Shown: positions 1-38,998 of the stretch, in pieces
Position numbering within the stretch: position 1 is the stretch's first letter
How the letters are laid out: every line of letters begins with the position of its first letter
Assembly (NCBI GenBank): GCA_023343535.1
Contig: GCA_023343535.1_3944.1
Source of the DNA: a phage
Direction: 5' to 3' (one strand)
Length of the DNA stretch: 38,998 nucleotides
Translations under genes and position numbers: made by a program
The notes under the pieces: model-generated
The model's database searches: none
What the model saw: the letters and a program-made list of their open reading frames with translations, nothing else
Told to the model about the DNA's origin: nothing

Positions 1-278
1 TGAACATCTACACCATCAAGATTCTGGTAAAGTTCTTTGATGAAGTGGTCTTTTACAATCTGACTGCTAGTTGTTTCCAACTTAATGTTCGAGATTGCTG
101 AACCTACAGCCATATAACCCATGACACGTTTCTTCTCAGTATGCTTAATCTTACCATCTTTGTAAGCCATAATGAGATTGGAAAGAATCTTCACACCATA
201 ATACTTTTCAAGGTGAGTGGGTACGCCATAAAAGCCTAATGCGAAGTTTTCAGAGTGGATAATGTTTTCACGTTTCAT
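1..278 (-). CDS. hypothetical protein, N-terminal part (gene runs off the window edge)
   Basis: ATG at 278-276 on minus strand; reading frame stays open to position 3 (translation starts MKRENIIHSENFALGFYGVPTHLEKYYG...). Not in the ORF track because no stop lies within the window. Confidence 0.45.
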   Translation of the reverse strand, partial: MKRENIIHSENFALGFYGVPTHLEKYYGVKILSNLIMAYKDGKIKHTEKKRVMGYMAVGSAISNIKLETTSSQIVKDHFIKELYQNLDGVDV

Positions 279-279
279 A

Positions 280-579
280 TTAATCTGCCAACCTTAAATT
301 AAAATTAACACCAAATTTTTCACATACTTCCAACATATACTCAAGAGAGACATTCCCAGTGAGGTGGATTATGTTGGATACACGAGCCTGAGAGATACCA
401 CAAATTTTAGCAACTTGCTCTTGAGAAAGACCTCTGGATTTAATCTCTCTCTTAAAACGATGTGCAACGAAGTCTCTCATTTCGTCTACATCCATTGGAC
501 AAATATAACTCTCCATTTCAGCCTCTCTATCAGCCTCCCAATCATCTTGTGGGGCATAAGGGTCAAAAACCTCATTCAT
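280..579 (-). CDS. small acidic protein with C-terminal helix-turn-helix (XRE-like)
   Basis: HTH-like segment LSQEQVAKICGISQARVSNIIHL. ORF track start 609 is TTG; in-frame ATG at 579 preceded by GGAAG. Confidence 0.5.
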   Translation of the reverse strand: MNEVFDPYAPQDDWEADREAEMESYICPMDVDEMRDFVAHRFKREIKSRGLSQEQVAKICGISQARVSNIIHLTGNVSLEYMLEVCEKFGVNFNLRLAD

Positions 580-784
580 CTTTCTTCTTCCGTTTGCGTG
601 AAGTATCAATCAATGAATCTATGTTTGTAGCCCTAACCTTTTCACGTTCATCGTTAAGATAATCGTTAAGAGCCTTTTCAATCTGTGAATCATCTTGACA
701 GATGACTGTAAAGACTGTAAAGCCGTCTGTATCATCAATTATCTTACCATAACCGCTTCTGGGATGTAACTTTTTAAGAGCCAT
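572..784 (-). CDS. hypothetical protein, lysine-rich C-terminus
   Basis: 70-aa ORF with ATG start, tightly packed between neighbouring minus-strand genes. Confidence 0.4.
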   Translation of the reverse strand: MALKKLHPRSGYGKIIDDTDGFTVFTVICQDDSQIEKALNDYLNDEREKVRATNIDSLIDTSRKRKKKDE

Positions 785-785
785 A

Positions 786-1169
786 TCAAATACCTGTGCA
801 GCTTCTGTTTTCTAAGAAATACTCAACACCATACATAGCTTTTTGCATCAAATCTTCTTTAAACTGGATACGGTGGTTGAGCATCGCCTGTACATCAATA
901 TCATCATGGTGCTTCTCTTTAATATTTGCAGATTGCAGGAAATACTCTGCAAGAACACGATACTGGTAGTCAGTCACCTTATCAGTCATCTCTGTCAAAG
1001 ATTCTTCAGAGATTGGTTTAAGTAGCTCACCATTAGCTAGAGCAACACCTTTTACAATCTGGCAAGTATCTTCTGGAACACCTGATAAGTCCACATTTGG
1101 AAGTTCTGTTGCATTGACTGGTAAATTCATTGCCATAACCATTGCAGCAGCTAATAAAATCTTTTTCAT
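786..1169 (-). CDS. secreted/periplasmic protein with N-terminal signal peptide
   Basis: N-terminus MKKILLAAAMVMAMNLPVNA is signal-peptide-like; GAGGT 5 nt upstream of ATG. Confidence 0.5.
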   Translation of the reverse strand: MKKILLAAAMVMAMNLPVNATELPNVDLSGVPEDTCQIVKGVALANGELLKPISEESLTEMTDKVTDYQYRVLAEYFLQSANIKEKHHDDIDVQAMLNHRIQFKEDLMQKAMYGVEYFLENRSCTGI

Positions 1170-1210
1170 AATGACCTCAAAGCTATATTAAATTTTGTAT
1201 TACATTGAGT

Positions 1211-1260
1211 ATAAAAAATAAGCTATAACACCTGACTTGTCAACAGATTTTATAGCTTAT
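1211..1260 (-). terminator. putative intrinsic terminator for leftward transcripts (10-bp perfect inverted repeat, long loop, U-run on minus strand); also carries a TTGACAAG -35-like element
   Basis: ATAAGCTATA (1218-1227) and TATAGCTTAT (1251-1260) are perfect inverted repeats; minus-strand RNA would be followed by UUUUUAU. The 23-nt loop lowers confidence. Confidence 0.3.
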
Positions 1261-1452
1261 CTGGCAGATTTTTTATAAGGCTACTGCCATCCTTCCATAC
1301 CAGACTACACCATGCCAGACCAGACTTCACATCACCTTACCGTGCAATACATGACTTAAAAACCCTTTTAGAAGACTCTTAAGTGATGCTGGTGAGTACC
1401 CGTTGGTTTATGCTGCTCAGTATACTCACCATATTTTCTATGTCAACAACTT

Positions 1453-1599
1453 TTATATAAAAGCCCTGATAGCTATATGTGTTGCAAAACAGAAGATTGT
1501 GAACAAGAAACCCATTGCAAAGGATGTGTTCAAAAGCTTACTTGTGATGTAAGACAACACAAAGATAACTAATGCAAACAGAATGATTGTACTTAACAT
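1453..1599 (-). CDS. candidate small membrane protein (48 aa, two hydrophobic segments)
   Basis: ATG 3 nt after the ligase stop; translation MLSTIILFALVIFVLSYITSKLLNTSFAMGFLFTIFCFATHIAIRAFI. Below the 60-aa ORF-track cutoff; weak Shine-Dalgarno. Confidence 0.3.
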   Translation of the reverse strand: MLSTIILFALVIFVLSYITSKLLNTSFAMGFLFTIFCFATHIAIRAFI

Positions 1600-1602
1600 A
1601 GT

Positions 1603-2703
1603 TTACTCATAATCCCTAATAACTAGCCCGACAGGGAACTGTAAAGAACCCTTACGAGTCATCTTCTGGAACTGAACCGTCAAAGGTTTCCCGATAAACT
1701 CTTCAGGATGCTCAGCAAGATACTGTTTCTTCTCATGAGTGGTCTTCCATGAGACATCTACAAAGACGTTAGGAAGGGTCTCTACAACGAACTTACCATG
1801 CCCACGTTTATCAGTCTTTACACCAGTCACTTTAAACTCTTCAGTGTGCATCTTCTTGTGCTTAATCAAGAAGTATGAACGGTGACAACACTCATAGAGG
1901 GAGTCTTCAGAGATTGAACGGTACATTGCACCTTCAAACTTAGCTTCAACCCACTTATCATGAGCTTCATCAAACTCTTCCCAAGAATTTACACGGATAG
2001 TCTGCACAGGAACAACTCTACAGGTATCCCCAAGCTCAACAATAGGTGAGTTATCAATAACTTCACGACGCTCAGGCCAAGATTTTGAATTGTCACAGAT
2101 ATCATACCAGTAGAATTTAAGAAGGTGACGGTCTGGATTGTCAGCATTCTTAATCATAGATACAATATCTTCTAAGTCCCAACCATGAGCATAAATCTCA
2201 CCATCAAAGTCTTCAACTTGTGGATGTAATTTAAGCAACAAAAGCAAATCTGGGATTAGTTCTGCTGGAACGTTGTAAACAGTATTCTCACGAGAATAAG
2301 CCGTGAAGCTAACTGAATCAGCATCTCTTGAAATTCTACAACGTACACCATCCAGTTTTGGTTGAGCATCAGCAGGGAACTTCAGATACTTTGCATGGCT
2401 AACCTTTGCAGCATCATGAGCAAGCTGTACACCTACCTTCTCAGTATTCTGTGCAGACTCTTTTGTGTAAGCATAACCTTTACGGTCAACTTGCTTTTTA
2501 TACTTAGCAGCAACTTCAAAGAGAGCTTGCTGTTCAGCATTACGCTCATTCTTTTTACCGATGTTTTTAGGTTCTGCTGTATACTCTTCAAACATCATTT
2601 TGCCATTTTCTTTACCATAGGTTGTAATAACTTTGTCACCTACAGCAACGCATGACCAGACGTTGAAGGAACCATCTTTATTTTGTTTGTACAGAATTGT
2701 CAT
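1603..2703 (-). CDS. ATP-dependent DNA ligase (T7-ligase-like)
   Basis: Adenylation motif KLDGVRCRI (KxDG) near the N-terminus; size about 366 aa. ATG at 2703 preceded by GAGGT; ORF-track start 2739 is also ATG but lacks a Shine-Dalgarno sequence. Confidence 0.8.
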   Translation of the reverse strand: MTILYKQNKDGSFNVWSCVAVGDKVITTYGKENGKMMFEEYTAEPKNIGKKNERNAEQQALFEVAAKYKKQVDRKGYAYTKESAQNTEKVGVQLAHDAAKVSHAKYLKFPADAQPKLDGVRCRISRDADSVSFTAYSRENTVYNVPAELIPDLLLLLKLHPQVEDFDGEIYAHGWDLEDIVSMIKNADNPDRHLLKFYWYDICDNSKSWPERREVIDNSPIVELGDTCRVVPVQTIRVNSWEEFDEAHDKWVEAKFEGAMYRSISEDSLYECCHRSYFLIKHKKMHTEEFKVTGVKTDKRGHGKFVVETLPNVFVDVSWKTTHEKKQYLAEHPEEFIGKPLTVQFQKMTRKGSLQFPVGLVIRDYE

Positions 2704-2896
2704 TTTTAACCTCTGAGTGATACCAAGTATTGCAAGCATTACATGCGTAAAGCTCTAAGTCATTTTTATCTGGTTTATGGAAACAGTTTGACCCACAACG
2801 ACACCGGAATAGTTTACCATCAACACGAAGAATGAATGTTTCAAGCTCACCATCTTCTGTAAGAACTGCGTTCTTAAATTTATCTTCTACAGTCAT
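2678..2896 (-). CDS. small zinc-ribbon protein
   Basis: Paired Cys motifs CRCGSNC ... CNACNTW; ATGA overlap with the upstream gene. Confidence 0.45.
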   Translation of the reverse strand: MTVEDKFKNAVLTEDGELETFILRVDGKLFRCRCGSNCFHKPDKNDLELYACNACNTWYHSEVKNDNSVQTK

Positions 2897-3150
2897 TTTC
2901 TCTTACCGCCAATCTCTACGTCAATAACTTGAACATTACCAGCAACATCAAACTTATGAATGATGCTTTCCACAGTGTAAATCCAACCATCAATGCGAAC
3001 CAGCTCACCTTCTCGTGGAACTATTGGATTACGTTGAGCTACGGTTGTAGTGGAGTGAACAACATCATAACAGTAGATGTAGTTTACTAGGACTTCCATC
3101 GTGAAAACCTCACTCAATAACCGTAGTATGTGATTCCCCATTTTTGCCAT
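2893..3150 (-). CDS. hypothetical protein (start uncertain)
   Basis: ORF-track start 3198 is TTG and overlaps the lipoprotein gene by 89 nt; in-frame ATGs at 3150, 3141 and 3099, none with a convincing Shine-Dalgarno sequence. Confidence 0.3.
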   Translation of the reverse strand: MAKMGNHILRLLSEVFTMEVLVNYIYCYDVVHSTTTVAQRNPIVPREGELVRIDGWIYTVESIIHKFDVAGNVQVIDVEIGGKRK

Positions 3151-3367
3151 AGCTGTAAGATGTTGTTGTTTGAGAGTTTGGGCATCTGACAACAACAATA
3201 TCTCTGCTTATAGCATCACCATGTAACTTGTATACTCTGCAATCTTGCATCTCTGGTGGGAGGCTGTAAGAAGCATTTTTATCTTCATAAGAGGGGTTGC
3301 AGCCAGATAGAAAAATTACTCCAAGTGCAACCATTGCTTTCACACAACTCTTAACCTTATTGTTCAC
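3110..3367 (-). CDS. small lipoprotein (signal peptide with LSGC lipobox)
   Basis: N-terminus MNNKVKSCVKAMVALGVIFLSGC: positively charged n-region, hydrophobic core, lipobox Cys. Start is GTG. Confidence 0.5.
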   Translation of the reverse strand: MNNKVKSCVKAMVALGVIFLSGCNPSYEDKNASYSLPPEMQDCRVYKLHGDAISRDIVVVRCPNSQTTTSYSYGKNGESHTTVIE

Positions 3368-3503
3368 GATAGTCTACCTCTCTGTATGTTTTTAAATAGT
3401 GAGTGATGAGTTCTGGTAATTCACTACGTTTAACGTTTGAACGAAGAAGTGTCCAGTCAAAACCTTTACCAACCCTTCCCCAGAGACTGTACATTTTCTT
3501 CAT
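3357..3503 (-). CDS. candidate small protein (48 aa)
   Basis: ATG overlapping the stop of the upstream gene (ATGA); translation MKKMYSLWGRVGKGFDWTLLRSNVKRSELPELITHYLKTYREVDYREQ. Below the ORF-track cutoff. Confidence 0.25.
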   Translation of the reverse strand: MKKMYSLWGRVGKGFDWTLLRSNVKRSELPELITHYLKTYREVDYREQ

Positions 3504-3718
3504 AGCAACTCCAGAATATCAATACGTTCACCCTTAAGAACACCTGTACGGTCTCTTGCAATCTTACCATCAACGATAAGGATATGCGCGACCTTTAAAG
3601 AGTCACCATTAAAACCTTTTACGAACTTGCTAGGCATCACTACAATGGACATCTCCTGAATCAACTCTGGAGTATAGCAATTGTCGTGAAGTTGCTGAAT
3701 AACGTCTGCAAGTGTCAT
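3500..3718 (-). CDS. hypothetical protein
   Basis: ORF-track start 3733 is TTG; ATG at 3718 forms an ATGA overlap with the upstream stop. Confidence 0.45.
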   Translation of the reverse strand: MTLADVIQQLHDNCYTPELIQEMSIVVMPSKFVKGFNGDSLKVAHILIVDGKIARDRTGVLKGERIDILELL

Positions 3719-3924
3719 TTTTGATGTCTCCAATACTCAATATCAATAAGTTCTTGTGCAATACTTTTCAGATTACCTTTCAAGAAAACCTTCTCAGAAC
3801 CTGAAAGAGATGAATTGTCAATTAACCTGTTCATTCTCTCAAACAACTTCTGCTTACGGTTCTTGATAGTTTCCTTTGAAGCACCTTTCATCATCGCTGC
3901 ATGGGTTCTTCCACGGTGGCTCAT
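3715..3924 (-). CDS. hypothetical basic protein
   Basis: ORF-track start 3972 is GTG; ATG at 3924 is preceded by GGAGGG at 4-nt spacing. Confidence 0.45.
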   Translation of the reverse strand: MSHRGRTHAAMMKGASKETIKNRKQKLFERMNRLIDNSSLSGSEKVFLKGNLKSIAQELIDIEYWRHQK

Positions 3925-3986
3925 AAGCCCTCCTATACAAGAATATAGTATAAGGTACTCTTCCCTGAGCACCTTGTCAATACTAA

Positions 3987-6686
3987 TTAGTGTACTTCAA
4001 GCCAGCTTTTACCAACCTTACCAGTACCTGTAACAAGTGTTTCTTTCTTAAGACCTAAGTTCTTAGAAGCTTGTCCATAATACCAGTCAGTAACTGCTTT
4101 CACCTCTGCCGTCATACTTTCTGGACATTCCCAACTCGTCTCGTCATGATATGCGCAGAGTAAACGAGCACCAATAGCTGGTTTACGCCCATTTAACTTC
4201 ATCAATCCTTCGTCAATCATACGACGACAAGCAAGGTTAATTGCCTCATTTTGAATCTGAGCCTCTGAACCCATGAGCAAATAATTCAATAACTTATGTG
4301 GAGATTTACACCACAACCAAGCTCCAGCAACCTTTACAAAACCCCCTTTAGAGATTGCAGCAGTCTTACCAAACACCTCTTCAAGTACCTTTTTAGTTGC
4401 TTTGTAGTCAGCTTCCAAGTCATCTAGCAGCTTTTTAATTTTAGGCAAACGGATAAAGTAAGTCTGTTTAGTCAGCGCACCTTCCTGAGTAGTTGCAGCC
4501 TTAATCGTCTTAGCAAACTTCTCATCACCTGCACCGAACAGCAGTGCATAGATACCATTCTTAGCTTTCTTACGACCCTTACTAATCTCATGGAGGAGAT
4601 TCTCATCCTGAGTGGCTCGACAAGTCAAGATATCCTGCTCATCATTCAAGCTAAAGTAAATACTGTTCAATGTATGTGCATCAGTCCCTGAATAGACAAC
4701 GTACAGGTCATTCTCAGAGTCATAGCGAAGGTACTTGTCAATCTCTGGGTTGAGGTACTCATCAAAGTGTTTGCAGTAATAGCGTCCATCTTCTTGACGA
4801 ATGAACTCAATCTCTTCTTTACCTTGCGTTACCGCTTTGGTGAAGTCTTTATCACCCATAAAGTTACAAAGCAGAACTAGCTGGGCTGAGTTCATATCGA
4901 CAGAGACAACGTTAGTACCTTCCTCACAAATCCACACTGCCCTCATTGGTTCCCCATAGACAGCAGCACCAGACGGTACGTTTACAATACCATACTGTGT
5001 CATACGTCCAGTTGAAGTACCAAACACCATTGCACCAGCACTAAGGCGACCATCAGGACGAATCTGGTTCAACCAACCTTTCTCATCATCCTTTGAGTTC
5101 TCAATAGTTCTGCGTCGGTGCATCAAAGTGTAGTATTTCGCAATCTTCTGTCCAAGCTCACCTTCAATCGTATCATAAGATGATTCAGTAAGTTTTGGCG
5201 AAGTACGGATTAAGCAAGGCTCAAGCAAATCTGTGTACTTCTTCACAGACCAGTTATGCTCAATGTACTGTACACCTTCATGTTCAACATAACTCAAACC
5301 ACACCGCTCAACCATTTCCTGCCACTTAGGATGCTTTGTAATCATCTTTTTGTTGTCTTTGAAACGACAAACTTTGACAGGGCGACCATCTGAGTCTTTC
5401 TTGTAGTTCCAGTCATCTGGAATCCAACCAACTGATTTCAAGTAGTCTTTAACAACTGCTACCTGAGTCATACGAGAAACTTCAAACTCAATTGGTGTAT
5501 ACGGTGCATCAATCAAACCTGTGTAGCGACTTGACTCAAGTTCAAAGTGATTGACAACGTGACTGTTATAGTACTTCACAGTCTTGACTGTTTTTACTGG
5601 TTTCCAGTCTTTGCATTTTTTGCCAATCTTTGCATTCAACTCGTTGCAGATTGCACGAGCATCCTTCATCGCTACAAAACCCTCTTTGTACTCTTCACCA
5701 GTTACAGAGTTGGTTGGTGTATAGCAATTTCTCTTTTCAATATTAAAAATCTTTGTAGTTGGCTTACCAAATGGTTTGATTTCGTATGTCTGCATCTCGC
5801 CATTACGTACCTGCTGACGATACTTTGTCTTAGGGTACTTGGTAATTCTTTTCAGTCCATCTGCATGACCAAATGTTTCAACATACTCATTCCAAGCTTT
5901 TGCAAACTCTTCTCCAGTGACTTTACCTTTGGTCTTAATAGTTGGAGGTAGGTGTGGTTCAACCTCTGAAGCAAGCTCATTAGTCAACTTGTCAAGTTCC
6001 TTTACATGGAACTCCATAAGCTCTTTATCAGCTTTCCAGCCATTGATAGCTTGTTGACTCATCCAGAAAGATGTTTCTTTAGCTCGCATGTAAGTCTCAT
6101 AAGTGTCTATACCACACTTCTTAAGCTTGAGATACTCGTTATCAAGTGCCCGTTTAGTTTTGGCGTTAATACGGATATCTTCTACAACACGAGTGAAGAT
6201 TTCTGCATTCCACACACCCCAATGCTCAATCTCTGGTTTACGAACACCAACACGAGCACCCCATGCAGCCAAACCATGAGCACCTTTATAACCCTTCGGA
6301 GTTGGTCTATCCATCCACTGAACACGAGACTGGATAAGAGAATCCTGAAAGAAATTACTCCACGGCTTACATTTTGGATTATCAAAGTTCCATAAATCCG
6401 GTGCAATGTGATTGAAAACCCACCAGTCATAACCGAGACCGTTGTGGATGCAAAGACGTTTTGCCTTTAACGCAAACTCAATACCTTCACGTAAGCCACC
6501 CTTAATGTACTTGGTATACTTGTGACCGAGGATAGGTTCATCTGTAAAGACCCATACAGGTGGCTCTTCATCGTCAGATTTATAGTCTGCGAAAGCCATT
6601 ACGTGCACTTTAGTGAACTCAAGGAGTAAACCATCAGTTTCTGTATCACCAACCAAATGTAAGTTTTTAAAATCTACGTTTTCCAT
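3987..6686 (-). CDS. DNA polymerase, family A, with 3'-5' exonuclease domain
   Basis: Exo I LVGDTETDGL; Pol A motif A VSVDMNSAQLVLL; motif B RKKAKNGIYALLFGAG; motif C YHDE. ATG at 6686 preceded by GGGAG; ORF-track start 6716 lacks a Shine-Dalgarno sequence. Confidence 0.9.
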   Translation of the reverse strand: MENVDFKNLHLVGDTETDGLLLEFTKVHVMAFADYKSDDEEPPVWVFTDEPILGHKYTKYIKGGLREGIEFALKAKRLCIHNGLGYDWWVFNHIAPDLWNFDNPKCKPWSNFFQDSLIQSRVQWMDRPTPKGYKGAHGLAAWGARVGVRKPEIEHWGVWNAEIFTRVVEDIRINAKTKRALDNEYLKLKKCGIDTYETYMRAKETSFWMSQQAINGWKADKELMEFHVKELDKLTNELASEVEPHLPPTIKTKGKVTGEEFAKAWNEYVETFGHADGLKRITKYPKTKYRQQVRNGEMQTYEIKPFGKPTTKIFNIEKRNCYTPTNSVTGEEYKEGFVAMKDARAICNELNAKIGKKCKDWKPVKTVKTVKYYNSHVVNHFELESSRYTGLIDAPYTPIEFEVSRMTQVAVVKDYLKSVGWIPDDWNYKKDSDGRPVKVCRFKDNKKMITKHPKWQEMVERCGLSYVEHEGVQYIEHNWSVKKYTDLLEPCLIRTSPKLTESSYDTIEGELGQKIAKYYTLMHRRRTIENSKDDEKGWLNQIRPDGRLSAGAMVFGTSTGRMTQYGIVNVPSGAAVYGEPMRAVWICEEGTNVVSVDMNSAQLVLLCNFMGDKDFTKAVTQGKEEIEFIRQEDGRYYCKHFDEYLNPEIDKYLRYDSENDLYVVYSGTDAHTLNSIYFSLNDEQDILTCRATQDENLLHEISKGRKKAKNGIYALLFGAGDEKFAKTIKAATTQEGALTKQTYFIRLPKIKKLLDDLEADYKATKKVLEEVFGKTAAISKGGFVKVAGAWLWCKSPHKLLNYLLMGSEAQIQNEAINLACRRMIDEGLMKLNGRKPAIGARLLCAYHDETSWECPESMTAEVKAVTDWYYGQASKNLGLKKETLVTGTGKVGKSWLEVH

Positions 6687-6943
6687 TTTTACTCCCTCTA
6701 AAATCATTAACCTCATACATTACTGCAAAAAATTATAAAAAGCAAGTTGACAATGCACTTGACAAGGTGTTAATCTTTGCGAAGTGGGTTTTTACTTAAA
6801 AGGTTACTTAACAGTTTAACTATACAGAGACTTTAAAACTCTTAAAAGATTATTTAATAGCTTTTAAAAAGCTTTAAAGTATAACGTATAGAATACGTTA
6901 AGATAAAAGATTAAAACTTAATAGTTACTTAAAAGAGGCTTAC

Positions 6944-7366
6944 ATGCAGAAAATGTTTGTTCACCCAGACATAGCTGACTTTGTTAGAGCTTTGCAGAAG
7001 TTGGAAGAACTTGACATTGCTGCTCAACGGGAATATGCTCACCATCACAGGAGAATGGTTGATATACAACATGAAATAGAGTTATCTGAAAACTATGAAG
7101 ATGACTTAAAATGCTCTGTGTTTGAGCATATGAAAGATGTTGCTACAGCGAGACGTAAAGCTAAAGACACAGTTGCTTTACTAGATTCTCTTAAAAAGAG
7201 GTTGCAAAGTGGTACAGACCTGTGTAATCTAGCATCACTGATTAACGATGTTGAAACTTCTTGGGATAGGCACTATTATCCACGTTCTGAAAAGACACTT
7301 GACTTTTCTTCATCAGAAAACTTAAAATGTTCTAGAAAGAAACTTAACCAACTGAGAGAGAAATAA
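6944..7366 (+). CDS. hypothetical protein
   Basis: First gene of the rightward block; AGAGG Shine-Dalgarno; no recognisable motif. Confidence 0.5.
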   Translation: MQKMFVHPDIADFVRALQKLEELDIAAQREYAHHHRRMVDIQHEIELSENYEDDLKCSVFEHMKDVATARRKAKDTVALLDSLKKRLQSGTDLCNLASLINDVETSWDRHYYPRSEKTLDFSSSENLKCSRKKLNQLREK

Positions 7367-7367
7367 T

Positions 7368-8168
7368 ATGAATATCGATGTAGAAAAGATGCTTGAAGAA
7401 AAAGGTATTGACGAAGCATTTTTAATCAATGCCGTAGAAAGTATGGCTATGATTCTTCGTGGGAACAACTACACAGAACAGTTTATGCCTTCAAGCTATA
7501 ACTTGCCTGAAGACAAGTCTGATAACGGTGCTTTTGCAGAACAGGTTAACATGATGTTGACAGACACTACACTTGCTCTGGCATCTATTGCGGTTGGTGT
7601 TGATGCACTTGCTGAGTTCATCTTTTATGAAATGCAAAAGAATGACTATATCAGGATGTCAGACGAAGATAAGGAACTGTTGCTGACTAAGGACACTGAT
7701 TTCATTATTGATACGCTTATCTCATCAACAAGTGCTGTTATGGCTGCTCTTGAGAAGCGTATGGAAGAGAAACTTTCACGATATGAAAAACTTGATTGGG
7801 GCGTAGAAGAACTAAACCCACGAATCAAGGAGATTATCCAGCAAACTAAAGAGTCTTTGGAAGAAGCTGTTGAAAATGACTCTGTAGCTGATATAGAACC
7901 ACTTCAGGTGAAAGTTGCACTGATGATTCCAGCTATCTCTACGATGATGAATATCGTTGCACTAATCCAACTTTCACAGATGATGGGTATGAGTATTGAG
8001 TTCATTGAGGAGATGACTGGCGGTGTCAGTATGCAAGCAATCAATGATGTTTTGGTGAACATTGGTGCTTCAATCATTGAAGAGAAACTACGCATTAACT
8101 TCGGTGATGATTTTGTTAAGCAACTCTCAGCTATGGCTGAAAAAGAGTCTGCTGAGCAACTGCACTAA
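7368..8168 (+). CDS. hypothetical protein
   Basis: 266-aa ORF followed by intrinsic terminator 8187-8210. Confidence 0.5.
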   Translation: MNIDVEKMLEEKGIDEAFLINAVESMAMILRGNNYTEQFMPSSYNLPEDKSDNGAFAEQVNMMLTDTTLALASIAVGVDALAEFIFYEMQKNDYIRMSDEDKELLLTKDTDFIIDTLISSTSAVMAALEKRMEEKLSRYEKLDWGVEELNPRIKEIIQQTKESLEEAVENDSVADIEPLQVKVALMIPAISTMMNIVALIQLSQMMGMSIEFIEEMTGGVSMQAINDVLVNIGASIIEEKLRINFGDDFVKQLSAMAEKESAEQLH

Positions 8169-8186
8169 ATCTTTATAAATCTTACA

Positions 8187-8210
8187 AGCCTCCTTAGTTG
8201 GGGGCTTTTT
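8187..8210 (+). terminator. intrinsic terminator
   Basis: AGCCTCC / GGGGGCT stem (one G-U pair), 6-nt loop, TTTTT. Confidence 0.5.
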
Positions 8211-8229
8211 AGTAATTAAGGGAGATAAA

Positions 8230-8973
8230 ATGAGTAATATTATCGCATTTACTGGAAAGGCACGTTCTGGAAAAGACACCTCATGCTCTATTGTGAAGAA
8301 CATCTTAGAGGATGAGTACGGCTACAATGTTGCAGTGATGGCCTATGCAGACAACCTTAAGCTATCTGCATCAAGGATATTTGACCTAACTTGGAATGAC
8401 CTGTATGGTGAAACTAAAGAGACTCCACAGGTTTTTGACTTATCATATCCTGAACTAATGGTCAAAGTTACTGAAGCTATGGAGTTCACCTTTGAAGGTG
8501 AACGTTACCATATGGATTTTAAGCTTATGTCAGAGTTAACCGGACGATTAATCATGGAGCTTAAGAAGGTTGCTAAACCGACTCTATTAACACGTCTGGG
8601 ATTTAGCAAAAAGTATAGATTCTCATCAAGGCAAATTCAACAGATTTGGGGCACTGAAGTTATCCGTAAAGTTATGGGTGACAAGTTCTGGTCTAAAGAC
8701 CTCGAAAAACGAATGGTAAATTTCTTTGATGTTTGCTCACTTAGAAATCAAGAAGGTGTTGTTTTAATCAGTGATTTAAGATTTGACTCTGAAGCTGAGT
8801 GGCTGAGTAGATTTGCACACCAAACTATTGAAGTAAAAAGAGACAATGTGGACAAAGTTTCATCACATGTTTCAGAAAATGGCATTTCTACAAAATATGA
8901 GCGTGACATTATTCATAATAATGGTACTCTTGAAGACCTTGAGAGCAAACTAAGAGCTATCCTGAAGATTTAA
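8230..8973 (+). CDS. deoxynucleoside monophosphate kinase-like P-loop protein
   Basis: N-terminal IIAFTGKARSGKDTS resembles the phage dNMP kinase P-loop (xxSGxKRSGKDT); AGGGAG Shine-Dalgarno. Confidence 0.6.
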   Translation: MSNIIAFTGKARSGKDTSCSIVKNILEDEYGYNVAVMAYADNLKLSASRIFDLTWNDLYGETKETPQVFDLSYPELMVKVTEAMEFTFEGERYHMDFKLMSELTGRLIMELKKVAKPTLLTRLGFSKKYRFSSRQIQQIWGTEVIRKVMGDKFWSKDLEKRMVNFFDVCSLRNQEGVVLISDLRFDSEAEWLSRFAHQTIEVKRDNVDKVSSHVSENGISTKYERDIIHNNGTLEDLESKLRAILKI

Positions 8974-8981
8974 AAGAGAGA

Positions 8982-9182
8982 ATGAAGATGAGAGTAAAAG
9001 ACAATTTTAAAGTTATTGACCACCGTTTAGTGGAACTCTCATCTCTTTCCAATGAGGTAATGATTGAACGTCTTAAGAGAGTTGAATCACGAAGGAAAGA
9101 GATTGCAGATGAAATTCATGAACTGGACAAGATTGAAAATGGATTGAAGGCAGAACTACAACGAAGAGGTGCTAATGTCTAA
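8982..9182 (+). CDS. small coiled-coil protein
   Basis: 66-aa charged ORF overlapping the primase-helicase start by 8 nt. Confidence 0.4.
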   Translation: MKMRVKDNFKVIDHRLVELSSLSNEVMIERLKRVESRRKEIADEIHELDKIENGLKAELQRRGANV

Positions 9183-11160
9183 AGGTCGTAAATTGAAAGA
9201 GGCTGGTCAGTTTATTGGCCATTGTGCATGTCCACGTTGTGGTTCATCAGATGCTGGTTCAATCTATCATCATGACGATGACTCTTATTCGATGACTTGC
9301 TTTAGTTGTAACAAAGGTTTCCCAGAGTGGGATTTTGATAAAGGACAAATCGTGAGCACTTATTCTACTGGTTCAGACAATAAAAACCGTACTTTCCGTG
9401 GAATGGATTTAGACGATGTAAAAGAAAACCTAGAAGCAATGGACTTGAAAGACAGGAAGATTCCTGCAAAAGTCCTTGAACGCTTAGGTATAAAGGTTGA
9501 CATTGACAGTGATGGTGAAATTGATGCGCACTTCTACCCAACTTACAAACGTAATGAAGATGGTAAGCTAGAACATGTTGGCTACCGTGTTCGTCACCGT
9601 TACCCAGAAGACCATCCAAAAGAACACCTACGAGGTAAGCTAAAAGACTTCTCAGGTGGTGTTGGAGACATTAAAGGTGAACTGGCAATGTTCGGTTCAT
9701 GGATTGCTCCAGAAGGTGGTAACCGTCTATTCATCTGGGAAGGTGAGATGGAATGTGCGACAGCAATCTATATGACTTCTCTTGCGATTAAGGACAAGTC
9801 TCGTCGTAAGAATTACTGTCACGTATCTGTTCCATCGGGTGCAAACATTAAGTCTATCAAAGACAACTATCAGTACATCACATCATTTGATGAGATTTAC
9901 TTGTGCTTTGATAATGATGAAGCAGGTGCTAAAGCTACCAAAGAGGCTGCTGGTATCCTTCCGATTGAGAAGGTTCGTTTATTCCAGTATCCAGAGGGTG
10001 TAAAAGACCTTAACGAATGGTGGACAAAGTTCTATAAAGAGAAAGATACAGTTCTGGAAGGATTTAAGCAGCGTATCTACAATGCACCTCGTTACTGTCC
10101 TGCTGGTATCAAGAACTTCGCAGATGGTTTTGAGGCAATGAAGAATCGTGGTCAGATTCCATTGATTCCTTTCCCAGAATCTTTCGGAGATTTGAACAGA
10201 CTGACTTATGGTGGTTATGGTCTAGGTGAGATTACAACTCTGGCAGCACCATCTTCAGTGGGTAAATCAGCATACACTCGTGAAATGATTTACACAGCTT
10301 GGAAAGATACAGATTACAATATTGGTGTAATTCCTGTAGAGGATACCTATGAAGAGTTGATGGAGATGCTCTGTGCAATCCACCTGAGCAAGCAGATTTC
10401 TGAGATTCCTTATGACGAACGCGATTGGGATGAATTGAAGGAAGCACACGCAGAACTGTCTAAAGGTCGTCGTATCCACATCGTAGACCATCAAGGGGCA
10501 ATTGACCAAGATAACTTGCTGGAGTTTGTTGACTACCTTGTTAACAGCTTAGACTGTAAGATTATTATTCTTGACCCTATTACGTTGGCTCTGTCACGTT
10601 CAGATACGGATGAAGAGGAAGTTTTGTCTGAGCTATTGCGTCGTTGCAAACGCTACCAGTATGCACAAGTGAACGTCTGTCACGTTCGTAAGAGTGCAGG
10701 TGGTCAGAAGGCTAACTCTGAAGGTGGGGATATCTCTGAAGAGGATATTAAAGGCTCTGGTGCGTATTTCCAGATTTCTATGAACAACATTCTGTTAATG
10801 CGTAACAAGGTTGACCCAGACCCTGTTAAGAAAAACTTGACAAAAATCAAGTTAACTAAATGTCGTCGTCACGGTAAGTCAACGGGTATTGCTGGTCATA
10901 CTTGGTACAATCCAGATACAGGACGTCTCATTAAAGCATCTGGTTGTGGAGTTGACATTGATGGTGCAGCAGAAAATATTCGCCAACAGTTTGGCATTGG
11001 TGAAGCTGAAGACCATTACGATGACTCTTTGCCACATTATGAGGATGAAGTGTTTGACCGTGAGACTGGTGAAGTCTATACTGAAGAGCAGCGTCAAAGC
11101 TCAACGATTCCACCTGTATTAAGTGAGGATGCAGATGACTGCCCATTCGAAACTGAGTGA
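9175..11160 (+). CDS. bifunctional DNA primase-helicase (T7 gp4-like)
   Basis: Cys4 zinc finger CACPRCGSSD...CFSCNKG; TOPRIM IWEGEMECA and FDNDEAG; DnaB-type Walker A AAPSSVGKSAYT. ORF-track start 9169 is GTG; ATG at 9175 has AAGAGG 5 nt upstream. Confidence 0.9.
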   Translation: MSKGRKLKEAGQFIGHCACPRCGSSDAGSIYHHDDDSYSMTCFSCNKGFPEWDFDKGQIVSTYSTGSDNKNRTFRGMDLDDVKENLEAMDLKDRKIPAKVLERLGIKVDIDSDGEIDAHFYPTYKRNEDGKLEHVGYRVRHRYPEDHPKEHLRGKLKDFSGGVGDIKGELAMFGSWIAPEGGNRLFIWEGEMECATAIYMTSLAIKDKSRRKNYCHVSVPSGANIKSIKDNYQYITSFDEIYLCFDNDEAGAKATKEAAGILPIEKVRLFQYPEGVKDLNEWWTKFYKEKDTVLEGFKQRIYNAPRYCPAGIKNFADGFEAMKNRGQIPLIPFPESFGDLNRLTYGGYGLGEITTLAAPSSVGKSAYTREMIYTAWKDTDYNIGVIPVEDTYEELMEMLCAIHLSKQISEIPYDERDWDELKEAHAELSKGRRIHIVDHQGAIDQDNLLEFVDYLVNSLDCKIIILDPITLALSRSDTDEEEVLSELLRRCKRYQYAQVNVCHVRKSAGGQKANSEGGDISEEDIKGSGAYFQISMNNILLMRNKVDPDPVKKNLTKIKLTKCRRHGKSTGIAGHTWYNPDTGRLIKASGCGVDIDGAAENIRQQFGIGEAEDHYDDSLPHYEDEVFDRETGEVYTEEQRQSSTIPPVLSEDADDCPFETE

Positions 11161-11230
11161 TAGTTATAAAAGAGAGGGGTTCACACCCTTCTTTGAAGGA
11201 AAAAGTTTAAATAAATTTCAGGAAGAGTGT

Positions 11231-11259
11231 TTGACAAAGATTGATAGGTTCTATAGAAT
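11231..11259 (+). promoter_or_regulatory. sigma70-like promoter, TTGACA-N17-TAGAAT
   Basis: TTGACA 11231-11236, 17-bp spacer, TAGAAT 11254-11259. Confidence 0.45.
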
Positions 11260-11412
11260 GCTCCTCATGAAATGCGATGGGGAAGTTGAGATAAAAGAAG
11301 ATTTCCACCAGAGCATGATTACAGTCATCATTGCGCTGCCTCAGCATAATATTAGCTGGCTGTTTATAATTAAAGAAAATGTGTTTGAATATCAAGTATA
11401 TCGGAGAATATC

Positions 11413-11562
11413 ATGAAACACTCTAAAGCATTTGAAAAAGTTTTTGAGGATTCCTTAAAAGCCACTGCTGGAAAACCAGCAAAATACTATGAAGAAAAAC
11501 GTGTAAGAACTGGAAAAACTGCACGTAAAGCAGCTTCTAAAGATAAGCACAACTTCCAGTAA
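11413..11562 (+). CDS. candidate small lysine-rich protein (49 aa)
   Basis: GGAGA 5 nt upstream of ATG; translation MKHSKAFEKVFEDSLKATAGKPAKYYEEKRVRTGKTARKAASKDKHNFQ. Below the ORF-track cutoff. Confidence 0.35.
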   Translation: MKHSKAFEKVFEDSLKATAGKPAKYYEEKRVRTGKTARKAASKDKHNFQ

Positions 11563-11569
11563 TTAGTAT

Positions 11570-11598
11570 TTGACAATAGAGTATCAACAAATTAGAAT
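11570..11598 (+). promoter_or_regulatory. sigma70-like promoter, TTGACA-N17-TAGAAT
   Basis: TTGACA 11570-11575, 17-bp spacer, TAGAAT 11593-11598; about 37 nt upstream of the ATG at 11635. Confidence 0.5.
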
Positions 11599-11634
11599 TG
11601 GTACTCTTCATAAATTGAGATAGAGGTTTAAATA

Positions 11635-12492
11635 ATGTCTAAAGTTGTTAAAATGAAAGCTCCGGTAGAGAAGTACAATGGTACTGAACGTCAAACTCTG
11701 CGTTACCTGCTGAAAGATGTCTGGTTTTATTACCTGAACACTTCACCACGTCCGGGAAAAGGTAAATCTATTGATAAGAAATTCCCAGGAAAAGATTGTA
11801 ACTACAGCGTATCAATTCTGGCAGAAGACGGTAACAAACTATTTAAAGAGTTTACTAAGTCTAAGAAAAATCCAGAAGGCTGGGATAAAGTTACTACTGA
11901 AGCAGTTGATGCAGATGACTTCGAAGAGAAGTTTGGTTGTAAACCACCTTTTGAAGCAGACACTTACTACATCTTGAAAGTAAGTCGTGCAGCAGCTTAT
12001 AAAGATGGTGCTGTATGGACAGCTAAACAGTCATTCCCTGTAATGCTGATTGAAGAAGTAAATGGTAAGCGCGTAGCTGTTAAGCAGCCGATGAAGAAAA
12101 TCAAAGCTCAAGCATCTGATAAACATGAAGATGACAAGAACTATGACGTAATTCATCCAGATATCGCAGTTGGTAACGGTTCTTTTGGTAGTGTGATTCT
12201 TTCTACTCACTTCTACACTTTTGAGAACAATGTTCTGACAAAACCTATTCAGGAACAGTTTATCATTGATACTCTTGTACCTTACACTGGTGGTAACGGT
12301 GCTAATGGTGAACCTGAACTTGATGAAGATGAACTGGCTATGCTTGGTCTTGATGGTGTTGAAGATAACGGTGAAATCACTGAAGAAGACGCAACAGACC
12401 ATAAATCCTCGAATGCTTCTGATGATGGTGATGATGAAGATTTGCCAGACCCAGATGACGAAGAAGATGAAGACTTCGATACAGAAGACTAA
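11635..12492 (+). CDS. putative single-stranded DNA-binding protein (T7 gp2.5-like, acidic C-terminal tail)
   Basis: Extremely acidic C-terminus DDGDDEDLPDPDDEEDEDFDTED ending near an aromatic residue; position between primase-helicase and exonuclease. Assignment rests on architecture, not motif. Confidence 0.45.
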   Translation: MSKVVKMKAPVEKYNGTERQTLRYLLKDVWFYYLNTSPRPGKGKSIDKKFPGKDCNYSVSILAEDGNKLFKEFTKSKKNPEGWDKVTTEAVDADDFEEKFGCKPPFEADTYYILKVSRAAAYKDGAVWTAKQSFPVMLIEEVNGKRVAVKQPMKKIKAQASDKHEDDKNYDVIHPDIAVGNGSFGSVILSTHFYTFENNVLTKPIQEQFIIDTLVPYTGGNGANGEPELDEDELAMLGLDGVEDNGEITEEDATDHKSSNASDDGDDEDLPDPDDEEDEDFDTED

Positions 12493-12510
12493 TCTCTAAA
12501 AGTTACTTTA

Positions 12511-12538
12511 AAGCCCTGTACTTAGTATGGGGCTTTTT
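12511..12538 (+). terminator. intrinsic terminator
   Basis: AAGCCCT / GGGGCTT stem, 11-nt loop, TTTTT. Confidence 0.45.
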
Positions 12539-12554
12539 CATATGGAGAGCCATA

Positions 12555-13595
12555 ATGGAGAAGTACACATTAACAAAACTTCCCGATTCAGTTACACATG
12601 TTTTTATTGACTCTGACAGTATTGCCTATAAAGGTGCTTGTGTAGTTGAGAAAGCAAAATATAAATATGTCAATAAACTCACAGCAGAAGAATCTGAACC
12701 ATTTGATAATGCGAAAGATGCTGCAAGATGGTTAGCAGACCAGAGAATCCTTGTGGAAGAACTTGGCCTGACATTTGATGAAGATGAATGGGAAAGACAG
12801 ACTTGGAAAGAAGCTAAGAGTGAAAAAGAAGCTATCATGGCTACTCAACAGGTTCTTCAGGAATGGCTTAAGGTTGTTGGTAAAGAGAGAACTTGGGTAG
12901 GTTATTTAACAGAGAAAGGTGTGCATAAACATAAAGACATTAAAGGTCTTGAGCACCAATATCAAGGTAACCGTAAAGATGCTGTCACACCAACACACTT
13001 AGTCGCTTGTCGTGAATATCTTTTATCCAGACCAGAGTTCAAGCTCTTAAAGGGTGGCTTCGAAGCCGATTCAATCGTAATTGCTAAAGCTGAAAAGATG
13101 GGTAAGAAAGCTGCTCTTATGAGTATTGACAAAGACCTTCGACAAGCTGAAGGGACGTATTGTATTGATATGACTTATGAAAAGTCACCACTAATTTTTA
13201 TCGCTGACAATAATGTTGGTGATATCTGGGATTGCCCTATCAAATCAAAACCAAAAGCTGCAAAAACAGTTGGTGTAGGTTTTAAATTCTTGTGTTATCA
13301 GGCTGTTGCTGGGGATAATGCAGACAACTACTTTGGTCTTAAAGGTGCTGGTAAAGTAGCTGTGATGAACGCTTTAGAGGGTAAAGAGACCTACAAAGAG
13401 TGTCTTGATGCTATCTATGAACTCTATGCTAAAAAAGAGTCTTACACCTATGTATCATGGGATGGACAGACTGTTACAAAGACACCGTTAGAGTTAATGG
13501 AACAGCATTTCTGGGTGGCATATCAAGAGAGAAATCCAAAAGATAATTTCTCTTTTAAGAAATATAATTGGGAGCCGTGTATGAATGAAGATTAA
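12555..13595 (+). CDS. 5'-3' exonuclease / flap endonuclease (T7 gp6-like)
   Basis: VFIDSDSIAY, SIDKDL and AGDNADNYFGLKGAGK resemble the T7 gene 6 exonuclease blocks (VMDGDW, SCDKDF, GDxxDxYxGIxGxG). Confidence 0.6.
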   Translation: MEKYTLTKLPDSVTHVFIDSDSIAYKGACVVEKAKYKYVNKLTAEESEPFDNAKDAARWLADQRILVEELGLTFDEDEWERQTWKEAKSEKEAIMATQQVLQEWLKVVGKERTWVGYLTEKGVHKHKDIKGLEHQYQGNRKDAVTPTHLVACREYLLSRPEFKLLKGGFEADSIVIAKAEKMGKKAALMSIDKDLRQAEGTYCIDMTYEKSPLIFIADNNVGDIWDCPIKSKPKAAKTVGVGFKFLCYQAVAGDNADNYFGLKGAGKVAVMNALEGKETYKECLDAIYELYAKKESYTYVSWDGQTVTKTPLELMEQHFWVAYQERNPKDNFSFKKYNWEPCMNED

Positions 13596-14082
13596 AGGAT
13601 TTGGCAATTGCCCCACCTATGGTCATTGGGTATCTTTATGTGGGGAAGTTGACCCCACTAAACATTTTGGCTTTGTCTATTTAGTACACTGTAAGAAGAC
13701 CGGACAATATTATATCGGAAAGAAACAACTTAACAGTGTGACAAAAAGAAAAGTTGCTGGGAAGACTCGGAAGAAGGTAGTCACTAAGGAGAGTGATTGG
13801 ATGACTTACGAAACATCTTCTGAGTATATTAAAAAAGATATTGAGAGTTTTGGAAAAGAGTCTTTTGACTTTTACATTATCCAAACCTACTACACAAAAG
13901 GTGGTCTAGTTTATGGTGAAGCAAACCTTCAACATAAGTTCGATGTAATGACAAAAAGGATTGACTCGAAGCTCAGACTCTTCTACAATGCCAATATTGC
14001 AGCAATTAAGTTTATTACTAAAGAAACTTATGAAGATGCTGAAAAAAGAATCCATAAGGTAATGAAAGCAAATTGTGCTTGA
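13585..14082 (+). CDS. GIY-YIG nuclease-like protein (possible homing endonuclease)
   Basis: GFVYLVHCKKTGQYYIGKK matches the GIY-(x10)-YIG spacing; overlaps the exonuclease stop. Confidence 0.4.
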   Translation: MKIKGFGNCPTYGHWVSLCGEVDPTKHFGFVYLVHCKKTGQYYIGKKQLNSVTKRKVAGKTRKKVVTKESDWMTYETSSEYIKKDIESFGKESFDFYIIQTYYTKGGLVYGEANLQHKFDVMTKRIDSKLRLFYNANIAAIKFITKETYEDAEKRIHKVMKANCA

Positions 14083-14103
14083 TAACTATTGAGAGAGAAT
14101 AAA

Positions 14104-14352
14104 ATGTTTAACAAAAGTAAAGCTGTGAGTCATGTAGCAAAAGTTGACAGCAAGATTGAAGAACTTGAGCGCATCCTTGCAAATGCTAGAGAGTCAATAC
14201 TCAAAGAAGTTGAAGCTGTTGAATCTCAAATGCAGCACCTAATGCTTAAACGTCAAGAGCTACGTGAGCATCTAGAATATATTGAAACACGAGAGCTAAA
14301 GGTTAACAAATATTTTAAGGAGTCCGAATGTTTAACTCAAGAGAATCAGTAA
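14104..14352 (+). CDS. small coiled-coil protein
   Basis: ORF-track start 14089 is TTG; ATG at 14104 follows GAGAGAG. Confidence 0.45.
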   Translation: MFNKSKAVSHVAKVDSKIEELERILANARESILKEVEAVESQMQHLMLKRQELREHLEYIETRELKVNKYFKESECLTQENQ

Positions 14353-15083
14353 AAAACTGGAACCTTCGTTGTGGAAACACTCAAAAGCAACCTTACAGTG
14401 ATGAGTATTGGGAATCTTTAAAATCTCAATCTCTGTGTATGCTTGAAGAAGCAAAAGAGCTTGTAAAAGCAATTGAAGAGAAAGACCCCATTGAGACACT
14501 GGATGCTCAGGCGGATTTGCAATATGTTCTTGACGGATTGATTTATCTGTCACAACATGACCATAACGGTGCTATGAAAGCTGTTTGCCATAATAATGAC
14601 CTGAAGTACACAGATGACTATGAAGAAGCTTTAAAACGTCTTGCAGACATTGAAAAGCGTACTGGTCAAGAGTGTATTATCAGAATGTCAGTAGTTGATG
14701 GTAAAGAGTGGTATGCGATTGTTCGTGCAGCCGATGGGAAGATTATGAAGCAATCAAATCTCCCTAAAGTACAGCTTGGTGAATACATTGTAGAGCTTGA
14801 AAGCCAAGAACTTTTTGTGGTAGTATCTGAGACATGCGTTATCTGCAAAGGTATTGTAGGTAGCTTAAAGGATTTGGATGTAGATGGTTTTGTAGAAGTT
14901 AATCCAATTACCTCTAAAGCAGATAAAGACTTCTGTAAAGAGAACGGACTATGGATTGCAGATATTGTCTACTATGATGGTGAGCAGTTCCATGTAACCT
15001 CATACCCGAAACTGAATTATGATGCTAATAACCTGAAGTGCTGGTTAAAAGGGGTTGGTTATAATGGATTCACAGAACATTAA
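14328..15083 (+). CDS. hypothetical protein
   Basis: 251-aa ORF with AAGGAG Shine-Dalgarno. Confidence 0.5.
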   Translation: MFNSRESVKNWNLRCGNTQKQPYSDEYWESLKSQSLCMLEEAKELVKAIEEKDPIETLDAQADLQYVLDGLIYLSQHDHNGAMKAVCHNNDLKYTDDYEEALKRLADIEKRTGQECIIRMSVVDGKEWYAIVRAADGKIMKQSNLPKVQLGEYIVELESQELFVVVSETCVICKGIVGSLKDLDVDGFVEVNPITSKADKDFCKENGLWIADIVYYDGEQFHVTSYPKLNYDANNLKCWLKGVGYNGFTEH

Positions 15084-15387
15084 TAAAGAAGGTGTGGCTC
15101 AGAAGAGCCACTTCTCAAACTACAATATTTCTATGACGGTGTTTATGAATGACCCGTTACTAGAAAAATATGGTGAGACTCCAGATACACTTCTGGACAA
15201 TGAACAAGTTTTAAAAGCAGTCCTGTACAAATACGGGATTGATATTGAGAAAGAGTATTCCTTTGAAATCTGCCAACACAGGAATACTTTCGGTAAAGTT
15301 GTGATGGCTCCACTCTTTATGGGTGTAGAAAGGACTGACTATGGTTGGTTGTATCTAAAAAGAAACTTGGAGAAATACCGTGTCTAA
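15064..15387 (+). CDS. hypothetical protein
   Basis: ORF-track start 15055 is TTG; ATG at 15064. Confidence 0.45.
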   Translation: MDSQNINKEGVAQKSHFSNYNISMTVFMNDPLLEKYGETPDTLLDNEQVLKAVLYKYGIDIEKEYSFEICQHRNTFGKVVMAPLFMGVERTDYGWLYLKRNLEKYRV

Positions 15388-15718
15388 AGCAAAAAAGCTA
15401 TCTTATGATGACATTATCTCAGGTGTTAAGCTAGGTGTTGACAGCATCGGACAAGACGTTAAGCACGGAGACACAGTTATGTACTGTGATGACCGAAGAG
15501 GTAGAAGTGCAATCTTGTTTGGAAGAGTTGTTTGCAAGATGCGAGGTAATTACGTTGTTGCAGACATGGATGTGAACGTTACACAAAAACTTGAAACAAT
15601 TATGGATGATAATACATCATCATGGTTCTCCCTGAATTGTATGCACACTTCTTCAGTCACAAAGGTAAGTGATAAGTTTTATGATATGTGGCAGAATGAG
15701 CAAATTTTCAAGATTTAA
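15380..15718 (+). CDS. hypothetical protein
   Basis: GTG start overlapping the upstream stop; GGAG 7 nt upstream. Confidence 0.4.
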   Translation: MSKAKKLSYDDIISGVKLGVDSIGQDVKHGDTVMYCDDRRGRSAILFGRVVCKMRGNYVVADMDVNVTQKLETIMDDNTSSWFSLNCMHTSSVTKVSDKFYDMWQNEQIFKI

Positions 15719-15724
15719 ACTAGG

Positions 15725-15747
15725 GAGCCTCTTCGGAGGCTCTTTTC
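15725..15747 (+). terminator. intrinsic terminator (UUCG tetraloop)
   Basis: GAGCCTC-TTCG-GAGGCTC then TTTTC. Confidence 0.6.
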
Positions 15748-15764
15748 ATCTGTAGGATTCAAAA

Positions 15765-17999
15765 ATGATTAAGACAATTAAAAAATCAAATGGTACAGTA
15801 GTAAGCTTTGACCCAGAAAGACTGAATAAATGGGCATCATGGGCAGATAAGCGTGGAATTATCTGGTCAGAAGTCACTATGGAAGCCATGAAACGTGTCT
15901 ATGAGGGTTGCACTACAAAAGAGATGCACCAAGCCATGATTGATGTTTGTGTTGATAAACAAACTCAAGAGTACTCAGATATGGCTGGACGACTGCTTTT
16001 GGGTATTATCTACAAAGAAGCCTTTGGAGGCTTTACTAAGGTTCCTACGCTGGTTACCTTCGTTAAAAACATGGAGAGGGCGGGACTTTGGGAGAAGATG
16101 GACTATTCACAGGAAGAGCTTGAATACCTGCAAGGTTACATCGTACACTCAAAAGATATCTCTTACGGTTATGCAGTCTTGAAACAGTTCAGAGACAAGT
16201 ATGGTATCCGTGATATTAAAACGGGAAGACTTTTTGAGTCACCACAATTTATGTTTATGGGTATGGCTATGAAAGCCTTTGAGAAGCAGCCAAAGCACCG
16301 TAGGCTACAAGATGTTATCAAGCTGTACACTTATCTATCTGACCTGAAGATTAACGCCCCTACGCCTTATTTAAATGGCTTAAGAGCAACTAAATCAGGT
16401 TATGCGTCATGCTGTTTGATTAAGGCAAATGATACTGCTGAGTCTCTCGGTATTGCTGCAAAGGTTGCTTATGATATGACCACAAAGCAAGCTGGTATTG
16501 GTATGCTGATGGAGACACGTACTATTGGTGATGGTATCCGTCAAAATACGATTGAGCACATGGGTAAGCTACCTTATTACAAGCTTGTACGTTCATCTGT
16601 AGAGGCAAACAAACAGAAGAGTCGTGGTGGTTCAGCTAATAACTTCTACACTGCTCTAGACCCGCAGATTGAAGATTTACTGCGTTTGAAGCACCCTACA
16701 ACGGTTCCTTCCAAACGTATTAATGAGATGGACTACTCATTCGGCACAAACGATTATTTCTGGCAGTGTGTTCAGTATGATACAGATTGGTTGCTATTCT
16801 CTTACAAAGATGCACCAAAACTCTATGACATGTTCTACACAGCATCTGCTGATGAGTTTGCTATGGCAGTTGGTCACGCAGTACATTCAGGAGTTAAGCA
16901 CAGACGAGTAAAGGCTCGTGAAATTGCTAAGCTGTTTATTCAACAGCGTTATGCTACAGGTCGTGTGTATCCATTCTTCACAAATAATGCGAACACACAT
17001 ACACCATTTAAAGAACCATTGAAGATGTCAAATCTTTGTATGGAAATTGTATTGCCAGTGTATGGTTTTGAGAAAGAGACAGACCTTTACAGAGACGATG
17101 CTGTGAAAGAGGATGGTGAGGTGGCTCTTTGCTTCCTAGCTAGTTTGGTTGCAGGGAGAATTTCAGAAGATGAATACGCTGACGTTGCTTATTATGCTCT
17201 TGCAATGGTTGACTCCGTTATTGACCTTATGGATTATCCGTATCCGTCGATGCGTAACCATGTTCAGAAGCGTCGTTCTGTTGGGATTGGCCTTACAAAT
17301 GTGGCTCATTACCTTGCGAAGAACTACGTGAACTACTCTTCACGAGCAGGTAAAACGAAACTTCATGAACTTGCAGAGATGCACTCTTACTATCTGCATG
17401 AAGCCTCTCTGAGACTTGCTAAAGAGCGTGGCGTTCCAGAGTACATGAAGTTCACTAAGTATCCTGAAGGCTGGGTTCCTCCAAAGACAGCTAACAAGAA
17501 GATTGATGAAAAGCATGATGCAAAACTACGATATGATTGGGATGACTTATCACAACGTATCAAAGAAAATGGTGGAATCCGAAACTCTGTATTAGAAGCT
17601 TACATGCCTAATGAGAGTTCTTCACTAGCAACTAATACGACAAACGGCTTGTACCCAATTCGTGACTTTATTTTAACTAAAAAGTCTGCAACTGGTAACG
17701 TACTGTTTATTGTTCCAGATTATGAAGAGTTGAAGTATGTCTATGAAATTGCTTGGGGTATCGACACCTTTGATATGATTGATTGTTATGCAATTGTTCA
17801 AAAGTTCACTGGTCAAGCTATCTCTTCAGACTTCTATGTTGACTATGCAAAGTCTAAGAAGGTATCATTAGCTCAAGCTTTGAAGTACATGATTTATGCC
17901 AACTCGGTAGGTATGAAAACCATGTACTACCTTAACAGTCGCATTGGTGTAGGTAAATCTGCACTGCAAGATGCTTATTGCGAGGGTTGTGGTGTTTAG
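15765..17999 (+). CDS. nrdA: ribonucleotide reductase class I, large subunit
   Basis: N-terminal ATP-cone-like segment (IKKSNGTVVSFDPERLNKW); NLCMEIVLP active-site block; 744 aa. Confidence 0.9.
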   Translation: MIKTIKKSNGTVVSFDPERLNKWASWADKRGIIWSEVTMEAMKRVYEGCTTKEMHQAMIDVCVDKQTQEYSDMAGRLLLGIIYKEAFGGFTKVPTLVTFVKNMERAGLWEKMDYSQEELEYLQGYIVHSKDISYGYAVLKQFRDKYGIRDIKTGRLFESPQFMFMGMAMKAFEKQPKHRRLQDVIKLYTYLSDLKINAPTPYLNGLRATKSGYASCCLIKANDTAESLGIAAKVAYDMTTKQAGIGMLMETRTIGDGIRQNTIEHMGKLPYYKLVRSSVEANKQKSRGGSANNFYTALDPQIEDLLRLKHPTTVPSKRINEMDYSFGTNDYFWQCVQYDTDWLLFSYKDAPKLYDMFYTASADEFAMAVGHAVHSGVKHRRVKAREIAKLFIQQRYATGRVYPFFTNNANTHTPFKEPLKMSNLCMEIVLPVYGFEKETDLYRDDAVKEDGEVALCFLASLVAGRISEDEYADVAYYALAMVDSVIDLMDYPYPSMRNHVQKRRSVGIGLTNVAHYLAKNYVNYSSRAGKTKLHELAEMHSYYLHEASLRLAKERGVPEYMKFTKYPEGWVPPKTANKKIDEKHDAKLRYDWDDLSQRIKENGGIRNSVLEAYMPNESSSLATNTTNGLYPIRDFILTKKSATGNVLFIVPDYEELKYVYEIAWGIDTFDMIDCYAIVQKFTGQAISSDFYVDYAKSKKVSLAQALKYMIYANSVGMKTMYYLNSRIGVGKSALQDAYCEGCGV

Positions 18000-18054
18000 T
18001 TTTAACAACTATGAGGGTCGTAAAAGACCCTCTAAAAATAACTTTGGAGAGACC

Positions 18055-18312
18055 ATGAAAGACTTAATAGAAAAACATGAGCGGCCTATATACTTGCTCC
18101 ACAAGCCTCGGAAAACGATGTACTATGTGAGTAGCACAGATATGATGATAAAACAAAATGATGACTCATGGGTTGCTGGTATCTCTTACATCTCTACAGC
18201 AGATGGTAAAATCTACGCAAGACCTTATGAGATGTTTAACAAAGAAAACTGGGAAGTTTTAGACAGAAAACAAGCCCTAGAAATGATAAAGAAAGGAGAA
18301 ATCACGCTATGA
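18055..18312 (+). CDS. hypothetical protein
   Basis: ORF-track start 17971 overlaps nrdA; ATG at 18055 follows GGAGAG. Confidence 0.45.
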   Translation: MKDLIEKHERPIYLLHKPRKTMYYVSSTDMMIKQNDDSWVAGISYISTADGKIYARPYEMFNKENWEVLDRKQALEMIKKGEITL

Positions 18313-19382
18313 TTAACCAGCACCCAATCTTTTTAGGTGGTGAGAGAAAAACTTTTGACTCACTTAATAAACACTACCCAAAAATCTTTGAACTTTATAA
18401 ACAACAAAAAGCACAAGACTGGTCAGAAGATGAGTTCCCTTTTGAACAATCACGTCTTGATTTTGAGAGTGTCCCAGCATCAATGTCAGGTGTAATGCTT
18501 GAGATTCTTAAGTGGCAATGGGAAGCAGACACTCAAGTTGCTAAGAGCTTGGCATTTGCCTTTGCACCTTTTATCTCTGATGACATATATGCAACTGCAA
18601 TTATGAAGCAATCTGAGATTGAAAACCTACATGCTCTTACTTACTCAGAGATTGTAAGGCAATGTATTAAAAACCCTGAAACAATCTTAGATGAGATTAA
18701 CCAGAATGTTGCTGTGCAAGACCGATTAAAAACTGTGAATCGTGTTCTTGAAGAATTACTGGATGAAGGTATAAACTATCGTCTGAGTTATGTTCGTGAT
18801 TCACTTCTGGACAAAGACCCTTTACACTTCCATAAAGTGATTCTGAAAGGGCTGTTTGCAGTGACTGCACTTGAAGGTATATCTTTTATGGCATCATTTG
18901 CATGTACTTTTGCACTTGATGCTCAAGATAAATTTCAGGGTATTGCTCAAGCGGTACAGAAAATTATGCTTGACGAAATCCTTCACACTAAAATTGATAT
19001 TGAAGTTTTAAAAGAAACTTTAAGAGATGATGAGTGGCAGAAAGCTTTTCAACAAATTCTTCCAGAGATTAAAGTAATCTTAGATGAAGTAGTTGAAAGT
19101 GAAGAGAAATGGTCGTATTATATCTTCTCCGAAGGACGTGCTGTAGTTGGCCTAAATACAAAGCTTCTTCATGAGTGGGTTTACTATAATGCCGCCCCAT
19201 TGTATGATATGTTTGGCATTCCCAGAGATTTTGTAGCTCCTAAAGAACCACCTTTGAAGTACATGATTAAGAAGATGGAAATTGATAAAGAGCAGAATGC
19301 TAATCAGGAGCAACAGAACGGTGCGTACCTATTGAATACTGTTGTAGATGATTTGAATAGTGGATTTTTAGAGGTTCCTTAA
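18309..19382 (+). CDS. nrdB: ribonucleotide reductase class I, small subunit
   Basis: Ferritin-like di-iron blocks SFMASFACTF ... DEILHT (cf. SFAsIF ... DEGLH); ATGA overlap with the upstream gene. Confidence 0.8.
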   Translation: MINQHPIFLGGERKTFDSLNKHYPKIFELYKQQKAQDWSEDEFPFEQSRLDFESVPASMSGVMLEILKWQWEADTQVAKSLAFAFAPFISDDIYATAIMKQSEIENLHALTYSEIVRQCIKNPETILDEINQNVAVQDRLKTVNRVLEELLDEGINYRLSYVRDSLLDKDPLHFHKVILKGLFAVTALEGISFMASFACTFALDAQDKFQGIAQAVQKIMLDEILHTKIDIEVLKETLRDDEWQKAFQQILPEIKVILDEVVESEEKWSYYIFSEGRAVVGLNTKLLHEWVYYNAAPLYDMFGIPRDFVAPKEPPLKYMIKKMEIDKEQNANQEQQNGAYLLNTVVDDLNSGFLEVP

Positions 19383-19624
19383 TGACTTATGTAATTTACT
19401 CCAAAACTGGATGCCCTCAGTGTGAGACTGCAAAGAATTTTGCAAAAGCTCGTGGTATTGACCATGTTGTGAGAATGTTAGGGCAGGACTATGAGCTATC
19501 AGACCTGATGGATATTGCACAGATGCCAGTTCGTCAGATGCCATTCATCATGAAAACTGATGGACAAAACCTAAAACCTGTTGGTACGCTACAGAATTTT
19601 ATGGCAGAGGTGAATAATGCTTAA
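19382..19624 (+). CDS. glutaredoxin/NrdH-like redoxin
   Basis: 80 aa with CPQC dithiol motif near the N-terminus (YSKTGCPQCETAK); directly follows nrdB. Confidence 0.6.
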   Translation: MTYVIYSKTGCPQCETAKNFAKARGIDHVVRMLGQDYELSDLMDIAQMPVRQMPFIMKTDGQNLKPVGTLQNFMAEVNNA

Positions 19625-19823
19625 ACGCCTTTGGGAAGGTTTGGTTGTTGATGCACCAGCTATTGTGATTGGTATGCTTATTGTTAACCTATTTACTGAC
19701 TTTGAACAAGGTTCATTGTTTGGAGCCATGTTACTATGGGTTATCTTTGAAATATTAGAGATACAGTTAGGTATCACTGAAAAACTAAGAGAACTCTTTG
19801 CGAAGTTTTCTAAAAAGATTTAA
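19617..19823 (+). CDS. small membrane protein
   Basis: 68 aa with a hydrophobic segment (VVDAPAIVIGMLIVNLF ... AMLLWVIF). Confidence 0.4.
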   Translation: MLKRLWEGLVVDAPAIVIGMLIVNLFTDFEQGSLFGAMLLWVIFEILEIQLGITEKLRELFAKFSKKI

Positions 19824-19831
19824 AATGAAAG

Positions 19832-19852
19832 GGTCTCTTCGGAGACCTTTTT
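19832..19852 (+). terminator. intrinsic terminator (UUCG tetraloop)
   Basis: GGTCTC-TTCG-GAGACC then TTTTT. Confidence 0.6.
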
Positions 19853-19871
19853 AGCATGTAAAGGGGCAATA

Positions 19872-22016
19872 ATGAACAAAGTACAGATTATTAAAAAGAA
19901 TGGCTCACTCGAAGAACCTGATATCAAAAAAGTTTTAGCAGCAGTCACAAAGTCAGCTAATAGGGTTGGGTATAAAGAACTCCCACCAGATGTTACCCAA
20001 GCTCTTGAGTCAGCATTTATGAGGATTCTGGTAAAGTCCACTAAGCAGAATAATTTGCTAATTTCTGTAAATGATATTCACAGTATTGTTGAGGGTGCTT
20101 TGGCAGAAGTCAATCACGAGATTTATGAGTCTTACTCAACATATAGAAATTACCGTAAAGAGGTTGCTCAAAATTGGGATGAACTCTACCAGAAGACCAA
20201 AGATACACTCTTCTTAGGTGACCGAGAAAACGCTAATTTTGACAGCAGTTTAATTTCTACAAAAGGCTCAATTATTCGTGGTTATCTGACTAAAGAAATC
20301 TTTAAACAGTACCATTTAACACCAGAGGAACTTGAAGCCATTGAAAAAGGGTTTATCTATATCCATGATTTAAGAGACCTAATTTTTGGTGGTATCAACT
20401 GTTGCCTGTTTGACATTGGTAAAGTCCTGAAAGGTGGCTTTGAAATGTCTGGCATCGAATATTGTGAACCAAAGTCTGTGCTGTCGGCCTTACAGGTTAT
20501 TGGTGACGTAGTTCTTTCAGCAACTGCACAGCAATTTGGTGGCTTTACTTTAGCAGAGATTGATAAGGTACTTGTACCGTATGCTAAGAAGTCTCTACGC
20601 TATCATGCTGAGAAAGCAGCATCGTATGGTATTCCTAAAGAACATTACCATAATTATGTCATGGGGCAGCTACAGATTGAACTAACTCAAGGTTTCCAGT
20701 CACTTGAAATGAAGCTAAATACTGTACCTTGTAGCCGTGGGGATTTTGCATTCACAACTTTGACATTCGGGTTACTTGACTCAGATATGTCCAATGAAGA
20801 TAACCGACTGCAATATATGATTGCAAGTACTCTCCTAGATGTTCGTATGAATGGACAAGGTAAGAGCAAGAAACCTGTTGTATTCCCTAAACTGGTTTAT
20901 ATTTATGACCAGAAGAGACATAATGAGAATATCTGTCAAGGCCACCTGTACAGTAAAGCTATAGAGTGTTGCTCTAAAGCAATGTATCCAGATTTCTTAA
21001 GTGTATCTGGTCATGGTGCTGTAGCAGAAGCTTTTGAGCGTTCTGGCAAGGTAATTTCGCCGATGGGTTGTAGAGCCTTCTTATCTCCATATCTTAATGA
21101 GGATGGGGAAGAGTTCTACGTTGGTCGTGCTAACATTGGTGCTGTATCTTTGAACTTGCCAATGATTTACCAGTATTCTAAAGAGAATGGTTTAGATTTC
21201 TGGAAAGAGCTTGATAAGTACCTAGAAATGATTCGCAGCTTCCACAAGAAACGCTACGAAATGATTGCTAATATGCCAGCAAGTTCTAACCCTCTTGCAT
21301 TCACACAAGGTGGTCTGTACAAAGGGAATAAGAAGCCTACTGACAAGGTTGGCTGGGATATCGTGAAGTCCTTCACAGCTTCTTTTGGGGTTACTGCGCT
21401 TGATGAGCTATCTGTTCTTGCTGAAGGTAAACGACTTCATGAAGTTGGAAGCTGTAGTTTTGCATATGATGTTCTGGAATATATCAACATGAAGACTGAA
21501 GAGTTTAAAAATGAAGATGGCTTCTTATATGCAGTCTATGGCACTCCAGCAGAATCACTTTGTGGAACTCAGCTAAAACAGTTCAGAGAAATGTTTGGTG
21601 TTATCAAAGGTGTTTCTGATAAGGAATATTTTACAAACAGTTTCCATATGAATGTTGCAGCAGACATCTCACCATTTGAGAAGCAGGACTTAGAAGAGCC
21701 ATTCTTCCATATCTGTAGAGGCGGCAGAATCCAGTATGTAAGGGTAGCTAACCCAGAAAACTTAACAGCACTTAAAAGTTGTATTACAAGAGGGATGTTG
21801 AAAGGTTTTTATCAGGGACTTAACTTTGACTTAGCAATCTGTGAACATTGTGGTAACAGACCAAAGGCTGATGTTGAAGAATGTGAGGTCTGCCATTCAC
21901 ATGACATCTCTGTGATTAACAGAGTGTGTGGGTATCTAGGATGGACTAAGATTAAAGGTGAATCCCGAATGAACGATGCAAAAATCGCTGAGATTCGTGA
22001 CAGGATTTCTATGTAA
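19872..22016 (+). CDS. nrdD: anaerobic ribonucleoside-triphosphate reductase (class III)
   Basis: 714 aa; C-terminal glycyl-radical block RVCGYLG; Cys-rich C-terminal region CEHCG ... CEVCHSHD. Confidence 0.85.
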   Translation: MNKVQIIKKNGSLEEPDIKKVLAAVTKSANRVGYKELPPDVTQALESAFMRILVKSTKQNNLLISVNDIHSIVEGALAEVNHEIYESYSTYRNYRKEVAQNWDELYQKTKDTLFLGDRENANFDSSLISTKGSIIRGYLTKEIFKQYHLTPEELEAIEKGFIYIHDLRDLIFGGINCCLFDIGKVLKGGFEMSGIEYCEPKSVLSALQVIGDVVLSATAQQFGGFTLAEIDKVLVPYAKKSLRYHAEKAASYGIPKEHYHNYVMGQLQIELTQGFQSLEMKLNTVPCSRGDFAFTTLTFGLLDSDMSNEDNRLQYMIASTLLDVRMNGQGKSKKPVVFPKLVYIYDQKRHNENICQGHLYSKAIECCSKAMYPDFLSVSGHGAVAEAFERSGKVISPMGCRAFLSPYLNEDGEEFYVGRANIGAVSLNLPMIYQYSKENGLDFWKELDKYLEMIRSFHKKRYEMIANMPASSNPLAFTQGGLYKGNKKPTDKVGWDIVKSFTASFGVTALDELSVLAEGKRLHEVGSCSFAYDVLEYINMKTEEFKNEDGFLYAVYGTPAESLCGTQLKQFREMFGVIKGVSDKEYFTNSFHMNVAADISPFEKQDLEEPFFHICRGGRIQYVRVANPENLTALKSCITRGMLKGFYQGLNFDLAICEHCGNRPKADVEECEVCHSHDISVINRVCGYLGWTKIKGESRMNDAKIAEIRDRISM

Positions 22017-22025
22017 AACTTGACA

Positions 22026-22064
22026 AGGTGATGTGGGTCTTGATAGGCTTACATCACCTTTTTC
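22026..22064 (+). terminator. putative intrinsic terminator overlapping a TTGACAAGGTG motif
   Basis: AGGTGATGT / ACATCACCT 9-bp stem, 16-nt loop, TTTTTC. Confidence 0.4.
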
Positions 22065-22170
22065 TTTGGATGTTAGATATGGCAGATAGTATTATTGGGT
22101 TGTTCATCGGTTCTGTCTTACTAGGGTTCTTTTTAGGACTCTCTTATTGTGAATTGAGAGATAAGTTAAA

Positions 22171-22371
22171 ATGTTTAAGATATCAAAAACGATGATATAC
22201 ATACTCCGCACTATAATCTTCTTCTTTGGGGTTAGTGCTATGGTATGGGGTTTTTCAGACCCACAATGGAATTTATCATATAATGGTCAGATGGATTTAT
22301 GGTCATGCTTCAAACCATTTTTAGGGTTAGCTATAGTATTCAGTGCATTACCAACTAAGGTGAAATTATGA
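22171..22371 (+). CDS. small membrane protein
   Basis: Hydrophobic N-terminus MIYILRTIIFFFGVSAMVWGF. Confidence 0.4.
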   Translation: MFKISKTMIYILRTIIFFFGVSAMVWGFSDPQWNLSYNGQMDLWSCFKPFLGLAIVFSALPTKVKL

Positions 22372-22763
22372 TTAAGTTAAATCAAAAACAGTTAGAGTGG
22401 CTTAAAGATTACGCCTCAGAGTGTGGCTCTTGCGAAAAGAATCACGTAAAATACTCAACATTCCATACGACCTTCACATTGTACATCAGCGACAACGTTC
22501 TAAGTGATTCCGTAGAAGATGGTGTACCGTTGCCTAATGAATTGCTTGACAAATTAGCTGTAGTCACTGGAACTTGGTCTGAAGAAGACGGTCATGAATT
22601 ATCTGACAATGTTGTCTTCTACAGTCTTGAAAATATTATGAATCCAGAGTACATTATGCTAATGACTTGTGCACAAGACTGTGTGCCATTACAAAACTTC
22701 ATTAAAGAGCACTGTGAAGAGTTTATTACTAAACAGGTTCCCTGTCAGGTAGTGTTTGAATGA
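22368..22763 (+). CDS. hypothetical protein
   Basis: 131-aa ORF between nrdD and nrdG; ATGA overlap. Confidence 0.45.
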   Translation: MIKLNQKQLEWLKDYASECGSCEKNHVKYSTFHTTFTLYISDNVLSDSVEDGVPLPNELLDKLAVVTGTWSEEDGHELSDNVVFYSLENIMNPEYIMLMTCAQDCVPLQNFIKEHCEEFITKQVPCQVVFE

Positions 22764-22797
22764 GTAAAGCAATTAAATAAATTGGTGAGGTAACTAG

Positions 22798-23283
22798 ATG
22801 AATTACATGGAGATTAGACCATTCGATACAGCTAATGGTGAAGGGGTTCGTGTAAGCCTCTTCGTAGCTGGCTGTAAACATCACTGTGAAGGCTGTTTTA
22901 ACAGGGAGTCTTGGAAGTTTAATGCTGGTAAAGTGTTCACTTATGCAAACCTATACGGAATCATCCAGTTAATGGGTGACGATGCTGTCAGTGGGCTGTC
23001 AATACTTGGTGGAGAACCTCTGGATGATAGAAATATTCAAGAGGTTACCGACATATGCAAACGTGTTAAAACTGTTTACCCAGAGAAGACTATATGGCTC
23101 TGGACGGGTTTTCAGTTACACGAAAAAATTCACCTCGATGTGATGAAATATGTTGACGTGGTGATTGATGGTAAGTATGATTCATCTAAACCAACAGTTA
23201 AACCGTATCGTGGTTCTGATAACCAAAACCTCTGGAGAAAAGAGTATGGGTGGCAAGGTGATTGTCAGTGGAGAGCCGAGTAA
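22798..23283 (+). CDS. nrdG: anaerobic RNR activating enzyme (radical SAM)
   Basis: CKHHCEGCFN (CxxxCxxC) cluster near the N-terminus; 161 aa; paired with nrdD. Confidence 0.8.
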   Translation: MNYMEIRPFDTANGEGVRVSLFVAGCKHHCEGCFNRESWKFNAGKVFTYANLYGIIQLMGDDAVSGLSILGGEPLDDRNIQEVTDICKRVKTVYPEKTIWLWTGFQLHEKIHLDVMKYVDVVIDGKYDSSKPTVKPYRGSDNQNLWRKEYGWQGDCQWRAE

Positions 23284-23324
23284 GTCTCGTCGTAAAGTAG
23301 GTTATCGGTAAAGGACACTTTACA

Positions 23325-23666
23325 ATGTTCTACAGAACAAACTTAACCGTTTGTGTCACTGAAAAAGAACTTAAAACATTTTGTGAAAAGATTGAGAGAG
23401 ATAGTGAAATGGGAATCTGGAATAGTTTTAAATCAAAAGTAAAAGCAGCATTGGCATCATTAGGTATGCTCACTGGTGTTGATGTGACCCATCTTATGCA
23501 AAACTTCAAGATGGATGAAAAGTTGGCTAATGAGATTATGAAAAGCATCTATGTAGGCCGTGGAAAAGGTGGTAAAAAACAAGCACATCGACCAACTGGT
23601 GCAGCAGCAATTAAACGTGCAGCTAAGAAAGCTCGTAACCGTAAACGTAACAAGAAGGTTAAATAA
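23325..23666 (+). CDS. hypothetical protein with highly basic C-terminal tail
   Basis: C-terminus AAIKRAAKKARNRKRNKKVK. Confidence 0.45.
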   Translation: MFYRTNLTVCVTEKELKTFCEKIERDSEMGIWNSFKSKVKAALASLGMLTGVDVTHLMQNFKMDEKLANEIMKSIYVGRGKGGKKQAHRPTGAAAIKRAAKKARNRKRNKKVK

Positions 23667-23668
23667 TC

Positions 23669-23989
23669 ATGAACAAAGTTTATAACACTCGTAAATTACA
23701 GATTTTCGTACTGTGCCAATTTATGGCTAAAGAGTATAACTACTACTACTGTGGTACAGGGTTCATTAGTGATGATGACGGCTCATATCTACCATTCAAA
23801 GAGGCTGTAAAACTCTTCAATGAAGAGGAAAGCTCTAAGAAAGATATTGAAAAGGTTAAGCTAACCTACAGCAAGAAAGATAAGAAGATTATCTGCCTAG
23901 ATAACTTTGTAAAAGTTACTGGAGAAGCAAAAGAGTTTATGGATGAGAGTGAAATCTCGTTCACAAGCATCTTGAAAGTAGCTCAGTAA
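23669..23989 (+). CDS. hypothetical protein
   Basis: 106-aa ORF followed by terminator 24003-24026. Confidence 0.45.
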   Translation: MNKVYNTRKLQIFVLCQFMAKEYNYYYCGTGFISDDDGSYLPFKEAVKLFNEEESSKKDIEKVKLTYSKKDKKIICLDNFVKVTGEAKEFMDESEISFTSILKVAQ

Positions 23990-24002
23990 ACAAATACTAT
24001 AA

Positions 24003-24026
24003 GGGAACTGTAAAGGTTCCCTTTTT
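24003..24026 (+). terminator. intrinsic terminator
   Basis: GGGAAC / GTTCCC stem, 7-nt loop, TTTTT. Confidence 0.55.
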
Positions 24027-24040
24027 ATTTTGGAGATAAT

Positions 24041-24556
24041 ATGTACCTGTCAAACCTGAAACGTTCTGCTGCAATGTCAGTGTTAAGACTCAGTTTTGAG
24101 GAACGTCAAGAGTTCATTGACTCCCACCAATACGACCCTTCTAACTCCAATCACATGATTCTCTGGAATCGTGACAGTACTCGTGAAAGAGCACTTGTCC
24201 GTTATTACCCACACTACACAATAGATAACCTATATGAATGGTGTGTTGTGAAGAACACTATTGCAACACTGAACAATCTTTGCAGGTATACAGGTAAGCA
24301 AACATTTACATTAGGCCACCACAAACCTGTTACAAAGGGTGGTGAGCATCACTGTGCAAACTGGTTTATCCAGACTAAACTTGATAACCAGAAGCAAGGA
24401 GATAACCTTCTAAGCACTCCTAAGATGACCTATGAAGAGCAAGAGAAATATATCAAAAATAATATGCCAGATGTGCTTGACAACAACTATACAGATTTGG
24501 CAATATCTCTCCTGTTGAAGTTCGAGACAGTTTATAGGGCGACTTACAATGGCTAA
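24041..24556 (+). CDS. HNH endonuclease-like protein
   Basis: GHHKPVTKGGEHHCANW ... N fits the HH-x-P-x3-GG-...-N HNH pattern. Confidence 0.4.
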   Translation: MYLSNLKRSAAMSVLRLSFEERQEFIDSHQYDPSNSNHMILWNRDSTRERALVRYYPHYTIDNLYEWCVVKNTIATLNNLCRYTGKQTFTLGHHKPVTKGGEHHCANWFIQTKLDNQKQGDNLLSTPKMTYEEQEKYIKNNMPDVLDNNYTDLAISLLLKFETVYRATYNG

Positions 24557-24827
24557 AGAGAAGTGGGAGATTTTACCATTAGTCAGTGAAGGTGGTAATG
24601 GTTGTGAAATGTACATGATACGTGGTCATGTTCCAGAACCAATTGCACTTGAGATGGTAAACAACTTTACAGATGGCTCTTACAAAGACTTAGGGGAGCC
24701 AACTATAAAGCAGCAATGGGTAAAGCCTGTACCAGACAGCACAGGTAACTGTAGTGTACTTTATCACGTTGTAGACCCTGTAAAATGCAAATCTGCAATG
24801 GCAGTAACAAACGTAACTTTTGATTGA
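24549..24827 (+). CDS. hypothetical protein
   Basis: 92-aa ORF overlapping the upstream stop. Confidence 0.4.
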   Translation: MAKEKWEILPLVSEGGNGCEMYMIRGHVPEPIALEMVNNFTDGSYKDLGEPTIKQQWVKPVPDSTGNCSVLYHVVDPVKCKSAMAVTNVTFD

Positions 24828-24836
24828 GAGAAAATT

Positions 24837-25292
24837 ATGATTTTTTGCAGCTTCCAAAAAAGAATTATTGAGATTCTATACAATAAGTTTGGGACAGATA
24901 ACACATTTGACTCAAATGAAGCTATTGAAGCCCTACAAGAAGGAAGTGATTACATCAAAAAACAGCCAATAGCAAACATCAGGTACTACTTGACTCAGAT
25001 GAGAAAGTGGGGTGTGCTCATCGTGGTAGGACAGATTAAGCAACAAGGGAGGATGCTCATCAACCAATTAAATAGAGGTTTTATTGAGAAGCACATTCAG
25101 CTAGACTATTTACTTAAAGAGCCACGAAACCAACGTGAAGAGCAGCAAAAAGACTTAAGTGGTGGTGTAGGTGTGTCTCCAGACATAAAATTCTTTATTG
25201 GTGAGTTGATGTTTGATACACTCCAAGATGCTGTTGAACACTGCAAAAAGTATATTATCAAAGTAAAACGTGCAAAAATTATTTGGGAGTAA
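24837..25292 (+). CDS. tandem paralog family member A1 (unknown function; winged-helix-like N-terminus inferred)
   Basis: Shares N-terminal (MIFCxxQKxxIEILYxxFGTxNTFDSNEAIxAL), central (GRxxINQLNRxFxEKHIQL) and C-terminal (EHCKxxxIKVKxAKxIWE) blocks with 25714-26178. Confidence 0.6.
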   Translation: MIFCSFQKRIIEILYNKFGTDNTFDSNEAIEALQEGSDYIKKQPIANIRYYLTQMRKWGVLIVVGQIKQQGRMLINQLNRGFIEKHIQLDYLLKEPRNQREEQQKDLSGGVGVSPDIKFFIGELMFDTLQDAVEHCKKYIIKVKRAKIIWE

Positions 25293-25296
25293 TAAC

Positions 25297-25692
25297 ATGT
25301 TTGAGCTTCTGAAGGTTCTGTATATAAATTTTGGCTATGATAAAACATTTTCTGGCTCACAACTAACTAAGGTTTTTAATAAATATCTACCACATGCTTC
25401 AATCAGGGATAAAGCTAATTGGTCTCACAGATTACGTAAAAGTGGGTACATTAGTGTTGTTGGAGCGACAGGATTTAATAATGAGTATCTTATGAGAATC
25501 AATGAAAGCAAAGCTAAAAATGTGCTTTTAAATTGTAATGACTATCAACAAAAGGATGAAGAGGTCAGTGTAGGTGAAGTAGGGTACTTCATAGGTGACA
25601 TACACTTTACCAGTATGGAGGCAGCAGTTGAGCATTGTAAGAGGACGGTTATCCAAACAAAAAGAAAGCGTATTGTTTGGGAAGAAGTTTAA
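25297..25692 (+). CDS. tandem paralog family member B1 (unknown function)
   Basis: ATG at 25297, 4 nt after A1 stop. Shares ELLKVLYxxFGYDKTF and AxEHCKxxxIQxKRxxxVWE with 26183-26563 and the C-terminal block with the A members. Confidence 0.55.
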   Translation: MFELLKVLYINFGYDKTFSGSQLTKVFNKYLPHASIRDKANWSHRLRKSGYISVVGATGFNNEYLMRINESKAKNVLLNCNDYQQKDEEVSVGEVGYFIGDIHFTSMEAAVEHCKRTVIQTKRKRIVWEEV

Positions 25693-25713
25693 ACATTTGA
25701 TTAGGAATACACT

Positions 25714-26178
25714 ATGATTTTTTGCAATTTACAGAAGCACGTAATAGAGATTTTATACAAAACCTTCGGGACAGAAAACACTTTTGACTCTAACGAAGCA
25801 ATTGACGCATTAAGAGAGAATAGCCTTTTTATACGAGGCCAGTCAATCAGTAATACCCGTGGGTATCTAACAATGTTAAGACAGTCTGGTGTACTACTGA
25901 CTGTAGGGCAGGTAAAAAGCAAAGGTAGACTAAGTATTAATCAATTAAATCGGGCCTTTATGGAGAAGCACATACAACTGTCAAGGATGCTAGATAACAC
26001 GCGTGAAGAGTTGGGGAGTTCACAAAAATCAAACTTATCTGAGGTTAAAGATGTTGATGTACAACCTGACGTAAGATACTTTATCGCGGATGTTATGTTT
26101 AAAACACTAGATGAAGCTATTGAGCACTGCAAAGAGCATCTTATTAAAGTTAAACATGCAAAAGTTATTTGGGAGTGA
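25714..26178 (+). CDS. tandem paralog family member A2
   Basis: Roughly half of residues identical to A1 by eye; same conserved blocks. Confidence 0.6.
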   Translation: MIFCNLQKHVIEILYKTFGTENTFDSNEAIDALRENSLFIRGQSISNTRGYLTMLRQSGVLLTVGQVKSKGRLSINQLNRAFMEKHIQLSRMLDNTREELGSSQKSNLSEVKDVDVQPDVRYFIADVMFKTLDEAIEHCKEHLIKVKHAKVIWE

Positions 26179-26182
26179 TGTT

Positions 26183-26563
26183 ATGATTGAACTGTTAAAA
26201 GTCCTGTATAATGAGTTTGGCTATGATAAAACATTTACTTGCTCACAGATACGTAGTATCCATGACAAGGAATTTCCAGATGTATCCAAGACAAACAAGT
26301 CAACTCGGTTCAATCGTCTTCGCCAGAGGGGTTACATTAAAATAGTTGGATACAAGAAGAACTCTTTCGAGTATGTAATGCAGATTAACAGAGAAGTATC
26401 AAGTAAAATACTTGAAGAGCCAACAGCCGAAGAACAAAAGATACAAGATGGTGAAGTTCGCTTCTTTGTGGAGAAGGAAAGTTTTGGGTCAATAGATGAA
26501 GCTATCGAATATTGTAAAAAGAACATTATCCAGATAAAGCGTAGAAAGGTTATTTGGGAATAA
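26183..26563 (+). CDS. tandem paralog family member B2
   Basis: ATG at 26183, 4 nt after A2 stop; homologous to B1 with conserved C-terminal EYCKKNIIQIKRRKVIWE. Confidence 0.55.
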   Translation: MIELLKVLYNEFGYDKTFTCSQIRSIHDKEFPDVSKTNKSTRFNRLRQRGYIKIVGYKKNSFEYVMQINREVSSKILEEPTAEEQKIQDGEVRFFVEKESFGSIDEAIEYCKKNIIQIKRRKVIWE

Positions 26564-26577
26564 AGAGAGAGAAAACT

Positions 26578-27459
26578 ATGAAAACATCTATTCGTGTTAT
26601 AATTCATTCACCGACAAAAGGGTCTCATGAAGAAGAGTTTAACATCATCCAGTTCCCTTCTGGTGAGATTGGTGGACACTTTTCACAAGAGCTTGTTGAT
26701 TTTACTGCTTATGCAGCATCATCCATCAACAACGTGATTATGATTGTAAAGGGTTATGACAAAGACACATTATTTGCTGTGGCACTTGCTAAAGAAGCAA
26801 TTGACGATTTAGTACCCCATAAGTTTGCTATGAAGACTGCTATCTTTTACTATTTGCCAAATGCACGTTACGACCGTCACATGTTTAAAGGTGATGCAGC
26901 AGCTTTGAAAGTGTTTGCACAACAGGTTAATGCAATGGGTTTTGATGCAGTCTGTGCAGTTGACCCTCACAGCTATGTACCAGATAACCTGTTTAACTGC
27001 TTCCAGAGTATTCCTCAAAAGGAAATTGCAGTTCACTATGCAAATGACCCTCTAATTGATTACTTAGTAGCCCCAGATGCAGGTGCTGCTAAGAAGATTG
27101 CAGAGACTGCTAAAGAGGTGGATAAACCATACATCACAATGTCTAAAGTACGTAACCTCAAGACTGGTGAAATTACTGGTATGCGAATCCTTGATGATGT
27201 TGATTTGACAGATAAAACCGTCATGATTCTGGATGATATTTGTGATGGAGGACAAACCTTCATAGAAGCAGCTAAACATCTTCGTGAAGCAGGTGCAAAA
27301 CGTGTGGAACTCTATGTAACGCATGGTATCTTCTCTAAAGATGTTGAAAACCTTCTTGACAATGGTATCGACCATATTTACACTACAAACTCTTTAGGCG
27401 AAGCTAAAGACCGTGGCTTAACACATTATAGTCAAGTTACTGTAGCAAACCTTGATTGA
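26578..27459 (+). CDS. ribose-phosphate pyrophosphokinase (Prs)-like protein; candidate ADPR-pyrophosphate synthetase (Adps) of an NARP1-type module
   Basis: C-terminal block VMILDDICDGGQTFIEAAKHLREAGAKRVELYVTHGIFS closely parallels the canonical Prs PRPP-binding region (VLVDDMIDTGGT ... GAKRV ... THPIFS). ORF-track start 26554 is TTG; ATG at 26578 follows GAGAGAG. Confidence 0.75.
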   Translation: MKTSIRVIIHSPTKGSHEEEFNIIQFPSGEIGGHFSQELVDFTAYAASSINNVIMIVKGYDKDTLFAVALAKEAIDDLVPHKFAMKTAIFYYLPNARYDRHMFKGDAAALKVFAQQVNAMGFDAVCAVDPHSYVPDNLFNCFQSIPQKEIAVHYANDPLIDYLVAPDAGAAKKIAETAKEVDKPYITMSKVRNLKTGEITGMRILDDVDLTDKTVMILDDICDGGQTFIEAAKHLREAGAKRVELYVTHGIFSKDVENLLDNGIDHIYTTNSLGEAKDRGLTHYSQVTVANLD

Positions 27460-27468
27460 AAGTTTATA

Positions 27469-27489
27469 GGGGCTTAAAAGCCCCATTTT
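27469..27489 (+). terminator. short hairpin + U-run between the Prs-like and NAMPT-like genes (attenuator or weak terminator)
   Basis: GGGGCT-TAAA-AGCCCC then ATTTT. Confidence 0.35.
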
Positions 27490-27504
27490 GAGAGAGATTA
27501 AAAG

Positions 27505-29286
27505 ATGACTAAATCACTTTATGCAGTACCAGCAGGTTTAAACGCAGATGCTTACAAATCTGGTCATGTTTACCAGTATCCTAGTGCAACAGAGTACTTG
27601 ATGTTCAACCTGACACCACGTAGTGACAAATGGTTTAACAGCCCCTTAGCAATTGATGGTGTAGTGGCTTTTGGTATTCAACGTTTCGTTAAAGATTACT
27701 TAATAGACCACTGGAACGCCACTTTCTTTGAACGTGATAAAAAAGAAGCAATTGACGAAATCTTAGAAGTCATGAATGGTGTTCTGGGCAAAGATGCTAT
27801 CGGTCGAGAACATTGGGAAGCACTTCACGACTTAGGTTATCTACCAGTTGAAGTATACGCTGTAGAAGAAGGCACAGTTGTTCCAATGCGTGTTCCAATG
27901 ATTGTCTTCCAGAACACTGTTTCAGGTTTCCATTGGGTAGCAGGTTATCTAGAAGACGCTTTCTCTGCTGAGATTTGGAAGGCTTGCACCATTGCAACTA
28001 TTGCATTGCACTACAAACGTATCTGTAAGAAGTGGGCTGACCTCACTTGCGACAACGACTTGCATTTACCTTATCAGTGCCATGACTTTGCTATGCGTGG
28101 TATGTCCGGCTTTACTGATGACGCATTCAACGCTGTAGGACACTTAACCAGCTTTAAAGGGACTGATAGCTTCCCTGCTGTATACACGGCTAAACGTATC
28201 TATGGGCAGACCTATCCAATCTCTGATATTGGAAGCTCTGTACCAGCCACTGAACACTCTGTAATGTGTGCAAACATTGCTTGGGAAGGTGGTAACGAGT
28301 TGGTTGAAGAAGAAAGACGATTTAAAGGTGAGTTACAAACCTTCCGTCATTTCTTAACAGAAACTTACCCAACTGGTATTGCAAGTATTGTTTCAGACAC
28401 TTATAACTTCTGGAGAACTGTGTCAGAAATCTTACCAGCACTTCGTAAAGAAATTATGGAACGTGACGGTAAACTGGTAATTCGTCCTGACTCTGGAGAC
28501 CCTGTACATATTGTCACAGGTTATAAAGCAATCCACTTAGAGTGTGCTAAAAAGGCTTATTACGAGCACCTAAGCAAGCTGGAAGCCAGTGACACAATGC
28601 TGAATGCTGTTCTGAACATGAAGCTTGAAAACATCAGCTATGGTATTGCTGGATGGCTACTGTCAGAAGGCTACGAAATGGTTGTTGACCGAGAAGACTT
28701 TGAAGTTGCTGATACAGTGATGTTGAAAAATGCTTATATGGTTGGCTCTGCAAACGTTGTAACACGTCCTGTAGCTGAGATTGATGGAGCTATTAAGACA
28801 CTGTACAACATCTTTGGGGGAACTATTAACTCTAAAGGATTTAAGGTACTGGACGAGCATATCGGCCTTATCTATGGTGACTCTATCACACTGGAACGTG
28901 CAAACGAAATCCTGAAGCGTCTGTATGAAATGGGTTTTGCAAGCTCTAACGTGGTGTTTGGCGTAGGTTCTTACACTTACCAGTACATGACTCGTGACAC
29001 CTTTGCATTTGCTGTCAAAGCAACTCTTGCAAGCATTGGTGGTAAAGAGATTATGCTTGCAAAAGACCCTAAAACAGATAGTGGTGTTAAGAAATCTGCC
29101 TTTGGTGGTGTAGCACCTATGTGGGATGGTGATAAGCTGAAAGCTGTAGATGGCTATGGATTCCAGAGTTTTGCAGATGTACTTGACCACCCAGCTTGTG
29201 CTTTACGTTTAGTCTTTAGTGACTCTGAGCAGTTCGGTTACACAACTCTTGGTAATATTCGAAATAATATTGACAAGCAGCTTTAA
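27505..29286 (+). CDS. nicotinamide phosphoribosyltransferase (NAMPT/NadV)-family protein; candidate nicotinamide-ADPR transferase (Namat) of an NARP1-type module
   Basis: NAMPT-family blocks DAYKSGHVYQYP, HDFAMRGMSG ... SFKGTDS ... SSVPATEHS, SDTYNFW, IRPDSGDP; 593 aa. Confidence 0.8.
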   Translation: MTKSLYAVPAGLNADAYKSGHVYQYPSATEYLMFNLTPRSDKWFNSPLAIDGVVAFGIQRFVKDYLIDHWNATFFERDKKEAIDEILEVMNGVLGKDAIGREHWEALHDLGYLPVEVYAVEEGTVVPMRVPMIVFQNTVSGFHWVAGYLEDAFSAEIWKACTIATIALHYKRICKKWADLTCDNDLHLPYQCHDFAMRGMSGFTDDAFNAVGHLTSFKGTDSFPAVYTAKRIYGQTYPISDIGSSVPATEHSVMCANIAWEGGNELVEEERRFKGELQTFRHFLTETYPTGIASIVSDTYNFWRTVSEILPALRKEIMERDGKLVIRPDSGDPVHIVTGYKAIHLECAKKAYYEHLSKLEASDTMLNAVLNMKLENISYGIAGWLLSEGYEMVVDREDFEVADTVMLKNAYMVGSANVVTRPVAEIDGAIKTLYNIFGGTINSKGFKVLDEHIGLIYGDSITLERANEILKRLYEMGFASSNVVFGVGSYTYQYMTRDTFAFAVKATLASIGGKEIMLAKDPKTDSGVKKSAFGGVAPMWDGDKLKAVDGYGFQSFADVLDHPACALRLVFSDSEQFGYTTLGNIRNNIDKQL

Positions 29287-29301
29287 AAGTATATGATAAG
29301 A

Positions 29302-29322
29302 GGCTCCTACGGGAGCCTTTTT
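29302..29322 (+). terminator. intrinsic terminator
   Basis: GGCTCC-TACG-GGAGCC then TTTTT. Confidence 0.6.
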
Positions 29323-29339
29323 AATTTCTGGAGAAGATT

Positions 29340-29675
29340 ATGAAAATCAAAGAAATGAACATTAACGTTGTCCTAGAAGAACGTTGGGAGAATATTAAGA
29401 AACCTGAAGATGGTAAAAAGTTCCTTAACAAAATTTTAGTAGCAGCTAAAGAAGAACTGACTGGCAAGATTGCAGCAGCAATCACAATAAAAGTCTGTGT
29501 AAAAGGTCTTCCACAACATCACCAATTTGCACTTGACGAGTTTAAAGAAAGCTTCTACAATCCAAACAAACAGATGCTTGAAAGTAACTTTGCAGTGTCT
29601 ACAAGTATCGTCCATGACAGAAGCTTTATCCTTTACAAAAATATGAGAGGTGAGTCATGCAAGCATATTGGATAG
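29340..29675 (+). CDS. hypothetical protein
   Basis: 111-aa ORF with GGAGAAG Shine-Dalgarno. Confidence 0.45.
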   Translation: MKIKEMNINVVLEERWENIKKPEDGKKFLNKILVAAKEELTGKIAAAITIKVCVKGLPQHHQFALDEFKESFYNPNKQMLESNFAVSTSIVHDRSFILYKNMRGESCKHIG

Positions 29676-29833
29676 AAATTTTACTGTCACTTGGTAGTGT
29701 AGCAGTATTTGTTTACCTTCTTTGCAAGTACTATGCAGAGTGCAAGAAGTGTGATTACTGCAACGGGGAAGGGTATACAAGAGCAGGTTGTTGCCCTATT
29801 TGTGGTGGTTCTGGTAAAATGTTTAATAAGTAA
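29657..29833 (+). CDS. candidate small membrane-anchored zinc-ribbon protein (58 aa)
   Basis: Translation MQAYWIEILLSLGSVAVFVYLLCKYYAECKKCDYCNGEGYTRAGCCPICGGSGKMFNK: hydrophobic N-terminal segment plus CxxC ... CxxC. Below the ORF-track cutoff. Confidence 0.35.
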   Translation: MQAYWIEILLSLGSVAVFVYLLCKYYAECKKCDYCNGEGYTRAGCCPICGGSGKMFNK

Positions 29834-29861
29834 TTTAACAGTGAACTAAGAGGAAAGTATT

Positions 29862-32228
29862 ATGCGCATGGTAAACGACCACGCAGAAGTGATTAAGAGT
29901 TCAACTTCTTTGGAGACATCTCAAGCACAGATTACAATGACACCTGAAATGTTCAGCCTTTTGAGTTCTGGTGTATACACATTTAAAGAGCGAGCAGTGA
30001 TTCGTGAACTGTCATGTAATGCAGTGGATGCTCAGAAAGAAGCTGGAAAAGAGAACATCCCATTCCATGTGCATTTACCTACTCGATTTGAGCCTTACTT
30101 TGAAGTCCGTGACTTTGGAACTGGTTTAACCCACGACAAAGTAATGAGTTTGTATCTGAACTACGGGGCTTCTACGAAGAATGACTCTAATGATTACATT
30201 GGTGCAATGGGTATCGGCTCAAAATCCCCATTTGCAATTGCTCAGTCATTCACAGTATCTAGTTATGTTGATGGTGTTGTTAATAAGTACTCTGTTTACC
30301 TTGAGAATGGTATCCCTCAAGTAACTAAGCTTACTACTAACCCAACAAATGAACCCAATGGTTTAGCTGTACGTGTAGCAGTTGCTGACCACCGTATTTC
30401 AAAGTTCTTTGAAGAGGCTGGTCACGTATATTCATACTTTGCTGTAAAACCAGAAAGCAATATTGTATATGATGATGTGTTAGCAGATATGAACGTCATT
30501 GCCCGTGAAGAGGGTGTTTATGATGCTATGATTCATAAGCAAAGCTGGCGTTCTAGTGGCAACAGGACAGAGTTTAACGTGGTGATGGGTAATATTGCCT
30601 ATCCAGTTAATATGGAAGCATTACTTGGTGATGATTTCTTCAAAGTCTTGCCAGAATTTTTCCGTAGGAGCGTAGACCTTGTAAACATTTACATGCCTAT
30701 TGGTTCAGTTGCTATTGCAGCTTCTCGTGAAGCATTGCAGATGAATGATACGACAAAAAATGTTATCATTGAGGCTACTAAAAAGATAACTGAAGCAATT
30801 ACAAGGGATGTTATTAAGGGAGTTAATAACCAACCTACACTCATGGATGCTGCACAGGCTTATGCAGAGTTACGTTTGAACTCACGAGAAATGTTTAATG
30901 CTGTGTGTCCAAAGCTAGAGTGGGGAGGTGTTAAGCTTGATTCTCTGGAAGAAGAATTGCTAAACATTCGTCGTGGGATTATCTACGCAGAAGACGGCTC
31001 AGTCATTTATGAACGTGACGGTAAAGGTAATATCAAGGTTGATAGGAACGGGAACAATATCCCTAAAGTGGATTATCTTTATAATCCAGTTGCTTATGTC
31101 AAGTTCAACTCTTTAGAGAGTAAGATTCGTGCAACAGCACTTTCCTACACTCAAGAGGCAAGTATGTTCAATATCTTTGGTGCAATGCGTAAAAGCCAAA
31201 TTGAACAGTTTTTGTTCGTGATTAATGACCGTCGTAATAAAAATGGCACTGAGAAGACTGTAGGCCGCAATCAGATTCTGCGTGGTGCATGTCGAGACTA
31301 CGCTAACGAGTCAAGCCTGTTCCACAGATACAATGGTATTGTGTTTGTATTCTCGACTGAAAAAGAGTTAGATGATTTAATCAACCTACATAAACTTGAT
31401 AAAAGTTTGTTAAAGATTGTGAAGATGTCTGATAAGGAACACCATTATCAGCGTAAAGAGGCTGTGAGGGGTGTTGTAAAACTCTGGAAAGCTGTTCCAT
31501 CAGAAACTAAAGCTTCATACACAGAGGTGTCAGAAGACCTAGATACAATTGAAGAACCCCAGCTTTATATCAAGGCAGTAGGCGACACAGTTGATGGTGA
31601 ATGTTTTTGCTCATCCCCAGAAGATGTAGCTAAAACAATTGCTAATGTTATAGGAAAAACAGTCTATGTTTTCCGAAAAGCAAATTGGAAAAAGATACCA
31701 GAAGACTGGATTGAAGTAGATGAGAAGCTATTGAATGACAGCTTAACTGATGTTCACTGGATTAATCATAACAGGTATATGACACGTATCTATATGAATG
31801 GTGTCCTTGACCTTACAAGTAGTTGGATTATTGCCAGAAACTTTACGTTTAATAACAAGAAGATTTCTCGCGGGTATTGCTATTCACGAGATACAAACAA
31901 AACCATCTTCTTAGAAGGTAATGAGAATGCTGTTGAGGCAATGTTTGGTAAGATTCAGTATGTGGCTGCACCGTTTGCATACACTTACACTATCAGTGTT
32001 CTTCAGGATTTGAAGTCATGCCTTGATAATGATACAAAACTGTACAAAAAGATTAAGAAAGCGGGTGACCGCATGGTTATTAAACTGACAAACTACCTTT
32101 CAAAAAGAAAACAAGAAAACTTCTTGCTTTCCCATTTAGATTGGAATAAAGTGTCACCCATCGAAGTGAGTAAGTTCTTAGGTTTTGATGTGAAGTGTGT
32201 TCCAGAAGGGACTACAATTTACTATTAA
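29862..32228 (+). CDS. rIIA: rIIA-like protein with N-terminal GHKL (Bergerat-fold) ATPase domain
   Basis: GHKL motifs in order: N-box RELSCNAVDA, G1 box RDFGTGLT, G2 box GAMGIGSKS; 788 aa. rIIA naming is by analogy to T4 rIIA and the presence of a downstream partner region. Confidence 0.6.
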   Translation: MRMVNDHAEVIKSSTSLETSQAQITMTPEMFSLLSSGVYTFKERAVIRELSCNAVDAQKEAGKENIPFHVHLPTRFEPYFEVRDFGTGLTHDKVMSLYLNYGASTKNDSNDYIGAMGIGSKSPFAIAQSFTVSSYVDGVVNKYSVYLENGIPQVTKLTTNPTNEPNGLAVRVAVADHRISKFFEEAGHVYSYFAVKPESNIVYDDVLADMNVIAREEGVYDAMIHKQSWRSSGNRTEFNVVMGNIAYPVNMEALLGDDFFKVLPEFFRRSVDLVNIYMPIGSVAIAASREALQMNDTTKNVIIEATKKITEAITRDVIKGVNNQPTLMDAAQAYAELRLNSREMFNAVCPKLEWGGVKLDSLEEELLNIRRGIIYAEDGSVIYERDGKGNIKVDRNGNNIPKVDYLYNPVAYVKFNSLESKIRATALSYTQEASMFNIFGAMRKSQIEQFLFVINDRRNKNGTEKTVGRNQILRGACRDYANESSLFHRYNGIVFVFSTEKELDDLINLHKLDKSLLKIVKMSDKEHHYQRKEAVRGVVKLWKAVPSETKASYTEVSEDLDTIEEPQLYIKAVGDTVDGECFCSSPEDVAKTIANVIGKTVYVFRKANWKKIPEDWIEVDEKLLNDSLTDVHWINHNRYMTRIYMNGVLDLTSSWIIARNFTFNNKKISRGYCYSRDTNKTIFLEGNENAVEAMFGKIQYVAAPFAYTYTISVLQDLKSCLDNDTKLYKKIKKAGDRMVIKLTNYLSKRKQENFLLSHLDWNKVSPIEVSKFLGFDVKCVPEGTTIYY

Positions 32229-32233
32229 AGTGT

Positions 32234-32263
32234 TTGACAAGGGGCTTCAAAGCCCCTTAGAAT
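32234..32263 (+). promoter_or_regulatory. sigma70-like promoter with a perfect hairpin-forming inverted repeat in the spacer
   Basis: TTGACA 32234-32239, 18-bp spacer, TAGAAT 32258-32263; the spacer is AAGGGGCT-TCAA-AGCCCCTT. Confidence 0.45.
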
Positions 32264-32307
32264 AGCCTTACAAAATGATTTATTAACTAACAAGAGAGAG
32301 CAATAAG

Positions 32308-32535
32308 ATGACTACTAAAACTAAAGCACAGATTGATGCAGAAATTTACGAACTGGTTAAAGAAGGTAAGCTGACTAAAACAGCGATTGCACAGAAGTTC
32401 AACACTTCAACCCGTTCAGTTGGTCGTGCTGTAGAGCGTCATGAAGCAACCTTAAAAGGCAAGAAAAAGGCAGCTTCTAAACCAGCTACAAAGACTTTGA
32501 AGCAAGTTGCTAAGACCTTTAAAAAAGAAAGCTGA
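32308..32535 (+). CDS. small basic HTH-like protein; possibly the N-terminal part of an rIIB-like gene
   Basis: ATG start with AGAGAGAG Shine-Dalgarno; LTKTAIAQKFNTSTRSVGRAVER helix-turn-helix-like; ends in an A-rich tract where the next ORF continues in the +1 frame. Confidence 0.4.
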   Translation: MTTKTKAQIDAEIYELVKEGKLTKTAIAQKFNTSTRSVGRAVERHEATLKGKKKAASKPATKTLKQVAKTFKKES

Positions 32536-33145
32536 CAAGCCAGTTAAAAAGGCTGTTAACGAGGATGTACAGAAAGCTCCGGTAAATAAACTGCATGAAG
32601 CTATGCAGAATGGCAACCAGATTGAGTACATGATTACTGGCGACTCTGTTATCATGACTTTCGGTGCAGATTCTGAAATCGTTGAATCTACCCATCCGAA
32701 CTACAAAGAAATCGTAATGGCTGTTGTATCCGGTGAGTATAAGAAAGCTTTCGAACTGATGAACATTCGTAAGTCTATCGAAAACTTCACTCAGGGTGCT
32801 ATCACCATCAAAGGTGACAAGTTATTCTACGGTGCTGTTGAGATGCGTTCTACTCTGGTTGACCGTATTCTTCACATGATGAAGACTGGAGATAAAGGTT
32901 TTGAACGCCTTGTGATGTTCTTCGAAAAACTGATGGAAAACCCATCTAAAGATTCTGTAGAACAACTTTGGGGATTCGTATCTCACCTTGATGTTGAAAT
33001 TGATGAAGAAGGCTACATCATTGGTTGGAAGAAAGTCTCTACTCGTGAAGGCAAGCTGGTTGACTCCCGCACCTGCAAAGTACCTAATGATTTGGGTAAC
33101 ATTGTAGAAATGCCACGTTGGATGGTTGATAATAACCTAACGTGA
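32507..33145 (+). CDS. hypothetical protein (start uncertain; possibly the central part of an rIIB-like gene)
   Basis: ORF-track start is TTG at 32507; first in-frame ATG is at 32603 and has no clear Shine-Dalgarno sequence. Confidence 0.4.
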   Translation: MLRPLKKKADKPVKKAVNEDVQKAPVNKLHEAMQNGNQIEYMITGDSVIMTFGADSEIVESTHPNYKEIVMAVVSGEYKKAFELMNIRKSIENFTQGAITIKGDKLFYGAVEMRSTLVDRILHMMKTGDKGFERLVMFFEKLMENPSKDSVEQLWGFVSHLDVEIDEEGYIIGWKKVSTREGKLVDSRTCKVPNDLGNIVEMPRWMVDNNLT

Positions 33146-33417
33146 CTTGCTCTCAAGGTCTTCACGTTGGTGCTTGGGATTATGTTCGTTGCTTCTCAGG
33201 TGATACAATCCTGAAGGTTCGTGTCCACCCACGAGATGTTGTATCTGTTCCAACTGATTACAACGATATGAAGATGCGTTCGTCTCGTTATGAAGTTGCA
33301 GCAATCGTCGATAACCAACGTAAAGTGCTGAAAGAATGGGATGGCAAGACTGAAGCTTTGCATGTCATCGTTGGCACTGCTGGTGAACTCATCTCCCAAC
33401 GTAAACGTGAAATCTAA
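33142..33417 (+). CDS. hypothetical protein (GTG start overlapping the upstream stop; possibly the C-terminal part of an rIIB-like gene)
   Basis: GTGA start/stop overlap; a same-frame stop lies only 9 nt upstream of the GTG. Confidence 0.35.
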   Translation: MTCSQGLHVGAWDYVRCFSGDTILKVRVHPRDVVSVPTDYNDMKMRSSRYEVAAIVDNQRKVLKEWDGKTEALHVIVGTAGELISQRKREI

Positions 33418-33434
33418 TAAGTAATTTCTTAAAA

Positions 33435-33456
33435 GGCTGCTTCGGCGGCCTTTTTT
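33435..33456 (+). terminator. intrinsic terminator (UUCG tetraloop)
   Basis: GGCTGC-TTCG-GCGGCC then TTTTTT. Confidence 0.6.
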
Positions 33457-33457
33457 A

Positions 33458-33486
33458 TTTGTATTTTGTGCAGAGTGCTGTATAAT
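33458..33486 (+). promoter_or_regulatory. possible promoter (weak -35, consensus TATAAT -10)
   Basis: TATAAT at 33481-33486 with TTTGTA 17 bp upstream; about 30 nt before the Shine-Dalgarno and ATG of 33518. Confidence 0.3.
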
Positions 33487-33517
33487 TGTTGTCACGATAA
33501 ACTAAACAGGAGAACCA

Positions 33518-34066
33518 ATGAAGAAATTGATTCTAGGTTTGTGCTTAATGTTTACAGCACACTTATCTTATGCAGTTGACTGCCCAGAGCTATCAATTAG
33601 CCAAAAAGTAAACATGTTAAAAGCTTACCAGTATGGTGAGAATAACATGGGTAAAGGTTGGGGTATCACTCTAGCTGCTATAGCCTTACAAGAGTCAGAG
33701 TTAGGTCTGAAGGTAGAGAATAAAAAGACACATGATTATGGTATTTTCCAGAATCACTTGAAGACTGTTGTAAAGCGTAACAAAATTAGCCCTAATGTGG
33801 CTAAAAAGAAACTCTTAAAAGACTTTGACTATGCTGCGAAGGAAACGCACAAAGAACTTGAGTTTTGGACAAAGGTGCATGGTCAGCCAAAGTCAAAGAA
33901 GACTTTACAAAAAGTTTTAGCATCATATAATGCTGGGTATTCGTACAGAATCCCTAAAGCTAAGAAATATTCTCAAGATGTTTATAACAATATGAAAGTA
34001 ATTGCTCAATGTGAATTTGCAACAAACATTTCTAAGGTAAACCATGAAAAAATTAAGAAAGTCTGA
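33518..34066 (+). CDS. lytic transglycosylase (SLT/lysozyme-like domain) with N-terminal signal peptide; candidate endolysin
   Basis: Signal peptide MKKLILGLCLMFTAHLSYA; catalytic-Glu block LAAIALQESELG; GIFQ and SYNAGYSY blocks matching the SLT signature (ES ... GLMQ ... AYNAG). Confidence 0.6.
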   Translation: MKKLILGLCLMFTAHLSYAVDCPELSISQKVNMLKAYQYGENNMGKGWGITLAAIALQESELGLKVENKKTHDYGIFQNHLKTVVKRNKISPNVAKKKLLKDFDYAAKETHKELEFWTKVHGQPKSKKTLQKVLASYNAGYSYRIPKAKKYSQDVYNNMKVIAQCEFATNISKVNHEKIKKV

Positions 34067-34739
34067 TGAAGTATTGTGCCATGCTTATGACTTACATCCT
34101 CATGAGTTAGGTCTTGATTCCTGTGTATGGACTCCAGAACAGTGCAGGGATTTTGAAGACACCGCAAGAGAAGTTGTATGTTCACTTGAAGAGTTCCACA
34201 CATCAGAACCAATTGTGAACGTTGTGGACAAAGAGACTGGGAAATCCATAGGTGTAAAACGTGATAGCTTAGTCATAGTCAACAAAGACCTTGTAGAGAA
34301 AGGTAATCTTATCTTAGCAGATATTGATGGAGTTCTTACAAATTTTAATCACGAAGATTGTTCAACGGAATTGACTGATGGCTCATTTTCACAGTACACT
34401 AATCTTCTTGACTCTGTAAGAGCAAAACCAACGTATGTTTTCAATATCATTGATGCAATTGCTAATCACGCTACCGTTGGACTCTTGACAGCGAGAGGCG
34501 AATCTCAGAGAATACCTACTGAGATGTTTTTAAGGCATAACACAGAGCATGACTACATGCTTTTTATGCGTGGTTTTGGTACTAACTCTATAAGTGCAGA
34601 AAGTTTGAAAGTGAGGATGATTCAGTCTTGCATTCTGCCTTACTTTAATATAGTATGTTTTATAGAAGATACAGAGAAGAATGTGCAGAAGGTGAACAGA
34701 ATCCTTCCACACATCAAAACCATGTTAGTTAAACATTGA
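34044..34739 (+). CDS. HAD-superfamily hydrolase-like protein
   Basis: Motif I LADIDGVLT (DxDG[TV]), motif II GLLTAR, C-terminal acidic motif FIEDTEK; an extra N-terminal region of about 90 aa. Confidence 0.45.
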   Translation: MKKLRKSDEVLCHAYDLHPHELGLDSCVWTPEQCRDFEDTAREVVCSLEEFHTSEPIVNVVDKETGKSIGVKRDSLVIVNKDLVEKGNLILADIDGVLTNFNHEDCSTELTDGSFSQYTNLLDSVRAKPTYVFNIIDAIANHATVGLLTARGESQRIPTEMFLRHNTEHDYMLFMRGFGTNSISAESLKVRMIQSCILPYFNIVCFIEDTEKNVQKVNRILPHIKTMLVKH

Positions 34740-34749
34740 GAGAAAACTT

Positions 34750-35214
34750 ATGAACAACATTATCACGGTAGCACTGGACGTTACGGCAAACAAATCTGAG
34801 GTAGTTCGTAACATTATCAAGAGCAACTTTGAGGGTAAAATCTTCCGTGCTGTCAATGTAAAAGCAGACGGCAACATCCGAGAGTATCGTGCTCTTCTGA
34901 ATGTTAAGAAACACGTCAAAGGTGCTGGTTCAACGACTGCACACAAAGAAAACCTGATGACCATCTATGATATGGGTATGGCTTCAGAGTTAGGTGCTGA
35001 AGGTATCGTTAAAGAAGGTGCTCCGTATCGCTCTTTCAATCTGGAAACTGCTCTTATGCTTTCCTTTACAAGTGGTTCTAAAACAACTACTTATCTCTTT
35101 ACTGATGCTGCAACGGTATCTGCTATCAAGGATAACGCTATCAAAGCTGGGGTAGCTGCTGCTGCAAAAGCTTCTTCGATGGCTGCAAATGTCCTTGCTA
35201 AAGTCCTCGGTTAA
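34750..35214 (+). CDS. hypothetical protein
   Basis: 154-aa ORF with strong Shine-Dalgarno, followed by terminator 35228-35249. Confidence 0.5.
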   Translation: MNNIITVALDVTANKSEVVRNIIKSNFEGKIFRAVNVKADGNIREYRALLNVKKHVKGAGSTTAHKENLMTIYDMGMASELGAEGIVKEGAPYRSFNLETALMLSFTSGSKTTTYLFTDAATVSAIKDNAIKAGVAAAAKASSMAANVLAKVLG

Positions 35215-35227
35215 GGTTAAGATACAG

Positions 35228-35249
35228 GCTCCTTCGGGAGCCTTTTTTC
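35228..35249 (+). terminator. intrinsic terminator (UUCG tetraloop)
   Basis: GGCTCC-TTCG-GGAGCC then TTTTTT. Confidence 0.6.
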
Positions 35250-35267
35250 ATTTCAGGAGATTGTTAA

Positions 35268-35615
35268 ATGACATTTAAAGAGTTCTGTCAAGCTACTTTC
35301 ATAATTGTTTTCTTAGTTGGGGTAGGTGTCTGGGGAGGATACTCTTACAGAGACTATCAAGTTGCTGAAACTGAGCTAAACAATCAAAAGCTCATAAGTG
35401 TTGCTAAAGATGCTTATCAGGAAGGATTAGTCACACTGAGCACCAATTACAAAAATGATTTGAAAGATGTGCTTGCTAAGAATAAGCATACAAAAGAGGT
35501 ACTAACATATGAAAAAACTAAGCCAGAGTTTTATAATGTTTGTGTTACTGATAACTATGTCAGGGTGTTCAACGAACAAAGTGAGCAGTACATTCAAAAA
35601 CTCCCAAGTAAGTGA
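35268..35615 (+). CDS. i-spanin candidate (N-terminal transmembrane anchor, periplasmic coiled-coil-like region)
   Basis: Hydrophobic segment FIIVFLVGVGVWGG near the N-terminus; the o-spanin candidate starts inside its 3' end in another frame. Confidence 0.5.
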   Translation: MTFKEFCQATFIIVFLVGVGVWGGYSYRDYQVAETELNNQKLISVAKDAYQEGLVTLSTNYKNDLKDVLAKNKHTKEVLTYEKTKPEFYNVCVTDNYVRVFNEQSEQYIQKLPSK

Positions 35616-35778
35616 GAGTGATAAGTACACTCAAGAAGAATCACGGTACATCATCAAAGGCAACACAGGCAGTGATGTAGCAGCAGCCCTTGAGTTCTAT
35701 CGTGACGGCTTTTACCAGTGCACAATCAAAGCTAACAACCTTATTGACATGATTTTATTAGGGAATAAGCAGCAATGA
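35509..35778 (+). CDS. o-spanin candidate (outer-membrane lipoprotein, overlapped architecture)
   Basis: N-terminus MKKLSQSFIMFVLLITMSGC with lipobox Cys; AAAGAGG Shine-Dalgarno; begins within the i-spanin gene and extends beyond it. Confidence 0.5.
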   Translation: MKKLSQSFIMFVLLITMSGCSTNKVSSTFKNSQVSESDKYTQEESRYIIKGNTGSDVAAALEFYRDGFYQCTIKANNLIDMILLGNKQQ

Positions 35779-36044
35779 CAGAGAATGAAGACACTTTCTA
35801 TGTAGAAGGGTACTTACTGTTACCGCGACCAAAAGAAACTTATATGCGAATTGACTTCATACCAACCATTATGGATAATGTGATGTGTCATATCTTTATG
35901 CAAGGTGTCACAGCACAGCTTAAGCATGTCGGTAAAGACTGCAAGATAAAGGTTGACACTCATCCAGAAATCAAAGAGAATCACTACACATGGTTCTTAC
36001 CAGACTCTAAAGAAATCTTAGCAATTCTTAAAACGAGGAAGTAA
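35775..36044 (+). CDS. hypothetical protein
   Basis: 89-aa ORF with ATGA overlap. Confidence 0.45.
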   Translation: MTENEDTFYVEGYLLLPRPKETYMRIDFIPTIMDNVMCHIFMQGVTAQLKHVGKDCKIKVDTHPEIKENHYTWFLPDSKEILAILKTRK

Positions 36045-36046
36045 CT

Positions 36047-36373
36047 ATGCAGATTAATGGAAGAGACTTTGTAGCCGTTTACTACGAGAACGATAAAGAA
36101 GTTGGTGTAGCACAAGTAACTTATGGTAATGGTAAGTGGTTATATGGAACAATCGCAGTAGTTGGAACAAGAAGTGATACAAAAACTTTTAAAGATTGTG
36201 TTGACCTTCTTGAAGAATCCATCCACAATCATTGGTGTCTGATATGGATGACTGACAACGAAGTGATAGAACGCTTCAAAAAGATTGGTATCAACATTGA
36301 TAGTATTGAGCATGTTGATTTATATGAACTAACTGAGAAGGTAAACTATGAAAGTAATACTAGCCAGAGATAA
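36047..36373 (+). CDS. hypothetical protein
   Basis: 108-aa ORF with AGGAAG Shine-Dalgarno. Confidence 0.45.
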   Translation: MQINGRDFVAVYYENDKEVGVAQVTYGNGKWLYGTIAVVGTRSDTKTFKDCVDLLEESIHNHWCLIWMTDNEVIERFKKIGINIDSIEHVDLYELTEKVNYESNTSQR

Positions 36374-36575
36374 AAAGACACGGAAAATTATCCGGTCAGC
36401 AGTATCCATTGGAAGAAATGAAGTGATTCCTTTTACAGCAAATGATGTGATAATCTACAGGAAAAAATTAGCATTCAGTTATTGCTTACGTGGCTTTATC
36501 TCCCAGCCATTGGAAGACTTTAAAAGTCGTTGTGGTAAAGGTATCATCATCCAAGAGGCAATTATCAATGGCTGA
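36348..36575 (+). CDS. hypothetical protein
   Basis: 75-aa ORF with GAGAAGG Shine-Dalgarno. Confidence 0.4.
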   Translation: MKVILARDKKTRKIIRSAVSIGRNEVIPFTANDVIIYRKKLAFSYCLRGFISQPLEDFKSRCGKGIIIQEAIING

Positions 36576-36768
36576 CTTCTGCAAAGACTGTTCTATCGAA
36601 ATGTTCGGACGTGATACAGGTGACTTAAAAGGTCTCATCACTGAAGATGACTTTAAAGCTGGTTATGCAATGCCAGTAATCTGTGAAGGTTGTGGGTGCA
36701 TCTGGGTAGACCATGAAGGGCAACGTGTAAAACCTTCTGAAGACAAAGAATCTTGGGAGAGATGTTAA
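36568..36768 (+). CDS. small zinc-binding protein
   Basis: ATG at 36568 (ORF-track start 36490 overlaps the previous gene); CKDC ... CEGCGC cysteine pairs. Confidence 0.4.
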   Translation: MADFCKDCSIEMFGRDTGDLKGLITEDDFKAGYAMPVICEGCGCIWVDHEGQRVKPSEDKESWERC

Positions 36769-37554
36769 ATGGGTATTGTAAAAATCATCAATGGTGATAT
36801 CTTTGCTGCATTTGATAAAGGTAAGTTTGACATCATTGGTCACGGTTGTAATTGTATGAATTTAATGGGTGCAGGTATCGCTGACAAGATTTCTAAACTT
36901 TACCCAAAAGCATATGAGACCGATACAGAAGTTTACCTATATGCAGGTGGCATAGGTCACAAACCCTGTGAAAATTTACTGGGTAATTTCTCTGTAGTAC
37001 GTTTAAAACAAGGTCGTATAGCTAACCTTTACACTCAGCTTAAGACTGGTAAAGATGCCCGATACAGTGCTTTAGAGTCATCTTTGAAACAGCTTAACAG
37101 ATACTGTGAAGTCAATCAGTTGAAGAAAGTCGGGTTACCTATGATTGGTACAGGCATCGGTGGGCTAGACGCTCAAGCCGTCACAGTTATCATCAATCAG
37201 GTTATGAAGAGTGTAGATGTTTATCTATATGTCTATGAAGGAGAGATGTACCACAAGTTACTCTCAGGTTGGAAGAACTACTGTGAACCAGAATACTTTG
37301 CAGGTGTAGTTGTGTTCACAGATAACGCAGTTACCCTCTTCAGACGAAGAAAAGGTAAGATACATCAAAGTAACCCTCCGGTTGAAAAGATGTCTCTAAG
37401 TAACGCTCTAGTTACCCACCTGTCGAAGAGCAATCACAGGATTGCAGTAACATTTGGCAGTGATGCAGATGCTTACATCTATGCAAGAACTGATGAGGAT
37501 ATCGAGACAGTTTTCTCTTCACCAGAAGTTACCTTCTTAGACGCAAAGAACTAA
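36769..37554 (+). CDS. macro-domain protein (ADP-ribose binding/processing) with C-terminal extension of unknown function
   Basis: GDIFAAFDKGKFDIIGHGCNCMNLMGAGIADKI parallels the macro-domain GDIT ... AIVNAANxxLxxGGGVxxAI block; VGLPMIGTGIGGLD parallels the second block (hAFPxIsTGIyGyp). Confidence 0.65.
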   Translation: MGIVKIINGDIFAAFDKGKFDIIGHGCNCMNLMGAGIADKISKLYPKAYETDTEVYLYAGGIGHKPCENLLGNFSVVRLKQGRIANLYTQLKTGKDARYSALESSLKQLNRYCEVNQLKKVGLPMIGTGIGGLDAQAVTVIINQVMKSVDVYLYVYEGEMYHKLLSGWKNYCEPEYFAGVVVFTDNAVTLFRRRKGKIHQSNPPVEKMSLSNALVTHLSKSNHRIAVTFGSDADAYIYARTDEDIETVFSSPEVTFLDAKN

Positions 37555-37584
37555 GAAACTCCGTAGAATATTCACAATAGTCTA

Positions 37585-37628
37585 AGCCTTCCTTATCTGG
37601 TAAATTTTTCAGGTAAGGAGGGCTTTTT
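37585..37628 (+). terminator. putative intrinsic terminator (long-loop hairpin + U-run)
   Basis: AGCCTTCCTTA / TAAGGAGGGCT arms, then TTTTT. Confidence 0.4.
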
Positions 37629-37822
37629 CATTTCAGATTTGTGCAGGTAGAGTTCTGTAGAGAAATCTGTAGAGAGAATTTTAAACTCCAAAGAGAAAAT
37701 TCATTTTCAAACTGTGCAGGTAATCTCCAAAGAGCTTTTTCATTTTCAAAACGTGCAGACCCCGCTCAGGTCGGGCAAGAAAAATCATTTTAGAATTGTG
37801 CAGGTAGGTGGGTGTAGGTGGG
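37627..37822 (+). repeat. array of four imperfect direct repeats (about 23 bp, consensus TTCATTTTCARAnYTGTGCAGGTA) with nested short repeats; iteron-like
   Basis: Copies at 37627-37650, 37700-37724, 37739-37760 and 37786-37808; also CTCCAAAGAG x2 (37686-37695, 37725-37734), TCTGTAGAG x2 (37654-37674) and GTAGGTGGG x2 (37804-37822). Confidence 0.7.
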
Positions 37823-37983
37823 GCTGTCGCCATTTCTCACAAGGCTACCACATCTAAAAAGAAAAGTCAACAGAAAAATTTGTAGCGGATTGAAAAATAA
37901 TTCTTGATTGTAGTTCTGTTTTGTGGTAGTCACGCGCACCCGTTTCATTACAATCTTTGCAAAAAATATTTTTAAAATTCCTA

Positions 37984-38012
37984 TTGACTCTTTGAGTATG
38001 GTTATCTAATAT
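37984..38012 (+). promoter_or_regulatory. sigma70-like promoter
   Basis: TTGACT 37984-37989, 17-bp spacer, TAATAT 38007-38012; about 50 nt upstream of the ATG at 38063. Confidence 0.5.
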
Positions 38013-38062
38013 TTGCATCAGACGGGCAATCAAGCCCACTTCCTAAACTGGAGAATCTAAAA

Positions 38063-38269
38063 ATGCTGTACAGTCGCGAATTGATGGTTACAACTAACAT
38101 TAACACAAAGGCAAAACGTTTTTACATGCAAATCTGTGGCGTGTGGTCCAGAATATCAGAAGCTGACTATTGCAACTATGTAGAAACGGCTATTAATTCT
38201 AATTGCTATCTGACAAGAAATACTAAGAAGTTTACAAGACAGACAGCAATTTACTACTACGATAAATAA
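38063..38269 (+). CDS. hypothetical protein
   Basis: 68-aa ORF; leader CCTAAACTGGAGA shared with the next gene. Confidence 0.45.
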   Translation: MLYSRELMVTTNINTKAKRFYMQICGVWSRISEADYCNYVETAINSNCYLTRNTKKFTRQTAIYYYDK

Positions 38270-38356
38270 AGTACTTTACAAGGGGCTTATAGTTCGATAA
38301 AGTAAGCCCCAGATAAAGAGCTTTATCAAATTAACCCCCTAAACTGGAGATTCAAA

Positions 38357-38653
38357 ATGAAATTATCGAATAAAGTTCGTGAAAATCTAAGCAAGTTACT
38401 CAACAAAATCGATTTTATCGAGACATCAAGGAATAATCATGATGTTATGGAATGGTTGCACGGCAAAATAAAAGGCCGTCGCGTAGTGATTTGCTTATGG
38501 AATAGTTGCAGGGAGTATAAAAAACCTGTATTGCAAGTAAATATTTATGATGATACTTTTAAAAGTCCAGTAAAGTCTAAAAGCGACTTATTAGAATCCT
38601 ATGAGATAACTGTAAATGGCAAAGTATCACGCAAAGAGGAAACACCATGTTAA
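38357..38653 (+). CDS. hypothetical protein
   Basis: 98-aa ORF with the same CCTAAACTGGAGA leader. Confidence 0.45.
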   Translation: MKLSNKVRENLSKLLNKIDFIETSRNNHDVMEWLHGKIKGRRVVICLWNSCREYKKPVLQVNIYDDTFKSPVKSKSDLLESYEITVNGKVSRKEETPC

Positions 38654-38979
38654 TGACTGGCATCACTGCAATCATTGCCATTCTCGCGCTTTATAAGGCA
38701 TATAAAGCCTATAATCTAGCAAATAAGGCAATCACACAGCAGGTTAGCAATAACCTTGTAGAGAGCTTTCTAGGGCGCCTCAGTGATGAGCAAATAAAGC
38801 GGCTAGAGATGAGCTTCAGATATAAAGCGAAAACCTATCAGATAAGTGACATCTTCAAAGATGATTTTCAGTTAGTTGATGATTATAATTCTCTGATAAA
38901 TGCTTTAAATATCAGTGACTTAAAAGACTACTACGCTGTAATTGTTCAAGAATTGAGCAAACGGAAACAAAATGTTTGA
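38647..38979 (+). CDS. membrane protein (N-terminal transmembrane helix)
   Basis: N-terminus MLMTGITAIIAILALYKAY is hydrophobic; ATGA-type overlap with the upstream gene. Confidence 0.45.
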   Translation: MLMTGITAIIAILALYKAYKAYNLANKAITQQVSNNLVESFLGRLSDEQIKRLEMSFRYKAKTYQISDIFKDDFQLVDDYNSLINALNISDLKDYYAVIVQELSKRKQNV

Positions 38980-38998
38980 CACTGGTTTTTAGATAGAG

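Follow-up and report, generated by a model that had tools for sequence, protein, structure and literature searches.

The question raised by this locus is whether a run of packed genes lying between two hairpins forms one transcription unit, and whether four paralogous genes inside the run share the role of their neighbours. The window, a 38,998-nucleotide stretch of phage DNA, comes from a Felixounavirus (Felix O1-like phage) and is 98.7% identical to phage finno. Between two predicted terminators, T1 and T2, lie eight plus-strand genes with spacings of -8 to +45 nt (successively -8, 9, 4, 21, 4, 14, and 45 nt). A preliminary description of packed plus-strand genes between two terminators agrees with the open reading frame list, the terminator scan, and RNA folding. 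Packing this tight is ordinary in phage genomes.

Gene content of the block

The order T1, 171-aa gene, 92-aa gene, zero, two, or four paralogues, Adps, Namat, T2 is common to Felixounavirus and to the Mooglevirus phage Mordin. The first gene (24,041-24,556) encodes an HNH-like protein of 171 aa that is 94% identical to bas63_0077, the gp77 of phage Bas63 (JohannRWettstein). It matches phrog_3500 and also, at E 3.8e-6, phrog_2214 (HNH endonuclease). The family shares the invariant motif FTLGHHKPVTKGGEHHxxNWxIQTxxDNQKQG, of which GHH..KGG..N..DNQ lines up by eye with the HNH consensus. Pfam and NCBIfam returned no HNH match for the protein, and the GIY-YIG label given to the Bas63 orthologue in the PhageMaP preprint was not reproduced here. 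Bas63 gp77 has been reported to counter retron Ec67 (10.1101/2024.10.10.617714). The second gene (24,549-24,827) encodes a 92-aa protein 99% identical to Bas63 gp78, and overlaps the stop of the 171-aa gene by 8 nt (ATGgcTAA).

The block closes with two genes, adps (26,578-27,459) and namat (27,505-29,286), homologous to the enzyme pair of NARP1. Adps, a PRPP-synthetase-like ADPR pyrophosphokinase, falls in the PRPP-synthetase family as expected of a NARP1 enzyme (PF14572, E 2.3e-10; PF00156, E 1.8e-11; TIGR01251, 127.6 bits, above the cut-off; phrog_619). Its gene is syntenic with bas63_0079, to which it is 78.8% identical, and exists as two alleles (~95% and ~79% identity) between flanks that are ~97% identical. 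Namat, a NAMPT-like nicotinamide ADPR-transferase, matches PF04095 (E 2.9e-35) and PF18127 (25.0 bits, exactly at the 25-bit cut-off). Its best PDB matches, at E ~1e-127 versus 1e-41 for human NAMPT, are 9W5W and 9W5X, identified as SpbetaL1 Namat (PMC12774641), so that it stands nearer the solved Namat than classical NAMPT. Neighbours on one strand with 45 nt between them, the two genes are syntenic with Bas63 g79-g80, an experimentally characterised NARP1 pair that has been treated as one operon, without transcript mapping (10.1101/2024.02.11.579819). By orthology, Adps is expected to pyrophosphorylate ADPR and Namat to join the resulting ADPR-PP to nicotinamide. NARP1 has also been lost in a natural deletion, the junction of which falls at a shared GCACTTGA.

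The closest known counterpart of the block is Bas63 genes 77-80, from the same genus and in the same order. Bas63 also shares the upstream promoter and terminator cassette and the hairpin between adps and namat. It differs in carrying the other adps allele and in having nothing inserted between g78 and g79, where the present phage carries the four-paralogue array; the published work describes a two-gene operon with promoters and terminators unmapped. The earlier suggestion that the neighbours of the paralogues are counter-defence genes is upheld by the identification of Adps and Namat as NARP1 and by the similarity of the first gene to Bas63 gp77. Judged from these homologies, the block is a compact, terminator-bounded set of counter-defence genes, comprising an anti-retron nuclease-like gene and an NAD+-rebuilding enzyme pair.

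Predicted promoter and terminator elements at the boundaries

T1 (24,001-24,035, plus strand) comprises a stem-loop at 24,001-24,023 with nine pairs (-12.4 kcal/mol), followed by TTTATTTT; T2 (29,298-29,326, plus strand), where the block ends, comprises a stem-loop at 29,298-29,321 with ten pairs (-16.6 kcal/mol), followed by TTTTTAATTT. Scanning and folding gave both the G+C-rich stem-loop and directly following U-run of an intrinsic terminator. T1 is identical in sequence to terminator t124 of Felix O1 (PMC3185647) and is kept in 33 of 33 loci compared, and T2 is kept in all loci compared; both are conserved across Felixounavirus and Mooglevirus-like phages. The Mordin record has terminators annotated at both positions, and the record of phage Barry marks T2 alone, downstream of the NAMPT-like gene. 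On the plus strand between T1 and T2, the scan found no perfect stem of 6 bp or longer with a T-rich tail other than a hairpin at 27,469, bearing out the earlier claim that this is the only structure inside the block. Transcripts of the upstream nrd cluster are predicted to be terminated by T1.

The preliminary description named no promoter for the unit. A candidate, P1 (23,972-24,000, plus strand; sigma70-like, TTGAAA-17-TACTAT), adjoins the upstream terminator, ending directly at the T1 hairpin. Its score of 9/12 in the window is at chance level taken alone; TATGAT variants in relatives score 10/12. The -35 hexamer falls in coding sequence (Leu-Lys). In a comparison of 30 distinct relatives, no variation occurs in the -35 hexamer or at -10 positions 1, 2, and 6, whereas the spacer varies in 11 of its 17 columns. 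The start predicted for P1 (~24,006-24,008) lies within the 5' arm of the T1 hairpin, and in an RNA beginning at 24,006 the hairpin no longer forms (-1.8 kcal/mol on folding), so P1 transcripts would be unable to form T1 and would run on.

At the other boundary, P2 (29,270-29,297, plus strand; sigma70-like, TTGACA-16-TATGAT; 11/12) adjoins T2. Across 22 distinct relatives its -35 is invariant, its -10 is TATGAT or TATTAT, and its spacer varies. For P1 and P2 alike the hexamers are kept and the spacers drift, and this holds even with an upstream gene of just ~50% identity. The next unit, a 111-aa gene followed by rIIA, would start from P2. Each predicted bounding terminator thus adjoins a sigma70-like promoter sequence conserved across genera, and it is the conservation of these bounding elements, not the packing of the genes, that stands above chance.

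The arrangement recurs elsewhere in the genome. Genome-wide, 4 of 21 terminator-like hairpins adjoin a site scoring at least 9/12 (binomial P ~1e-4). The pairing had been noticed in the window before testing, and the sole independent test comes from the other half of the finno genome, which played no part in framing the idea; there 2 of 10 hairpins adjoin a site of at least 10/12 (P ~4e-4), a result resting on two sites. A similar architecture is known from the PeSL cassettes (promoter-early stem-loops) of the T4-type phages RB49 and phi1 (Arbiol, Comeau and Krisch 2010; PMC2839356), in which a sigma70-type promoter and a terminator stem-loop occupy a short intergenic element just before the Shine-Dalgarno sequence and ATG. 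P1/T1 and P2/T2 share this layout as predicted from sequence. They resemble in particular one PeSL subclass, with the stem-loop downstream of the -10, and a further likeness is that PeSLs are sited in variable regions with many orphan genes (PMC2839356). In contrast to PeSLs, the present cassettes belong to a different phage family, share architecture but little sequence, and have the -35 inside the preceding gene. Cassette pairs that flank orphan genes and mediate their gain or loss, another PeSL trait, were found neither around the paralogue array nor around inserts between namat and the 111-aa gene.

The paralogue array

The four paralogues are A1 (24,837-25,292, 151 aa), B1 (25,297-25,692, 131 aa), A2 (25,714-26,178, 154 aa), and B2 (26,183-26,563, 126 aa). 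All four match phrog_29478 (B1, E 3e-14; A2, E 8.8e-68; B2, E 1.3e-15), and the window contains exactly four copies. A1 and A2 are 58% identical, B1 and B2 42%, and A against B 26-33%. Longer open reading frames begin at 25,270 for B1 and 26,111 for B2; the starts at 25,297 and 26,183 are preferred because both have GGGAG 8 nt upstream and align with each other.

When the locus is aligned with that of phage Barry, where the site is empty, the left edge of the insertion falls at GAGAGAAAATTATGA (24,826-24,840, plus strand), which duplicates the ribosome-binding site and start of adps; the native copy, GAGAGAGAAAACTATGA, lies at the right edge (26,565-26,581, plus strand). The paralogues are present in ~16 of 256 related GenBank records and in none of 28 IMG/VR loci, and the family is tiny and restricted to Ounavirinae. 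As they are missing from ~94% of related phages, the array is best classed as an accessory insertion rather than an integral part of the operon. The window scan found no convincing promoter or terminator belonging to the array, which therefore probably rides on the transcript of its host operon. Of the proposal that the paralogues are co-expressed with the enzymes, then, likely co-transcription survives, with the array as an accessory passenger.

The predicted structure of the paralogues has an H-beta-H-H-H-beta-beta topology that superposes on known winged helices, followed in A1 by a short C-terminal beta-beta-alpha tail. Model confidence is low in the C-terminal part. The fold invites comparison with winged-helix regulators of the MarR/PadR type, but the paralogues match no Pfam, NCBIfam, or PADLOC family at sequence level, and the winged helices of MukF, ORC, and NLR proteins, which bind protein as well as DNA, fit equally well. 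Their C-terminal motif (F..G..F.s..EA.EHCK..I..K..K..WE) also sets them apart from such regulators, being specific to the family and without known counterpart. The basic pI (7.8-9.1) is the only feature that points towards DNA binding. Our searches found no homologue of known function.

Accessory genes are known from extended NARP1 operons, such as Adpp (a Macro-domain ADPR-1P phosphatase) in Vibrio phage Gary and RyDEP (a cADPR glycosidase) in mycobacteriophage DyoEdafos. Like these, the array sits in or against the Adps-Namat pair and is missing from near-identical relatives, and the comparison made here follows the same logic as the discovery of RyDEP. Adpp and RyDEP are enzymes with ADPR derivatives as substrates, whereas the paralogues are predicted winged-helix proteins with no Macro or RyR match, and the four-gene array lies upstream of adps, not between the enzyme genes. 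A counter-defence role for the paralogues was proposed from their position; the neighbours do have that function, while the fold is generic and leaves the neighbourhood as the argument. As a best guess, these small basic proteins bind nucleic acid and serve as accessory host-takeover or counter-defence factors.

Internal elements and transcription of the block

As in an operon, the genes are co-directional, with short gaps or overlaps and no clear internal terminator, the U-run of the 27,469 hairpin being weak. A single transcription unit, as first described, accords with these features, with the bounding terminators, and with the common 25-min RT-PCR peak of Felix O1 ORFs 125-128 (PMC3185647), but not with a conserved promoter-like site, P_int (27,356-27,384, plus strand; TTGACA-17-TACACT; 10/12), within the 3'-terminal part of adps and separated by ~120 nt from the namat ATG. 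All 12 hexamer columns of P_int, synonymous sites included, are invariant across an alignment of 32 distinct adps sequences, which varies at 47% of its columns overall and at 8 of the 17 spacer columns of the site; if the site is moved to every possible position in adps, conservation this high is reached in just 0.2% of cases. The remaining eleven internal matches to a promoter show nothing unusual in this respect. Given this invariance, namat may have its own transcription start. Independent promoters for paralogues and enzymes had been named as grounds for rejecting a single unit; the candidate found would serve namat only, not the paralogues.

The hairpin between the two enzyme genes (27,469-27,489, plus strand) consists of GGGGCT-TAAA-AGCCCC (stem-loop 27,469-27,484, -11.5 kcal/mol) followed by ATTTT. 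With four T it fails the U-run rule of the scanner, the tail being A and four U, or ACUUU in Mooglevirus-like phages. In 15 distinct sequences drawn from the two genera, stem pairing is kept at 97.8%, the loop varies, and the stem shows no covariation. In six relatives the hairpin has given way to a ~0.5-kb insert, apparently an HNH homing-endonuclease gene. The hairpin may be a weak terminator or may serve RNA stability, and the attenuator role suggested earlier is likewise possible.

A stronger reading of these internal elements is that P1 transcripts end at the 27,469 hairpin as a real terminator and that namat is transcribed mainly from P_int, leaving Adps and Namat on separate messages in a ratio set by promoter strength. 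We think this unlikely. Among the internal promoter-like sites clear sequence constraint is confined to P_int, and the hairpin stem is invariant across genera, but P_int lies upstream of the hairpin, which its transcripts would also have to pass. The weak U-run, the evident tolerance of the insert replacing the hairpin, and the publication of g79-g80 as one operon likewise argue against it. Somewhat doubtful, yet a possible account, is that there is no discrete unit at all, with overlapping transcripts from many sigma70 promoters running from nrd to rIIA/rIIB and leaky hairpins mainly stabilising RNA 3' ends. T1 and T2 would then bound nothing functional, and shared expression with the enzymes would carry no specific information on the paralogues. 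Beyond 7 kb every gene in the window is on one strand, and between 7,000 and 38,998 this coding strand has 22 promoter-like sites of at least 10/12 (~1 per 1.5 kb over 32 kb) against 2 on the other, a bias that counts equally for the operon reading preferred below. By RT-PCR, Felix O1 ORFs 124-130 and ORF 1 (rIIA) form one temporal class peaking at 25 min, as ORFs 125-128 all do, and the authors stated that how transcription passes the many terminators was not known to them (PMC3185647). The kinetics of the unit are thus not distinct from those of its neighbours, and T1 and T2 may be leaky, although these are endpoint data at four time points, which cannot resolve transcription units; we found no RNA-seq study of any Felixounavirus in the literature. 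Against this account, both terminators are strong, have good U-runs, and are conserved across genera, and a promoter that skips a hairpin makes sense only if that hairpin halts upstream transcripts.

The conserved intergenic elements could also act at the DNA level, as PeSL-like recombination linkers or homing targets for module swapping, their conservation then reflecting gene flow. Three junctions are variable: that between the 92-aa gene and adps (zero, two, or four paralogues), that between adps and namat (the insert in six loci), and that between namat and the 111-aa gene (extra genes in seven loci). The two adps alleles between near-identical flanks and the natural NARP1 deletion fit the same pattern. 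The inserts at the third junction, however, lack flanking duplicated cassettes, the paralogue insert is flanked by a duplicated RBS/ATG rather than by promoter-hairpin cassettes, and the conserved positions are those critical for sigma70 (TTGAnA; T1, A2, and T6 of the -10), with drifting spacers. As the main explanation this seems very unlikely, but it is compatible with a transcriptional one.

We consider it reasonably probable that in Ounavirinae the block forms a conserved counter-defence operon, insulated by terminators and read by host sigma70 RNA polymerase from P1. Transcripts of the upstream nrd cluster would stop at T1, and P1, flush against it, would start new transcripts within the T1 5' arm that read through. 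These would encode, in order, the HNH-like protein, the 92-aa protein, the four winged-helix paralogues (in a minority of related phages only), and Adps. Namat would be expressed from the same transcript insofar as the 27,469 hairpin is passed, and probably in part from P_int; all transcripts would end at T2, itself adjoining the candidate promoter of the next unit. Inserted exactly at the adps ribosome-binding site, which was duplicated, and without an evident promoter or terminator, the paralogue array would depend on P1 for its expression.

Gene block and its characterised orthologues

The block at ~24041-29322 (+ strand) contains eight genes: a 171-aa gene, a 92-aa gene, four paralogues (A1, B1, A2, and B2), adps, and namat. 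All eight ORFs lie where the preliminary description placed them, with gaps of -8, 9, 4, 21, 4, 14, and 45 nt, and base skews and ORFs indicate that the + strand carries all coding in the window beyond ~7 kb. Over its 5.3 kb the block shares 98.7% identity with Escherichia phage finno and matches 256 phage records, nearly all of them from Felixounavirus or other Ounavirinae. The two terminators said to bound the block were both recovered by scanning and folding on the + strand: T1 at 24001-24023 (-12.4 kcal/mol) and T2 at 29298-29321 (-16.6 kcal/mol). The T1 hairpin is identical, letter for letter, to terminator t124 of Felix O1 (PMC3185647). Terminators are annotated at both positions in phage Mordin and only after the NAMPT-like gene in phage Barry. 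A search of Rfam over 23500-30000 returned just one sub-threshold chance match.

On sequence evidence, adps and namat encode the Adps-Namat NAD+ reconstitution pathway, NARP1. The adps product contains PRPP-synthetase domains. The namat product is NAMPT-like, its best solved relatives being 9W5W and 9W5X (E ~1e-127, versus 1e-41 for human NAMPT), structure entries identified as SpbetaL1 Namat (PMC12774641). Namat (27505-29286) is 593 aa long, compared with 491-496 aa for the solved SpbetaL1 Namat, and matches it in two stretches, the first being query residues 5-350. The alignment suggests an insertion of roughly 90-100 residues somewhere past residue 340.

NARP1 and its neighbours are already known from the Felixounavirus Bas63 (JohannRWettstein), in which NARP1 was characterised as genes 79-80 (10.1101/2024.02.11.579819). 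The Bas63 record (MZ501086) has the order g77 (171 aa), g78 (92 aa), g79, and g80; identity to the window genes is 94% for the 171-aa gene (g77), 99% for the 92-aa gene (g78), and 79% for Adps (g79). In the PhageMaP preprint, g79 and g80 are credited with countering Sir2-HerA, retron Ec86, and hhe, and deletion of gp77 is reported to lower plating on retron Ec67 tenfold, with complementation restoring it (10.1101/2024.10.10.617714). Three of the four core genes of the block therefore have published counter-defence phenotypes in an orthologue.

The same preprint describes gp77 as GIY-YIG (10.1101/2024.10.10.617714), whereas no GIY-YIG signal was found in the 171-aa protein or gp77. An HNH-type fold is instead suggested by an invariant motif (FTLGHHKPVTKGGEHHxxNWxIQTxxDNQKQG), alignable with the HNH consensus, and by a PHROG HNH match (E 3.8e-6). 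Neither Pfam nor NCBIfam supports such a fold. The label "HNH-like" used previously is reasonable but not proven. Searches with the 92-aa protein gave nothing informative, and both its family and that of the 171-aa protein are restricted to Ounavirinae. PADLOC, NCBIfam, and Pfam likewise gave no matches for the 171-aa, 92-aa, paralogue, or 111-aa proteins. A proposed homology between the 92-aa and 111-aa proteins, whose genes flank NARP1, was rejected as not significant (hhalign E 0.056; BLASTP E 2.6). Synonymous diversity among Felixounavirus sequences averages 0.22 over the 171-aa gene but falls to ~0.014 at 24440-24540, within its 3' third; this stretch contains TTGACA at 24477-24482 with no usable -10.

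Candidate promoters at the terminators and within adps

The distance from T1 to the first ATG is only 17 nt, which leaves no room for a promoter downstream of the terminator. Scanning instead located sigma70-like sites directly upstream of each bounding hairpin: P1 (TTGAAA-17-TACTAT), ending at 24000, and P2 (TTGACA-16-TATGAT), ending at 29297. Their -35 hexamers are invariant in 30 (P1) and 22 (P2) distinct relative sequences, and most spacer positions vary. In the -10 hexamers, positions 1, 2, and 6 of P1 are invariant and P2 reads either TATGAT or TATTAT. Conservation of the hexamers persists where the upstream gene is only ~50% identical, the -10 there being TATGAT. At the usual spacing, transcripts would start within the 5' arm of the hairpin and so skip it; in folding predictions, RNA beginning at 24006 is without the hairpin (-1.8 kcal/mol) and RNA beginning at 29304 keeps only a 4-bp remnant. 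Such a compact arrangement would stop incoming transcription and then restart it. Promoter/stem-loop cassettes have a precedent in T4-type phages, one described subclass of whose PeSL cassettes this arrangement matches (PMC2839356).

The generality of the layout was assessed by a uniform scan of the window and the rest of the finno genome. A site matching at least 9 of 12 hexamer positions adjoins 4 of the 21 terminator-like hairpins found (background 1.2% per position; P ~1e-4), and in the genome half that had not prompted the idea a site of at least 10/12 adjoins two of ten (P ~4e-4). Between 7000 and 38998 the coding strand has 22 sites of at least 10/12 and the opposite strand 2, a bias suggesting numerous genuine host-type promoters at a density of about one per 1.5 kb.

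Further sigma70-like sites end 2-5 nt before terminators in the window at 19798-19847 (TTGCGA-17-TAAAAT) and 35195-35243 (TTGCTA-17-TAAGAT), and the same arrangement occurs in the rest of the finno genome (L040) at 12072-12089 and 14137-14160 (TTGACA-17-TATCTT and TTGACC-17-TATGAT). The pattern TTGAMA-N16-17-TAYKATWA is found only at P1 and P2 and was set aside as evidence, having been derived from those two sites. Exact copies of TTTGTGCAG number only two in the window, at 33465-33473 and 37638-37646, each of them 10-12 nt past a strong terminator (33431-33454 and 37584-37625) and each with CTGTAKA next. They may represent a second, phage-specific promoter type, or chance.

A third promoter-like site, P_int (TTGACA-17-TACACT), lies at 27356-27384, in the 3' end of adps. 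Comparison of 32 distinct adps sequences showed variation in 47% of columns and in 84% of third codon positions; the twelve hexamer columns of P_int are nevertheless all invariant, including four synonymous third positions, and 8 of its 17 spacer columns vary. Just 0.2% of possible placements in adps are equally conserved, and eleven other promoter-like matches in the core genes, serving as an internal control, show no comparable conservation. This conservation indicates that transcription of namat probably starts at a site of its own, ~115 nt before the ATG. Other internal matches (24522, 25690, 26385, 29239, and others) were rejected, being either unconserved or placed such that the start would fall inside the downstream gene.

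Between adps and namat lies a hairpin (GGGGCT-TAAA-AGCCCC) at 27469-27484, with a predicted energy of -11.5 kcal/mol. The preliminary description held it to be the sole structure between the terminators, and a search between T1 and T2 for further perfect stems of 6 bp or more with a T-rich tail found none. Its own tail, an A and four T only, misses the scanner's rule. In a set of 15 distinct sequences spanning both genera, pairing in the 6-bp stem is 97.8% intact and the four loop positions vary freely. The stem is invariant in these sequences and shows no covariation, which neither proves nor refutes the structure. Since P_int is upstream, its transcripts must also pass through the hairpin, which could plausibly attenuate transcription weakly or stabilise the 3' end of the adps message. 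In six related loci (L006, L009, L011, L022, L028, and L029) an insert of ~0.5 kb at ~6880-7400, corresponding to window 27460-27504, replaces the hairpin, which is thus dispensable for NARP1. The stretch matching this insert in phages Si3 and PMBT20 carries an HNH endonuclease annotation, and the adps-namat spacer may be a homing site.

The earlier proposal of a single transcription unit accordingly fares differently along the block. The conserved internal site counts against it for namat but not for the paralogues, whose array has no evident promoter of its own. We found no usable Felixounavirus transcriptome or promoter map in the literature. RT-PCR in Felix O1 placed ORFs 124-130 and ORF 1 in one class peaking at 25 min (PMC3185647), which is consistent with co-expression inside the block and also means that kinetics do not set the block apart from adjacent genes. 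Transcription in the group was described as not understood in the Felix O1 genome paper. The operon proposal is sound yet ordinary, and what is new here is a candidate map of the block's promoters and terminators, the putative internal namat promoter among them.

Variable junctions and the paralogue array

Three junctions in the block are variable. That between the 92-aa gene and adps holds the paralogues, and that between adps and namat holds the ~0.5-kb insert. The third, between namat and the 111-aa gene just after T2, is the site of additional genes (114 aa or 71-72 aa) in seven related loci (L016, L020, and L026, at ~8763-9107; L025, L028, L029, and L030, at ~8798-9016 in L025), with no duplicated promoter/terminator cassettes around these inserts. 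The adps gene itself (26578-27459) occurs in Felixounavirus as two alleles, with ~95% and ~79% protein identity to the window (comparison set L024, L026, L031, and L038, the last being Bas63), and the flanking 92-aa gene and namat remain 96-99% identical. A divergent adps between near-identical flanks implies recombination breakpoints at both of its ends.

The metagenomic phage L034 (5493-8832) has lost the whole of NARP1. Behind its 171-aa gene comes an 80-aa fusion in which the N-terminal half of the 92-aa gene is joined in frame to the C-terminal half of the 111-aa gene, and after that a 60-aa ORF and rIIA. The fusion junction lies at GCACTTGA, which is common to the 92-aa and 111-aa genes (window 24645-24652 and 29529-29536) and is preceded by CCAATT in both. 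A 10/12 promoter-like site (TTGACG-17-TACAAT, 29533-29561) inside the 111-aa gene overlaps this microhomology.

All four paralogues match phrog_29478, and the window contains exactly four such genes, as described previously. Their order is A-B-A-B, with 58% identity between A1 and A2, 42% between B1 and B2, and 26-33% between A and B types. Most relatives cover just 67% of the query, and in Barry and Bas63 the 92-aa gene adjoins adps directly. The family is present in 16 of the 256 GenBank records, 11 with the four-gene array and 5 with a shorter match, and in none of 28 IMG/VR loci; in the two shorter-match records inspected, Mordin (Mooglevirus) and Pr103Blw, the same position is occupied by two A-type genes. 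When aligned with the empty site, the array proves to be bracketed by a duplicated GAGAGA(GA)AAAyTATGA, the ribosome-binding site and start of adps. By these sequence comparisons the paralogues are an accessory insertion, the array being a rare insert without an evident promoter of its own, which is a further new result. Gaps inside it are 4, 21, and 4 nt, and it contains no hairpin and only two promoter matches, both at chance level (9/12), one having its -10 overlapping the A2 start codon. Transcription of the array thus appears to rely on the host operon, and this putative dependence is the strongest support for the proposed co-expression with the operon.

Among 5.8 billion proteins the family comprises 17 clusters, and a full HMM scan of 1.84 billion representatives recovered three family representatives and one divergent 125-aa member; no distant annotated relative was found in either set. 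An AlphaFold model (pLDDT 77.9) contains a confident N-terminal winged helix, with ten-residue blocks scoring 84-95 up to residue 60 and 84-89 over residues 61-90, followed by a short beta-beta-alpha tail of lower confidence that carries the family's most conserved motif. This predicted winged-helix fold is new for the family. The proteins are basic (pI 7.8-9.1), and dN/dS against phage RPN213 was uninformative, with too few differences. The counter-defence role suggested for the paralogues remains guilt by association.

Accessory genes in a NARP1 operon

Precedents for accessory genes lodged in NARP1 operons are Adpp and RyDEP. We consider it unlikely, while setting it out as a speculative model, that the array is a new accessory counter-defence module plugging into the NARP1 operon with an analogous genomic logic. 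Its products would bind nucleic acid or a host defence protein instead of metabolising ADPR derivatives, and the two to four diverged copies would be the outcome of an arms race involving several host targets. As a separate idea, and just as doubtfully, the promoter-against-terminator cassettes would be a general insulator design for adding modules without disturbing expression. Phages with and without the array are ~95-99% identical over the rest of the block and thus provide near-natural controls for its effect.

NARP1, described only recently, is a widespread means by which phages answer NAD+-depleting immunity, and two papers of 2026 report that extra genes inside NARP1 operons widen the range of what it counters. 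To this the locus adds a Felixounavirus NARP1 pair within a four-gene block, three of whose genes have counter-defence phenotypes published for Bas63. That the block has defined variable slots is one of three things the locus adds, and one slot holds small predicted winged-helix proteins found almost nowhere else. The layout of candidate promoters adjoining terminators, with a probable internal promoter for namat, makes concrete predictions that are cheap to test.

Follow-up and report, generated by a model that had tools for sequence, protein, structure and literature searches.

An optional, horizontally exchanged cassette of paired genes, probably encoding small DNA-binding proteins, ahead of NARP1 in Felix O1-like phages

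The four genes that separate gp92 from the NAD+ genes in a Felixounavirus genome form an optional cassette, in an operon that reads gp171-gp92-[array]-adps-namat and that holds zero, two or four array genes. The stretch analysed here (the window, 38,998 nt in length, with 98.7% identity to phage finno) has the full set, A1-B1-A2-B2, whose gene layout predicts two A-B pairs, each translationally coupled and all from a single protein family. Judged by their structural models, the products are most likely paired nucleic-acid-binding accessory proteins. Our preferred account, that of a horizontally exchanged cassette of coupled nucleic-acid-binding accessory proteins acting outside NAD+ reconstitution, has as a whole a probability of about 0.5. 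New here are the optional status of the array, the purifying selection on its genes, its horizontal spread, and one contig that has an array after loss of NARP1.

The "NAD+ cassette" downstream of the array is NARP1 (Adps and Namat). In Felix O1-like phages this pathway ranks with the best understood means by which phages answer NAD+-depleting immunity. Its anti-defence action is proven for the related phage Bas63 (bioRxiv 10.1101/2024.02.11.579819). Extra genes in NARP1 operons have already given one new counter-defence enzyme, the Macro-domain phosphatase Adpp, an extra gene in 15% of NARP1-carrying phages (bioRxiv 10.64898/2026.01.28.702374), and the array is another optional occupant. It is therefore a concrete and cheap candidate for anti-defence or phage-competition screens, and, for phages of therapeutic type (Felixounavirus), a clean natural case in which cassettes are exchanged at a conserved RBS junction. 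If its products turn out to be plain DNA-binding accessory regulators, this would still annotate phrog_29478, the family to which they belong. The operon and its borders in the window are as follows.

23972-24000: promoter-like site TTGAAA-17-TACTAT, directly ahead of the 24001..24023 hairpin
24001..24023, + strand: terminator-like hairpin; closes the preceding unit and, with the promoter-like site, marks the upstream limit of the operon
24041..24556, + strand: gp171, first gene of the operon; phrog_3500; found in all relatives; weak HNH-like motif
24549..24827, + strand: gp92; phrog_4726; conserved; left border of the insertion site
24837..25292, + strand: A1, 151 aa, long subtype; predicted winged helix, linker and C-terminal module
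25297..25692, + strand: B1, 131 aa, short subtype; predicted to be translationally coupled to A1
25714..26178, + strand: A2, 154 aa, long subtype; AF2 model m697b5ff8e6c1
26183..26563, + strand: B2, 126 aa, short subtype; predicted to be translationally coupled to A2, as B1 to A1; AF2 model mf080c0500dd5
26578..27459, + strand: Adps, Prs-like ADP-ribose pyrophosphokinase; first NARP1 enzyme; outside the array family; in the same predicted transcription unit
27505..29286, + strand: Namat, Nampt-like; second NARP1 enzyme
29298..29321, + strand: terminator-like hairpin; end of the operon

The two hairpins bracket gp171-gp92-A1-B1-A2-B2-adps-namat, and the depositors of phage Mordin annotated terminators at the equivalents of the same two places. 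An earlier note, made from the sequence of this phage, had seen no terminator between the array and the Prs-like gene, and indeed no terminator-like site lies anywhere from 24023 to 29298; this layout makes it plausible that the array is co-transcribed with the NAD+ genes. An Rfam scan of 23000-30000 found nothing. All four open reading frames are present on the + strand at the coordinates given in that note. Its A-B gaps of 4 nt were the same on re-checking (the B1-A2 gap is 21 nt), as was its placing of the Prs-like gene, whose ATG at 26578 is 14 nt after the B2 stop codon. Within the terminal Trp-Glu codons of A1 lies a GGGAG, 7 nt ahead of the B1 ATG. For B2, GenBank records place the start at an upstream ATG (window 26156); the start at 26183, taken from the note, appears to be the better choice because a GGGAG Shine-Dalgarno sequence lies 7 nt upstream of it, exactly as for B1. 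The analysis also corrects several GenBank gene starts.

Evidence that the array encodes one family with two alternating subtypes, as had been claimed, comes from profile and pairwise searches. All four proteins match phrog_29478 among the PHROGs HMMs (A1 E=5e-63, B1 3e-14, A2 8.8e-68, B2 1.3e-15), covering positions 1-150 or 9-150 of the 150 in the profile, and BLASTP finds homology far beyond chance (A1 with B1, E=8e-19; A2 with B2, E=2e-15). Since A1 and A2 share 57% identity and B1 and B2 42%, the estimate that about half of the residues have diverged within a subtype was right; A and B proteins share 26-33%. The proposed N- and C-terminal motif blocks are present, with the exception that B1 has R where the motif has K (KRKRIVWE). 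The family had gone unrecognised in the note, and it is likewise uncharacterised in profile searches of Pfam, PHROGs, NCBIfam, PADLOC and PDB: phrog_29478 is annotated in PHROGs as function unknown, it is without a Pfam match, and a literature search found no paper on it. At E<=1, Pfam and NCBIfam gave no match of the four array proteins to MarR or any other family, and PADLOC gave none for these proteins, P0014 or P0015. No Macro, Nudix, RyR, defence or anti-defence model matches the A/B proteins, and PRPS-like, Nampt-like or Macro enzyme domains were seen only on adps and namat. Nuclease domains (HNH, GIY-YIG, LAGLIDADG, PD-(D/E)XK, EDxHD) were looked for in the A/B proteins with Pfam, PHROGs, NCBIfam and PDB profiles, and none was found. 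XopL_C, DapB_N, RBFA, Tap-RNA_bind and CV_2116, which came up for the four proteins and two distant members in Pfam, NCBIfam and PADLOC, were set aside as sub-threshold noise.

The family is small. Word-indexed homologue searches and an exhaustive profile search of 1.84 billion representatives gave only four real family clusters; profile searches of protein collections found no members outside the Ounavirinae-like loci examined, hmmsearch no further member in the whole window, and a peptide-pattern scan of IMG/VR no relatives. On these searches, the A/B family appears to be restricted to Ounavirinae. P0017 and P0018, from the 1.84-billion search, are beta-propeller repeat proteins with compositional matches, and P0016, from the same search, is a protein of 1424 aa with repeated winged helices that gives no hint of function.

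The array had also been called an old duplication and no artefact of assembly, and both statements held. The duplication behind A1, B1, A2 and B2 is old because dS between paralogues is saturated (about 2.6 or uncomputable) and because orthologues specific to each paralogue exist in other phages. The full four-gene set is found in 11 GenBank phage records, which represent about nine distinct phages, and in one metagenomic contig. The suggestion that these are not real genes, being either chance reading frames or an assembly duplication, is refuted by the data: many independent isolates and metagenomes, sampled on several continents, conserve the reading frames at a dN/dS well below 1; the proteins match a PHROG significantly; and the paralogues, with about half or more of their residues different, are no assembly repeat.

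Comparison of relatives shows how the locus varies. Of 255 phage records that match it, 16 carry the family, as four or two copies, and there are at least four layouts: 0, A1-B1, A2'-C and A1-B1-A2-B2. Where the array is absent, gp92 abuts adps, and most relatives have the same operon and near-identical upstream DNA without the array genes. The family is missing from most Ounavirinae NARP1 loci, and Bas63 is not among the carriers. Nor does the family consistently co-occur with adps-namat. One contig (L024) has kept an intact A2'-C array and has NARP1 deleted, and in another (L007) namat is followed, 5.8 kb downstream and past rIIA/rIIB, by a distant member in a different neighbourhood. Insertion is sporadic among close relatives and precisely intergenic, and the locus is a hot spot of HNH endonuclease insertions. 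Carriers of the array have been seen on several continents, as isolates and in metagenomes, and include phages of both E. coli and Salmonella.

The cassette has a much younger history than the surrounding DNA, with breakpoints at the conserved junction of the gp92 end and the RBS. Mean DNA identity is 98.4% in the array as against 93.2% and 94.3% in the flanks, and is higher in the array in 28 of 28 pairs. Nucleotide diversity is 4-12% outside the array and 0.4-4.7% within it, the drop falling exactly on its ends, and dS is 0.01-0.13 in the array, compared with mostly 0.18-0.49 in flanking genes (0.09 in one gp92 comparison). A more distant comparison, with the Mooglevirus-like contig L017, has dS of 0.27 for A1 and 0.40 for B1 as against 0.77-1.17 for the flanks, and identity rises from 68-80% to 93-96% at the start of A1. 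A cassette younger than its surroundings, with breakpoints at its ends, indicates that it has been exchanged horizontally between phage backbones, also across genus-level lineages. In the window, the array is flanked by 15-nt direct repeats:

24826..24840, + strand: left direct repeat GAGAGAAAATTATGA, RBS and start codon
26567..26581, + strand: right direct repeat GAGAGAAAACTATGA, RBS and adps start codon

This repeat is the phage's common stop and RBS motif, with 7 copies compared with 1.5 expected, and it may therefore not be a dedicated recombination site; an att-like site was dropped from consideration for the same reason. In Mordin and Henu11, the flanking repeat is about 35-38 nt, takes in the 3' end of gp92, and is a true duplication.

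One part of the earlier note does not stand, namely that the paralogues are under diversification. Orthologue dN/dS for the array genes (0.05-0.24) is like that of the flanking genes (0.06-0.21), and the recognition helix and wing are invariant inside subfamilies and different between them. The array orthologues are under ordinary purifying selection with no accelerated evolution, and variation at the locus stems from gain, loss and swapping of cassettes, not from fast point evolution. Purifying selection on all four genes persists in the recent spread (dN/dS 0-0.24), a sign that it is the proteins that matter. Conserved proteins, a wide spread and a cassette younger than the genomes that carry it together indicate that selection or drive spreads the cassette.

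Insight into what the proteins may do came from AF2 models of A2 and B2, for which two orderings of the same 16 sequences served as input. Under both orderings, the two proteins have the topology H1-b1-H2-H3-b2-wing-b3 at pLDDT ~90, which is that of the winged helix-turn-helix superfamily. The A2 model consists of a winged helix (residues 1-88, pLDDT ~90), a disordered stretch (95-119) and a beta-hairpin plus helix (122-146), and the architecture of the B2 model is equal to it. The proposal that the N-terminal region resembles a winged-helix DNA-binding fold is thereby borne out for the fold in A2 and B2; as to DNA binding, the models make the four proteins probably small DNA-binding proteins. 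The N-domain pI is 9.1-9.8 in the four window proteins and ~6.1 in the Pr103Blw C copy and P0015; in B1 and B2 it is H3 that is basic, in A1 and A2 the wing tip. A DNA-mimic anti-restriction protein was dropped as a candidate since the proteins are basic.

A disordered linker precedes the C-terminal module, which has about 35 residues and comprises a beta-hairpin, a basic amphipathic helix and an invariant C-terminal Trp-Glu; no other part is conserved in all subfamilies. Its identity between A and B proteins is 43-51%, compared with 21-27% for the winged helix, and against the distant member P0015 the values are 43-54% and 14-20%. Its fold and role are uncertain because the models reach pLDDT of only 50-76, and below 50 in the last 10 residues. 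A match of the module to the NCK SH2 betaF-alphaB segment among PDB profiles (16 bits, E 0.08) was judged a short-motif coincidence, the rest of SH2 being absent. A metal-binding Fur-like dimerisation domain was dropped because only one Cys is invariant and several members have Tyr in place of the His, and T4-type internal proteins because of the early/nucleotide-metabolism location of the genes and the C-terminal position of the conserved module.

In the account that we prefer, the winged helix would be the nucleic-acid-binding part, with double-stranded DNA as the most likely ligand, and the C-terminal module common to all members would drive assembly, most likely into A:B hetero-oligomers, with translational coupling yielding A and B in 1:1 amounts. 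Each subfamily would have its own fixed target. Because the A2'-C arrays and the one distant member lack a B partner, an obligate A:B heterodimer cannot be general. What the array supplies would be an early or middle function that the phage can do without but that helps under some conditions; host takeover, counter-defence and competition with co-infecting phages are examples. Its proteins would be no component of NAD+ reconstitution. A bolder version makes the A-B pairs a new accessory weapon sweeping Felix O1-like phages, either a counter-defence or host-takeover module or a non-nuclease element resembling a gene drive. In the module version, each of the diversified winged helices would have a different target, in the host or in a rival phage, and the C-terminal part common to all would exert one and the same inhibitory action, upstream and independent of NAD+ reconstitution. 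This bolder version is fairly improbable.

The earlier note saw in the array a candidate host-takeover or counter-defence family. Were counter-defence tied to NARP1, the A/B proteins would enlarge or assist NAD+ reconstitution: an NAD+-depleting defence might be blocked or blinded by them, or they might act on a product derived from ADPR, as Adpp does. In favour of this, the array shares a terminator-bounded operon with adps and namat, the pathway is proven in Bas63, and Adpp is a precedent for an extra anti-defence gene there. Moreover, the array is an accessory element with a patchy distribution and horizontal spread, as arms-race genes would be, and accessory regions have been described as carrying such genes (bioRxiv 10.1101/2023.04.06.535777). 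While a counter-defence role is plausible from position, the link to NARP1 is unlikely, given that the proteins lack an enzyme or ligand-binding domain and match no defence or anti-defence model, that only 16 of the 255 records have the family, Bas63 excluded, that L024 retains its array after NARP1 deletion, that the distant member lies past rIIA/rIIB, and that orthologues show no accelerated evolution.

If the genes instead persist and spread by promoting their own transmission, not by helping the phage, for example through biased inheritance in mixed infections or hitch-hiking with nearby homing endonucleases, the precise and sporadic intergenic insertion, the direct repeats at both ends, the youth of the cassette with its sharp breakpoints, the HNH hot spot and the HNH-like motif of gp171 would all fit. 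Such a selfish cassette is nonetheless quite unlikely: the family has neither a motif nor a domain of a nuclease, the flanks show no co-conversion, with diversity back to background right at the borders, and all four genes are under purifying selection even in recent spread. A further proposal is that the A/B proteins are transcription regulators that bind operators of their own operon and tune expression of the NAD+ genes. The modelled winged helix and basic surface would suit a regulator, and the genes sit inside the operon to be regulated. We regard this as very unlikely, however, since most relatives run the same operon from near-identical upstream DNA without the genes, one autoregulated promoter needs no four diverged paralogues with different recognition helices, a sensor domain such as Nudix is lacking, and the array is retained where NARP1 is gone.

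Known systems offer partial parallels. Aca proteins are small HTH repressors encoded in phage anti-defence (anti-CRISPR) operons, normally by one gene that is tightly linked to acr and represses the acr promoter. The predicted winged-helix A/B proteins resemble them in lying inside a terminator-bounded anti-defence (NARP1) operon, but the A/B family is missing from most NARP1 operons, has two to four diverged copies, and survives NARP1 loss. NrtR, an ADPR-sensing regulator of bacterial NAD+ metabolism genes, has a Nudix-like domain fused to a winged helix, whereas the A/B proteins have no Nudix match and are too small. T4-type phages have hyperplastic regions with promoter-stem-loop cassettes. 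Like phage cassette shuffling in general, the array is exchanged at short conserved regulatory sequences and is patchy among close relatives; unlike it, all alternatives are of one family, and the boundary is an ordinary stop and RBS junction, with no promoter-stem-loop unit. Free-standing homing endonuclease genes share the sporadic, precise intergenic insertion but have the catalytic domain that is absent from the A/B proteins. Adpp, of the extended NARP1 operons (NARP1-AP), is likewise an optional gene that some phages add to adps-namat; it is, however, an enzyme with a recognisable Macro domain and demonstrated biochemistry, whereas domains of enzymes or for ADPR binding are absent from the A/B proteins. 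As in accessory regions of enterobacteriophages, a fixed hot spot between conserved genes holds alternative gene sets (bioRxiv 10.1101/2023.04.06.535777).

At the level of structure, the small A/B proteins are like winged-helix regulators in their basic surface. Structural matches of the winged helix have 4-20% identity and no sequence or HMM similarity, and the C-terminal beta-hairpin/helix module has no detectable relative. Likeness to MarR/SarA is in fold only (11-12% identity), and the flanking N- and C-terminal dimerisation helices of MarR are absent from the A2 and B2 models. Fur and MecI have a separate C-terminal piece for dimerisation, and the A/B module could serve likewise. F93 of STIV/SSV1 (PDB 2co5, 1tbx) and uncharacterised phage wHTH proteins in BFVD are viral proteins of about 90-150 aa that are built on a winged-helix core and often come from non-essential accessory genes. 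F93 is a single-domain homodimer, while the A/B family adds a linker, a conserved C-terminal module and predicted coupled A-B pairs in arrays. A BFVD search returned uncharacterised phage wHTH proteins only.

The window phage, a Felix O1-like myovirus, belongs to the genus Felixounavirus. Its region 24000-29300 is 98.7% identical to that of Escherichia phage finno and is matched by 255 phage records, nearly all Ounavirinae (Escherichia, Salmonella, Shigella and Citrobacter hosts). Four open reading frames were found there exactly at the coordinates proposed in an earlier note on this DNA, with the gaps it gave: 4, 21 and 4 nt within the array and 14 nt from B2 to the start of adps. Direct repeats of the target lie on both sides of the array:

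24837-25292, + strand: A1, long subtype, 151 aa
25297-25692, + strand: B1, short subtype, 131 aa
25714-26178, + strand: A2, long subtype, 154 aa
26183-26563, + strand: B2, short subtype, 126 aa
24826-24840 and 26567-26581: 15-nt repeat GAGAGAAAAyTATGA
7353, 14090, 18341, 23393, 24825, 27489 and 34737, + strand: motif TGAGAGARA

The four proteins form one family, as had been claimed. A1 matches B1 with E=8e-19 and A2 matches B2 with E=2e-15, and the conserved blocks quoted in the note are present. Identity is 57% for A1/A2, 42% for B1/B2 and 26-33% between A and B. PHROGs already lists the family as phrog_29478 (a single group without assigned function that all four proteins match), and in GenBank it appears as "hypothetical protein"; a literature search found no paper on it. 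Its range is very narrow: 13 clusters came out of word-indexed searches among 5.8 billion proteins, and when 1.84 billion representatives were searched exhaustively with a profile, just four clusters (at 50% identity) proved genuine, namely the A and B types, another long type, "C" (P0014), and a distant 125-aa member, P0015 (E=1.3e-8). The tree divides the family into five subclades (A1, A2, C, B1 and B2), with P0015 apart from them. The last Trp-Glu codons of A1 and A2 read TGGGAG, a Shine-Dalgarno sequence 7 nt 5' of the B1 and B2 start codons, so the A1-B1 and A2-B2 pairs are translationally coupled.

Sequence-profile searches of the proteins against Pfam, NCBIfam, PADLOC and PDB gave nothing over noise. 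AlphaFold2 models of A2 and B2 were mutually consistent, with an N-terminal domain (A2 1-88, B2 1-77; pLDDT ~90) of topology H1-b1-H2-H3-b2-wing-b3, a disordered linker, and a C-terminal beta-hairpin plus helix at pLDDT 50-76. This topology supports the winged-helix fold proposed earlier for the N-terminal region, and the models place the domain in the winged-helix superfamily by fold. Membership tests placed it in none of MarR/SarA, Fur, PadR, homing endonucleases, NARP1 components, NrtR or PADLOC-model proteins. The whole proteins are basic (pI 7.8-9.1), and the N-domains have a pI of 9.1-9.8. Between the A and B subtypes, conservation is highest in the C-terminal 35 residues (43-51% identity, versus 21-27% for the winged helix), and P0015 likewise shares 43-54% of the C-terminal module and 14-20% of the winged helix with the family. 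The family signature is this small module with its invariant terminal Trp-Glu; no relative of the module was detectable. Each subfamily has its own recognition helix and wing, which hardly vary within it. One further protein from the profile search, P0016 (1424 aa), carries at least five tandem winged-helix repeats resembling the N-domain (E=8.4e-6).

The duplication is old, as had been suggested, since dS between paralogues is saturated, and each paralogue has been conserved afterwards. Orthologues are under ordinary purifying selection, with dN/dS of 0.05-0.24 in the array genes, like that of the flanking genes (0.06-0.21); the description of the array as "under diversification" is therefore not borne out. 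Array DNA is 97.5-100% identical (mean 98.4%) across eight phages with four copies, whose places of isolation include Denmark, France, Spain, China and Thailand, and it is more alike than the flanks (means 93.2% and 94.3%) in 28/28 pairs. Sliding-window diversity is 4-12% up to the array borders and 0.4-4.7% inside them, climbing again where adps begins. Synonymous divergence is low too (dS 0.01-0.13, versus mostly 0.18-0.49 in flanking genes, a single gp92 comparison giving 0.09), so the uniformity is not due to protein-level constraint. The flanks of phage Pr103Blw are 97-99% identical in protein to those of the window, and its cassette is different, with a synonymously saturated A2-like gene. 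In a Mooglevirus-like contig (L017), flank dS relative to the window is 0.77-1.17 and that of A1-B1 is 0.27 and 0.40, and identity rises abruptly, from 68-80% to 93-96%, at the A1 start codon and the conserved gp92 end. Given these mismatches in divergence between cassette and flanks, the cassette moves horizontally between backbones, even those of different genus-level lineages, and its junctions lie at the conserved gp92-end/RBS sequence.

In phages Mordin and Henu11 the flanking repeats extend to about 35-38 nt and include the gp92 3' end. The short motif of these repeats, TGAGAGARA, occurs seven times in the window, all on the + strand, against 1.5 expected, and mostly stands a few bases 5' of a start codon. 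It resembles the usual joint of stop codon and RBS in this phage and may provide microhomology in cassette exchange. In Salmonella phage fBSPA4 (L014 174-690) and fKMPT1 there is no separate gp92, only its last ~30 nt before A1, so the left border differs in those two records.

Hairpins with T-runs at 24001-24023 and 29298-29321 bound an eight-gene unit (gp171, gp92, A1, B1, A2, B2, adps, namat), and in Mordin both equivalent positions carry depositor-annotated terminators. As the note had stated, the array lacks an internal terminator: no terminator-like site was found between A1 and B2. A promoter-like site, TTGAAA-17-TACTAT, directly precedes the terminator-like hairpin at 24001-24023 (the two together span 23972-24023), an arrangement that recalls the promoter-stem-loop units of T4-type phages. 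The first gene of the NARP1 operon in all relatives, gp171 (24041-24556), encodes an HNH-like motif (GHHKPVTKGGEHHCANW...N); its match to phrog_2214, a family of HNH endonucleases, is weak (E=3.8e-6).

The two genes 3' of the array encode a PRPS-like and then a Nampt-like protein, the same pair as genes 79-80 (NARP1) of the related phage Bas63, whose Adps and Namat convert ADP-ribose and nicotinamide to NAD+ and overcome SIR2-HerA defence (bioRxiv 10.1101/2024.02.11.579819); the label "NAD+ cassette" is therefore correct. Array and NARP1 are co-oriented and almost certainly co-transcribed, as a NARP1-linked counter-defence role of the array would have it. The link is nevertheless loose, and such a role is rather unlikely. 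Most NARP1 operons in these phages lack the array. In one contig (L024, Logan SRR14751623) adps and namat are deleted and the A2'-C genes upstream are intact; the first 24 adps codons are fused in frame (3527-3901) to a homologue of the post-namat gene (window 29340-29675). A domain search found no enzyme or ADPR-handling domain in the array proteins, unlike Adpp, a Macro-domain phosphatase and proven optional extension of the NARP1 operon (bioRxiv 10.64898/2026.01.28.702374). Contig L024 is a natural NARP1 deletion, in which rIIA lies shortly 3' of the fusion gene.

Autoregulation of the operon by the A and B proteins, in the manner of Aca or NrtR, would suit small basic winged-helix proteins and is quite improbable. 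That the cassette is a selfish or drive-like element is unlikely. The chance that the array is an artefact is negligible. The sharply bounded low-diversity island shows that something is driving the spread of the cassette. The family occurs in just 16 of the 50,697 phage records (tblastn), with four copies in 11 and two in 5 (Pr103Blw and the Mooglevirus phages Mordin, in two records, Henu11 and KMM2). The two-copy GenBank arrays combine an A2-like gene with the C type, and metagenomic contigs add an A1-B1-only layout and one more four-copy genome. Most relatives, such as heid and Si3, have an empty site (gp92, 11 nt, adps). All arrays occupy this one site, the sole exception being P0015, a single gene 5.8 kb 3' of namat, past rIIA/rIIB.

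The preferred reading, with a probability of about 0.5 as a whole, joins features that are shown (a winged helix and conserved C-terminal module, coupled A-B pairs, and an optional, horizontally spreading cassette under purifying selection and independent of NARP1) to inferred ones (nucleic-acid binding, assembly and a conditional advantage). Its architecture and cassette parts are well supported, but its functional part is not. The winged helices would bind nucleic acid with subfamily-specific targets, the common C-terminal module would mediate assembly, probably of A:B hetero-oligomers, and the cassette might benefit the phage under some conditions during the early or middle phase, whether by host takeover, counter-defence or inter-phage competition. 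Phage genomes commonly carry patchily distributed accessory cassettes of small DNA-binding proteins (bioRxiv 10.1101/2023.04.06.535777), and the A/B cassette shares this patchiness. It is useful chiefly as a well-defined candidate in functional screens.

Several relatives, among them Salmonella phage Si3 (L003 3230-3721), VSe11, PMBT20 and ESCO50, carry an extra gene, either separating adps from namat or at another place in the region. The RefSeq record of Si3 and the records of VSe11, PMBT20 and ESCO50 call it an HNH endonuclease, whereas the GenBank record of Si3 calls it hypothetical; mobile genes thus have a hot spot in the NARP1 operon. The P0015 gene lies in a divergent Ounavirinae-like phage (L007 8001-11245, Logan SRR31815898), with WYL_2-like and Macro-domain proteins a few genes downstream; Macro domains are ADPR-1P phosphatases in extended NARP1 pathways. 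Shine-Dalgarno spacing favours the B2 start at 26183, as the note had it, over the upstream ATG overlapping A2 (26156-26563) used in finno, ESCO49, SP3 and fBSPA4, which is probably a GenBank annotation error, as is the truncated A2 of RPN213 (gp100; L012 1973-2278).

Follow-up and report, generated by a model that had tools for sequence, protein, structure and literature searches.

Organization of the gene pair

The window analysed here, a stretch of 38,998 nt of phage DNA (NCBI GenBank assembly GCA_023343535.1, contig GCA_023343535.1_3944.1), belongs to a Felixounavirus and is 98% identical at the nucleotide level to Escherichia phage finno. It shares its genus with Bas63 (JohannRWettstein), the phage in which NAD+ reconstitution pathway 1 (NARP1) was discovered. 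Two ORFs coding for proteins of the Prs and NAMPT families (called adps and namat below) were found on one strand, separated by 45 nt and with a terminator after the second gene, which is the layout of a NARP1 operon (Table 1). Both ORFs were adjacent and co-directional exactly as given in a preliminary description made from the sequence, and every peptide block quoted there was found. The start of adps was taken as ATG, as annotated in relatives; an alternative TTG at position 26554 would add 8 aa.

The small intergenic hairpin that had been reported between the two genes proved to be real when compared with shuffled sequences. Its U tail is weak (no more than AUUUU) and no terminator was called there; it may act as a leaky terminator or affect RNA stability. 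The terminator reported after the second ORF was also present, at the position given in Table 1, and no further terminator-like site was detected on the + strand between positions 24023 and 29298. A promoter scan was uninformative (17 sites, relative to 15.2 expected).

Table 1. Positions of the genes, protein segments and RNA elements discussed in the text
Feature	Position	Strand	Details
adps, predicted ADP-ribose pyrophosphokinase (Prs family)	26578..27459	+	293 aa
5' part of adps with the divergent allele (aa 1-180)	26578..27117	+	sliding identity versus Bas63
Altered ribose-5-phosphate loop, D219-T227, DDICDGGQT	27232-27258	+	within adps
Intergenic GC-rich hairpin, adps/namat	27469..27484	+	GGGGCU-UAAA-AGCCCC, -12.6 kcal/mol, z = -2.66 versus shuffles
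namat, predicted nicotinamide ADP-ribose transferase (NAMPT family)	27505..29286	+	593 aa
Selectivity-clamp loop (SCL), TPRSDKWFNSP	27613..27645	+	K42 at the 'third' position; W43 predicted to stack on adenine
Lineage-specific folded insertion in Namat (aa ~345-427)	28537..28785	+	alignment gap; AF2
Selectivity-clamp helix (SCH), GSYTYQYMTRD (aa 488-498)	28966..28998	+	aromatics at motif positions 3 and 7
Intrinsic terminator after namat	29298..29321	+	10-bp stem, 5 GC pairs, T-run
Unlinked Macro-domain protein, Adpp / phrog_335 'phosphatase' family	36769..37554	+	261 aa; PF01661 32.9 bits; phrog_335 E 4e-112

Orthology to the founding NARP1 operon

By its position, the pair is orthologous to genes 79-80 of Bas63 (bas63_0079, Adps; bas63_0080, Namat), the founding NARP1 operon. 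Genomic position, gene lengths and the length of the spacer are the same in the two phages, and synteny is conserved, with genes of phrog_3500 and phrog_4726 upstream and rIIA/rIIB downstream. Namat was identical at 586 of 593 positions (99%), including the clamp motifs, and Adps at 231 of 293 (79%). The finno orthologues of both genes are filed in the published NARP1 supplementary tables, as Adps and as 'Adps-associated' Namat, respectively. Both genes were under purifying selection, with a dN/dS of 0.026 in namat and of 0.07-0.13 in adps. The window differs from Bas63 in that the first 180 residues of Adps represent another, anciently diverged allele, that the Adps loop carries Q226 in place of R, and that a 1.7-kb cassette of four paralogs at 24837-26563, missing from Bas63, lies between the upstream gene and adps.

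Both NAD+ reconstitution and phage rescue have been shown in vivo for Bas63, and are also known for SpbetaL1, FADO, Gary and DyoEdafos. Deletion of genes 79-80 rendered Bas63 approximately 20-fold more sensitive to SIR2-HerA, the rescue of NAD+ during infection was only partial, and ADPR-pyrophosphate (ADPR-PP; m/z 720.010) was seen only when wild-type Bas63 was combined with the defence system (10.1101/2024.02.11.579819).

The SpbetaL1 system (PMC12774641; Namat structures PDB 9w5w/9w5x) is more distant, with 47% identity over the full Namat alignment and 28% over that of Adps, and shares gene order, the catalytic lysine of Adps, and the core, fold and SCH of Namat. Unlike SpbetaL1 Namat, the window protein contains two insertions, a folded one of 77 aa and a shorter one of ~14 aa, and has K42-W43 in the SCL where SpbetaL1 has R40.

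Adps and its substrate

The product of the first ORF matched phrog_619 (E 8e-98) and the Pfam families Pribosyltran and Pribosyl_synth, and among the NCBI models passed only the broad subfamily model TIGR01251 ribP_PPkin (127.6 bits, relative to a cutoff of 113). It scored below every NCBIfam Prs equivalog cutoff (106.3 bits versus 296 for the best model, 93.8 versus 297 for another) and does not classify as a housekeeping Prs. By BLASTP, the window protein scored 119 bits against the Gary-type Adps, 116 against ICP1 and 101 against SpbetaL1, versus 67 against E. coli Prs; FADO Adps (68 bits) was no closer by BLAST score than E. coli Prs. The Gary-type comparison was made through the near-identical protein of phage Rocket24 (41% identity over 188 aa); Vibrio phage Gary, which carries a NARP1-AP operon (Adps-Adpp-Namat; 10.64898/2026.01.28.702374), has the closest validated Adps outside the Ounavirinae. 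Membership of the Adps clade was assigned from the identity to Bas63 Adps (a published clade seed), the BLAST scores and the Prs cutoffs.

Window residues K190 and R192 align with K162 and R164 of SpbetaL1 Adps, K162 being the residue mutated to inactivate that enzyme and corresponding to the catalytic lysine K197 of B. subtilis Prs. The RxDR and DPHS motifs were kept, as was every position at which Adps and Prs are invariant, and the protein has no equivalent of the last ~20 residues of E. coli Prs. The substrate of the window enzyme is predicted to be ADP-ribose rather than ribose-5-phosphate, as for SpbetaL1 Adps, which acts on ADPR and in a ribose-5-phosphate control gave no product (10.1101/2024.02.11.579819). 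Direct Adps biochemistry rests on homologues because Bas63 Adps 'did not purify well' (10.1101/2024.02.11.579819), and the assayed homologues are 36-41% identical to the window protein over the aligned C-terminal two-thirds.

The ribose-5-phosphate loop of the window protein reads D223-G-G-Q-T227, where E. coli Prs has D224-T-G-G-T228. This difference, which had been put forward as suggestive of NARP1, is real and may still be regarded as such, but the argument is weaker than it was made to appear, since validated Adps themselves vary at the loop (DGGRT in Bas63 and finno, DGGAS in the Gary type, DGAAS in ICP1, SFGGT in SpbetaL1 and SYGGT in FADO). The only change common to all compared Adps is the loss of the threonine after the first residue, and DGGQT was rejected as an Adps signature on the basis of the variation among six aligned proteins.

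The 5' segment of adps was 100% identical to finno, and was 48-88% identical to Bas63 per 60-nt bin at the nucleotide level, with a dS of 1.6 (dN/dS 0.13) relative to 0.2-0.45 downstream. At the protein level the first 180 residues were ~65-70% identical to Bas63, and the C-terminal catalytic 113 residues ~95%; Adps identities within the felixounaviruses fall into two classes. Diversifying selection in an arms race was considered for the N-terminus and rejected, given the low dN/dS and a saturated dS, which point to an old allele exchanged by recombination, with a putative breakpoint near nt 27118-27178. The N-terminal allele and Q226 could conceivably have shifted the specificity of Adps (for example towards ADPR-1''-phosphate or NADP+-derived 2'-phospho-ADPR), so that the operon would not be functionally equivalent to that of Bas63, and both the divergence of the segment, with a dS ~8-fold above that of namat, and the variability of the loop position among Adps (Q, R, A or G) would fit such a shift. 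The allele is, however, under purifying selection and keeps the invariant residues, the catalytic part of the protein is nearly unchanged, both alleles accompany near-identical Namat, and the finno allele is grouped with other Adps in the published table. A shift of this kind is considered quite improbable, and a NARP1 Adps acting on ADP-ribose is the preferred reading.

Namat and its selectivity clamp

The second ORF matched NF006629 (467.8 bits), phrog_448 (E 2e-201) and the Pfam families NAPRTase and NAMPT_N. Its best sequence match in the PDB was SpbetaL1 Namat (9w5w/9w5x, E 1e-127), and an AF2 model (pLDDT 92, pTM 0.91) had a Namat crystal structure as its best fold match (TM 0.95, E 2e-54). 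All published ligand-contact residues were conserved or conservatively replaced. The catalytic core (D15, Y17, F195, R198, D221, H251, R327 and D329) was conserved, including the catalytic histidine and the arginine equivalent to SpbetaL1 R306, as were G458-D459, G488-S489, Y490, Y494 and T496-R497-D498.

Two elements, the SCH and the SCL, form the published selectivity clamp. The SCH motif, GS-X-Phi-X-Phi-X-Phi-TRD with aromatics at motif positions 3 and 7 (PMC12774641), was present in the window as GSYTYQYMTRD, close to the GSFTYQYNTRD of SpbetaL1 and the GSFTYQYVTRD of the Gary type, whereas true Nampts differ (GAQTYQRNTRD in H. ducreyi NadV and GGALLQKVDRD in Xanthomonas Nampt). In the SCL, an arginine at position 3 stacks, or, if lysine or tyrosine is found there, the next residue does so, a case for which Bas63 is cited (PMC12774641). 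The window has K42-W43, identical to Bas63 Namat, and W43 is accordingly predicted to stack on the adenine. These clamp features were present in neither H. ducreyi NadV nor Xanthomonas Nampt. The window Namat is predicted to favour ADPR-PP over PRPP, as does SpbetaL1 Namat, which produced only NAD+ from a PRPP/ADPR-PP mixture. Some classical PRPP/NMN activity may nevertheless remain, because Namat homologues still turn PRPP into NMN in vitro, with roughly half of the activity of human Nampt (PMC12774641).

Residues 351-427 of Namat (77 aa) have no counterpart in SpbetaL1 and FADO Namat. This long form was kept in Ounavirinae-type phages down to ~46% identity, and the insertion had a dN/dS of 0.036. 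In the full-length model it was folded into helices and strands (pLDDT ~90-95), while the isolated segment (aa 340-433) modelled poorly (mean pLDDT 66). The conserved insertion is less well documented than the operon itself.

Proposed NAD+ reconstitution and alternative functions

In the proposed mechanism, an NAD+-cleaving immune effector (of the SIR2, TIR or SEFIR type) would fire in the infected cell and release ADP-ribose and nicotinamide. Adps would then transfer pyrophosphate from ATP to the free ribose of ADP-ribose, yielding ADPR-PP, and Namat would let nicotinamide displace the pyrophosphate, giving NAD+ directly. Such a route would operate without a host NMN adenylyltransferase, and would be idle unless NAD+ is cleaved. 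Housekeeping Prs and NadV/Nampt (E. coli Prs; H. ducreyi NadV, PDB 9ke8; human NAMPT) share the folds and the reaction sequence (pyrophosphoryl transfer to ribose C1, then displacement of pyrophosphate by nicotinamide), and NARP1 differs from them in substrates with an extra AMP moiety (ADP-ribose, ADPR-PP).

Alternatively, the pair could carry out classical salvage, in which a true PRPP synthetase and a true NadV/Nampt would make NMN and host NadR or PncC would complete NAD+. Database names and profiles (ribose-phosphate pyrophosphokinase, nicotinamide/nicotinate phosphoribosyltransferase) agree with this reading, as does the in vitro NMN synthesis by Namat homologues, and the true Nampt of H. 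ducreyi is itself a strong match to the window Namat (352 bits, TM 0.93). Against it, the Bas63 NARP1 effect holds in a pncC nadR double-deletion host, and ADPR-PP accumulates (10.1101/2024.02.11.579819); for the Bas63 orthologue, classical salvage is largely refuted. In the window, the Prs equivalog scores of Adps, its missing C-terminus and the adenine-stacking aromatics of Namat, which true Nampts lack, likewise argue for NARP1 chemistry, and classical salvage is judged very improbable. Last, a NARP2-type pathway (a Nampt paired with an Nmnat or a NadR-like adenylyltransferase of the phage, making NAD+ from PRPP regardless of defence firing), as used by phages such as KVP40, would account for the NAMPT-family enzyme but is extremely unlikely, given that neither the scanned ORFs of the window nor the Bas63 annotation (1-68 kb) yielded an Nmnat, NadR, Nudix or PnuC domain, that the gene beside namat codes for an Adps homologue, and that NARP2 Nampts form a separate clade without Adps association, in contrast to the 'Adps-associated' finno orthologue.

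We conclude with high confidence that the pair at 26578-29286 is a functional NARP1 operon of a Felixounavirus, on the basis of orthology to the founding operon, the catalytic and selectivity residues, the structural match of Namat, the operon architecture and purifying selection. The preference of the preliminary description for a NARP1-like function over classical PRPP/NMN salvage was thereby borne out beyond mere likeness, through Bas63 orthology, the clamp signature, the catalytic residues and the finno table entries. By analogy with the characterised homologues, the phage would be expected to share the NARP1 chemistry and phenotype, that is, NAD+ reconstitution and rescue from defence. 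Since this is the published type lineage of NARP1, the pair is not a new candidate; the system has already been published, and the main finding does not go beyond that work.

The practical value here lies in annotation, as the public names of the two genes (ribose-phosphate pyrophosphokinase, nicotinamide or nicotinate phosphoribosyltransferase) imply the wrong chemistry. Rather than blocking NAD+-depleting immune systems one by one, NARP1 allows a phage to reverse the damage that this entire class of systems causes. Its presence predicts resistance to Thoeris I, DSR1/2, SIR2-HerA, SEFIR and similar defences, a prediction that matters for estimating host range and for selecting phages for therapy.

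Macro-domain gene and upstream cassette

Operon-embedded accessory genes (Macro/Adpp, RyR/RyDEP) were searched for among the immediately neighbouring genes, which Pfam and PHROGs assigned to families of unknown function only. No Macro or RyR match was present up to two genes away on either side, and the operon is thus not of the NARP1-AP form. Elsewhere in the window, however, a gene was found for a homologue of Adpp, the Macro-domain phosphatase of Gary; it lies 7.5 kb and ~14 predicted genes downstream of the operon (15 in Bas63, where it is conserved as bas63_0095). Rocket24 (Gary-type) was taken as the Adpp reference because the ICP1 NARP1 locus, which was dropped for this purpose, consists of the two core genes without an accessory gene. 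The window protein aligned with Rocket24 gp171 at 28% identity across 164 aa (E 3e-14), and at the residue level was compared through shared motifs; gp171 in turn shares 98.7% identity with the gene next to Adps in Vibrio phage Gary, the characterised Adpp. The window protein differs from Gary Adpp in a C-terminal extension of ~100 aa, and members of its family are also frequent in phages that lack NARP1.

The Macro protein is a possible, though unproven, NARP1 accessory that may convert ADPR-1''-phosphate to ADPR. A more far-reaching and rather doubtful proposal is that felixounaviruses, including Bas63 and the window phage, run a 'split' NARP1-AP in which the Macro protein would feed aRES-derived ADPR-1''-phosphate, as ADP-ribose, to the unlinked Adps and Namat. 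Such an arrangement would have escaped the published survey because it covered only two genes from the operon, and if it existed, the aRES-resistant fraction of NARP1 phages would be well above the reported 15%.

The four-paralog cassette directly upstream of adps is rare, and a search of solved structures with these paralogs produced no match. As an accessory cassette beside the operon it is, together with the unlinked Adpp-family Macro gene and the conserved Namat insertion, one of the small, testable and less well documented extensions of this system.

Relationship of the gene pair to published NARP1

Two co-directional ORFs were found exactly where a preliminary description had placed a Prs-like and a NAMPT-like gene (here adps and namat, respectively), and the small hairpin and the terminator that it had described between and after them were likewise recovered by folding and by a terminator scan (see table). 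Both family assignments held in profile searches, which matched Adps to the ribose-phosphate diphosphokinase superfamily (TIGR01251, 127.6 bits; phrog_619, E 8e-98) and Namat to the NAMPT/NadV family (NF006629, 467.8 bits; phrog_448, E 2e-201).

Coordinates of features in the window
Feature	Position	Strand	Details
adps	26578-27459	+	293 aa from ATG; ORF listing, raw sequence
namat	27505-29286	+	593 aa; ORF listing, raw sequence
Intergenic hairpin	27469-27484		folding -12.6 kcal/mol, z -2.66
Intrinsic terminator	29298-29321	+	clear; terminator scan
Namat insertion subdomain	28537-28785	+	Namat aa 345-427; alignment gap, AlphaFold2 model
Macro-domain protein	36769-37554	+	261 aa; phrog_335 'phosphatase'; conserved as bas63_0095
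Four tandem paralogous genes	24837-26563	+	1.7-kb cassette; ~140-154 aa each; phrog_29478
SegE-like GIY-YIG homing endonuclease	13585-14082	+	98 bits; nucleotide-metabolism region
PRA-PH/MazG-like pyrophosphohydrolase-domain protein	14328-15083	+	251 aa; nucleotide-metabolism region

The 3-kb operon region was 98% identical to Escherichia phage finno and matched ~255 phage records, nearly all from Felixounavirus, among them Bas63 (Escherichia phage JohannRWettstein), also a member of that genus. Discovery of NARP1, the two-enzyme pathway that rebuilds NAD+ from ADP-ribose and nicotinamide, began with genes 79-80 of this BASEL phage: their removal lowered plating on SIR2-HerA cells ~20-fold, NAD+ was partly restored by wild-type Bas63, the effect was still present in a pncC nadR double-deletion host, and ADPR-pyrophosphate was seen only with wild-type Bas63 and the defence system together (bioRxiv 10.1101/2024.02.11.579819). 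The window matches Bas63 exactly in gene lengths (882 nt for gene 79, 1782 nt for gene 80) and in the 45-nt spacer, and both phages have rIIA/rIIB downstream of the operon; the window proteins are identical to gp79 at 231 of 293 positions (Adps) and to gp80 at 586 of 593 (Namat). The supplementary tables of the discovery paper already include the finno Adps, the N-terminal sequence of which is the same as that of the window Adps, and the finno Namat (as 'Adps-associated'). Because of this synteny, these identities and the finno entries, the gene pair is identified by sequence as the published NARP1 system in its type lineage; it is thus already known, listed and detectable by standard anti-defence annotation, and the remaining value lies in a corrected annotation and three side observations (the Namat insertion, an unlinked Macro gene and an upstream cassette).

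Felixounavirus-type NARP1 DNA (~91% identity) also occurred in GU169904 (Staphylococcus phage SA1) and in two Campylobacter phage records, which are probably mislabelled or contaminated entries and not cases of cross-phylum transfer.

Diagnostic residues and structure

A 2026 structural study of Namat from phage SpbetaL1 defined both the catalytic core and a 'selectivity clamp' for adenine, built from a helix with the motif GS-X-Phi-X-Phi-X-Phi-TRD, in which positions 3 and 7 are aromatic, and a variable loop supplying a stacking residue (PMC12774641). Residues 488-498 of the window Namat (GSYTYQYMTRD) follow the helix motif, its loop has K42-W43, the arrangement described for Bas63 (PMC12774641), and every ligand-contact residue listed there is either conserved or replaced conservatively in the alignment. 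The true NMN-forming enzymes H. ducreyi NadV (GAQTYQRNTRD) and Xanthomonas Nampt (GGALLQKVDRD) differ from Namat exactly at the stacking positions. The nearest solved structures by sequence were 9w5w and 9w5x (E 1e-127), both confirmed as SpbetaL1 Namat, and an AlphaFold2 model (pLDDT 92, pTM 0.91) had the Namat crystal structures as its best match (TM 0.95, compared with 0.93 for HdNadV and ~0.90 for human NAMPT).

In Adps, K190 and R192 align with K162 and R164 of the SpbetaL1 enzyme, in which mutation of K162 inactivates the pathway. Adps fell below every NCBIfam Prs equivalog threshold and scored 119, 116 and 101 bits against validated Adps proteins and 67 bits against E. coli Prs, with just 68 bits against the Adps of phage FADO. 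The DGGQT substrate loop, described earlier as suggestive of NARP1, is present, but validated loops vary (DGGRT, DGGAS, DGAAS, SFGGT, SYGGT), the only feature common to all being the loss of Thr. Residue Q226 of this loop (27253-27255) is Arg in Bas63 and finno, Ala in Vibrio-phage Adps, and Gly in Bacillus-phage Adps and E. coli Prs; judging from these alignments, change at this position is evidently tolerated.

Selection, mosaicism and alternative readings

Purifying selection acts on both genes, with dN/dS values relative to Bas63 of 0.026 for namat, and 0.07 and 0.13 for the 3' and 5' parts of adps, respectively. The 5' 540 nt of adps (26578-27117, + strand) share only 48-88% identity with Bas63 in 60-nt bins (dS 1.6) yet are 100% identical to finno; beyond them identity to Bas63 rises to 90-100%, and in 27118-27900 the window is about as divergent from finno as from Bas63. 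This pattern reveals a fine-scale recombinational mosaic within the operon, the 5' segment being an old allele swapped by recombination and not a product of fast evolution. Adps identities across Felixounavirus records were bimodal (roughly 94-98% and 77-80%).

The suggestion that the pair is NARP1-like is supported by the gp79/gp80 identity and synteny, the clamp and catalytic residues, and the best fold match to Namat. That the divergent Adps allele has changed its substrate specificity is unlikely, as the allele is under constraint and retains its catalytic residues. NARP2 (Nampt plus Nmnat) requires an Nmnat partner, which was found neither in the scanned window ORFs nor in the annotation of Bas63 up to 68 kb. 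Three findings contradict classical Prs/NadV salvage: the activity of Bas63 in the pncC nadR host with detection of ADPR-PP, the clamp residues of Namat and the failure of Adps to reach Prs thresholds.

An insertion in Namat

Relative to SpbetaL1 and FADO, Felixounavirus Namat carries an extra 77 aa (aa 351-427) and a smaller insertion of ~14 aa. The larger is predicted to form a compact alpha/beta subdomain (pLDDT at least 90), is kept in Ounavirinae-type phages down to ~46% identity, and is under strong purifying selection (dN/dS 0.036), a constraint equal to that on the rest of the protein. The main text of the SpbetaL1 Namat study (PMC12774641) makes no mention of it.

Operon surroundings and other loci

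The intergenic hairpin has a tail of just AUUUU and was not scored as a terminator. No further terminator-like site was found on the + strand in 24023-29298, and upstream genes may therefore share a transcript with adps-namat. Some relatives (ESCO50, dune, Mushroom, VpaE1, skuden and others) give an operon match in two pieces that runs ~470 bp longer in the record and overlaps an annotated HNH homing endonuclease; the insertion site could lie within the hairpin-bearing spacer (27460-27504), which in the window is free of such an insertion.

The Macro-domain gene sits 7.5 kb outside the operon, and its product has a C-terminal extension of ~100 aa with no domain match. Within the NARP1 operons of Thalassavirus there is a homologous Macro gene (28% protein identity over 164 aa, E 3e-14), which in turn is 98.7% identical to the Adps-adjacent gene of Vibrio phage Gary encoding Adpp, a characterised ADPR-1''-P phosphatase; the published survey of operon accessories covered only genes within two of the operon (bioRxiv 10.64898/2026.01.28.702374). 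A NARP1-specific role for the window protein can only be hypothesized, because phrog_335 occurs in ~2700 phage records, T4-like phages without NARP1 included.

The four cassette genes alternate between two subtypes, are all members of phrog_29478 (unknown function) and had no PDB relative in a solved-structure search. Among the ~255 related records, only 11 have the four-copy form and 5 more a two-copy form; the cassette lies directly upstream of adps in the window and in the matches whose coordinates were compared, and Bas63 lacks it. Two further genes of note lie in the nucleotide-metabolism region (see table). NrdD is a single ORF (19872-22016) in the window and is split by a homing endonuclease in Bas63.

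Follow-up and report, generated by a model that had tools for sequence, protein, structure and literature searches.

In the phage DNA considered here, a gene resembling rIIA of phage T4 is followed by three open reading frames (ORFs) that together tile a single stretch of sequence. Such an arrangement can be read as three genuine, coupled genes, as one rIIB-like gene broken by an indel, or as a gene whose product is completed by recoding, and all three readings were entertained in the original prediction for this locus. Which of them accounts for the three ORFs is the question that we address here. All coordinates refer to the window, that is, the whole analysed stretch of 38,998 nt, and the ORFs on which the question turns (29862-32228, 32308-32535, 32507-33145, and 33142-33417) are all present in the ORF list with the starts originally assigned to them.

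The phage and its rIIA gene

The window derives from a Felixounavirus (Felix O1-like); among deposited relatives, Escherichia phage finno is the closest. Among the 56 finno coding sequences compared with the window by tblastn, 54 are present at full length without gaps or stops, and rIIB is the only gene that is split. Other one-base gaps between the two genomes, as located by blastn, are either intergenic or fall in pairs no more than 7 nt apart, leaving no coding indel other than the pair in rIIB across ~36.8 kb and 54 intact genes. The finno annotation "DNA ligase (x2)" was considered as a possible second split gene and rejected, as it denotes a conserved small upstream ORF next to an intact ligase, with no frameshift. 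A search of complete E. coli genomes for the rIIA-rIIB locus of the window found no copy.

The upstream gene and its conserved elements are as follows.

29862-32228, + strand: rIIA, intact, 788 aa, ATG start (phrog_612, "RIIA lysis inhibitor")
29943-30851, + strand: N-terminal GHKL (Hsp90/TRAP1-like) ATPase domain plus a second (transducer-like) domain of rIIA
30003-30032, + strand: N-box
30108-30131, + strand: G1 box
30201-30227, + strand: G2 box

The gene equals its Alf5 counterpart in length, matches finno rIIA at 97.3% identity without gaps or stops (tblastn), and aligns with phrog_612 over aa 1-770 of 788 (E 1.3e-188). The three GHKL motifs occur in order, namely, the N-box (ExxxNxxD; RELSCNAVDA, aa 48-57), G1 (DxGxG; RDFGTGLT, aa 83-90), and G2 (GxxGxG; GAMGIGSKS, aa 114-122), and their signature residues E49/N53/D56, D84-G86-G88, and G114-G117-G119 show little or no variation among 26 homologues. 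When an rIIA profile is compared with the PDB, it retrieves the N-domains of TRAP1, HtpG, and GRP94 (E 5e-11), with the N-box, G1, and G2 aligned to the corresponding TRAP1/Hsp90 boxes. Homologues bear PF13589/PF02518, and an AF2 model of the protein (pLDDT 83) finds its best Foldseek matches in TRAP1/Hsp90, GyrB, and MutL (probability 1.00, E 2e-14 to 1e-10). The PHROG assignment, the PDB profile, and the predicted fold thus bear out the initial identification of 29862-32228 as an rIIA-like GHKL ATPase carrying three motifs; they confirm, at the level of profile and model, an N-terminal domain of the Bergerat-fold GHKL type for which ATP binding and hydrolysis are predicted. Simpler searches gave little: a single-sequence Pfam scan returned HATPase_c at only E 0.13 and did not recognise rIIA, the same kind of scan matched no rIIB model in the downstream ORFs, and phmmer of rIIA against the PDB gave no match where the later profile search did. 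Recognition of both genes required PHROGs together with profile and fold methods, beyond single-sequence Pfam.

The rIIB region and its two lesions

Directly downstream of rIIA (29862-32228) and on the same strand lies the region (32308-33417) that contains the three ORFs, which can be partitioned as follows.

32234-32263, + strand: putative sigma-70-like promoter ahead of rIIB (TTGACA-18-TAGAAT, 11/12 consensus match, from which its function is presumed)
32308-33417, + strand: rIIB pseudogene; 1110 nt spanning all of the former coding sequence, in colinear match to rIIB (369 aa) of Alf5, FelixO1, and finno
32308-32535, + strand: fragment 1, 75 aa, ATG start; native residues 1-73, covering the N-terminal HTH-like domain together with a portion of the Lys-rich linker
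32521-32526, + strand: lesion 1, one additional A in a homopolymer; an A6 run where relatives have A5 (AAAAAG) or AAGAAG
32507-33145, + strand: fragment 2, 212 aa, frame 2, TTG start; native residues about 74-276
between 33137 and 33138, + strand: lesion 2, one G missing, AACCGTAAC to AACCTAAC, outside any homopolymer
33142-33417, + strand: fragment 3, 91 aa, GTG start, native frame restored; native residues 279-369
33431-33454, + strand: intrinsic-terminator-like hairpin with a T-run after rIIB

A GC hairpin lies within the spacer of the putative promoter.

The three ORFs match successive portions of the RIIB profile phrog_609, fragment 1 at positions 755-814 (E 9e-5), fragment 2 at 793-984 (E 3.4e-52), and fragment 3 at 988-1049 (E 8.8e-21), and this consecutive tiling is far beyond chance. 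The rIIB protein of finno, itself 36% identical to T4 rIIB (E 3e-61), maps by tblastn onto the three frames of the window through its residues 1-73, 82-276, and 278-369, the last of these being 100% identical to fragment 3. Public gene calls record PF26926 (Phage_T4_rIIB) for the second and third ORFs. Fragment 1 shows weak HTH matches in Pfam (the best, 4e-5, under the cut-off) and aligns with aa 13-49 of T4 rIIB, and fragment 3 holds the most conserved rIIB motif, TCSQGLHVG...HPRDVVSVPTDYND. Alignment to rIIB homologues, one of the checks put forward with the original prediction, finds the intact orthologues colinear with the region and separated from it by one additional A and one missing G; mean column identity is 98%, and only two columns contain gaps.

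The additional A falls at codons 72-74 in the Lys-rich linker, where blastn against finno places the insertion in the run ending at 32526; the A-tract TTTAAAAAAGAAAGC that had drawn attention to this site can be read directly in the sequence. Beyond it, fragment 1 acquires two out-of-frame residues (E, S) before a TGA at 32533-32535. The missing G affects codon 277, immediately ahead of the C-terminal motif that is most conserved and inside the best-conserved block shared with T4 rIIB, and the shifted frame ends at a TGA (33143-33145) that overlaps, as GTGA, the GTG of fragment 3, which is a native Val codon. The same-frame stop noted earlier 9 nt before this GTG is likewise present (TAA, 33133-33135). 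The annotated TTG start of fragment 2 (32507) has no Shine-Dalgarno sequence, and the first ATG, at 32603, lies 68 nt past the fragment-1 stop; fragment 2 has no credible start of its own.

The two lesions are 612 nt apart and of opposite sign, which keeps the gene at 1110 nt, and each meets a stop within three codons, yielding the ORFs of 75, 212, and 91 aa. A mutually suppressing +/- pair in the style of Crick and Brenner was considered and rejected, as the shifted frame stops three codons after the insertion. Lesion 2 does not compensate functionally, because a ribosome starting at 32308 never reaches the frame restored downstream of 33138. The proposal that an indel at the A-run and a second change disrupted a single rIIB-like gene thus stands on the orthologue alignment, but the description of that second change as compensating falls, given where the ATG frame stops.

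Judged by its sequence, the region is by descent a member of the T4-type RIIB family (PF26926; PHROG 609, 3803) but a pseudogene of the frameshift kind: intact orthologues are colinear with it, the indels can be pinpointed, and stops occur prematurely. It is very probable that rIIB of this Felix O1-like virulent phage was recently inactivated by two independent single-base frameshifts while rIIA stayed intact. The first hit would have been the gain of an A through slippage in the A5 run of the Lys-rich linker, and the second the loss of a G in codon 277. A ribosome starting from the native ATG would then produce only a 75-residue N-terminal peptide containing the HTH-like domain, and the conserved rIIB core (residues about 95-369) would lack a good initiation signal and would itself be cut in two. 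The phage is therefore probably rIIB-null with rIIA intact. More speculatively, the second lesion may remove residual core rIIB that a single +A allele could still supply through internal initiation or rare +1 slippage. Two observations count against a double loss: opposite-sign indels that preserve gene length are an unusual coincidence, and two hits in so young a pseudogene need either selection or luck.

Alternative explanations of the split frame

One or both indels could be sequencing or assembly errors, with rIIB actually intact. The first lesion is a change of homopolymer length, the opposite signs keep the length of 1110 nt, and neither allele is present in the collections of deposited sequences that were searched. 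Mutant 42-nt megablast probes on each lesion matched 0 records among deposited phages, negatives that stand because the wild-type probes, included as controls against possible DUST masking, matched 43 and 101 phage records. IMG/VR contains 12 wild-type sequences and 0 mutant ones, and exact-pattern scans of IMG/VR and of JGI metagenomes found neither allele, just as a scan of GTDB genomes found no +A allele. Against error stands the recovery of the same sequence elsewhere: the Logan assembly of ERR8288607 contains the locus at 100% identity, and the three ORF products are also recorded under two NCBI E. coli TPA accessions, with HCC4393655.1 and HCC4836998.1 as the NCBI proteins concerned, which makes an assembly error unlikely, although these assemblies may share the same or related read sets, so that their agreement holds at the assembly level and a library artefact is possible. 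Moreover, the same +A allele has been assembled in four contigs of other runs, an A6 run is too short to disturb short-read consensus calling, lesion 2 lies outside any homopolymer, and the many other genes compared with finno contain no further coding indel. By our own arithmetic, two random indels in ~33 kb of coding sequence would both fall in the same 1.1-kb gene with a chance of ~3%. Taken together, we consider error quite improbable.

Programmed recoding would require the ribosome to shift by +1 on AAA AAA G (or transcription to slip there), followed by a -1 shift or termination-reinitiation at GTGA, to generate full-length RIIB. Its appeal is that re-pairing of a P-site tRNA-Lys from AAA to the AAG one base further on is feasible and would recreate the exact wild-type TFKKKADK, and that the frame-2 stop overlaps the native-frame GTG. 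However, rIIB is one unbroken frame in the sampled relatives, which leaves nothing to recode, and the two-frame state is unconserved and sits on recent tips. Junction 1 would call for +1 rather than -1, its A-site codon is the common GAA, and the upstream sequence GCTAAGACCTTT contains no Shine-Dalgarno-like stimulator; at junction 2, the overlap (33136-33142, CCTAACG) offers no slippery heptamer and makes re-pairing impossible. The RNA downstream of the two junctions folds no better than shuffled sequences (z +0.32 and -0.16). None of the hallmarks of programmed -1 frameshifting, namely, a slippery heptamer, stimulatory RNA, and a conserved two-frame layout, is found at rIIB, and junction 1 does not qualify as a programmed +1 site of the prfB type despite the possible re-pairing. 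The original prediction was right that the second junction lacks a classical slippery heptamer, to which the missing RNA structure and the single-frame relatives can now be added; for the same reasons, its recoding option is unsupported, and we regard it as extremely unlikely. We are just as sceptical of a functional split, in which three separately translated, coupled polypeptides would jointly give RIIB activity. The pieces do roughly match the domain layout (HTH-like domain with part of the linker, middle, and C-terminal motif), and the N-terminal part of rIIB is dispensable in T4 (r1589). Yet there is no Shine-Dalgarno sequence or plausible fragment-2 start near the fragment-1 stop, translation of fragment 3 depends on fragment 2, lesion 2 disrupts the best-conserved block shared with T4, and no relative has separate genes. 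The option of three genuine coupled genes is without support.

Recurrent loss of rIIB and known systems

Double frameshift inactivation, the preferred reading, can be set against the fate of rIIB across the genus. The +A lesion recurs in another sequence background, which has SNPs within 50 nt to either side of it. Three other independent one-base rIIB deletions are found in Felixounavirus contigs (-A at nt 629-632, in contig L029, -T at nt 818-819, and -G at nt 867-869). The natural losses comprise five lesion types in at least five Felixounavirus lineages, and this small data set shows that rIIB is lost again and again and does not persist in the long term. Private substitutions in four of the broken lineages (the fifth, L029, being left out) amount to 22 synonymous versus 4 nonsynonymous; these losses are recent, because private changes on the analysed broken backgrounds are mostly synonymous. 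The rIIB pseudogene of the window has one private nonsynonymous change. A tblastn count of rIIB "pieces" in the phage collection yielded 13 Felixounavirus rows, all with rIIB intact, which are too few for a rate. Two C-terminal fragments (P0007 and P0022) were rejected as lesions, as they reflect a scaffold gap and contig ends, and an apparent cluster formed by three -1 lesions (nt 818-869) was not taken as meaningful, in view of ascertainment via fragment clusters and of the fifth lesion at nt 629-632.

Loss of rIIB would be tolerated if, as the literature suggests, the gene is dispensable on hosts without particular defence systems. It may even be favoured, RIIB being toxic and a trigger sensed by CARD/gasdermin systems in T6, and the price of losing it would be susceptibility to defences of the RexAB or QatABCD type. 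Selection for the loss is suggested by analogy with T6 and with the Felixounavirus Bas63. A bolder version, which we think unlikely, holds that Felixounaviruses repeatedly and transiently switch off rIIB via slippage in short homopolymers, notably the A5 run of the dispensable Lys-rich linker, as host defence senses RIIB in the manner of the CARD-gasdermin systems that act on T6, and that the second lesion was selected against leaking core RIIB. Were this true, the locus would illustrate from the field how a counter-defence gene can double as a defence trigger, with the A-run serving as a crude contingency switch. For annotation, the three public "hypothetical proteins" of the contig are pieces of one dead rIIB gene, and no new recoding signal or new genes are called for at this locus; the finding is an ordinary one. 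Recurrent loss is in keeping with experimental reports in which RIIB is required under certain conditions, to withstand RexAB and QatABCD, but is also toxic and a trigger for other defences. T4-type RIIB is characterised by a role against RexAB/Qat-type defences and by the rapid lysis of its mutants. The phage is predicted to behave as rIIB-null, being sensitive to defences of the RexAB/Qat type and perhaps able to escape those that sense RIIB.

Among known recoding sites, the tract AAAAAAG is similar to that of dnaX (A AAA AAG, -1), but its zero frame, AAA AAA GAA, is in the wrong register for -1; the direction needed is +1, as in prfB (CUU UGA C), and, unlike dnaX and prfB, the window has neither stimulator nor conservation. 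A closer parallel is provided by the rIIB frameshift mutants of T4, both Benzer's spontaneous rII mutants and the Crick-Brenner FC0 "+/-" series, which affect the same gene family through single-base gains and losses, mostly in short homopolymer runs, and can grow on permissive hosts. Runs of A6 form Benzer's hot spots, and the matching early portion of T4 rIIB contains an A6 run as well. In the classical +/- pairs, however, function returns because both lesions sit near each other within the dispensable B1 segment, with an open frame from one to the other. The lesions in the window are separated by 612 nt, translation in the shifted frame ends after three codons, and the conserved core contains the second of them, which makes the gene a double null and not a suppressed pair.

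Within the genus itself, deletions of g84 (rIIB) and g85 (rIIA) in Bas63 are viable on a laboratory host, and deletion of either gene lowers the efficiency of plating (EOP) by 1e4-1e5 on a host carrying qatABCD, against which both genes are needed together (PhageMaP preprint, 10.1101/2024.10.10.617714). The same two genes are concerned in the window, but the Bas63 mutants are engineered deletions, whereas the window carries natural point frameshifts and an intact rIIA. Five frameshifts early in rIIB of T6, and one stop in the same gene, allow escape from the Lysobacter gasdermin system, and the mutants become RexAB-sensitive (Wein et al. preprint, PMC10312443). These escapers of Lysobacter/Pedobacter CARD-gasdermin defence resemble the window in their early rIIB frameshifts, and they arise spontaneously, are selected, and are viable (PMC10312443); they come from a laboratory selection that exposed a T-even phage to a defined system, whereas for the window selection is only inferred.

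The rII locus and its reading frames

All the open reading frames named in the original prediction are present in the ORF list and in the sequence, and two candidate transcription signals flank the rIIB region.

29862-32228, + strand: rIIA ORF, 788 aa (ORF list, sequence)
32234-32263, + strand: near-consensus promoter-like site between rIIA and rIIB, TTGACA-18-TAGAAT (consensus match)
32308-32535, + strand: fragment 1, 75 aa, ATG start (ORF list, sequence)
32507-33145, + strand: fragment 2, 212 aa, TTG start, next frame (ORF list, sequence)
33142-33417, + strand: fragment 3, 91 aa, GTG start, first frame again (ORF list, sequence)
33431-33454, + strand: terminator-like hairpin with a T-run after rIIB (sequence)

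PHROG profiles identify 29862-32228 as RIIA (phrog_612, E 1.3e-188) and show fragments 1, 2 and 3 tiling a single RIIB profile (phrog_609, positions 755-814, 793-984 and 988-1049); a Pfam scan with single sequences was uninformative for rIIA and the three small ORFs. By megablast, the rIIB region matches 277 phage records at no more than 97.4% identity, nearly all of them Felixounavirus (Felix O1-like myoviruses of Escherichia, Salmonella and Shigella), and among the records listed a single feature, mostly called rIIB or rII lysis inhibitor, is annotated under the match. The rIIB of Alf5 and Felix O1 is one 1110-nt gene (369 aa) that starts 80 nt past rIIA. Felixounavirus rIIB is 36% identical to T4 rIIB across nearly its full length (E 3e-61), and sequence comparison identifies it as a true orthologue.

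The stretch 32308-33417 is exactly 1110 nt, the same length as intact rIIB, and its alignment with Alf5 and Felix O1 contains two gap columns only. At the first junction TTTAAAAAGAAAGC has become TTTAAAAAAGAAAGC by addition of one A, leaving an A6 run at 32521-32526, past which the ATG frame reads GAA AGC TGA and stops; at the second, AACCGTAACGTG has become AACCTAACGTG by loss of one G between 33137 and 33138, after which CTA ACG TGA closes the middle frame. Fragment 3 opens at a GTG "start" that is a native Val codon overlapping the middle-frame TGA, and a frame-1 TAA lies ahead of it at 33133-33135. The three ORFs therefore arise mechanically from a pair of frameshifts in a single gene, each with its prompt stop. 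The colinear alignment thus supports the proposal of one rIIB-like gene broken by indels, without the "compensating" role suggested for the second change: the shifted frame closes after three codons, and a mutually suppressing +/- pair was rejected.

The gene encodes an HTH-like N-terminal domain, then a variable Lys-rich linker, in which the first lesion sits, and then a conserved core. Conservation in the core is strongest in the block MPR..V......TCS.GLHV....HPRDVVS.P.DYND.KMR, which starts directly after the second lesion. Since the promoter-like site and the terminator are retained, rIIB RNA is probably still made. Within the promoter spacer is a perfect GC-rich hairpin, GGGGCTT CAA AGCCCC, without a T-run behind it, which may signal the end or the processing of rIIA RNA, or else regulate the promoter.

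The predicted GHKL ATPase domain of rIIA is borne out at the level of motif and fold. Among homologues of its first 330 residues, PF13589 or PF02518 is frequent, and a 26-sequence rIIA profile matches the N-domains of TRAP1, HtpG and GRP94 (E 5e-11), aligning IRELSCNAVDA with IRELISNASDA, VRDFGTG with IQDTGIG, and IGAMGIGSKS with IGQFGVGFYS. An AF2 model (pLDDT 83, pTM 0.81) matches the ATPase regions of TRAP1/Hsp90, GyrB and MutL with probability 1.00.

Sequence fidelity and competing explanations

The nearest record over the entire window is Escherichia phage finno (MN850619), to which 36.8 kb aligns by blastn at 98.5% identity with 13 one-base gaps; those outside rIIB are all intergenic or form frame-keeping adjacent pairs at most 7 nt apart. 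By tblastn, 54 of 56 finno proteins match over their full length, free of gaps and stops, and rIIB is the only one in three pieces; of the remainder, one is missing and another has a homologue in its place. The window sequence is not generally noisy, and consensus errors are not typical of an A6 run or of a site outside homopolymers. By our own arithmetic, two random indels in ~33 kb of coding DNA would share one 1.1-kb gene with a chance of ~3%. Exactly these three products recur under two third-party E. coli assembly accessions at NCBI (HCC4393655.1/56.1, HCC4836998.1/99.1) as well as in the Logan assembly of ERR8288607, whose contig is 100% identical to window 29308-34150. This is an agreement of assemblies, not reads, and leaves a small probability for a library-level artefact. 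The filing of this virulent-phage sequence within E. coli isolate assemblies (TPA; HCC4393655.1, HCC4836998.1), like that of other full-length Felixounavirus contigs (e.g., EON7240602.1), suggests that the phages were carried over with, or live in a carrier state in, the bacterial cultures that were sequenced.

Over 36783-38998 synteny with finno is lost: finno_36 is missing and the counterpart of finno_37 is only 41% identical in protein, a mosaic replacement at the right end. Genes for GIY-YIG and HNH homing endonucleases (13585-14079 and 23669-23986) lie between genes for replication and for nucleotide metabolism, the same arrangement as in finno, and SNP density against finno is raised around them at 21-24 kb. 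Four adjacent small genes at 24837-26560 (homologues of finno_55, 54, 53 and 52) are paralogous and alternate as A-B-A-B (A pair 57% identical, B pair ~42%, A versus B ~25-31%), suggesting tandem duplication of a two-gene unit. A further overlap involves two genes:

1603-2739, - strand: DNA ligase gene (sequence)
2678-2896, - strand: Cys-rich ORF, 72 aa, CxC...CxxC, zinc-ribbon-like (sequence)

The smaller ORF overlaps the ligase start by 62 nt and is itself named "DNA ligase" in some records; it is conserved across relatives, and its reading as a frameshifted ligase was rejected.

The original prediction had also entertained recoding and three coupled genes, neither of which finds support in the sequence, RNA folding or relatives. 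Recoding at the first junction would need a +1 shift, and tRNA-Lys could indeed slip from AAA to AAG, recreating the wild-type peptide; however, the next codon is the common GAA, no Shine-Dalgarno-like stimulator lies upstream, and A6 is short for transcriptional slippage, leaving at most a low-level leak. The second junction would require a -1 shift inside CCTAACG (33136-33142), where no tRNA can re-pair, in keeping with the earlier remark that it lacks a classical slippery heptamer. For RNA 3' of the two junctions, folding does not exceed that of shuffled sequence (z +0.32 and -0.16), and sampled relatives carry rIIB in one frame; recoding was accordingly rejected. Three coupled genes were rejected as well; close to the stop of fragment 1 there is no credible place to initiate fragment 2, whose first in-frame ATG is at 32603.

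Recurrence and age of broken rIIB alleles

Probes of 42 nt centred on either lesion match no deposited phage genome, whereas the corresponding wild-type probes match 43 and 101 phage records. IMG/VR holds 12 wild-type and 0 mutant sequences; neither mutant allele was found in JGI metagenomes, nor the +A allele in GTDB genomes, nor the rII locus at all in complete E. coli genomes. Logan and ENA assemblies yielded at least four more, apparently independent, alleles in which a single-base change in a short homopolymer run shifts the frame of Felixounavirus rIIB. SRR5935990 and two ENA assemblies have -G in the GGG run at rIIB nt 867-869, two ENA metagenome scaffolds have -T in the TT run at nt 818-819, ERR4623046 has -A in the A4 run at nt 629-632, and ERR14116127/8 carries the same +A (nt 214-218) without the second lesion. 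This +A has a different background, with SNPs less than 50 nt away to either side, and most likely has a separate origin from that in the window. Three -1 lesions, including the window's, fall within nt 818-869, a clustering that may be ascertainment. One of the -T scaffolds (L010:1-2900; ENA ERZ28585935, 84,955 nt) additionally lacks the GHKL half of rIIA through a large deletion that leaves 354 aa and fuses the 5' part of a nicotinamide phosphoribosyltransferase gene to the rIIA 3' half, so that rIIA and rIIB are both dead.

After indel repair, none of the broken sequences contains internal stops. Of the seven substitutions private to the window rIIB against 22 relatives, six are synonymous and only K84N, in the linker, is not; over the four broken lineages analysed, the window's and the further ones except the -A allele of ERR4623046, the private changes number 22 synonymous and 4 nonsynonymous, and they are mostly synonymous in the three further lineages as well. 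This predominance of synonymous changes indicates that each lesion struck a gene under purifying selection until recently, and the broken alleles have the look of short-lived tips rather than of an arrangement kept up over a long time.

Consequences of rIIB loss and parallels in T-even phages

Earlier work had already described the rII pair, placed it in its family and shown it to be dispensable. In the Felixounavirus Bas63, deletion of rIIA or rIIB is viable, with a 1e4-1e5-fold drop on a qatABCD host (10.1101/2024.10.10.617714). T4 requires rII against RexAB only. In T6, spontaneous early rIIB frameshifts provide escape from a CARD-gasdermin system triggered by RIIB, a protein toxic to E. 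coli (PMC10312443). Because of this literature rIIB loss can be taken as tolerated, and our best reading is that it is recent and tolerated or mildly favoured. The +A lesion would have come from slippage in the homopolymer; the -G lesion may be a neutral second hit or, more speculatively, a selected removal of residual core protein. What stands out, mildly, is that wild Felixounavirus sequences have lost rIIB repeatedly and recently, which could bear on the trade-off of a counter-defence gene acting as a defence trigger.

This natural double-frameshift allele is reminiscent of the "+" and "-" mutants of T4 rIIB. Unlike the suppressing pairs of T4, however, the window's lesions would not suppress each other, since the shifted frame shuts so early. 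T4 rIIB has its own A6 run, TCTAAAAAATTC, at about nt 250 in its early, poorly conserved part (L024:2140-2160, - strand, in a T4 sequence), a region comparable to that of the Felixounavirus A5 run mutated in the window.

Follow-up and report, generated by a model that had tools for sequence, protein, structure and literature searches.

A Felixounavirus macro-domain protein of the Tk.4/Adpp family carries a lineage-specific C-terminal domain

Results

A known counter-defence enzyme in variant form

The 38,998-nucleotide stretch of phage DNA analyzed here (the window) comes from a Felixounavirus and encodes, at 36769..37554 on the plus strand (stop codon included), a two-domain macro protein of 261 amino acids. 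Since its relatives defeat two ADP-ribose-based bacterial defences, and since it carries an extra lineage-specific domain fused to the macro domain, we regard it as a modified form of a counter-defence enzyme already known, and not as a new kind of system. From its domain, fold, family membership, conserved functional residues and genomic context we infer its activity, substrate and role, for which our tentative first choice is the dephosphorylation of ADP-ribose-1''-phosphate (ADPR-1''-phosphate) as carried out by the phage enzyme Adpp.

The gene begins with an ATG preceded by a GGGAG Shine-Dalgarno sequence (36755-36759) and shares 96.8% nucleotide identity with its counterpart in phage vB_EcoM-VpaE1, where it is labeled 'putative phosphatase'. 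In some other records the orthologue is called an O-acetyl-ADP-ribose deacetylase. Immediately 5' lies a conserved 66-amino acid Cys-rich (CxxC...CxxC) gene (36568..36768, plus strand; PHROG 2210, E=2.8e-41), which occupies this position in 29 of 29 Felix-type loci and in none of the other macro loci. Its TAA codon (36766-36768) abuts the macro ATG, and the two genes are possibly translationally coupled. The other genes adjoining the macro gene are small open reading frames of unknown PHROGs, and no tRNA was found in the window.

The macro domain spans residues 1–157 (36769..37239, plus strand) and is predicted both to bind derivatives of ADP-ribose and to hydrolyze them. Pfam Macro (PF01661) matched residues 25–141 with E=6.9e-8 and 32.9 bits, above its gathering score of 22, and the PHROG 335 profile matched the full length with E=3.7e-112; together with the motifs described below, these matches, which chance cannot account for, bear out the original prediction of a macro domain with both signature blocks. 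An AlphaFold2 model of the protein (pLDDT 75) exhibits the three-layer alpha/beta/alpha macro fold. When this model was compared by Foldseek with known structures, TARG1, DarG, Poa1p and viral macrodomains were all recovered at probability 1.0 and target-normalised TM values of 0.7–0.83, with TARG1 giving E=1.3e-9 and a target-normalised TM of 0.81. The nearest solved folds are those of yeast Poa1p (PDB 6LFQ-6LFU) and human TARG1/OARD1 (PDB 4J5Q-S), with E values of 1e-9 to 5e-8. Poa1p shares the H-x-C-N-C motif and the M-G-x-G-I-A loop with the window protein; it differs, as does TARG1, in being a cellular single-domain protein of only about 22–23% identity. The macro domain belongs to the phage Tk.4/Adpp family, PHROG 335, within the Poa1p-like branch of the TARG1-like class. 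This PHROG also contains T4 Tk.4 and Morian gp169, an Adpp orthologue. Its usual member is a stand-alone domain of ~150 amino acids in which loop 2 is followed by a conserved Trp, and the window protein departs from both features.

Active-site residues and the absent catalytic lysine

The GDIFAAF motif forms residues 9–15 (nt 36793-36813). It is followed by the loop-1 block DIIGHGCNCMNLMGAGIADKI (residues 21–41; 36829..36891, plus strand), which holds His25 and Asn28, and by the diphosphate-binding P-x-I-G-x-G loop-2 block VGLPMIGTGIGGLD (residues 121–134; 37129..37170, plus strand), in which P124, G127 and G129 are invariant. His25 and Asn28 do not vary across 91 family members, and by alignment they correspond to Adpp H24 and N27, with Asn28 also matching N23 of the PhiKZ AdfM. 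All residues proven important in relatives, His25 and Asn28, are therefore kept. The putative ADP-ribose-binding motifs G9-D10, N28, G34-x-G36 and P124-x-I-G127-x-G129 are conserved, and all of the family-invariant residues H25, N28, C29, G36, A38, G72, N86, Y88, Q90, P124 and G127 are present. The protein does deviate from its family after loop 2, where Gly133 is replaced by Leu and where the Trp at position 135 (92% conserved) is absent from the Felix clade, being Ala135 here.

DarG requires a catalytic lysine in a 'TK' motif (K80), and HMMER alignment to TARG1 and BLAST alignment to PhiKZ AdfM place Gln90, within an NLYTQ block (37024..37038, plus strand), at the position of this lysine (TARG1 K84, DarG K80, PhiKZ AdfM K78). 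Gln occupies the site in 99% of the family. The residue alignment therefore upheld the binding motifs, His25 and Asn28, and failed to recover the catalytic lysine of DarG and TARG1. We also considered the Lys/Asp mechanism of TARG1 and rejected it, as the Lys84/Asp125 dyad aligns with Gln90 and Gly131.

Membership in DarG itself was rejected in the same way. The lysine is replaced by Gln in 99% of the family and the NCBIfam DarG model NF048014, whose cut-off is 250, gave 46.8 bits, and thus the protein is neither a DarG nor a macro domain of the DarG type. DarG profiles align only to positions ~1–150, leaving the C-terminal portion unmatched, and we found neither a darT gene adjacent to the macro gene nor a DarG-type C-terminal toxin-binding domain.

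A C-terminal domain confined to one phage lineage

Residues 158–261 (37240..37551, plus strand) form a C-terminal domain with six predicted beta strands and short helices. The original prediction had described a C-terminal extension with no recognizable motif, and in agreement with this neither Pfam nor NCBIfam matched these ~104 amino acids. When 1.84 billion representative proteins were searched with a profile, only same-lineage or truncated gene calls and two marginal repeat-protein matches came back, and a Foldseek search of BFVD returned only the protein's own orthologue. The domain has no sequence or fold relative beyond this phage lineage. It is near-neutral overall (pI 6.5). Among genomes that are otherwise 92–100% identical, the gene from codon ~48 onward (residues ~48–261) is swapped for an allele of 26–52% identity, and this divergent allele is devoid of the basic hairpin of the C-terminal domain.

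Because the domain is absent from most family members, it is dispensable for the chemistry; its contribution is probably to targeting or to the binding of a partner. It is conceivable, although we consider it unlikely, that the domain constitutes a second, non-enzymatic counter-defence layer that directly binds and blocks a host defence protein (for example DarT2 or aRES) or holds the hydrolase at the source of its substrate, either replication-fork ssDNA or, for channeling, Adps/Namat. Were such a two-layer arrangement true, the protein would be a functional analogue of DarG made with an unrelated domain, and the allele swap at residues ~48–261 would mark an ongoing arms race at the interface.

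NARP1 genes are encoded in the same phage, in a separate unit

The Prs/NAMPT pair noted earlier in this genome is present and is the Adps/Namat pair, that is, NARP1. Adps, a Prs-like ADPR pyrophosphokinase and the first NARP1 enzyme, is encoded at 26554..27459 (plus strand; PHROG 619 and the annotation of a close relative). Namat, the NAMPT-like nicotinamide ADPR-transferase and second enzyme, is encoded at 27505..29286 (plus strand; PHROG 448, E=1.6e-201) and is 99% identical to that of the Felix-like phage finno. NARP1 was discovered in the sister Felixounavirus Bas63, where it is defined on genes 79–80, and it consumes ADPR and nicotinamide, which makes concrete the earlier idea that the macro protein feeds ADPR to the NAD+ cassette. 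Overall, two of the three roles originally proposed (reversal of ADP-ribosylation, degradation of ADPR-derived signals, supply of ADPR) have been shown experimentally for the PHROG 335 homologues T4 Tk.4 and the Vibrio-phage Adpp.

The macro gene follows Namat on the same strand at a distance of ~7.5 kb and ~13 genes, beyond the two genes from Adps or Namat that delimit a NARP1 operon. A terminator-like site (35226-35243) intervenes, and the macro gene belongs to a different transcription unit. Macro proteins of at least 60% identity occur in 244 phage records and Namat of at least 60% identity in 261. Two core genes of the lineage should give such near-equal counts, and as both are nearly universal in it their co-occurrence in Felix-like phages is uninformative. 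Most E. coli phage relatives of this macro protein reside in Namat-free genomes (992 versus 192 Escherichia records), which indicates that the family has functions independent of NARP1. With a macro domain encoded by about 41% of myoviruses, these record counts and the separate transcription unit make the shared genome weak evidence for a shared pathway. Of 160 family loci surveyed (a sample partly ranked by similarity to Adpp), 38 have Adps or Namat no more than 1.5 kb away, and since these fall in several separate clades the family has been recruited to NARP1 repeatedly.

Discussion

Two candidate roles

We propose that the gene product is a catalytically competent macro-domain hydrolase acting in counter-defence and made early or mid infection. 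Gly9-Asp10 and two loops, GHGCNC...MGAGIA and P-x-I-G-x-G, would hold the ADP-ribose moiety, and a water placed by His25, Asn28 and Gln90 would serve to remove the group on C1'' of the distal ribose. The lysine chemistry on which DarG and TARG1 depend would not be used. Under the role that we rank first, the substrate would be ADPR-1''-phosphate, the product of NAD+ phosphorolysis by the RES-type aRES, and the ADPR released would serve the phage's own Adps/Namat (NARP1) in rebuilding NAD+. The macro gene would thereby extend the NARP1 pathway in trans by supplying its third enzyme. With that same site the protein may, in addition, undo the ADP-ribosylation that DarT2 places on ssDNA thymidine, as the T4 homologue appears to do. 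These two roles are not mutually exclusive; as the physiological role in this phage, we favor the first with less than firm confidence and regard the second as possible but less probable.

The Adpp-like role draws on direct biochemistry from a relative. Purified Adpp (Vibrio phage Gary KNV71_gp137) converts ADPR-1''-phosphate to ADPR, the Adps-Adpp-Namat operon overcomes aRES where NARP1 alone fails, and Adpp mutations, among which H24A and N27A constructs were made, abolish anti-defence (10.64898/2026.01.28.702374). Morian gp169, through which we compared sequences, is nearly identical to Gary Adpp. The window protein resembles Adpp in being a PHROG 335, Poa1p-like macro protein with the same invariant residues, including the tested His and Asn whose equivalents do not vary family-wide, and with Gln at the 'TK' site; its phage likewise encodes Adps and Namat, with NARP1 having its type example in sister phage Bas63. 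The near-equal record numbers of macro and Namat and the repeated recruitment of the family to NARP1 point in the same direction, as does the cloning of aRES from E. coli, Klebsiella and Enterobacter and its presence in 3.3% of Pseudomonadota genomes. At positions that separate the groups, the Felix protein has the NARP1-adjacent state at ~8–9 and the T4-like state at 5, which is weak evidence. Against this role, Adpp is a single domain of ~158 amino acids encoded between Adps and Namat and has only 27% identity (56 bits, measured with the Morian orthologue) to the 261-amino acid, two-domain window protein, which is somewhat closer to T4 Tk.4 (82 bits, 34%) and is encoded outside the NARP1 operon. 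No Felix-like phage is listed in the published table of NARP1-associated macros (10.64898/2026.01.28.702374), our literature search found none assayed on aRES, and the published aRES panel is without one. Co-occurrence with NARP1 could be chance given the frequency of macro domains in myoviruses, most E. coli phage family members reside in Namat-free genomes, and a small-molecule phosphatase accounts for neither the extra domain nor the allelic replacement.

The AdfM-like role (AdfM, anti-DarT factor macrodomain) holds instead that the protein strips ADP-ribose from thymidines in TNTC motifs of phage ssDNA and restores replication, and that its C-terminal domain might, by analogy with the two-layer DarG, add DNA or toxin binding. 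In T4, tk.4 was the sole significant hit of a DarTG2 transposon screen and a clean knockout was sensitized, with enzymatic removal of DNA-ADPr by Tk.4 itself only inferred (10.1101/2025.11.20.689424). Tk.4 is the closest characterized homologue by sequence (34% identity over 160 amino acids, E=3e-25 to 5e-24) and shares the PHROG and the NLYTQ and HGCNC motifs; it is likewise encoded alone, by an early gene, in a myovirus that infects E. coli, so that host range and a position outside NARP1 are common to both. DarG macrodomains are among the nearest solved folds, the top matches in the defence libraries are DarG models (PADLOC and NCBIfam), and a protein-protein arms race would account for the allele swap and fast-evolving C-terminal domain more readily than a metabolite phosphatase would. 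Against this role, the PADLOC DarG model gives 133 bits to PhiKZ AdfM but 47 to the window protein, which thus does no better than the 45 of the phosphatase Adpp. PhiKZ gp104, a proven, DarG2-like AdfM (PMC13309987), has in common with DarG and the window protein a macro fold of the TARG1-like class and the conserved Asn (N23); it is only 23% identical to the window protein, and both it and DarG retain the lysine that is Gln90 here. T4 Tk.4 does share the Gln, although its removal of DNA-ADPr is only inferred.

Tk.4 also differs in its length of 155 amino acids without a C-terminal domain, in the absence of NARP1 from T4 and in its well-supported clade. In a neighbor-joining tree with 300 bootstraps the T4-like clade (0.96) excludes the window protein, which falls in a separate Felix clade (0.95) roughly equidistant from the T4-like and Adpp groups; by pairwise scores, tree and group-specific positions this clade joins neither, and active-site residues are identical between all three. 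No vs or tk gene was found near the macro gene, the T4 tk-vs neighborhood not being kept. The C-terminal domain of DarG binds DarT. That of the window protein has no detectable similarity to it, is near-neutral and loses its basic hairpin in the divergent allele, all of which argues against an AdfM-like use, and our literature search found no DarTG2 test on any Felix-like phage.

Other readings and implications

Other ADP-ribose chemistry is an unlikely explanation. The protein could hydrolyze or sponge Thoeris gcADPR or His-ADPR, ADP-ribosylated RNA or protein from host ADP-ribosyltransferase defences, or O-acetyl-ADPR, in line with the deacetylase annotation of some orthologues and with the ability of macro domains to bind His-ADPR, as in ThsA. 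The two activities with experimental support in PHROG 335 are different ones, no homologue has been shown to act in this way, and no ThsA-macro or other specialized model was matched in Pfam. Less probable still is a clean-up step in RNA repair, in which ADPR-1''-phosphate from a 2'-phosphotransferase reaction would be removed in conjunction with a polynucleotide kinase, like Poa1p in yeast tRNA splicing. A pnk gene does lie ~2 kb upstream of the macro gene, RNA ligase genes flank NARP1-AP in Morian, Poa1p is the closest Adpp homologue with a known cellular role, and the historical 'phosphatase' label derives from the A1pp motif of T4 Tk.4; yet the annotated context shows neither a KptA/Tpt1-type 2'-phosphotransferase nor a 2H phosphoesterase, phage Pnk/ligase repair is not known to yield a 2'-phosphate junction, and the T4 DarTG2 phenotype would be left unexplained. 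We give just as little weight to a non-catalytic reader that merely binds ADPR or ADP-ribosylated targets while the C-terminal domain carries the function. The missing TARG1 dyad (Gln90, Gly131) and the loss of the family Trp in the Felix clade would fit such a reader, but the active enzyme Adpp has the same Gln and requires the His and Asn that are invariant here as His25 and Asn28.

NARP1 was discovered with Felix-like phages as the model, and these phages have uses in phage therapy and biocontrol. Should the Adpp-like reading be correct and ADPR be supplied in trans, NARP1-AP would be commoner than the operon-based estimate of 15% of NARP1 phages, and Felixounaviruses would be predicted to resist aRES. 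If instead DarT2 damage is reversed, a Gln-type 'AdfM' would extend beyond T4, and it would become a sharper puzzle how thymidine-linked ADP-ribose is cleaved by a macro domain that lacks the DarG lysine. With either role the protein offers a convenient test case for asking whether a single active site counters both defences and what a fast-evolving orphan domain contributes.

We finally note the sequence downstream of the macro gene. Rfam gave no meaningful match in the repeat region there. Beginning 30 nt past the macro stop codon is an intrinsic-terminator-like hairpin (37584..37625, plus strand) with a 17-bp stem and a T run after it, and phages AYO145A and KhF2 have a 'terminator' annotated where this hairpin stands.

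A two-domain protein encoded at the end of a + strand block

The gene at 36769..37554 (+) is an ORF with an ATG start encoding 261 aa, preceded by a GGGAG Shine-Dalgarno sequence. The original prediction that it specifies a macro-domain protein is confirmed far beyond chance by a match to Pfam Macro PF01661 (E=6.9e-8) that spans residues 25-141 and scores 32.9 bits (gathering score, 22), and the three motif blocks quoted for it are located at residues 9-15, 21-41 and 121-134. Besides PF01661, the Pfam search of the protein returned no family at E<=1. DNA of the region is 93-97% identical to >200 Felixounavirus genomes, all FelixO1-like myoviruses of Escherichia, Salmonella, Shigella and Citrobacter, in which the gene is labelled 'putative phosphatase', 'hypothetical protein' or 'O-acetyl-ADP-ribose deacetylase'. 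The source of the 'phosphatase' label is the T4 Tk.4 entry ('contains A1pp phosphatase motif').

In the annotated relative LinBro, the macro gene closes a long + strand block containing nucleotide metabolism genes, the Prs-like and NAMPT-like genes, rIIA/rIIB, pnk, spanin and several small ORFs. The macro stop codon is followed 30 nt later by a terminator-like hairpin (stem of 17 bp). On the upstream side, the TAA stop codon of a gene for a Cys-rich 66-aa protein (36568-36768, +; CxxC...CxxC, zinc-ribbon-like; PHROG 2210) directly abuts the macro start codon. This small gene lies immediately upstream of the macro gene in 29/29 Felix-type loci and adjoins no other macro gene; its product may be a translationally coupled partner of the macro protein.

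An AlphaFold2 model (pLDDT 75) predicts a macro fold for residues ~1-157. The solved structures nearest to this model are TARG1 (E=1.3e-9), the DarG macrodomains of T. aquaticus and M. tuberculosis, and yeast Poa1p, and the model thus places the domain in the TARG1-like class, in agreement with PDB sequence searches. Residues ~158-261 are predicted to fold independently into six beta strands plus short helices (pLDDT 76, pTM 0.70). The evolutionary rate of this C-terminal domain is about double that of the macro part, with identities of 46-54% versus 75-79% to Citrobacter-type alleles and of 26% versus 52% to the allele of viral contigs L030 and L031. It carries a conserved basic hairpin, RRRKGK, and is near-neutral overall; because the hairpin is gone from the most divergent allele and the pI is 6.5, the domain does not clearly point to DNA binding. 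That it forms a second, binding-based layer of counter-defence seems quite improbable. The Felix clade has lost the Trp that the family conserves after loop 2 (Ala135 in the window protein), a loss that we speculate may be related to docking of the extra domain.

Characterised relatives and the active site

The window protein (E=3.7e-112), T4 Tk.4 (E=1.3e-65) and Vibrio phage Morian gp169 (E=3.1e-50) all belong to PHROG 335. Morian gp169 is located between Adps and Namat and is nearly identical to Adpp, the ADPR-1''-phosphate phosphatase of Vibrio phage Gary. Pairwise identities are 34% between the Felix protein and T4 Tk.4 (E=3e-25), 27% between the Felix protein and Adpp (E=3e-15), and 34% between T4 Tk.4 and Adpp (E=4e-22). 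The phage family of the macro domain is known already, its function having become clear only in 2025-2026. The window protein differs in being fused to an orphan domain, in belonging to a clade of its own, in being encoded in trans to NARP1 and in the allelic replacement at its gene.

A DarTG2 transposon screen returned a single hit, T4 tk.4, which its authors named adfM; a clean tk.4 knockout renders T4 sensitive to DarTG2, with DNA-ADPr removal by the enzyme inferred only (10.1101/2025.11.20.689424). Gary Adpp converts ADPR-1''-phosphate to ADPR in vitro. The aRES defence splits NAD+ into nicotinamide and ADPR-1P and in this way beats plain NARP1, while the Adps-Adpp-Namat operon (NARP1-AP) beats aRES, an ability lost with Adpp mutations (constructed mutants, H24A and N27A; bioRxiv 10.64898/2026.01.28.702374). 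PhiKZ gp104, DarG2-like and also named AdfM, strips DarT2 ADP-ribose off DNA in vitro, and its N23A mutant has lower activity (PMC13309987). The name AdfM has thus been given to two non-orthologous phage macro proteins: the DarG-like PhiKZ gp104, which carries the catalytic Lys and is proven in vitro, and the Poa1p-like T4 Tk.4, which carries Gln in its place and has genetic support only. T4 Tk.4 and Adpp resemble one another (34% identity) more than either resembles PhiKZ AdfM.

We aligned 91 non-redundant family members out of 160 viral loci. Gly9, His25, Asn28, Cys29, Met33, Gly36, Ala38, Gly72, Asn86, Tyr88, Gln90, Pro124, Ile126, Gly127 and Gly129 (window numbering) are invariant or nearly so, and the window protein has the full set. 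Its His25 and Asn28 are the counterparts of H24 and N27 in Adpp, and Asn28 is also that of N23 in PhiKZ AdfM. In contrast, Gln90 occupies the site of TARG1 Lys84, DarG Lys80 and PhiKZ Lys78, and Gly131 that of TARG1 Asp125. The TARG1-like class signature is 'TK-G-G', and mutation of Lys80 inactivates DarG; the phage family of the window protein has 'TQ' throughout. The PADLOC DarG model gives 133 bits for PhiKZ AdfM and only weak matches for the window protein (47), Adpp (45) and T4 Tk.4 (36), and the NCBIfam DarG equivalog scores the window protein at 46.8 bits, where the cut-off is 250. Because of Gln90 and these scores we rejected the window protein as a DarG, and a Lys-dependent mechanism is impossible.

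An Adpp-like or an AdfM-like role

The NAD+ cassette proposed from the Prs-like and NAMPT-like genes is real: they are the Adps/Namat pair of NARP1 (Adps, 26554..27459, PHROG 619; Namat, 27505..29286, PHROG 448). NARP1 makes NAD+ from ADPR and nicotinamide and was found first in Bas63 genes 79-80; as Bas63 is a Felixounavirus, the cassette has already been characterised in a sister phage. Adps and Namat are separated by a 46-nt gap (27459-27505). In LinBro an HNH endonuclease gene sits between them (L001:27797-28288), so homing-endonuclease insertion targets the NARP1 operon. A further gene, at 13585-14082 (+), has a LinBro homologue labelled 'NAD synthetase'; by its Pfam match it encodes a SegE-type GIY-YIG homing endonuclease (E=4.9e-28), and we excluded it from phage NAD+ metabolism, the label being likely an annotation error.

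Sorted by genomic context, the family macro gene is NARP1-adjacent (within 1.5 kb) in 38 of the 160 loci, near NARP1 (1.5-4.5 kb) in 3, T4-like (next to vs or tk) in 17, Felix-type in 29 and in other contexts in 73. In a neighbor-joining tree the Felix clade (bootstrap 0.95) groups with neither the T4-like (0.96) nor the Vibrio Adpp clade (0.93), and NARP1-adjacent macros are spread across several clades. The mean distance from the window protein is 1.35 to the T4-like and 1.47 to the NARP1-adjacent group; the sites telling these two groups apart are peripheral, and the Felix states at them are mixed. In Pseudomonas phage JG004 (GU988610.2, Pakpunavirus) a family macro gene adjoins Namat (7022-7492 and 7881-9368). 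Its product, 30% identical to the window protein, is listed among the NARP1-associated macros in a published table; the gene exemplifies operon linkage to NARP1, an arrangement that Felix-like phages lack.

We tentatively rank first an Adpp-like role, in which the window protein would feed ADPR to NARP1 and counter aRES, since NARP1 is present, aRES defeats phosphatase-less NARP1 and aRES occurs in enterobacteria; even so, we put it at somewhat below an even chance. Co-occurrence says little here, as Namat (261 phage records at >=60% identity) and the macro protein (244) are both core genes of the lineage. Reversal of DarT2 ADP-ribosylation, as for T4 Tk.4, ranks second and is rather unlikely. 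The family clearly functions without NARP1 too, given 992 Escherichia phage records with a family macro versus only 192 with a Namat relative, and a macro domain occurs in about 41% of myoviruses. The aRES phage panel includes no Felix-like phage, and we found none in published DarTG2 tests. A single active site may also serve both roles, since each reaction displaces a leaving group from C1''.

Allelic replacement and downstream repeats

In the Felix-like contigs L030 and L031, the flanking genes share 91-100% identity with their window counterparts. Their ~93% DNA identity to it ends at 36911, codon ~48 of the macro gene, is weak and patchy (72-83%) to ~38260, and is back at 92-94% from 38263. 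A very divergent allele (P0009 type, 259 aa) that retains the two-domain architecture has thus taken the place of the macro gene from codon ~48 onward, together with the downstream intergenic region (L030:6001-6780 and L031:6001-6780, versus window 36912-38260). The replacement is a recombination mosaic with a breakpoint within the macro gene. Such mosaics are often seen at counter-defence loci, and the replacement sits better with a protein that touches variable host factors than with one acting purely as a metabolite phosphatase.

Just past the macro gene's terminator lie four non-coding direct repeats of ~40 nt (37619-37803), whose ends read ...TTTTCATTT(T)CA.A..TGTGCAG. The stretch has no match in Rfam; the repeats could perhaps be regulatory sites or promoters. 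A conserved leader element, ATCAA...CCTAAACTGGAGA.TC.AAA, is found at 38029-38061 and 38325-38357 (also 38263-38363), directly upstream of two consecutive small ORFs. A ~95-bp version occurs in numerous copies farther downstream in the related loci L023, L025, L030 and L031, and the element resembles a promoter or translation-initiation module repeated through an array of small genes.

Follow-up and report, generated by a model that had tools for sequence, protein, structure and literature searches.

Results

The DNA analyzed here (the window, 38,998 nucleotides) is part of a Felixounavirus genome, that of a Felix O1-like phage. Felix O1-like phages are classic tools of diagnostics and biocontrol. 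A BLAST search with the region described below against GenBank phages returned 288 records, nearly all of them Felixounavirus and other Ounavirinae, with tootiki (97.6%) and Barry (96.9%) as the top relatives. The annotation of Barry, a complete genome of 87.7 kb, served as a guide to gene order in the window. At its start lie DNA ligase and DNA polymerase genes on the minus strand, followed by a divergent region at ~6.7–6.9 kb. The plus-strand genes beyond it are those for a primase-helicase, an exonuclease and ribonucleotide reductases, then NAD salvage genes, rIIA and rIIB; the primase-helicase is T7 gp4-like (Pfam Toprim and DnaB_C). After rIIB come a few small genes and then a macro-domain gene on the plus strand ('phosphatase', T4 Tk.4-like; 36769–37554; Pfam Macro, E = 6.9e-8). 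Between this gene and the small early genes that run from 38063 onward is a 508-bp non-coding gap, which is among the three largest annotation-free stretches in Barry. The gap contains an array of four direct repeats on the plus strand (37615–37809).

The terminator and the strong promoter that an initial annotation had placed on either side of the repeats were both recovered. The upstream operon ends in an intrinsic terminator on the plus strand with a 17-pair stem and an 8-nt loop (37584–37625, extending to 37633 with its T-run). The same terminator is annotated in phage Barry, and its T-run doubles as the T5 tract of the first repeat unit. Downstream, the first early promoter of the terminal gene block (37961–38012, plus strand) comprises a UP-like stretch at 37961–37979, TTGACT at 37984–37989, a 17-bp spacer and TAATAT at 38007–38012, matching the promoter called earlier at 37984–38012. 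Judged against the known consensus, its A/T-rich stretch is presumably a near-consensus UP element. The nearest repeat unit ends ~175–178 bp before the −35 element, and no promoter was found within the array on either strand.

The DNA between array and promoter falls into distinct parts. A variable segment (37807–37861) is present in the window as a G-rich allele with 47% AT. At the same position, Felix O1, Mooglevirus and Kolesnikvirus carry a C-rich, G-poor tract unrelated to it; inversion of one allele into the other was considered and rejected, as the two have no direct or inverted similarity. Next is a nearly invariant block, AAAAGTCAACAGAAAAATTTGTAGCGGATTGAAAAATAATTCTTGATTG (37862–37912, plus strand), seen in a conservation profile of 19 relatives and 84% identical to Mooglevirus. 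This block includes a degenerate fifth repeat copy (37866–37888), which rates 61% as a member of the same repeat family. The AT-rich segment noted previously exists but is modest, with 74% AT at 37862–37915 and 83% at 37955–37983. The AT content of the array itself equals the genome average (63%).

The four imperfect copies reported initially are real. The word TCATTTNNNNNNTGTGCAG occurs without mismatch at 37628, 37701 and 37785, and with one mismatch at 37740. Start-to-start distances are thus 73, 39 and 45 bp, the first two as given before and the last instead of 46 bp. With up to two mismatches allowed, TCATTTNNNNNNTGTGCAG has 7 matches in the whole window against 2.3 expected, a count reached in 0 of 100 shuffles. 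The earlier unit length of ~23 bp proved too short: when copies from three genera were aligned on GTGCA, the unit extended over ~37–39 bp. It consists, in order, of a G-containing arm (CTCCAAAGAG, CGGGCAAG or AAGGAGGG in the three-genus alignment), an A5 or T5 tract, and a core of the form TCATTTY-N5-6-YGTGCA(G/T).

All four units lie on the plus strand. Unit 1 (37615–37652, core 37623–37647) reads AAGGAGGGC-TTTTT-CATTTCAGATT-TGTGCAG-GTAGAG and is 96% identical to Mooglevirus. Unit 2, CCAAAGAG-AAAAT-TCATTTTCAAAC-TGTGCAG-GTAATC, occupies 37688–37725 with its core at 37696–37720. It is followed by unit 3 (37727–37764, core 37735–37759), which reads CCAAAGAG-CTTTT-TCATTTTCAAAA-CGTGCAG-ACCCCG, and by unit 4 (37772–37809, core 37780–37804), which reads CGGGCAAG-AAAAA-TCATTTTAGAAT-TGTGCAG-GTAGGT. 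A weight matrix trained on the repeat copies of the three genera gave these units 32.9, 31.6, 32.2 and 28.0 bits, respectively. The runner-up site scored 17 bits in the window as well as in the complete genome of Barry (87.7 kb), where the motif is confined to the array; the highest score in 50 shuffled genomes was 22 bits. A dispersed promoter motif was also considered and is ruled out, the motif being genome-unique and the units having no −10 element. No internal inverted repeat (dyad symmetry) was found in the units. The array likewise shows no 10–11-bp AA/TT periodicity, and intrinsic curvature from phased A-tracts is not supported.

Shorter duplicated words had been described as interleaved with these copies, and all are present in duplicate. 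One of them, CTCCAAAGAG, is not a separate word but the 5′ arm of units 2 and 3. Another, TCTGTAGAG, reflects a 12-bp tandem duplication (AGAGTTCTGTAG / AGAAATCTGTAG; 37649–37672, plus strand) within the long spacer between units 1 and 2, a spacer that is absent in Kolesnikvirus. The remaining word, GTAGGTGGG, belongs to the variable G-rich segment, which many relatives replace with the unrelated C-rich one.

Comparison with related phages, suggested initially as a check, showed that the repeats are kept in position, orientation and copy number (three to five) across the Ounavirinae. The array is retained in Felixounavirus, Mooglevirus, Kolesnikvirus and an uncultured sister lineage (L037/L137, L138) that lacks cultured relatives in GenBank and has only ~38% (30–41%) protein identity with the window. 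The shared layout is a macro gene, then three to five same-strand units, then a strong sigma-70 promoter 173–218 bp after the last unit, a distance that applies to all four lineages. It recurs in Felix O1 and in Suspvirus-sized contigs. The upstream neighbor of the array is the macro-domain gene in every lineage examined, and the gene order around it is alike in Felix O1, Maleficent, M7, SB18 and the uncultured L037/L137. Contact of the array with a terminator is not conserved, none being evident in L137.

Spacing is looser. Mooglevirus Maleficent has distances of 75/41/45 bp, Kolesnikvirus M7 and SB18 have almost pure tandem units at 37/37/39 bp, and the uncultured L137/L138 lineage has 36/112/36/38 bp. 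Si3-type relatives keep three units and have lost unit 2. Erwinia phages can be aligned with the window solely across repeats 2–4. The spacers vary among relatives in both sequence and length: in the comparison with Maleficent, identity is 86% for the cores and 55% for the spacers (Fisher p = 1.5e-7). The array region is non-coding, since the spacers differ in length by numbers not divisible by three and consecutive units would be read in different frames, which bears out the earlier statement that no convincing ORF covers it. Judging from these alignments, it is selected at the DNA level. Comparable arrays were found neither in 185,579 bacterial species genomes, nor in plasmids (to none of which there was any sequence similarity), nor after the macro gene of T4-like phages and others.

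The initial reading of the units as repeated protein-binding sites is well supported, since the cores are conserved and the spacers are not, and the pattern persists at ~38% protein identity. On this comparative basis, the units very probably serve as docking sites for one sequence-specific DNA-binding factor. Each holds three conserved sub-blocks ~11–12.5 bp apart. This spacing and the asymmetry of the sites suggest a monomer or head-to-tail unit that approaches the DNA from one face and spans two to three consecutive major grooves. The motif hardly changes at 35–40% protein identity and the adjacent block is not conserved, so the factor is more likely to be a host protein or one of the core phage proteins than to be encoded by the neighboring genes.

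No candidate binding protein was identified among the flanking and replication-module genes: the array-flanking genes (macro protein, small proteins) encode no Pfam DNA-binding domain, and no DNA-binding match came from the uncharacterized proteins of the replication module. A 99-aa Cro/CI-type HTH protein is encoded outside the window; proteins of this type usually bind palindromes. The units contain no conserved IHF or Fis consensus site. To our knowledge, neither the consensus sequences for sigma-E, sigma-54, MarA/Rob, PhoB/PhoP and ArgR nor those for CRP, NtrC, Ter/Tus and dif offer a convincing fit. Resemblance to the DnaA box depends on the lineage. In Kolesnikvirus M7, the 3′ half of each of the four units is one mismatch from a DnaA box (CTATGCACA or TTATGCACG). 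The 3′ halves of the L137 units are one to three mismatches from the box TTWTNCACA, and that array is directly followed by a run of TTWTTAACA-type words and an exact TCATTCACA. Resemblance is poor in the units of the window (ACCTGCACA, 3 mismatches).

The position of the array within the genome was taken from phage Ro111lw, whose record carries both copies of its terminal repeat. There it occupies 79,767–79,945; the right terminal repeat follows ~6.4 kb further on, and the distance to the right genome end is 7.0 kb (8.05%). Direct terminal repeats of 613 bp in Ro111lw (PMC6454146) and 581 bp in Pr103Blw (PMC8303462) have been reported from two independent PhageTerm analyses. Both GenBank records have identical repeats at each end; the repeats of the two phages are homologous to each other and correspond to Barry 14492–15075. 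The repeats, which the window does not contain, carry CTTGTTA(A/G)/TTAACA words of their own. The stretch from the array to the right end consists of only ~15 small early genes with strong promoters, then a convergent non-coding region containing the terminal repeat. In M7, whose record was opened in the convergent non-coding region, 7.8 kb separate the array from the record end, and the terminal layout is alike in Barry, M7 and the uncultured lineage. The proteins of the terminal block are poorly conserved: Barry and M7 have six of them in common, and the uncultured lineage has no detectable counterpart. On the plus strand of Barry, GC content and GC skew drop directly after the array, with gene orientation unchanged. 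Given variable block genes, a conserved array and this drop, the terminal early genes form a plastic block with the array at its inner border.

The mapped termini also contradict a packaging site, one of the roles proposed initially. As a pac- or cos-like recognition site, the array would be bound by terminase, and repeat arrays are indeed typical of the binding sites of terminase small subunits. The R sites of lambda cosB, the pacL/pacR boxes of SPP1 and the pac hexamers of P1 are likewise clustered, repeated protein-binding words at a unique non-coding locus. Those sites, however, lie within ~200 bp of the cut, whereas the array is 6.4–7 kb from the mapped termini, and the identical 581-bp and 613-bp terminal repeats ~6.4 kb downstream have their own repeat words. 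The GenBank record of KhF1 and several metagenome contigs do end in the array region. The terminal redundancy of KhF1 is just 90% identical, which points to an assembly artefact; the contigs are interrupted either in the variable segment with its two alleles or at repeated promoters, one of them being a chimera at that point. These ends are explained by assembly effects and were rejected as real termini. Taken together, a role in packaging is extremely improbable.

Discussion

The array belongs to a familiar class, that of oriented protein-binding repeat arrays in phage non-coding DNA. We tentatively raise the possibility that it is an iteron-like origin element. This reading is favored by the genome-unique oriented array, the large non-coding gap, the very strong adjacent promoter and the T7-like replisome, and by the Kolesnikvirus 3′ halves that are one mismatch from a DnaA box. 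Several protomers bound to the array could build a nucleoprotein complex, as on plasmid or lambda iterons, and transcription from the adjacent, very strong promoter might assist it. The complex would mark the site at which the T7-type replisome (gp4-like primase-helicase, Pol A) first reaches the DNA. As in T7, the origin would then be close to the early-gene end of the genome. Replisomes of the T7 type are able to initiate at an origin that is activated by transcription and situated toward that end.

The likeness to known iteron origins is partial. The lambda ori with its O protein, the Rep iterons of P1, F, R6K and pPS10, and T4 oriE are likewise built from oriented direct repeats of an asymmetric ~20-bp site. 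The array shares with iteron origins its three to five copies, its genome-unique occurrence and its place in a non-coding gap next to a transcribed region; four same-orientation copies of an asymmetric site (three to five in relatives) satisfy the usual definition of at least three such copies of ~17–22 bp. The origin proposed initially as one option is possible, but it would lack helical phasing, an unwinding element beside the repeats and a gene for an initiator. Iteron origins are phased at ~11 or 22 bp, whereas spacings here are 36–46, 73–75 and 112 bp, not in multiples of ~10.5–11 bp, and are not conserved across the four lineages. Iteron origins also have an adjoining AT-rich unwinding element and an initiator gene in cis. 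The array has neither: it adjoins the 47% AT variable segment, and no gene for a cognate Rep or O-like initiator lies beside the repeats. Easily melted DNA is found no closer than the 29-bp UP-like element ~150 bp away; this element ranks only ~10th–25th genome-wide, and its region is outside the top 100 for low stability in 100-bp windows. An adjacent AT-rich repeat run occurs solely in the uncultured lineage.

Phasing, conserved spacing, unwinding element and initiator gene are the reasons for keeping the origin reading at the level of a tentative suggestion. It is further weakened by the lack of conservation of the genes between array and end across lineages and by the poor DnaA resemblance in the lineage of the window. 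The parallel with T7 is similarly mixed. Short direct terminal repeats, the gp4-like primase-helicase and the Pol A-type polymerase are T7-like. The array is 8% from one end beside strong promoters, and the T7 primary origin ~15% from an end. T7 itself, however, needs no iterons. Its origin lies downstream of its promoters and is AT-rich without repeated binding units, whereas the array is upstream of its promoter, and host RNA polymerase is used at that promoter, unlike at the T7 origin. Elsewhere in the genome, the least stable duplex regions are around the terminal repeat and in the divergent region between the polymerase and primase operons. The GC skew changes sign at this divergent region, and beyond the array the plus-strand skew declines instead of increasing. 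Both duplex stability and skew point to the divergent region (window 6717–6943) as the more conventional origin candidate. Our literature search on iterons, origins or replication initiation in this phage group found no experimental data.

Almost as likely as an origin, and so also to be entertained with reserve, is a boundary or regulatory role, in which a bound factor acts at the border of the rII-macro operon and the terminal early-gene block. Such a factor might block or insulate against read-through and supercoil diffusion, or modulate the first, very strong early promoter from afar by wrapping or looping, activating it early or later shutting it off; these variants together are possible at the same guarded level. 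The array lies precisely in the interval from a strong intrinsic terminator to the first early promoter, and its distance to the promoter (173–218 bp) is roughly kept in four lineages while the intervening sequence is unrelated. GC content and skew of same-strand genes shift at the array, and in the ancestral allele it is followed by a C-rich, G-poor, rut-like tract. A motif that barely changes in divergent phages would fit a host factor present at the moment of entry. The genome paper of Felix O1, moreover, states the timing of transcription, that is, its temporal control, to be unknown. On the other hand, the sites precede the promoter by 175–360 bp, beyond the reach of ordinary sigma-70 activators or repressors, and similar early promoters further downstream have no such sites. 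A consensus-like UP element also implies that the promoter should not need an activator. No enterobacterial factor consensus known to us fits the whole unit, with no match for IHF or Fis. The operator array suggested initially does not hold in its classical form, as the sites have no dyad symmetry, are at least 175 bp from the promoter and are absent from the other early promoters. A non-classical regulatory role may still apply.

The 8% position invites comparison with T5, whose first-step-transfer DNA makes up 7.9% of the genome; according to a preprint, its border is formed by a large untranslated region that is rich in repeats and carries DnaA boxes (bioRxiv 10.1101/866236). By this analogy, Felix O1-like myoviruses might have a T5-like genome partition, with the array as a cis-acting stop or anchor site, either a DNA-entry pause or a site of host DnaA capture like the injection stop signal region of T5; we regard this as unlikely. 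The array would be bound by a host factor (DnaA, for instance), by a virion protein or by an early protein. Once the right-terminal 8%, with its small host-takeover genes under very strong sigma-70 promoters, had entered or become exposed, the DNA would be held at the array, so that the terminal genes would be expressed first and the remaining genome would enter or be used later; the array might also titrate DnaA. An untranslated, repeat-rich region does lie at the inner border of the terminal early block ~8% from the end (8.05% in Ro111lw), with only small early genes between, and it is conserved in the group while the neighboring small early genes vary. DnaA-box-like words also occur in some Felix O1-like lineages, as the 3′ halves in Kolesnikvirus and L137. 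Yet the T5 region is inside a 10-kb terminal repeat and consists mostly of inverted repeats and palindromes with paired DnaA boxes, whereas here the terminal repeat is only ~0.6 kb, the array is outside it, and the repeats are simple and direct. The DnaA match is poor in the lineage of the window, and the best-conserved half, TCATTTY, is not a DnaA box. The DnaA model for T5 is itself a proposal, and we found no report of two-step DNA transfer in Felix O1-like myoviruses. That the repeats act instead as RNA, in a non-coding RNA or as RNA-binding-protein sites on read-through transcripts, is very unlikely. All units are oriented with transcription and no ORF is conserved, but the array is directly behind a 17-pair intrinsic terminator and has no internal promoter on either strand. 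Rfam gave chance-level matches only and no family, and the folding energy equals that of shuffled sequence on both strands (z = 0.17 and −0.39). The A5 and T5 tracts interchange between units, which is sensible for a DNA motif and not for an RNA motif. It is just as doubtful that the array is a functionless remnant of tandem duplications of the terminator tail. Unit 1 overlaps the terminator T-run, and a weak look-alike overlaps another terminator (33450–33474), with a score within the chance range. Against such a remnant, at least four copies with both core words survive where other non-coding DNA is unalignable and proteins are 35–40% identical, and the cores are significantly better conserved than the spacers.

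The array appears to have gone undescribed so far. The Felix O1 genome paper lists other repeats and not these, and we found no description of the array in the literature, including that on transcription start sites in this group. It is the only subfamily-wide non-coding element besides promoters and the surroundings of the terminal repeat. Experiments on so small and concrete a target could locate the origin or show how the terminal early block is set apart. For phage engineering, the gap looks like a handy insertion site and is probably not a neutral one.

A divergent, very AT-rich region flanked by the DNA polymerase and primase-helicase operons (window 6717–6943) is an origin candidate of a more conventional kind than the repeat array (37615–37809), because its duplex stability is among the lowest in the genome and the GC skew changes sign there. 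The repeated words GTTACTTAA(A/C)AG and CTTAAAAG occur within it.

The four direct repeats of the array (+ strand) are directly followed by a variable segment of the replacement type (37807–37861). The allele in the window is G-rich (GGTGGGTGTAGGTGGGGCTG...), whereas in Felix O1, Mooglevirus and Kolesnikvirus its place is taken by an unrelated tract that is C-rich, G-poor and rut-like; no similarity between the two alleles was found, either direct or inverted. The segment is also a frequent site of breaks or chimeras in metagenome assemblies. Next comes a near-invariant block, AAAAGTCAACAGAAAAATTTGTAGCGGATTGAAAAATAATTCTTGATTG (37862–37912), which contains the degenerate fifth repeat copy (37866–37888). 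Across Felixounavirus and Mooglevirus this block is more conserved than the promoter itself (37984–38012), and it is unexplained by promoter, IHF or Fis consensus. On a contig of an uncultured sister lineage (L137), about ten TTAACA words follow one another immediately 3' of the array (about 3360–3510), some of them matching the DnaA-box variants TTATTAACA and TCATTCACA.

CTTGTTA(A/G)/TTAACA words, in both orientations, are also dense in the short direct terminal repeat of Felixounavirus and its flank (14492–15600 in the complete relative Barry, L012, outside the window; 1–581 in Pr103Blw, L006). The GenBank 'complete genome' of KhF1 (KT184313.1; L004/L005) opens within the array's intergenic region and has a terminal redundancy of 377 bp. 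With only 90% identity, this redundancy seems to stem from faulty assembly or a mixed population rather than from a true terminal repeat.

Beyond the promoter, successive small early genes are preceded by copies of a module that combines a 5' leader with a ribosome-binding site, ATCAA...CCTAAACTGGAGA.TC.AAAATG (38029–38061 and 38325–38357), and an inverted repeat resembling a terminator lies between them (38266–38326). These elements agree with what has been described for Felix O1, where promoter/terminator cassettes recur. In Barry, the terminal early-gene block (8220–14026) differs in base composition from the genes that precede the array on the same strand (1–7712), with a GC content of 36–37% versus 39–40% and a GC skew of 0.02–0.07 versus 0.11–0.14.

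The rIIB homologue (window 32308–33417) is split into three ORFs (32308–32535, 32507–33145 and 33142–33417). Two frameshifts relative to Barry cause the split: an A-run near 32521 has one extra base (+1), and one base is missing near 33138 (-1). They reflect either a pseudogene or two sequencing errors of the homopolymer type. A lone array-like word, CTTTTTTATTTGTATTTTGTGCAGA (33450–33474), scores 17 bits, within the chance range. It overlaps the T-run of the post-rIIB terminator and runs into the TTGTAT-N16-TATAAT promoter of the SLT-domain gene (33518).
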